Shown here: one piece after another, positions 1 to 18,336 of the stretch
How the letters are laid out: every line of letters starts with the position of its first letter
Numbering within the stretch: the stretch's first letter is position 1
The notes under the pieces: model-generated
The model's input: the letters and a program-made list of their open reading frames with translations, nothing else
Databases searched by the model: none
Told to the model about the DNA's origin: nothing
Translations under genes and position numbers: made by a program
Source of the DNA: an uncultured Deferribacteres bacterium
GTDB taxonomy: Bacteria > Zhuqueibacterota > Zhuqueibacteria > Zhuqueibacterales > Geothermadaptataceae
Direction: 5' to 3'
NCBI GenBank assembly: GCA_964014485.1
Contig: CAXHAT010000160.1
Span: 1-18,336, forward strand
DNA length: 18,336 nucleotides

Positions 1-28
1 TGGGCTCGGAGATGTGTATAAGAGACAG
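1..28 (+). other. Nextera/Tn5 sequencing adapter remnant (artifact)
   Basis: TGGGCTCGG followed by AGATGTGTATAAGAGACAG (10-28, the 19-bp Tn5 mosaic end) matches the 3' part of the Nextera read-2 transposase adapter. Confidence 0.97.
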
Positions 29-63
29 CGTTTCTCTGGTGCTGCTTGAGAAATTTTCAAGAG

Positions 64-83
64 TGCGTAACATCAGTTGAAAA
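64..83. repeat. Right end of a CTGATGTTACGC-type MITE-like element (rest not in the window)
   Basis: GCGTAACATCAG (65-76) is identical to the element end at 992-1003 and is followed by TTGAAAA (TTnnnAA). Confidence 0.7.
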
Positions 84-121
84 GTTGAAATCTGCTTGAA
101 TAGAAAGAAACGGAGGATATC

Positions 122-559
122 ATGGCCGGTCAAACTGACCCTTATCGCAATTTTCGTTTCAGAGTTGAGATCGACGGCGTTACGCAAGCCGGGTTTAACG
201 AAGTCAGCTTTGGCGATACGTCCACGGAAATGGCGGAATATCGGGAGGGCACGGATCCGCCGCACAACAGGAAGCTCTCCGGGCAAAACAAGTACGGCAA
301 TATCACTTTGAAATGGGGCCTGACCGATTCAACCGAGCTCTACGACTGGTACACGAAAGTTGTGGAAAAAGGCGCGGCGGGCAATCGCAAAAACATTGGT
401 CTCATCCTCATCGACGAGGCGGGCGACGACAAGGCGCGGTGGGACATCGAAAACGCCTGGCCGAACAAGTACGATCCCGCAGACTTCAGCGCCAAAGGAA
501 ACGATATTGCCATCGAGTCATTGGACATCGTGCTCGAGACTTACAAGCGAGTGCAATAG
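122..559 (+). CDS. eCIS tail tube protein (T4 gp19-like, Afp1/Pvc1-like)
   Basis: Motifs DPYRNFRFRVEIDG, AGFNEVS, EYREG, ITLKWGLTDSTELYDW, AWPNKY and IAIESL are typical of gp19-family tubes; GGAGG RBS at 112-116. Confidence 0.95.
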   Translation: MAGQTDPYRNFRFRVEIDGVTQAGFNEVSFGDTSTEMAEYREGTDPPHNRKLSGQNKYGNITLKWGLTDSTELYDWYTKVVEKGAAGNRKNIGLILIDEAGDDKARWDIENAWPNKYDPADFSAKGNDIAIESLDIVLETYKRVQ

Positions 560-612
560 GCGACGTTAAAGCAACGTTGCCGTCTTGTCTAAAACTTGAA
601 TTATTCATAAAC

Positions 613-637
613 GTCATTCACGCGTTAGCGGGAATCC
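613..637 (+). repeat. REP-like palindrome (ATTCCC-N8-GGGAAT / dRS3-like), degenerate copy
   Basis: GTCATTCACGCGTTAGCGGGAATCC is 21/25 identical to the copy at 18300-18324. Confidence 0.7.
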
Positions 638-783
638 ATAAATAACAACAGCTTGAGCGCAATTTTCAGGTAACGGTTCAGCGATGATGATTACAAAAAC
701 CAGAATAACAGTCCCCAGAAAAATTGTATCTATTTGACTTACAACGGGACACTAGTGATTTCGAGCTTGAACTAACTTATGAA

Positions 784-1003
784 CTGATGTTACGCGCCCG
801 CCCATTTGGCACGCGTTTAATTTTCATTAGCTCCGCTCTTCAGAGCGGAGGCTTTTGAAGAGAACTGTCTCACCTCTTCCGCCGCGCTGGCGCGGCGGAA
901 GAGAGAAAAATGGGCGTTTTGCGCGTCACCGGGCTGAAGCCCGGCGCTAATGAGACGAGGTTTGCCCAAAACTCAGGATGTGCGCTTCCGCGCGTAACAT
1001 CAG
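784..1003. mobile_element. MITE-like element with perfect terminal inverted repeats and a target duplication
   Basis: TIRs CTGATGTTACGCGC (784-797) and GCGCGTAACATCAG (990-1003) are flanked by direct repeat TTATGAA (777-783, 1004-1010). Equivalent reading: 16-bp TIR (782-1005) with 3-bp ATG duplication. Confidence 0.85.
824..953. repeat. REPIN-like triple-hairpin element, copy 1
   Basis: TCATTAGC...GCTAATGA inverted ends; hairpins at 831-850 (TTCA loop), 874-903 (14-bp perfect arms) and 929-944 (TGAA loop). Confidence 0.85.
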
Positions 1004-1028
1004 TTATGAAAAAACAGGACGGCGTGAA

Positions 1029-1427
1029 ATGAAAGGGATATACTTTTTTGCGGCAAGCGGGGTATTGGCGGTCTTCATAGCATGCAGTACTCCTCCGGTT
1101 GTTGAACCGCCTACTGATTGCACCTATTTTTTTGAGACTGTCATGGACTCGACAATTTCAGCCTCGACTCCGGCAAAAATCGCCGATTTGAAATGCTTCA
1201 GACAATTCTCGCTGTTGGCGAGATTTGAAGGCCAAGCAAATGAATCCTTCGATTTTGAAATTGGGTTCAATCGAACCACCGTTTATCGGGAAACCGTGGA
1301 GCTGAACGCGGCGGGCTGGGCAAACTTTGCCAAAGTCTATCCGGTTTATGCGCCGCGGGTCGGGATTGCCATCTATCATCCGCCGGCGAACACCAAAGTG
1401 AAAATGAGCATTTACGCGGGTCATTAA
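1029..1427 (+). CDS. Putative lipoprotein, unknown function (132 aa)
   Basis: MK, hydrophobic stretch and FIA-C19 lipobox-like site; AGGA about 9 nt upstream. The track start at 978 lies inside the MITE. Confidence 0.75.
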   Translation: MKGIYFFAASGVLAVFIACSTPPVVEPPTDCTYFFETVMDSTISASTPAKIADLKCFRQFSLLARFEGQANESFDFEIGFNRTTVYRETVELNAAGWANFAKVYPVYAPRVGIAIYHPPANTKVKMSIYAGH

Positions 1428-1476
1428 TTCCGGAGCGGGAGATTTGGTTTGATGTGATGAAAGAGGAGAATAAAAA

Positions 1477-1941
1477 ATGAAACGAATACTCGTGTTTATG
1501 TTTTTGGGGCCGCTGTTGATAAGTTGCCAGGATCCCAATGAAAGCGGAGTTCCTGACGGCAAGGATTTCAAAACGTCCACGGTCAATTGGAACGATCCGA
1601 ATCTGGTGGCGAATGTTTATTTCTATGCCGACATCGATCTAAACGAATTTTTCTTTTACTTCGATCATAACGATGATTCCAAGGCGGATTTTCTCATCAA
1701 ATGTAAACGGGATGAATTCAGGGTTCTCAAAGAATCGACGCCGGGCTCCGGGTTGTACGATGTTCTGAAGTATACCGGAACGCCGGCCCTGAGCGCCGGT
1801 CACTATCGCCTCGAATTCCCCCTGGCTGCTCTGGAACTCGAGTTCGATCCCAATGTTTTGACATACTATTGGTTTTATGCAATGGACGGCGGAGACAGAA
1901 TGCCGGATTCGGGCAGGAAAACGTTGGATATGCCCGGATAA
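1477..1941 (+). CDS. Putative lipoprotein, acidic/aromatic beta-rich domain (possibly DOMON/CBM9-like)
   Basis: GAGGAG RBS at 1463-1468; MKR, hydrophobic stretch, LIS-C17 lipobox; motifs FYFDHNDDSKADF, LEFPLAAL and DRMPDSG. Confidence 0.8.
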   Translation: MKRILVFMFLGPLLISCQDPNESGVPDGKDFKTSTVNWNDPNLVANVYFYADIDLNEFFFYFDHNDDSKADFLIKCKRDEFRVLKESTPGSGLYDVLKYTGTPALSAGHYRLEFPLAALELEFDPNVLTYYWFYAMDGGDRMPDSGRKTLDMPG

Positions 1942-1970
1942 GCAAATTGGAAACAGAAAAGAGAAGAACG

Positions 1971-2378
1971 ATGAACCGTGAAAAAGAAGAAGCCCGCGAA
2001 AAACTGGCTATCGCCAAAATCAGTGAGAAGGTCATCCGCTCAATGACTGAGCAGGACCGTGCGGCTAAGGCCAAAACGACAAACTTTTGCGTTGATGCAA
2101 AACTTTTGAAGAAGGGCCGTACGATTCAAGCCCGCCATCAGAAAATTCAAATCCATCGGGAAACATTGATGGTTTTCGCTGATAATGCGCTGTTATTGAA
2201 CTGGCGCCACCCTTGTAGCTACCTTCTCTGCCACGGAAAATGCGAAGAGCTTTATGATGAAGTAAACGCTGAATGCCTTCGCTGTCTGGCTGATCCGCCA
2301 AAGCCTCACAACGCGTTTTATCAGTCTGTTGGGCCAATAAAGAAACATTCAGAAGGGAGAAAGTACTATGCAAACTAA
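1971..2378 (+). pseudogene. Probable decayed N-terminal fragment of a peptidase (C13/legumain-like) gene, or small hypothetical protein
   Basis: VFADNALLLNWRHPCSYLL..ELYDEV resembles the VFADDAPLxNWxHPCRYLLY motif I recall preceding bacterial C13-like catalytic domains. No catalytic domain follows, and the 3' end overlaps the M4 gene start. Confidence 0.45.
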
Positions 2379-5328
2379 CGAATATATAACTCAAATAAAG
2401 CGCACCTTCGCGGCCATTGATCCCATGGTCAAGGTCCGTTGGGATCACGAACTTGATTACCCCGCTGCGATTAGAGGTAAGTTAACACCCCCTAGCGCGG
2501 AGAAACCAGAGAGAATCACCAAACTATTTCTGCGGGCTCACAAAGAAGTGTTTAAGATTAGCCACCCTCAGCAACAACTTAAGCTGGATCGAGTTAAGAC
2601 TGACAGTGTTGGCAACTCACGCTGCTACTTCCATCAGTTTTTTGATGGCCTTCCGGTGTGGGGTGGCTATGTTGCAGTGTTCACAGACTCTGATGGTATT
2701 GTCACTGCATTCGAAGCAAAATATCACATCGAACCCGACATCAAGACGCCCGGTGAGATTAGGGAGGCGCTGACGCACAAAGAACATGAAAAGAAATTAA
2801 TTTCTTCCCAAAAAGCCGTTGCCACAGCCCAAAAGCATAGTGGAGGAAAACAACAAGGTGAGCCGTTCCTACTCATTTATCCATATCAAAATGCCTATTA
2901 TCTAACTTATCATGTGGAAGTGAGCGGCACGGAAGGAAGAAATCCTGCCGATTGGGTTTACTTTATCGACGCCTATTCAGGGCGGATTATTAATCGCTAC
3001 AACACCATCGATTTTGCCGAAATGGTTGATGGCAGTGGCGTCGGCATTAATTTGGATGAAACAGCCGACGGCCCTGAACGCAGTTTTCGCGTTTTTCATG
3101 ACGATGACGACAACTATTATCTCCGCAATGCAGAATACAGCCCTGAAATTAAGGTATATGACATAGCTGGTGGCGGTGAACATGACGGCTTTGCCGATCG
3201 TGACGACCTGGCAATGGATCCCGATGGCCAATGGGATGATTATAGTAATCCCAGTCGAGTGGATAACCAACGACCGGAAGCGGAAGGTTATTGGGCGCTT
3301 CATCGAATCGTCGAATATTTTACCAGAGACAAGGTCGTGAGCGGTAATCACCTTTTCAATCGAAACGGTTGGGATGATAGTGGCGGAAACTGGCGTATGG
3401 TTGTACATTATCGTTCTGGGGCTGGTGTGGACAATATTGAATCCTTCTTCTCACGAAATAGCACTTACGGTAGTCGTGTGTACCATGGGGATGGGGATGG
3501 CACTCATCTCACCTACAAAGCAGTGCTCGACGCAAGCGCTCACGAATGGGTGCATGGAGTTCAATTTTCAGAGATTGCAGCTCCAGTTCCGGGGGCGAAC
3601 GCTGGCTTTGATGTAAGTTTATCAGATCCGTTCGCCATCCAAGAAGCAACAGCTGACGTACTTGCTTGCTGTCTGGATACCGAACGTGGCGGTTGGCACA
3701 TGGGAAAAGAGTTTGAGGAAAGCATTGTTCATTATAGCGGCACATATTCTAGTGCTATAGGCTTAAGGTTGCGCAGCATAGAGAATCCTTCGAAATATAA
3801 TGATTCTTCAGATCCTTCACATATCGTTGCGTTCTCTGATCATATGGAAGCGGCTGCTGACAGTTCTTCCCGAGGGTATGTTACCCCCGGTATGACTCGT
3901 ACAATGAATGGATACTTGAATTGTACAATTCTAAGCCATGCCTTTTATCTGATGGCAATGGGAGGCACGCACCCTACTGGCGTTATCGGCTATGATGAGA
4001 TCCAGGTTATTGGACAGGGGGTTGGCTTTGTTGAAAACATCGTTTATTATTATCTGGTTAATCATGCTGCGGCACAGGATACGCTGCAAAATTTCCGCGA
4101 TGGGATTATTGAGTCTTGCAAGGTTCTCTACCCAAGTGACACTTGTAAGGAATGGTGTGTCAAGCGCGCTTTTGATGCCGTTGGGCTCTATGATGGCAGC
4201 ATTGGCCGAGTAACAAACCTTCCAGAAGGCGTTAATCTCAACATCACTCCATGGGGAGCCAAGAACGGGACAACTCCGTACTGGCAGTCTCCGGATGTCT
4301 ATTGCCTTAACGAATCCGATGTCGTTGTCGAACCAAAGAAGAACCAGACTAATCGACTAATTGCCGTCGTTTGTAATCAAGGAAGTGCGACCGCTAATGG
4401 CACAACGGTGAATTTCTATTTTTCACCTTTCGGCATGGGTTATCGTCATGAGGATTTTAAGTTTATTGGAAGCGACACTATCGACGTGCCGGCAGATGGG
4501 TCCGACGTACAGGCTGAGGTGGAATGGGACCTTACAGATTTAACGGATGATTTCGGCGGAGTGTGGCCTTCTCCTGTGGAGGATTTCGATCATTTCTGTA
4601 TGAGAGTAGAAGTTGTTCACCCAGATGAAGTTTATTCTTGTGACAATCAATGCCAACATAACTTTACCAATGTTGATACTGTGCCGGATGAGGACGGGGA
4701 TGGGGTTTGGAGATTCTTAATTGCTAACCCTTATCCAAGACCAGTATGGGCAATGCTTCACGCACAATCCATGCTTCCGTCTTCGATGAAATATAGCTTG
4801 CGTTACTTTGGAAGCGAACAGATACCAATGGAAGAGATGCCTGAAAAGCCGCTTCATCTGCAAAAAAATGTACACCTGGTGCTGTTGGCGGCTAAACAGA
4901 AGCGAGTTGCGGAGCTAAGAATCTTCATCCCTCGAAAGGAAGCCCTACGGCTGGCGAAAAGTCCGGGGGGACGAGAGAACCTAAAATCAATGTCATTGGC
5001 AATGACAATAGGTGATGCAGAGCTTGGAGGCATTGAAGTGGGTTTCTTCGGGAAAGATTTATGGAACATCGTCAAAAAGAAACCGGAAGTTCCGGTTTTA
5101 CCAGAAAAGATTGGTATTGAGGGCAAGGTCTATAGCCTTTCTTATAATGATAGGGGTGAATTCATTGGCTTCACTCTACGATTAATTGATGGCACCAAGA
5201 GACACTTCGAGAGTATTTCAGAAAGGCTTGAGGAAAGATTAAATGAAGCGAGAGCAGAAAATCGATTCGTAGCAGTTCAGCCTAATGAGCTAGGCCGGCT
5301 TGCCTCAATCGTAATTGATGGAAGATAG
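2368..5328 (+). CDS. M4 (thermolysin-like) zinc metallopeptidase with FTP/PepSY propeptide, Ig/CARDB-like domain and C-terminal extension; no signal peptide
   Basis: FTP-like FHQFFDGLPVWGG; PepSY-like WVYFIDAYSGRII; HEWVH (3541-3555); third ligand QEATAD (E at 3643); HAFYLMAMGG; AFDAVG; WQSPDV-type beta-sandwich; GGGAG RBS at 2355-2359. Confidence 0.9.
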   Translation: MQTNEYITQIKRTFAAIDPMVKVRWDHELDYPAAIRGKLTPPSAEKPERITKLFLRAHKEVFKISHPQQQLKLDRVKTDSVGNSRCYFHQFFDGLPVWGGYVAVFTDSDGIVTAFEAKYHIEPDIKTPGEIREALTHKEHEKKLISSQKAVATAQKHSGGKQQGEPFLLIYPYQNAYYLTYHVEVSGTEGRNPADWVYFIDAYSGRIINRYNTIDFAEMVDGSGVGINLDETADGPERSFRVFHDDDDNYYLRNAEYSPEIKVYDIAGGGEHDGFADRDDLAMDPDGQWDDYSNPSRVDNQRPEAEGYWALHRIVEYFTRDKVVSGNHLFNRNGWDDSGGNWRMVVHYRSGAGVDNIESFFSRNSTYGSRVYHGDGDGTHLTYKAVLDASAHEWVHGVQFSEIAAPVPGANAGFDVSLSDPFAIQEATADVLACCLDTERGGWHMGKEFEESIVHYSGTYSSAIGLRLRSIENPSKYNDSSDPSHIVAFSDHMEAAADSSSRGYVTPGMTRTMNGYLNCTILSHAFYLMAMGGTHPTGVIGYDEIQVIGQGVGFVENIVYYYLVNHAAAQDTLQNFRDGIIESCKVLYPSDTCKEWCVKRAFDAVGLYDGSIGRVTNLPEGVNLNITPWGAKNGTTPYWQSPDVYCLNESDVVVEPKKNQTNRLIAVVCNQGSATANGTTVNFYFSPFGMGYRHEDFKFIGSDTIDVPADGSDVQAEVEWDLTDLTDDFGGVWPSPVEDFDHFCMRVEVVHPDEVYSCDNQCQHNFTNVDTVPDEDGDGVWRFLIANPYPRPVWAMLHAQSMLPSSMKYSLRYFGSEQIPMEEMPEKPLHLQKNVHLVLLAAKQKRVAELRIFIPRKEALRLAKSPGGRENLKSMSLAMTIGDAELGGIEVGFFGKDLWNIVKKKPEVPVLPEKIGIEGKVYSLSYNDRGEFIGFTLRLIDGTKRHFESISERLEERLNEARAENRFVAVQPNELGRLASIVIDGR

Positions 5329-5649
5329 GAAAAAGCGAGATTCATGTCTTTAAACCGACATTCCGCACATGAGTTTGGATGATCCTGAGTGTAGCTGTTC
5401 TGGGTACCCGCCCGCCAGCACGGGTATGGCATTTTGAACGATTGATTGTAAAATGGCGATTTATGAATAATTCAGGCCAATTCATATCGCGCACCATCAT
5501 GTTTTCTGGGCGCGACTTGGCCTGTATTAGTCTTGTCGCTCCTGCGCGGACGCATTCGCGTCAAGGAGGGTGCGAAGCGCCTGCGCCGGAAAGACAAGGC
5601 GTTGTATTCGCGAATTCAGATGTGAAACAACATCGCAGGAGTATTCAAG

Positions 5650-6015
5650 ATGACTTTCCAAACCGAGTATGAATTCACTTTGCCGAAGGGCTTTGTCGAC
5701 GCTGAAGGAAGTTTGCACAGGCAGGGCGTTATGCGCCTGGCCACCGCCGCGGACGAAATTCTGCCGCAAAAAGACCCGCGCGTGCAGCAAAATCCAGCAT
5801 ATCTGGCTGTGATCGTACTTTCGCGGGTCATCGACAAGCTGGGCGAAGTGACCAATATTACGCCGAAAACCATCGAAGGCTTGTTCTCGTCCGATCTGGC
5901 GTTTTTGCAGGATTTCTATCAGCGCATCAATGAAAACGGCCGTTCGGCAATCAAGGCAACGTGCCCAAAATGCGAGCATGAGTTTGAAATGGAACAAAAC
6001 GGCTCGGAGTCATAA
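5650..6015 (+). CDS. eCIS/phage tail assembly chaperone (TAC-like)
   Basis: FQTEYEFTLPKGFVD..G.LHRQGVMRLATAADEILPQKDPRV, IEGLFSSDLAFLQDFYQRIN and terminal CPKC; AGGAG RBS at 5637-5641. Confidence 0.9.
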   Translation: MTFQTEYEFTLPKGFVDAEGSLHRQGVMRLATAADEILPQKDPRVQQNPAYLAVIVLSRVIDKLGEVTNITPKTIEGLFSSDLAFLQDFYQRINENGRSAIKATCPKCEHEFEMEQNGSES

Positions 6016-6185
6016 GCGGCCGCCCCCTCGACCGCATTTTTCAGGAGGCGGCCTTCATTGCCTATTATTTTCATTGGCCTTTGGACGAGGTTTTGAACAT
6101 GGAGCATGGGATGCGGCGGCGTTGGTGTGATGAAATCTCGCGCATCAACCAACAACTCAACCAGCGCTCAAACGAAAACGGTTAG
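6012..6185 (+). CDS. Small DUF6760-like protein in the -1 frame of the chaperone (possible gpT-like frameshift extension); absent from the ORF track
   Basis: Reads ISGRPLDRIFQEAAFIAYYFHWPLDEVLNMEHGMRRRWCDEISRINQQLNQRSNENG*. The frame is open from 5988 with no ATG/GTG/TTG before the conserved region; ATA at 6012 overlaps the chaperone TAA. Confidence 0.8.
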   Translation: MSGRPLDRIFQEAAFIAYYFHWPLDEVLNMEHGMRRRWCDEISRINQQLNQRSNENG

Positions 6186-6191
6186 GCGAAA

Positions 6192-7481
6192 ATGCGTTTT
6201 CTCAACACAAAAAACACAAGTTGGCCGCGAATGAACCGCGACATGCGTTTCAATCGCCTTTTGTCCTCTTCTCGGCGCTTCGTCGATGGATTGGCAGGGC
6301 GGAATCTGGCATTCGGCCAATCCTGTTTTTCGAAAAAAAAGCGACGCAATTTTGCAACACCGGTCGAGCTTGTTTTTCCGTTCTCCGGCGCTCCTCGCAT
6401 GGCCCGAGACCGGCGGGCGGACAAGAAGTTCACAGAGAACAAGTACTTTTTCGATAACCGTGTTTTTGTTTACGCCAACTCTGCCTGGCTTCGACAAAAC
6501 CATTCGTTTCCGGCGAAGCTTGTGGTTCAGCACGAAAAGGCGGTTTCCGCTCCAATTTTCAGTCGCGGTTCGGGAATTATCACGGCTTTGACGGCTTCTC
6601 AGCCAGCCAAATTTACTGCGCCTGACTTGAGTTACAATTTGTCGCCAAATCTTCAAATTTCAACTTTGAGTCTGGCAAGAATGGCGACGGTGAGCACTCT
6701 CGGCGATGAGCCGTTCAAGCATCATCCGCAAGCAGAACGCGAAGCATCGTTTTCGCAATCGTCATCTGGATTATGGGCGCATTTAGAAAGCTCCCCAGCC
6801 CGTCCCCTGATTTTGAATAAGTCGAAAGATTCAGAGACGAGACGGGCAAGCGCACTTTCCGATCAAGTTTCAGCGGGAAAGCGGGCGGCCCGAACGGAAA
6901 CGCGCTTTTTGACGCGCAAAGAGCGGTTTTCCAAAAACGTCAGCGGAAGAATTGGTTTTGCTTACAAAGGTTTTATGCCAGGAATTGATTCCGGCAAACC
7001 CGGACGATTGTTTCCCGCCGCGCCAGTCGGCATGATGCAAAATAGCCGTTCCTTGATTCAGGCAAAATTTAAATTGGCGGAAAAAGTACGAGGACAGCCT
7101 GGAGCAATCGCGAACGACGGTTCTCCATTGCAGTTTTACGCTGGAGCTTCTCACGACCAAGGCCTGGAAATGCACGTTTTTCCCGTCTTCTCGGACAAAG
7201 GCGGACGGGCGGCAACGGCGACTGGCGCACCGGAGTTCGAGTTGTCCTACTTGGATCCGAAAGTATTTTCAACGCCGAGAAAAGAGACAAACGACGTCTC
7301 GCTCGCTCCGGAAATGATTCCGCGAGAAGGTACTCGCGAAACGCAGAAAACGAGAGCGGCGGCAAGCGAAGCCGCTCCCATATTGAGCGCTTTGGACATA
7401 GGTCGGATTACCGACCAGGTTCAGCGTGCAATTGAGCAGAAAATGCGGCTCGAAAACGAACGCAGCGGGCAATGGTATTGA
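6192..7481 (+). CDS. Variable eCIS-associated protein in the tape-measure position
   Basis: 429-aa ORF with basic N-terminus, S/A/P/K/R-rich middle and C-terminal LDIGRITDQVQRAIEQKMRLENERSG motif of the kind I recall upstream of second tube genes in such loci. Confidence 0.65.
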   Translation: MRFLNTKNTSWPRMNRDMRFNRLLSSSRRFVDGLAGRNLAFGQSCFSKKKRRNFATPVELVFPFSGAPRMARDRRADKKFTENKYFFDNRVFVYANSAWLRQNHSFPAKLVVQHEKAVSAPIFSRGSGIITALTASQPAKFTAPDLSYNLSPNLQISTLSLARMATVSTLGDEPFKHHPQAEREASFSQSSSGLWAHLESSPARPLILNKSKDSETRRASALSDQVSAGKRAARTETRFLTRKERFSKNVSGRIGFAYKGFMPGIDSGKPGRLFPAAPVGMMQNSRSLIQAKFKLAEKVRGQPGAIANDGSPLQFYAGASHDQGLEMHVFPVFSDKGGRAATATGAPEFELSYLDPKVFSTPRKETNDVSLAPEMIPREGTRETQKTRAAASEAAPILSALDIGRITDQVQRAIEQKMRLENERSGQWY

Positions 7482-7586
7482 CTGTCAGCTAATGTCATTC
7501 AGTTAAGTGCGCAAAGCCTCCCCTTTCGAAGGGAGCATTGGCGTCAAGCTAAGGGCTTAAGTGTATGATTTGTTTTGAATTAGAAC

Positions 7587-7721
7587 TCTCATTAGCCTCG
7601 TCCTTCAGGACGGGGAGGAATAGACGAATACCCCTTCTCCCGCCGCCGCGCCAGCGCGGCGGCGGGAGGAAAAGAAGAACGTGCGACCGAGTCCACGCGC
7701 TAAAGCGCGCGGCTAATGAGA
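7587..7721. repeat. REPIN-like triple-hairpin element, copy 2
   Basis: 11-bp perfect terminal IR TCTCATTAGCC/GGCTAATGAGA; hairpins at 7596-7615, 7637-7668 (15-bp perfect arms) and 7693-7712. Confidence 0.85.
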
Positions 7722-7769
7722 CGTTCGGACAGTCAGGACTGAACGATCCGGAATTTGCCAACAGAATCC

Positions 7770-7786
7770 TGAAGAGCGGGGCTAAT
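7770..7786 (-). repeat. Truncated REP half-unit
   Basis: Reverse complement ATTAGCCCCGCTCTTCA matches 826-842 at 16/17. Confidence 0.6.
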
Positions 7787-7918
7787 AAAATCCCGAGCTT
7801 TTGTTAATCAAAAGTTTACACCCTAGCTTGACGCGTATGCCTCCAAAGGAGCGAATTGCGCGCGCATTGCGCTTAACTTAATGAGATTGACCGCTGAACA
7901 TAATTTCGGAGAATGAAA

Positions 7919-8350
7919 ATGGCGACGGGCGAACGAAATGATCCCTATTTCAACTATAACTTTGCGATTGAAATCAACGGGATCGTGAAAGGATTCGCGG
8001 ACGCTTCCGGCCTGCAATCCGAAGCACAGACGGAAGATTTTCGTGAGGGCGGCGTCAATGAATATGCACGTAAAATCGTCAAGTCCGCCGCTTATCAAAA
8101 TCTGACCTTGAAACGCGGCTTGACGGACGGCGACGATTTATGGCAATGGCACCGCAACACGCTCTCCGGCAAGATCGAGAGGAAAAACCTCAGCATCATT
8201 TTGTTGAACCACACCGGCGACGAGAAATGGCGCTGGAATTTTGTCGAGGCGCTTCCCGTCAAGTGGACCGGCCCGGATTTGAAAGCCGGCGAAAACAGCG
8301 TCGCCTTCGAAACTTTGGAATTCGTTCATCACGGGTTTGACAAAACATAA
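7919..8350 (+). CDS. Second tail tube protein (gp19-like, Afp5-like)
   Basis: DPYFNYNFAIEING, GFADASGL, FREGGVN, LTLKRGL, LPVKWTGPDL, VAFETLEFVH. GGAG at 7908-7911 favours ATG 7919 over 7913. Confidence 0.95.
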   Translation: MATGERNDPYFNYNFAIEINGIVKGFADASGLQSEAQTEDFREGGVNEYARKIVKSAAYQNLTLKRGLTDGDDLWQWHRNTLSGKIERKNLSIILLNHTGDEKWRWNFVEALPVKWTGPDLKAGENSVAFETLEFVHHGFDKT

Positions 8351-8365
8351 ACGAAGAGCGCACAA

Positions 8366-9001
8366 ATGGAACTCGAAAAAGCGTATATCCAGCCATTGGA
8401 TGCGAAAGGAAACAACAAAGGCGAGCGCATCCTTGCCATGTTCAACCCCGAGCAATACACCGTCGACAAGACAGTGAATTATCAGCGCACCAATTTGCCC
8501 GGCTTGCAAACGCCGATCACGCAATTTGTTTACGGCAACGCGCAGACCCTGAAAATCGATCTCTTTTTCGACGCCTATGACAAAGGCGAGGACGTTCGCA
8601 AGTACACGAAAAAAATCACCAAGCTGCTTGACATCGATTCCGATCTGCACGCTCCGCCGGTGTGCAAATTCATGTGGGGAAAGCTGGAATTCAAGGCGGT
8701 GATCGACAGCGTTTCAGAGAATTTCACCATGTTCCAGAGTTCGGGCGTTCCGGTGCGCTCAAAATTGACGATCAGCTTCACCGAGTACAAAACTTTTGCT
8801 GAGCAATTGCCGCCGAGGCCGTTAGAATCGGCGGATCGCGTCAAGTACCGCAGGATCACGCAAGCGGACAGTTTGTGGAGCCTGGCGGACAAAGCGTACG
8901 GCGATCCCGGCCAATGGCGCGTCATCGCCAGGGCCAACAAAATCACCAATCCGCGATTGCTTGAGCCGGGCGCGGAGTTGACTATTCCGGCTTTGAGGTA
9001 A
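8366..9001 (+). CDS. CIS tube-initiator protein with C-terminal LysM domain (Afp7-like)
   Basis: MFNPEQY, LHAPPVCKFMWG, FTMF..SGVPVRS; LysM DSLWSLADKAYGDPGQWRVIARANKI.NPR.L.PG..LTIP. Confidence 0.93.
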   Translation: MELEKAYIQPLDAKGNNKGERILAMFNPEQYTVDKTVNYQRTNLPGLQTPITQFVYGNAQTLKIDLFFDAYDKGEDVRKYTKKITKLLDIDSDLHAPPVCKFMWGKLEFKAVIDSVSENFTMFQSSGVPVRSKLTISFTEYKTFAEQLPPRPLESADRVKYRRITQADSLWSLADKAYGDPGQWRVIARANKITNPRLLEPGAELTIPALR

Positions 9002-9006
9002 CGGTC

Positions 9007-10068
9007 ATGGAATTCGCCAAGATCGAACAGAAAAATTTGAATTTCTATGCGCCTCGATTCGAGGTCGTCATCGACGGGGAAAACATCATGCACAGCGGCG
9101 TGCAAATCGCCAGCGTAACGTTCACGGATATTCTGCGCGGGCCGGACGATTTTTCGATGACGATCAATGATCCGGACATGGAATGGCTGGAAGCGCCGCT
9201 GCTTCAGCCGGGCAAGGAGGTCGAAATCAGAATGGGCTACGGCGGCAAACTCACTCCCATGGTCGTGGGCGATATTACGGCGTTGGAACCGTCGTTTTCT
9301 TCTTCGGGCCCGCAAAGTATGACGATACGCGGCTTCGATCTGCTGAAAAGGCTGCAAAACGGCTGCGTCTTCAAATCCTGGGACGACACGCAGGATTCCG
9401 ACGTTGCCAGCAAAATTGCCGACAAACATAAATTGAAGACGACGGGCATCGATGAAACGCAGACGATTCATCCAAAAATTATGCAAAACGGAGAGAGCGA
9501 TTACGCGCTTTTGCAGCGCAGGGCGGAAGAAAACGGCTTCGAGATGTTCGTCCATTTACGCACGTTTTATTTCTGCAAGCCCAAGCAGGATAAAACGCCG
9601 CTGACGACGCTGACTTTGGAAAAAACGCTCACCCGATTTACGCCCAGGCTCAACCTTGCCAACAAGCCCAGCCGCGTCTCGGTCAGAGGGTGGAACCCTG
9701 AGCAGCGGCGGGAAATTGTGGGGACGGCGGACGCGGGTCAGGAATCGGCGGTAGAATCGAATCGGCAATCAGCCAGCCAGGCGATTGAAGGCAGGTACGG
9801 AACGGTCGAGCGCTGCATTCGGGAGCCGGTTTACACGCGCGAAGAAGCCTCCCGGCGTGCGCAAGCGGCTCTCGACGCATCCAGCGATCAGTTTTTAACC
9901 GGCGAAGGCGAGTGCATCGGCATACCGGAAATCAGAGCCGGGCGCTACATCAAAATAGAAGGCGTCGGGGCGCGCTTCAGCATGAAATATTACATCGAAC
10001 GCGCAGTCCATAAAATTGACGCAAACGGTTATTCGACAACATTTTCAGTCAAAGGAAACGCATTATGA
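9007..10068 (+). CDS. Phage late control D (GPD) / VgrG hub protein
   Basis: GKEVEIRMGYGG, QNGESDYALLQRRAEENGFE, VSVRGWNP, GECIGIPEIRAG, FSMKYYIERAVHKID. Confidence 0.92.
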   Translation: MEFAKIEQKNLNFYAPRFEVVIDGENIMHSGVQIASVTFTDILRGPDDFSMTINDPDMEWLEAPLLQPGKEVEIRMGYGGKLTPMVVGDITALEPSFSSSGPQSMTIRGFDLLKRLQNGCVFKSWDDTQDSDVASKIADKHKLKTTGIDETQTIHPKIMQNGESDYALLQRRAEENGFEMFVHLRTFYFCKPKQDKTPLTTLTLEKTLTRFTPRLNLANKPSRVSVRGWNPEQRREIVGTADAGQESAVESNRQSASQAIEGRYGTVERCIREPVYTREEASRRAQAALDASSDQFLTGEGECIGIPEIRAGRYIKIEGVGARFSMKYYIERAVHKIDANGYSTTFSVKGNAL

Positions 10069-10721
10069 GTTCGTCTGAGAATGGTTCCAGAGCCGCGCAA
10101 GACGGCAGCAAGATTTCCGGCGTGGTCGTCGGCATTGTGACCGACAATCAAGACCGGCAAGGCATGGCGCGGGTCAAAGTTCGCTTTCCCTGGCGCGACG
10201 ATCAGGACAACAGCTACTGGGCCCGCATCGCTTCGTTGATGGGCGGCAAGGATCGCGGGACTTATTTTCTGCCGGAAGTCGACGACGAAGTGCTCGTTGC
10301 TTTCGACCACGGTGACGTGCATCACCCGTACATTGTCGGCGCGCTGTGGAACGGCGAGGATTCGCCCCCGGAAACGAATTCAGACGGCAAAAATGATATT
10401 CGGAAAATCAAATCGCGCAGCGGTCACGAAATTATTTTCAACGATGACAACGAGACGGGCGGAGAGAAGCTGGAAATCCGCACCAACGCCGGACACAAGA
10501 TTTTGCTCGACGACAGCAGCGGCGGCGAGAAAATTGAGATCACGGACAAATCCGGCAGCAACGCCGTCGCCATCGACTCGGTGCAAAACGCGATTTCCGT
10601 TAAAAGCGGCATGAAAGTGAGCATCGAATCGCAAATGATTGAAATAAAAGCCGGCGGGATGATGAATATCGAAGCCTCCGGCACACTGACGCTCAAAGGC
10701 GCGGTGGTGATGATTAATTGA
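10065..10721 (+). CDS. Baseplate assembly protein V / gp5 OB-fold spike
   Basis: GVVVGIVTDNQD..GMARVKVRFPW, WARI, GTYFLPEVDDEVLVAFDHGD..HPYIVGALWN, beta-helix-like C-terminus; ATGA overlap with the hub gene. Confidence 0.95.
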   Translation: MSSSENGSRAAQDGSKISGVVVGIVTDNQDRQGMARVKVRFPWRDDQDNSYWARIASLMGGKDRGTYFLPEVDDEVLVAFDHGDVHHPYIVGALWNGEDSPPETNSDGKNDIRKIKSRSGHEIIFNDDNETGGEKLEIRTNAGHKILLDDSSGGEKIEITDKSGSNAVAIDSVQNAISVKSGMKVSIESQMIEIKAGGMMNIEASGTLTLKGAVVMIN

Positions 10722-10737
10722 ACAGGAGCGTTGAATT

Positions 10738-11034
10738 ATGCCTTCAGCAGCAAGAATCGGCGACCCAACCAGCCACGGAACGCCTCTCGCTCCAGGGCCG
10801 GGCAGCGCGAACGTCTTGATCGGCGGCGCCCCGGCCTGGCGCGTCGGGTCGGATTTTCATGCCTGCCCGCTGGTCACTCCTGTGCCGTCGCCGCACGTCG
10901 GCGGCGTTGTTGGCGTGGGAAGCGTGACCGTGCTGATCAACGGCTTGCCCGCGGCGCGGCAGGGAGACATGATTATTGAAGCCGGACCGCCCAATTCCAT
11001 CGCGATGGGCTGTCCGACGGTGCAAATCGGTTGA
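10738..11034 (+). CDS. PAAR spike-tip protein
   Basis: SAARIGD, PAWRVG and PAARQGD repeats with His/Cys ligands; AGGAG RBS. Confidence 0.95.
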   Translation: MPSAARIGDPTSHGTPLAPGPGSANVLIGGAPAWRVGSDFHACPLVTPVPSPHVGGVVGVGSVTVLINGLPAARQGDMIIEAGPPNSIAMGCPTVQIG

Positions 11035-11043
11035 GGAAATGTC

Positions 11044-11451
11044 ATGGCAAAAGAATTTCTCGGCACAGGCTGGAAATATCCGGTGGGCTTGCAGGCGGAC
11101 GGACGGATCACCCTCTCCAGGTATGAAGAAGATATCCGGGAAGCCATTTTGATCATTCTGGGAACCGCAAAAGGAGAGCGCGTGATGCGCCCGGATTTCG
11201 GCTGCGGCATTCACGATCTCGTCTTCGCGACCGTCAATGTCGCAACGATCGGTCAGGTCGAATCGACTGTACGGGAAGCTTTGACGGAATTTGAGCCGCG
11301 CATCGAACTCATCGAGATCAAGGCTTCTCGCGATGACGCAAGCAACGGCAAGCTCAACGTCAGCATCGACTATCGCGTGCGCGCGACCAACAATGAATTC
11401 AATCTGGTTTATCCGTTTTACCTGGACGAAACGAGCAGCGCGGCGATTTGA
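11044..11451 (+). CDS. GPW/gp25-family baseplate protein (Afp9-like)
   Basis: FLGTGWKYP, ILGTAKGERVMRPDFGCGI, FEPRI, NLVYPFYL. Confidence 0.95.
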   Translation: MAKEFLGTGWKYPVGLQADGRITLSRYEEDIREAILIILGTAKGERVMRPDFGCGIHDLVFATVNVATIGQVESTVREALTEFEPRIELIEIKASRDDASNGKLNVSIDYRVRATNNEFNLVYPFYLDETSSAAI

Positions 11452-11487
11452 GTTCAGAACTGCACCGGATAAACGTTTGTAATGGCA

Positions 11488-11715
11488 TTTTTTGTCATAC
11501 TCGACAATGCATTCGAATACAAGTTTTTTGGCAAGATTTTTAGAAACGCAGAGACGGAAAGGACGCTGAGAAGCGCAGAAAAAATTTCATTTTAAATTCA
11601 ATATTGGATGGTTTCAAAGTACAAAAACATACAAAAGGCTCTGCGAAGCTCTCCGATCTCCGCGTCTCTGCGTTAAGTCTCAAAATTGAGACTGTGCTGC
11701 CTCGTTCCGGCTTGT
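11488..11715 (+). repeat. ~230-bp repeat, copy A (ACGCAGAGACG-type REPIN core)
   Basis: Inverted arms at ~11544-11584 and 11639-11678; homologous along its length to the reverse complement of 16088-16334. Confidence 0.85.
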
Positions 11716-11783
11716 CCGGGATTGGGTTCTTTGACGAAAAATTTTTGTTCGAACCATCATCTATAACGCGGGAGAACAAACGT

Positions 11784-14700
11784 ATGTCAGTCTCTACGCC
11801 AAAAATAGATCAACGAACGATTGAAAAAATTCTCAAGCGGATAAAAGCCGCCGCACCGTTCTACGTGCCGGAGTGGAACATCTCCGAAAACACGGGGCCC
11901 GGCGCCGCCTTGATCGAAATATATGCGCGCCTGCTGGAAGCCGTGATTTTCCGGCTCAACCAAACGCCGGACAAAAACTTCACCGCTTTTCTGGATATGC
12001 TCGGCGTGAAGCTGCTCCCCGCGCAAGCAGCCAAAGTTCCGCTCACGTTTAAACTTTCCAAAGGCACGGAAAAGGAAATTCTCATCCCGGCGCGAACCCG
12101 CGTCGCCGCCGACAAAACGGACGAGCATGATGAATTGCCTTTTGAAAGCGAAAAGAACCTGCTGGCGATTCCCAGCCCGCTCAAAGCCGTCATCAGCGCC
12201 GATCCGGTGAACGACGCCGTCTATCTGCCCCCGCCCGATTTTTTGAGCGAAGAATTACAAGACCCGCCCCGCCTTTCCTACACAATCGTTGCGTCGGCCG
12301 CCGCAGGGACGAAGAGCCTGCAATTGGATCACGTGACGGAATTAAAAGAGCGGGACATTCTCAAAATCGGCGGAAACGGACAGGCGGAATATGTGATCAT
12401 CGCTTCGCTGTCCGGCGCAATCGTCCATCTGACCGACAAGCTTTCACAGGCTCACGGCGCCAGAACCCCGATTAAAAAGATTGCTCATTTCTGCCTGTGC
12501 GAGGGCAAAAACAAGCAGGAGCACGGCTTGTATCTGGGACATGAAGACCTTTTCAATATTGAGAGCGCGGCCAACTTTGTTTTGAACCTGGAGCTTTGGG
12601 GCGAGACACCATCCGACGAGCTGCGGGAGCTTGTCTGGCAATATTGGGGCGAGGTCAAGGACAAGAAAGGCGAAGATTGGCATGACTTCGATACGCTGGA
12701 CGAGACGCAAGACCTGACCCAAAGCGGCGAAGTTAAATTGCACAAAACACTGGACGGCGAAATCAAGGAAAAAGAAATCAACGGGATCAAGAGCCGTTGG
12801 ATTCGGTGCCTGGTCAAAGAAAAGCTGCCGCCCGCTGGACAGCGCCGTCTGCCAATTCTGGACAAGGTCAAATTCAAAGTCAATTCTTCCGAAACAAAGC
12901 TGCCGCCCGATCTTGCCTTCAACAACGACGTCCCGCTGGACGTGACCAAACCTTTCTCGCCTTTTGGGACGGAGCCGCGCATTTTCGACCGTTTCGCCAT
13001 CGCCAACAAAGAAGCGTTTTCCAAAAAAGATGCGAAGGTTACTCTGGATGTTGATGTAGACGCAAGGGGCGTTCTTTCTACGCCTAGCGCCGTGTCGTTT
13101 GACAACAAAACAAAAGTGTTTGCCAGAGGCGATGACGGCAGATTGATCGAAATCGAAATTGACGCAGACGAGAATATCAACGCAGTCTGGATCGATCATG
13201 GATATCCCGCAAGCGCGCAGATAGCCACTGATTCAGCCCCATCTGCGATTGAGTACAGAGCCAACAACATTGATCAAATATCTGTATTTGTAAGATTAGA
13301 AAACGGGTGTCTGGCGGAAAGAAAGTATAACGGTTTTCAATGGAGTTGGTCTGATCATAACACTCCCATAATCGAAAGCGATCATCAGGAGGACGGAATT
13401 ATTTTTGATCCAATCGCAGTCTGTCAAAAAGCGCACACCGGGCAAAACAATAGAATGCTGTCTGTCTTTGTCGTTGGGTCGAGCGGCCGCCTCTTCGAGC
13501 GCTGCCGCGACCTGCTCAAATCATCCTACTTTTGGAAGAATCACGGTTTAATAAAAGATACCCCGATCGCCGGTTCACCCTACGCCGACTGTCACCCTCA
13601 TGAAACAGCAGGCGAAACGCAAAGAGTAAAGGTTTTTGCCGTTGGCGAAAGCGGGCAATTGCTTGAATTGGACTCCGAAATGGGTTCGGAAGCAAGCGAC
13701 GAGCACAGCGTTTACGAACCGCCCGACGAATCGATAAAGCCCGGCTCTCGACCGTTCGCGCAGAATTACTTTTATCACAATGACGAAAATGTATATGCAT
13801 ACGTCTTTGTTCAGGGATCGGACGGCGAGTTGTGGAAAAAAGACGCCAACCCTGCTAAAATTGGCGGCGAGCCTGACTGGGAATCTTTGGGCAAGCCGAA
13901 CGGAAATCATTCGGTGGCTTCTAATCCGCACGGCCCAAAATCACGGGAGCACGAGAATATTTTCGTTACGGACAATGAAGGATTTCTTTGGGAATGGCGG
14001 TCGAATGACTGGAAACTTCACGAAGCGCCGAAGAATACGAATCTTGCATTTTCTCCCTGTTTTCTGAGAGTCGGCGATGATCTATATGTTTTTTCCGCTG
14101 ACAAAAATAACGCCCTGGCGGAATTGAAAATTGCAAATTTCAGGCTGCCGGGACGATACAAGCGGTGGAGAGAGCATCGCGAGTTCAATCCGGTGCTTTC
14201 GTGGGAATACTGGAACGCCAAAGGATGGAAAATCCTCAAGGGCCTGCAAGATACGACGGATCATTTACTCAAAAACGGCAAAATCACCTTCACGCTGCCG
14301 GAGGACGTCGCGGAGACGGAAATCGCCGGACAAAAGAACTTCTGGATTCGAGCAAGACTGGTCGGCGGCGACTACGGCAGGGAATCCTTCGCTTATGCTC
14401 TGGGAACGACGCAGGATGGAGATCAGTTTACATCTTCCAAATCCGGCATTCGCCCGCCGCTTGTCAACGAACTGACCATCAGCTATGAACTCGAAAAACA
14501 ACAATTCCCGCAAATATGCTTGACGCACAACAATCTGGCTTTTGTTGATCACACCGACGCGTGCAGGTTGGACGGCAAGCATTTTCACCCCTTCGAGAGG
14601 TTGCGGGACGACGAAGAATCTCTCTACCTGGGCTTTGAAAAATCCTTCACAGGCGGGCCGGTCAAAATATTCTTCAACGCCGAAGAACTCCCCTGGACGA

Positions 14701-16133
14701 AAGATCAAAAGCCGAAATTCAACTGGACGTACAGCCAAAAAAACAATTGGGGCGAGCTGTCGCATCTCGACAACACGGAAGCTTTGATCAGACGCGGAAG
14801 CGTGGAGTTGTCGGTTCCTGAAGATTTTTCACTGCAAAGCAGATTTGGCGACAATCTTTACTGGATTAGGGGCGCACTGCTTGAGGGAAGCTACGCCGAA
14901 AGCGCATGTCCGACGCTCAAAGGCGTTTACCCGAACACGACCTGGGGATGGCAGACCGAGACGGTCGAGAATGAAATCATCGGCTCGAGCAACGGCGAGA
15001 AAAACCAGACTTTTTCTCTGCTAAAATCCCCCGTACAGGAAGGCGAAATGCTGCGGATTCGCGAGTTTTTGCCCGAAGATGAGAAGCGGGCGCTGATTGC
15101 CGAGCATGGCAAGGAATCCGTGTTTGAGAAAAAAGACGAGAACGGCAAAACCCTCGAAACCTGGGTGTTATGGCAAGAGAAATCTGACTTTTTTCACTCA
15201 GCAGCAACCGAGCGGCACTACGTCCTGGATCGCGCTTCGGGCGTGATTCAATTTGGCGACGGCGAGAAGGGCATGATTCCGCCGCGCGGCGAAAACAACA
15301 TCAAGGCCTTTGCCTATCAATGCGGCGGCGGCGCTTCCGGGAACGTGAAAGCCGGAGAAATCAAGACCGTCAAATCGGCTGTGCCCGGGGTCGACAAAGT
15401 GATTAACCCCGTCGCGGCGGATGGCGGCGCGGACACGGCGACGGTTGCCGAAATGCACAAAATCGGCCCGGCGCGCATCAGCCATCGCGACCGTGCGATC
15501 ACAGCGGAAGACTTTGAATGGCTCGCCAAAGCAGCTTCCCGAAAAGTGGTCAAAGCGCGATGTCTTGCAAACACGAACAACGAATTGCAGCCCGCGCGCG
15601 GATGGGTCACGGTGATTATCGTTCCTGATTCGCGGGAGGACAAGCCGTCGCCGTCTTTGGAACTGCGCAGGATTGTGCGCCAAAAATTGGAAGCGCAATG
15701 CGCCAACACGCTCTCCGCCGCTGAAAATCTACATATTTGCGAGCCTTCGTACGCGGAAATCAGCGTGTCGGCGGAGGTGTTTGTGACCTCCATCGACGTT
15801 GTGACGCAAGTTGAACGCGAAATCAACAAAAAACTGCGCGCCTTTTTCCACCCCTTGACCGGCGGGCCGGAAGGCAAGGGCTGGGATTTTGGTCGGGATG
15901 CCGCGGCCTCGGACGTTTACGCCTTGCTCGAAAGCGTGCAGGGCGTGGATCACGCGGAAAACTTGCGTTTGGATCGAAATGGCGCTGCGAACAGAGACGT
16001 CATCGCCGTCCAAAGAAATTCTCTCGTTGCCAACGGCGATCATAAGATCAAGCTGCGCGTCGTCGAGGACGAAAGATTCGCAAGAACACGAGCCGGAACA
16101 AATCAGGAGCGGTCATTCAATCTCGTAACTTAA
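11784..16133 (+). CDS. Large baseplate J/gp47-like wedge protein (Afp11/12-like, 1449 aa) with inserted beta-propeller
   Basis: N-terminal PKIDQRT...PFYVPEW...RLNQTPDKNFTAFLDMLGV; C-terminal FGDGEKGMIPP, HRDRAITAEDFEWLA, FFHPLTGGPEGKGWDFGR. GGGAG RBS at 11770-11774 supports ATG 11784. Confidence 0.92.
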   Translation: MSVSTPKIDQRTIEKILKRIKAAAPFYVPEWNISENTGPGAALIEIYARLLEAVIFRLNQTPDKNFTAFLDMLGVKLLPAQAAKVPLTFKLSKGTEKEILIPARTRVAADKTDEHDELPFESEKNLLAIPSPLKAVISADPVNDAVYLPPPDFLSEELQDPPRLSYTIVASAAAGTKSLQLDHVTELKERDILKIGGNGQAEYVIIASLSGAIVHLTDKLSQAHGARTPIKKIAHFCLCEGKNKQEHGLYLGHEDLFNIESAANFVLNLELWGETPSDELRELVWQYWGEVKDKKGEDWHDFDTLDETQDLTQSGEVKLHKTLDGEIKEKEINGIKSRWIRCLVKEKLPPAGQRRLPILDKVKFKVNSSETKLPPDLAFNNDVPLDVTKPFSPFGTEPRIFDRFAIANKEAFSKKDAKVTLDVDVDARGVLSTPSAVSFDNKTKVFARGDDGRLIEIEIDADENINAVWIDHGYPASAQIATDSAPSAIEYRANNIDQISVFVRLENGCLAERKYNGFQWSWSDHNTPIIESDHQEDGIIFDPIAVCQKAHTGQNNRMLSVFVVGSSGRLFERCRDLLKSSYFWKNHGLIKDTPIAGSPYADCHPHETAGETQRVKVFAVGESGQLLELDSEMGSEASDEHSVYEPPDESIKPGSRPFAQNYFYHNDENVYAYVFVQGSDGELWKKDANPAKIGGEPDWESLGKPNGNHSVASNPHGPKSREHENIFVTDNEGFLWEWRSNDWKLHEAPKNTNLAFSPCFLRVGDDLYVFSADKNNALAELKIANFRLPGRYKRWREHREFNPVLSWEYWNAKGWKILKGLQDTTDHLLKNGKITFTLPEDVAETEIAGQKNFWIRARLVGGDYGRESFAYALGTTQDGDQFTSSKSGIRPPLVNELTISYELEKQQFPQICLTHNNLAFVDHTDACRLDGKHFHPFERLRDDEESLYLGFEKSFTGGPVKIFFNAEELPWTKDQKPKFNWTYSQKNNWGELSHLDNTEALIRRGSVELSVPEDFSLQSRFGDNLYWIRGALLEGSYAESACPTLKGVYPNTTWGWQTETVENEIIGSSNGEKNQTFSLLKSPVQEGEMLRIREFLPEDEKRALIAEHGKESVFEKKDENGKTLETWVLWQEKSDFFHSAATERHYVLDRASGVIQFGDGEKGMIPPRGENNIKAFAYQCGGGASGNVKAGEIKTVKSAVPGVDKVINPVAADGGADTATVAEMHKIGPARISHRDRAITAEDFEWLAKAASRKVVKARCLANTNNELQPARGWVTVIIVPDSREDKPSPSLELRRIVRQKLEAQCANTLSAAENLHICEPSYAEISVSAEVFVTSIDVVTQVEREINKKLRAFFHPLTGGPEGKGWDFGRDAAASDVYALLESVQGVDHAENLRLDRNGAANRDVIAVQRNSLVANGDHKIKLRVVEDERFARTRAGTNQERSFNLVT

Positions 16134-16334
16134 CGCAGAGACGCAAAGATCGGAGAGCTTCGCAGAGTTTTTTCAAAACAATCGTTCTATTTATCATCAT
16201 ACTTGGGAAATGGTTAATTTTGAACTAAGAATTAAGTTTTCTCCGCGAATCTCGGCGCTCTTTCCGTCTCTGCGTTTTTGAAGAATCTTGGTAAAAGCTT
16301 CTGCTCGATTGCTTTTGCCAAGTATCGCAGAAAA
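16088..16334 (-). repeat. ~250-bp repeat, copy B (inverted relative to copy A)
   Basis: 16128-16167 matches the reverse complement of 11639-11678 at 38/40; flanks and spacer also align. Contains the stop codon of the wedge gene. Confidence 0.85.
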
Positions 16335-16372
16335 CAACTCAATAGGCATTAAAATGGAGTTGAAAGATTCTC

Positions 16373-18241
16373 ATGAGTTTAGCAATTCCTGATTTAGACG
16401 ATAAAACGTTTGAAGAGCTTGTTGAAGAAGCGCGGTCGCTGATCCCGCGCTACGCTCCCGAATGGACGGATCACAATCTTCACGACCCGGGCATGACTTT
16501 CATCGACCTTTTTGCCTGGCTGGCCGAAATGCAAATTTACCAGGTGAACCAGGTGAGCGACGCGCATTATCTCAGCTTTCTCAAAATGCTCGGTCTGTCG
16601 CCGCTTCCCTCCCGCCCCGCCAGAGCGGAAATCGCTTTTGACCCGGTAACAAACGAAAAATTTGTGGCCGCCGAGACGCAGGTTGTCGCTGATCTTGGCG
16701 AGGAGCGGATCGTTTTTCGAACCCAGGAAAGCTCGACGCTCGTCCCAGGCGTGCTGCGGGAAATTTTGACGGTTCAAAATTTAGCAACCATTGATCAAAC
16801 GCAGGCAAACGCACAGAACGGAGTGCATTTCTCCGCTTTTGGAGAAAATCCGGGCGAAGGCGCGCAATTACGGCTGGGCCTGGAGAAACGGCTCCCGCCG
16901 GGCGTGAAAATTCGCCTCGGTTTCCTTTTGGCTTCAGAAGAATCGACGCCGATTGCGGGCGATGATTTGGAGATCATTCCCTCCGTTGATCTTGTTTGGG
17001 AATATTTTGAGCGCGGCGGCTGGCGACCCTTGCGGCAAGAAGCCGACTCGACGATTGCGCTCACCCAAAGCGGCGGCCTCAGCCTTTGGACGCCGCAAAG
17101 CATGGCGCCCAAAGACGGGCTTTATTGGCTGAGACTTCGCATCACCAAAGGCCGCTACGAATATCCGCCGCGCATCGAGAAAATCGCGCTCAACGTTTTG
17201 CCGGTCGTGCAAATCGAAACGATAAAAAACGAAGACCTGGGCGAAGGAGAAAATTGCCCCGAGCAAGCTGTTTTTCTGCGCAAAACTCCGATAATCGCAG
17301 GCAGTTTAACTTTGCAAGCTCAGCAAGACGACGCATGGCTCGACTGGCGGGAAGTGGACGATTTCGAAAAATCCGGGCCGCGCGACCGCCACTACGTTTT
17401 TGACGCATCGAAAGGAATGATCATTTTGGGCAACGGCTTGAACGGACGCCTTCCGGGCAAAAATCAAAAAATCCGCGCCGCAGCCTACGAAACCACGCTG
17501 GGAGCGCGCGGCAATCTGCCCGGCACGCTCGAATGGATCATTCAAACGCCGAGATTTGAAGAAATTTGCGGCGAAAATCTTGGCGAAATCAGCGGCGGGC
17601 GGAACGCGGAAACTTTGGAGCAGGCAAAAATCAGAGCGCGGGAAGAACTCCAGCAACGCATTCGCGCGATCACTTCGAAAGATTTTGAAGAACTTGCGCT
17701 TTCCACGCCAGGACTGCGCATCGCCAGAGCCGCCGCCGTTCCAAATTACCATCCTGACTTTCCGTGTCTCAACATGCCGGGCGCGGTGACGGTGGTCGTT
17801 GTGCCGCAGGTCAGAGAAAACGTCGTTAGCCCCCGCCCCGGCGACGGCTTTCTGCAAACCGTGCGGCGGCGCCTGGAAGAGCGCAGGCTGGTTACAACCG
17901 CCGTCCATGTCGTTGCACCAATTTATGTCCAAATTTCTGTGAAATGCAGCGTGCATGTGAAAAAAAAGAGCAGTCCTCGCGAAGTCAAAAATCGGGTCGA
18001 AGAGGCGCTACTCGAGTTCTTAAATCCTATGCCGAACGAAAAAGAAAAGAAAAAAGGCTGGCCTTTTGGACGCGCCGTTTTTCCATCGGAAATTTACGAA
18101 ACGATTGACGCGGTTGAGGGCGTGGACTACGTGACCGGCGTGCTGCTCAGCGCCGGCGGACGGGAGACGAATCGGCCAATAAAAATTCCGCCAATCGCGC
18201 TGGTTTATTCCGGCAAGCACGAGGTGGAAGCAATTTATTAA
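16373..18241 (+). CDS. Baseplate J/gp47-like wedge protein (622 aa)
   Basis: PDLDDKTFEELVEEARSLIPRYAPEWTDHNLHDPGMTFIDLFAWL, RAITSKDFEELA, GWPFGRAVFPSEIY; GGAG upstream. Confidence 0.95.
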   Translation: MSLAIPDLDDKTFEELVEEARSLIPRYAPEWTDHNLHDPGMTFIDLFAWLAEMQIYQVNQVSDAHYLSFLKMLGLSPLPSRPARAEIAFDPVTNEKFVAAETQVVADLGEERIVFRTQESSTLVPGVLREILTVQNLATIDQTQANAQNGVHFSAFGENPGEGAQLRLGLEKRLPPGVKIRLGFLLASEESTPIAGDDLEIIPSVDLVWEYFERGGWRPLRQEADSTIALTQSGGLSLWTPQSMAPKDGLYWLRLRITKGRYEYPPRIEKIALNVLPVVQIETIKNEDLGEGENCPEQAVFLRKTPIIAGSLTLQAQQDDAWLDWREVDDFEKSGPRDRHYVFDASKGMIILGNGLNGRLPGKNQKIRAAAYETTLGARGNLPGTLEWIIQTPRFEEICGENLGEISGGRNAETLEQAKIRAREELQQRIRAITSKDFEELALSTPGLRIARAAAVPNYHPDFPCLNMPGAVTVVVVPQVRENVVSPRPGDGFLQTVRRRLEERRLVTTAVHVVAPIYVQISVKCSVHVKKKSSPREVKNRVEEALLEFLNPMPNEKEKKKGWPFGRAVFPSEIYETIDAVEGVDYVTGVLLSAGGRETNRPIKIPPIALVYSGKHEVEAIY

Positions 18242-18254
18242 TGGATGTTACGCA
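18242..18254. repeat. Left end of another CTGATGTTACGC-type element, running off the window
   Basis: TGGATGTTACGCA is directly preceded by TTATTAA (18235-18241; TTnnnAA), which includes the baseplate stop codon. Confidence 0.6.
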
Positions 18255-18299
18255 TACATGGAAATTTCCCCAATAGCACCTGAGAAACGTCGCTTTTAC

Positions 18300-18324
18300 G
18301 TCATTCCCGCGCAGGCGGGAATCC
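18300..18324 (+). repeat. REP-like palindrome ATTCCC-N8-GGGAAT (dRS3-like)
   Basis: GTCATTCCCGCGCAGGCGGGAATCC. Confidence 0.8.
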
Positions 18325-18336
18325 AGGGGCTGTGCG

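Follow-up and report, generated by a model that had tools for sequence, protein, structure and literature searches.

The nearest precedent for the protein analysed here is Alg11, the Cis11-type baseplate wedge protein of the eCIS AlgoCIS. In the accessible text of two sources (PMC8894135, 10.1101/2025.10.08.681156), domain IV of Alg11 (residues 278–643) projects from domain III, builds a cage and contains a pair of carbohydrate-binding modules (CBM1, CBM2), and it has been proposed to bind a secondary receptor. The Cis11 cage domains of AlgoCIS, tCIS, MAC and T6SSiv are presented as structural in the available parts of PMC8894135 and PMC8894136, where the function of the tCIS cage is stated to be unknown. 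The same parts, together with those of 10.1101/2025.10.08.681156, treat the Cis11 insertion as an evolutionary hotspot, and the two former describe the solved Cis11 homologues as hexamers of heterodimers; the corresponding entries contain six chains each. In the portion at hand of a fibre catalogue (Nat Commun 2026, PMC12923769), Afp11 serves only as a marker for phylogeny and an adaptor for fibres. This catalogue was all that literature searches on lectins or propellers within Afp11/Cis11 returned, and its supplements may list such wedges.

The window, that is, the whole analysed stretch of 18,336 nt, numbered along its forward strand, contains the following genes of a contractile injection system (CIS); residue numbers below refer to the 1449-aa wedge protein.

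9007–10721, + strand: hub (Phage_GPD) and spike (gp5 OB) genes, annotated by Pfam and gene order.
10738–11034, + strand: PAAR spike tip (Pfam PAAR_motif, E = 5.5e-18).
11044–11451, + strand: gp25-like sheath initiator (Pfam GPW_gp25, E = 4e-28).
11784–16133, + strand: long wedge protein, Cis11/Afp11-like, with Baseplate_J, 1449 aa (Pfam and fold match).
16373–18241, + strand: short Baseplate_J paralogue, 622 aa, a full-length relative of the Streptomyces CIS Cis11 (9gtp_1K).

The wedge gene runs from an ATG at 11784 (GGGAG 9–14 nt upstream) to 16133, and 13068–14180 then encodes residues 429–799, in line with the numbering of the initial annotation. Its product carries Baseplate_J at the C-terminus (residues 1163–1356, E = 3.9e-14 in Pfam), and the gene order within the CIS cluster is gp25, wedge, second wedge gene. 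The multi-domain beta extension resembles solved Cis11, Alg11 and Pvc11: in Foldseek, the model of residues 100–950 matched Anabaena tCIS Cis11 (7b5h_AH; E = 1.2e-11, 935 columns), Alg11 (7aeb_G; E = 1.7e-9, 902 columns) and Pvc11 (9qgl_A; E = 4.2e-8, 832 columns), with a large global rmsd to the solved chains because the domains are oriented differently. In a contractile injection system, the 1449-aa protein is the long wedge subunit, of Cis11/Afp11 type, and Pfam and the Foldseek comparison of the extension bear out the initial annotation, in which the propeller described below was an insertion in such a wedge protein. The short paralogue aligns with the long wedge protein at residues 1–138, 912–1089 and 1125–1423 of the latter and with the Streptomyces CIS Cis11 over its own residues 2–620 (phmmer E = 1.1e-74). 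This nearest solved relative belongs to a cytoplasmic, fibre-less CIS, so that extracellular action of the system in the window is itself something that we infer. Across the whole window, Rfam returned nothing at gathering scores.

The middle of the wedge protein is occupied by a repetitive insert.

13068–14183, + strand: seven-bladed PLL-like beta-propeller insert, residues 429–800 (AF2, Foldseek, VIA and profile).
13113–13145, + strand: repeat core 1, KVFARGDDGRL, residues 444–454; pocket-equivalent residues D/I/H.
13281–13313, + strand: repeat core 2, SVFVRLENGCL, residues 500–510; pocket-equivalent residues E/A/H.
13461–13493, + strand: repeat core 3, SVFVVGSSGRL, residues 560–570; pocket-equivalent residues S/F/H (S566, F571, H587).
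13629–13661, + strand: repeat core 4, KVFAVGESGQL, residues 616–626; pocket-equivalent residues E/L/Y.
13800–13832, + strand: repeat core 5, YVFVQGSDGEL, residues 673–683; S/W/L, stacking Trp retained (W684).
13956–13988, + strand: repeat core 6, NIFVTDNEGFL, residues 725–735; N/W/H, stacking Trp retained (W736), His746.
14085–14117, + strand: repeat core 7, YVFSADKNNAL, residues 768–778; pocket-equivalent residues K/A/H.

The seven-fold repetition is far beyond chance. All seven cores quoted in the initial annotation for repeats of ~45–60 aa at residues 429–799 were found in that region, and the baseplate sequence resumes, as had been noted, directly after the propeller at NPVLSWEYWN (residues 802–811). 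The AF2 model of the insert (pLDDT 85.7, pTM 0.86) is seven-bladed, with 27 strands in seven groups, and a second AF2 model, of residues 100–950 (pLDDT 86.6), contains the propeller again, at residues 432–800.

The best solved matches of the insert model are all PLL/PHL lectins, which fill the top 22 rows of the Foldseek results (E = 5e-13 to 2e-11) and are followed by the AAL/AFL/RSL fucose lectins at E = 4e-8 or weaker. VIA gave Z of 33–36, rmsd of 2.2–2.8 and 19–21% identity between the insert and PLL/PHL (for 8q82_A, Z 35.7 and rmsd 2.3 over 305 aligned residues), compared with Z of at most 28.2 and 7–10% identity for WD40 proteins. For the model of residues 100–950, too, propellers filled the VIA list. 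A profile of 15 orthologous inserts matched PLL4, PLL2, PHL, PLL5, PLL3 and PLL at E = 7e-22 to 4e-17, each of the PLL-family chains in three to four separate stretches. Precomputed Pfam assignments place PF26607 (Beta-prop_PLL) in 39 of 87 propeller-bearing orthologues and in 0 of 33 without a propeller; for the window protein they list no entry. Searched as a single sequence at E up to 10, the insert matched no Pfam family (PI-PLC-X, at 0.16, is a chance hit) and no PDB chain, and a single-sequence search of PHROG was likewise empty; the relation to PLL is therefore visible only via profiles and folds. These two lines agree with the earlier description of the insert as PLL-lectin-like: it belongs to the PLL/PHL lectins (Pfam Beta-prop_PLL), as a divergent representative of that family.

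With Photorhabdus PLL, PLL2–5 and PHL the insert shares seven blades built of ~45–60-residue W-motif repeats and a repeat signature, VF.(R)G.D..L followed by a conserved Trp and then S.P. In contrast to these lectins, which are free oligomers of 35–40 kDa, it sits inside a 1449-aa structural protein, and its loops are longer.

Carbohydrate-binding modules in loops of baseplate proteins are also found in the 'evolved' Dit and Tal of siphophages, where they provide auxiliary host adhesion; those inserts differ from the wedge propeller in host protein, in fold (beta-sandwich CBM) and in the machine to which they belong. The Alg11 spike cage is closer. As far as the available Alg11 texts go, both are large mid-protein additions to a Cis11-type wedge (366 residues in Alg11, about 370 here) with lectin-like or carbohydrate-binding folds, and for both a role in attachment or secondary-receptor binding has been proposed; the rest of the wedge extension here likewise resembles cage-bearing Cis11 chains by fold in Foldseek. 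The inserted fold is different, a seven-bladed PLL-type propeller rather than the two CBM beta-sandwiches that characterize the AlgoCIS type, and the eCIS lineage, with two Baseplate_J paralogues and an NHL–Tail_P2_I protein, is unlike that of AlgoCIS. Propeller lectin folds, presumably engaged in glycan recognition, also occur in eCIS on the eBAP3 tail fibres, where, in the accessible part of PMC12923769, they are borne by separate trimeric fibre proteins encoded downstream of Tail_P2_I and not by the wedge protein.

The site of insertion is delimited by two host motifs.

12963–12995, + strand: conserved host motif FGTEPRIFDRF (residues 394–404), which precedes the slot; F394, P398 and F404 invariant in the orthologue alignment.
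14202–14216, + strand: conserved host motif WEYWN (residues 807–811), which follows the slot; W807, E808 and W810 invariant in the orthologue alignment.

The slot is flanked by neighbouring strands of one beta domain, KVTLDVDV before it and VLSWEYWN after it. We counted propellers in the best 120 of 886 orthologues and measured slot length between the two host motifs. The propeller is present in 87 of these 120 and absent from 33, and thus represents the majority state in the lineage rather than an oddity. The alignment of orthologues, which had been suggested as a way of learning whether the slot is empty elsewhere, showed that the insert is not universal: the slot measures 46–57 residues in 31 of the 33 propeller-less orthologues, compared with 389–1420 residues in the carriers in which both flanking motifs were found, and in the tree of orthologues the propeller is absent from 30 of the 31 rows of one clade. 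In empty-slot orthologues, a 12-residue loop stands in the propeller's place. Carriers named in the sources include Methanoperedens, Methanosarcina, Deltaproteobacteria and Omnitrophica. A second locus of the same genome has a slot filled by a propeller plus about 900 further residues. A scan of genome contigs yielded only five distant Pyrinomonadaceae loci, none with a propeller.

The genes P0004 and P0053 are nearly identical in their outer parts (245 of 250 positions at residues 1–250, 443 of 450 at residues 1001–1450), whereas the alignable middle retains only 18–32 identities per 50 residues and the propeller is found in P0004 only. Exchange of the central cassette is directly visible in this pair. 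We infer that the slot-holding central part of the wedge gene is an exchangeable cassette, which accounts for related systems that differ in having an empty slot, a propeller, or a propeller with further domains. Divergence is also faster in the insert than elsewhere in the wedge protein: the insert is 26–40% identical to orthologues, compared with 47–62% for the C-terminal 640 residues. Repeats flanking the wedge gene (11506–11689 and 16117–16315) were considered as cassette borders and rejected, as they belong to a dispersed element with matches on 51 contigs.

The lower GC content reported for the insert is real, and the hand counts given for it are exact (22/60 at 13261–13320, 36/60 at 12901–12960); as a mark of a recent swap, it did not hold. 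Within this gene, GC is 0.485 in the insert and 0.534 and 0.543 on either side of it, and GC3 falls to 0.51 from 0.65 in both flanks (z about 4.3), which taken alone would favor a recent gain from a foreign source, confined to this genome. However, the GC3 drop over the propeller recurs in 22 of 22 tested propeller-bearing genes, the second copy in this genome included, at overall GC3 of 0.2 to 0.68, and is therefore no sign of recent transfer here. With the propeller present in 87 of the best 120 orthologues as well, we regard such an acquisition as extremely improbable. GC was accordingly rejected as a transfer sign, the drop being a property of the domain whatever the overall GC of the gene.

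The initial annotation had further likened the insert to fucose-binding PLL/PHL propellers, of which the homology stands and the fucose pocket does not. In PHL, according to the accessible text of PMC5584973, the fucose pocket is formed by Thr194, Trp199 and Trp214, one Thr and two Trp per repeat. None of the seven repeats in the window protein has the full triad, and two of seven keep the first Trp, so that sugar binding stays putative. Across the whole propeller family, the Trp214 equivalent is His, Tyr or Leu. Among 60 carriers, the Trp199 equivalent is Tyr or His in repeats 3 (59/60) and 4 (51/60), Trp in repeats 5 and 6 (53/60 each), and aliphatic in repeats 1, 2 and 7, which adjoin the host domain; Ser or Thr is retained at the Thr194 position in repeats 1, 3, 5 and 6. 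Orthologues keep the combination of Ser/Thr, Tyr/Trp and His in repeats 3 and 6. The Arg and Glu of the PHL galactose site, read from the 15-insert profile alignment, are not retained in the insert.

The absence of the canonical triad from all seven repeats would suit a propeller that is a passive structural module, a six-copy cage or collar around the spike that binds no ligand and shields PAAR and cargo or stabilises the pre-firing baseplate. The Cis11 cages of AlgoCIS, tCIS, MAC and T6SSiv are structural in the parts of PMC8894135 and PMC8894136 available to us, a whole clade does not have the domain (absent from 30 of its 31 rows), and the conserved aromatics at pocket positions could have a purely structural role. 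We nevertheless find this reading doubtful: Trp/Tyr and His/Tyr at the lectin-pocket positions are conserved only in the distal repeats 3–6, the nearest relatives by fold and profile are all sugar-binding lectins, and the fast divergence of the insert and the swapping of the cassette are both typical of recognition parts.

Whether or not a locus has the propeller, the genes downstream are the same, namely Tail_P2_I–NHL, two fibre-like genes and eCIS_core proteins. No partner gene thus co-varies with the propeller, and the fibre-like genes, for which a check had been suggested, indicate that in this family the propeller adds to the fibres and does not replace them. The accompanying statement that characterised eCIS target through separate fibres proved incomplete, since the AlgoCIS Alg11 wedge insertion, as described in the accessible sources, holds two carbohydrate-binding modules. 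The uniform neighbourhood also bears on whether the propeller is a protein-docking platform that holds short fibres or a baseplate part, or ties the machine to a membrane protein in the cell that produces it. Propellers often are protein-binding scaffolds, WD40 proteins reach Z of up to 28, and the short paralogue is related to the Streptomyces CIS Cis11 (9gtp_1K); yet the homology of the insert is to lectins and not to WD40 proteins, and, with no co-varying partner, docking seems to us decidedly unlikely. No consistent correlation links the propeller to the size of the second wedge gene (622–862 aa with it, 621–630 aa in the closest loci without it, and 622 aa in the window).

Most likely, the propeller gives the machine a second point of contact with the target surface, one that is built in and complements the tail fibres. 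By analogy with Alg11 domain IV, one propeller per wedge would leave six hanging from the baseplate near the spike; the initial estimate of about six copies is a fair one, given the six chains per entry and the hexameric arrangement reported in the available parts of the Cis11 papers. Embedded in the baseplate, each propeller may serve as a module that binds a ligand on the target surface, most likely a glycan, with the inter-blade pockets of repeats 3–6 as its probable seat, and its contact would come second, once the fibres have docked, possibly gating firing. We would give an even chance to this explanation as a whole, a baseplate-embedded PLL-like binding module in an exchangeable cassette that makes a second contact after the fibres. 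More tentatively, and rather against the likelihood, the six propellers beneath the baseplate might form a glycan-sensing ring that serves as a second receptor checkpoint for firing, with recombination of the wedge cassette retargeting the machine, in a widespread eCIS lineage that spans bacteria of anoxic sediments and methane-cycling archaea. If so, the wedge would set the target range as much as the fibres do.

Work on eCIS retargeting has so far centred on tail fibres, and AlgoCIS studies, in their accessible parts, suggest that the Cis11 wedge insertion may engage a second receptor and act as a gate for firing. Shown here are a different lectin fold in a mid-protein slot of a Cis11-type wedge, found in 87 of the best 120 orthologues, and the exchange of the slot cassette between otherwise near-identical genes. 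The idea of the wedge as a receptor-binding hotspot thereby gains a natural comparison among empty slots, propellers and propellers with more, and the PLL lectin family gains a structural context far from Photorhabdus. Should the domain bind glycans, it would offer engineers of target range a compact site, present six times on each baseplate, and a hint at the surface sugars recognised by these environmental injection systems. Compared with the consensus of its family, the window protein shows greater degeneracy, as seen in repeat 4 (E/L/Y), and occupies a long branch of the tree (0.56).

The window, one entire contig (C160) of an 8.4 Mb assembly with 465 contigs and a GC of 0.50, contains a contractile-injection-system cluster in which the following genes were found with Pfam.

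122–559, tube
7913–8350, second tube
8366–9001, LysM tube initiator
9007–10068, gpD-like hub
10065–10721, gp5-OB spike
10738–11034, PAAR
11044–11451, gp25
11784–16133, long Baseplate_J (wedge) protein, 1449 aa
16373–18241, short Baseplate_J (wedge) protein, 622 aa

The long wedge gene was taken to start at the ATG at 11784 rather than at a TTG upstream, because GGGAG precedes this ATG and the orthologues start at the same point. With this start, positions 13068–14180 correspond to wedge residues 429–799. The seven repeats described in the initial annotation have cores beginning at residues 444, 500, 560, 616, 673, 725, and 768, and host sequence resumes, as proposed there, with NPVLSWEYWN (residues 802–811). 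An ORF of 429 aa among the structural genes (6192–7481) had no match in Pfam or PHROG. The stretch that separates the first tube gene from the conserved gene after it (560–5650) encodes three small ORFs without a Pfam match and a 986-aa protein (2368–5328, GC 0.465) that has FTP, PepSY, and thermolysin (M4) domains and may be a cargo or accessory protease. The related locus L047 has no equivalent of this stretch, and locus L006 encodes a shorter M4 peptidase amid eCIS_core genes.

The AlphaFold2 model of the insert, built with 31 orthologues (mean pLDDT 85.7, pTM 0.86), contains 27 strands in seven groups, and a second model covering residues 100–950 (69 orthologues, pLDDT 86.6) again has a propeller, at residues 432–800. 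In a Foldseek comparison with the PDB, the first 22 matches listed were all Photorhabdus PLL, PLL2–5 or PHL (E 5e-13 to 2e-11, TM by target 0.72–0.77, identity 16–19%), followed by the six-bladed fucose lectins AAL, AFL, and RSL (E 4e-8 and weaker). VIA-align yielded Z 35.7 against PLL4 (rmsd 2.3, 305 residues, 21% identity), 32.9–34.4 against other PLL/PHL entries, 32.2 against BP39L, 30.1 against CV39L, and at most 28.2, with 7–10% identity, against WD40 proteins. Searched as a single sequence, the insert matched neither a Pfam family nor a PDB chain. A profile of 15 inserts (alignment A3; the window and 14 metagenome loci) matched PLL4 (7.2e-22), PLL2 (2.9e-20), PHL (7.2e-20), PLL5 (8.6e-20), PLL3 (7.7e-19), and PLL (2.5e-17), each of these chains in 3–4 stretches, and, more weakly, designed ‘Cake’ propellers (2e-6) and RSL (about 0.01). 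Free-standing relatives of the insert, 300–500 aa long, bear the Pfam domains DUF346 and Fungal_lectin. The models, Foldseek, VIA-align, and the profile thus agree on a PLL/PHL-type seven-bladed propeller, confirming the fold that had been called from the sequence.

The non-propeller part of the 100–950 model matched Anabaena tCIS Cis11 (7b5h_AH, E 1.2e-11), AlgoCIS Alg11 (7aeb_G, 1.7e-9), and Pvc11 (9qgl_A, 4.2e-8) in Foldseek alignments of 832–935 columns. The matched Cis11-type chains are present in six copies per PDB entry, and Cis11–Cis12 heterodimers are described as forming a hexamer (PMC8894135, PMC8894136). The short 622-aa protein is related over its full length to Streptomyces Cis11 (9gtp_1K, E 1.1e-74), reported in two copies per wedge (PMC12237407). 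It aligns to residues 1–138, 912–1089, and 1125–1423 of the long wedge protein, which is therefore a paralogue with a 770-residue extension. From this relationship and the six chains per entry, we infer that a baseplate would display six propellers.

A search with the C-terminal 640 residues of the wedge protein found 886 orthologues, the best 120 of which are 47–62% identical over this region. Among these 120, the slot is variable: the propeller HMM matches 87 (carriers) and leaves 33 without a match, and precomputed PF26607 (Beta-prop_PLL) assignments are found in 39/87 and 0/33, respectively. The spacing from FG..PR.YD.F to WEYWN is 46–57 residues in 31 of the 33, and 389–1420 residues in the carriers in which both motifs were found; the other two (P0111 and P0129) lack the flanking motifs, so the state of their slot is uncertain. 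Short orthologues have the uninterrupted host sequence ...SKKGA.I.L......DTS.GL...P.LSWEYWNGKGW, and longer wedge forms (1600–2492 aa) contain the propeller and additional sequence. In a FastTree built from the last 600 residues, where the window's own row has a long branch (0.56), empty-slot rows fall mostly in one clade (30 of 31 rows, support 99) nested among carriers, and at least five changes of state are required. With no root inferred, the tree makes loss of the propeller in this clade likely but does not prove it. The carrier P0004 (1450 aa) has as its sister P0053 (1274 aa), with an empty slot and a different extra domain upstream of it. The two, both metagenomic, are identical at 245/250 positions in residues 1–250 and 443/450 in 1001–1450 (about 98–99%); at about 270–1000, only 18–32 of every 50 residues are identical where alignable (about 36–64%). 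The pair is a clear recombination mosaic, showing that the middle of the wedge gene is exchanged as a unit. In four loci (L007, L029, L044, and L014), an extra domain of ~70 residues with the pattern GLVR.EG.A.GG...I.....AS....YNGM.IKI... directly follows the seventh blade (A3 columns about 620–710), and L028 has a SASNAVV tandem repeat inside a blade loop.

The variable slot and the cassette exchange bear out, at the level of the family, the initial description of the module as swapped in. The lower GC cited for it, although counted exactly by hand, does not. GC3 is 0.65 in each flank and 0.51 in the insert, the change matching the insert's borders. A drop of this kind recurs in 22/22 propeller-bearing genes tested (z 1.1–6.1), among them the second copy in the same genome; the overall GC3 of these genes ranges from about 0.2 to 0.68. 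Lower GC3 therefore belongs to the domain itself, perhaps through faster evolution or weaker codon selection, and was rejected as a sign of recent transfer in this genome. A palindromic element of ~170–200 nt, whose arms include AACGCAGAGACG...CGTCTCTGCGTT, has copies on both sides of the wedge gene (11506–11689 and 16117–16315), which account for the odd AT-rich gaps there, 332 and 239 nt long. It was rejected as a cassette border: by blastn it is a dispersed MITE/REP-like repeat present on 51 contigs of the genome, often at contig ends.

In PHL, fucose is contacted by Thr194, Trp199, and Trp214 and the backbone of Gly171 and Val172 (PMC5584973). In the A3 profile alignment to PHL, the equivalents are the residue following ‘RG’, the residue following the conserved Leu (stacking position), and the residue three past the conserved Trp (second position). 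Window repeats 1–7 have D/I/H, E/A/H, S/F/H, E/L/Y, S/W/L, N/W/H, and K/A/H; none of the seven has the full Thr/Trp/Trp triad, and two have the stacking Trp. Across 60 carriers, repeats 3 and 4 have Tyr/His at the stacking position (59/60 and 51/60), repeats 5 and 6 have Trp (53/60 each), and repeats 1, 2, and 7 have Ile, Val, Met or Leu. His occupies the second position of repeats 1, 2, 3, and 6 (54, 36, 47, and 49 of 60), Tyr that of repeats 4 and 7, and Leu that of repeat 5; at the Thr194 equivalent, Ser/Thr is retained in repeats 1, 3, 5, and 6. On the blades farthest from the insertion point, the family thus conserves an altered version of the pocket, with a hydroxyl, an aromatic, and a His residue. 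This conservation suggests that ligand pockets may lie on the exposed side of the propeller, but it would be just as well explained by a structural role. That the propeller binds glycans and recognizes the target would be a reasonable reading.

A precedent exists in AlgoCIS, where six copies of an Alg11 insert domain with two carbohydrate-binding modules are reported to form a spike cage, with a proposed role in attachment, at a site named an evolutionary hotspot (PMC8894135; 10.1101/2025.10.08.681156). The 2025 preprint proposes that this domain binds a secondary receptor and gates firing (10.1101/2025.10.08.681156). The present insert would embody the same idea with another fold and in another eCIS lineage. 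Supplements aside, a literature search for a propeller or lectin within Afp11/Cis11 returned only a fibre catalogue (PMC12923769).

The short wedge gene is the last in the window. Related loci, whether or not they carry the propeller, continue with genes for a ~700-aa NHL-propeller and Tail_P2_I protein, for two ~330–450-aa proteins without a Pfam match, and for eCIS_core (DUF4157) proteins. The same set is present on contig C244 of the same genome (L083), which probably continues the locus of the window. The two Pfam-less proteins have N-terminal parts in common, and the first has, among its nearest Atlas models, a cluster with collagen and lactonase domains. They fit the Tail_P2_I-associated eCIS fibres catalogued in PMC12923769, so the search for a fibre gene urged by the initial annotation has produced candidates, which are a lead rather than proof. 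The system probably does have fibres, and the propeller would therefore add to them. In the Tail_P2_I protein (C244, 147–2255, and related loci), the fused N-terminal NHL-type propeller is six-bladed; as it is kept with or without the PLL-like propeller of the wedge, some baseplates would display two kinds of propeller.

This genome has another complete eCIS locus (L084; contig C12, 13018–20133), which encodes a 2371-aa wedge protein with the same propeller at residues 443–813, after which the slot holds ~900 residues of unassigned fold before host sequence resumes. More CIS loci are located on contigs C3 and C49.
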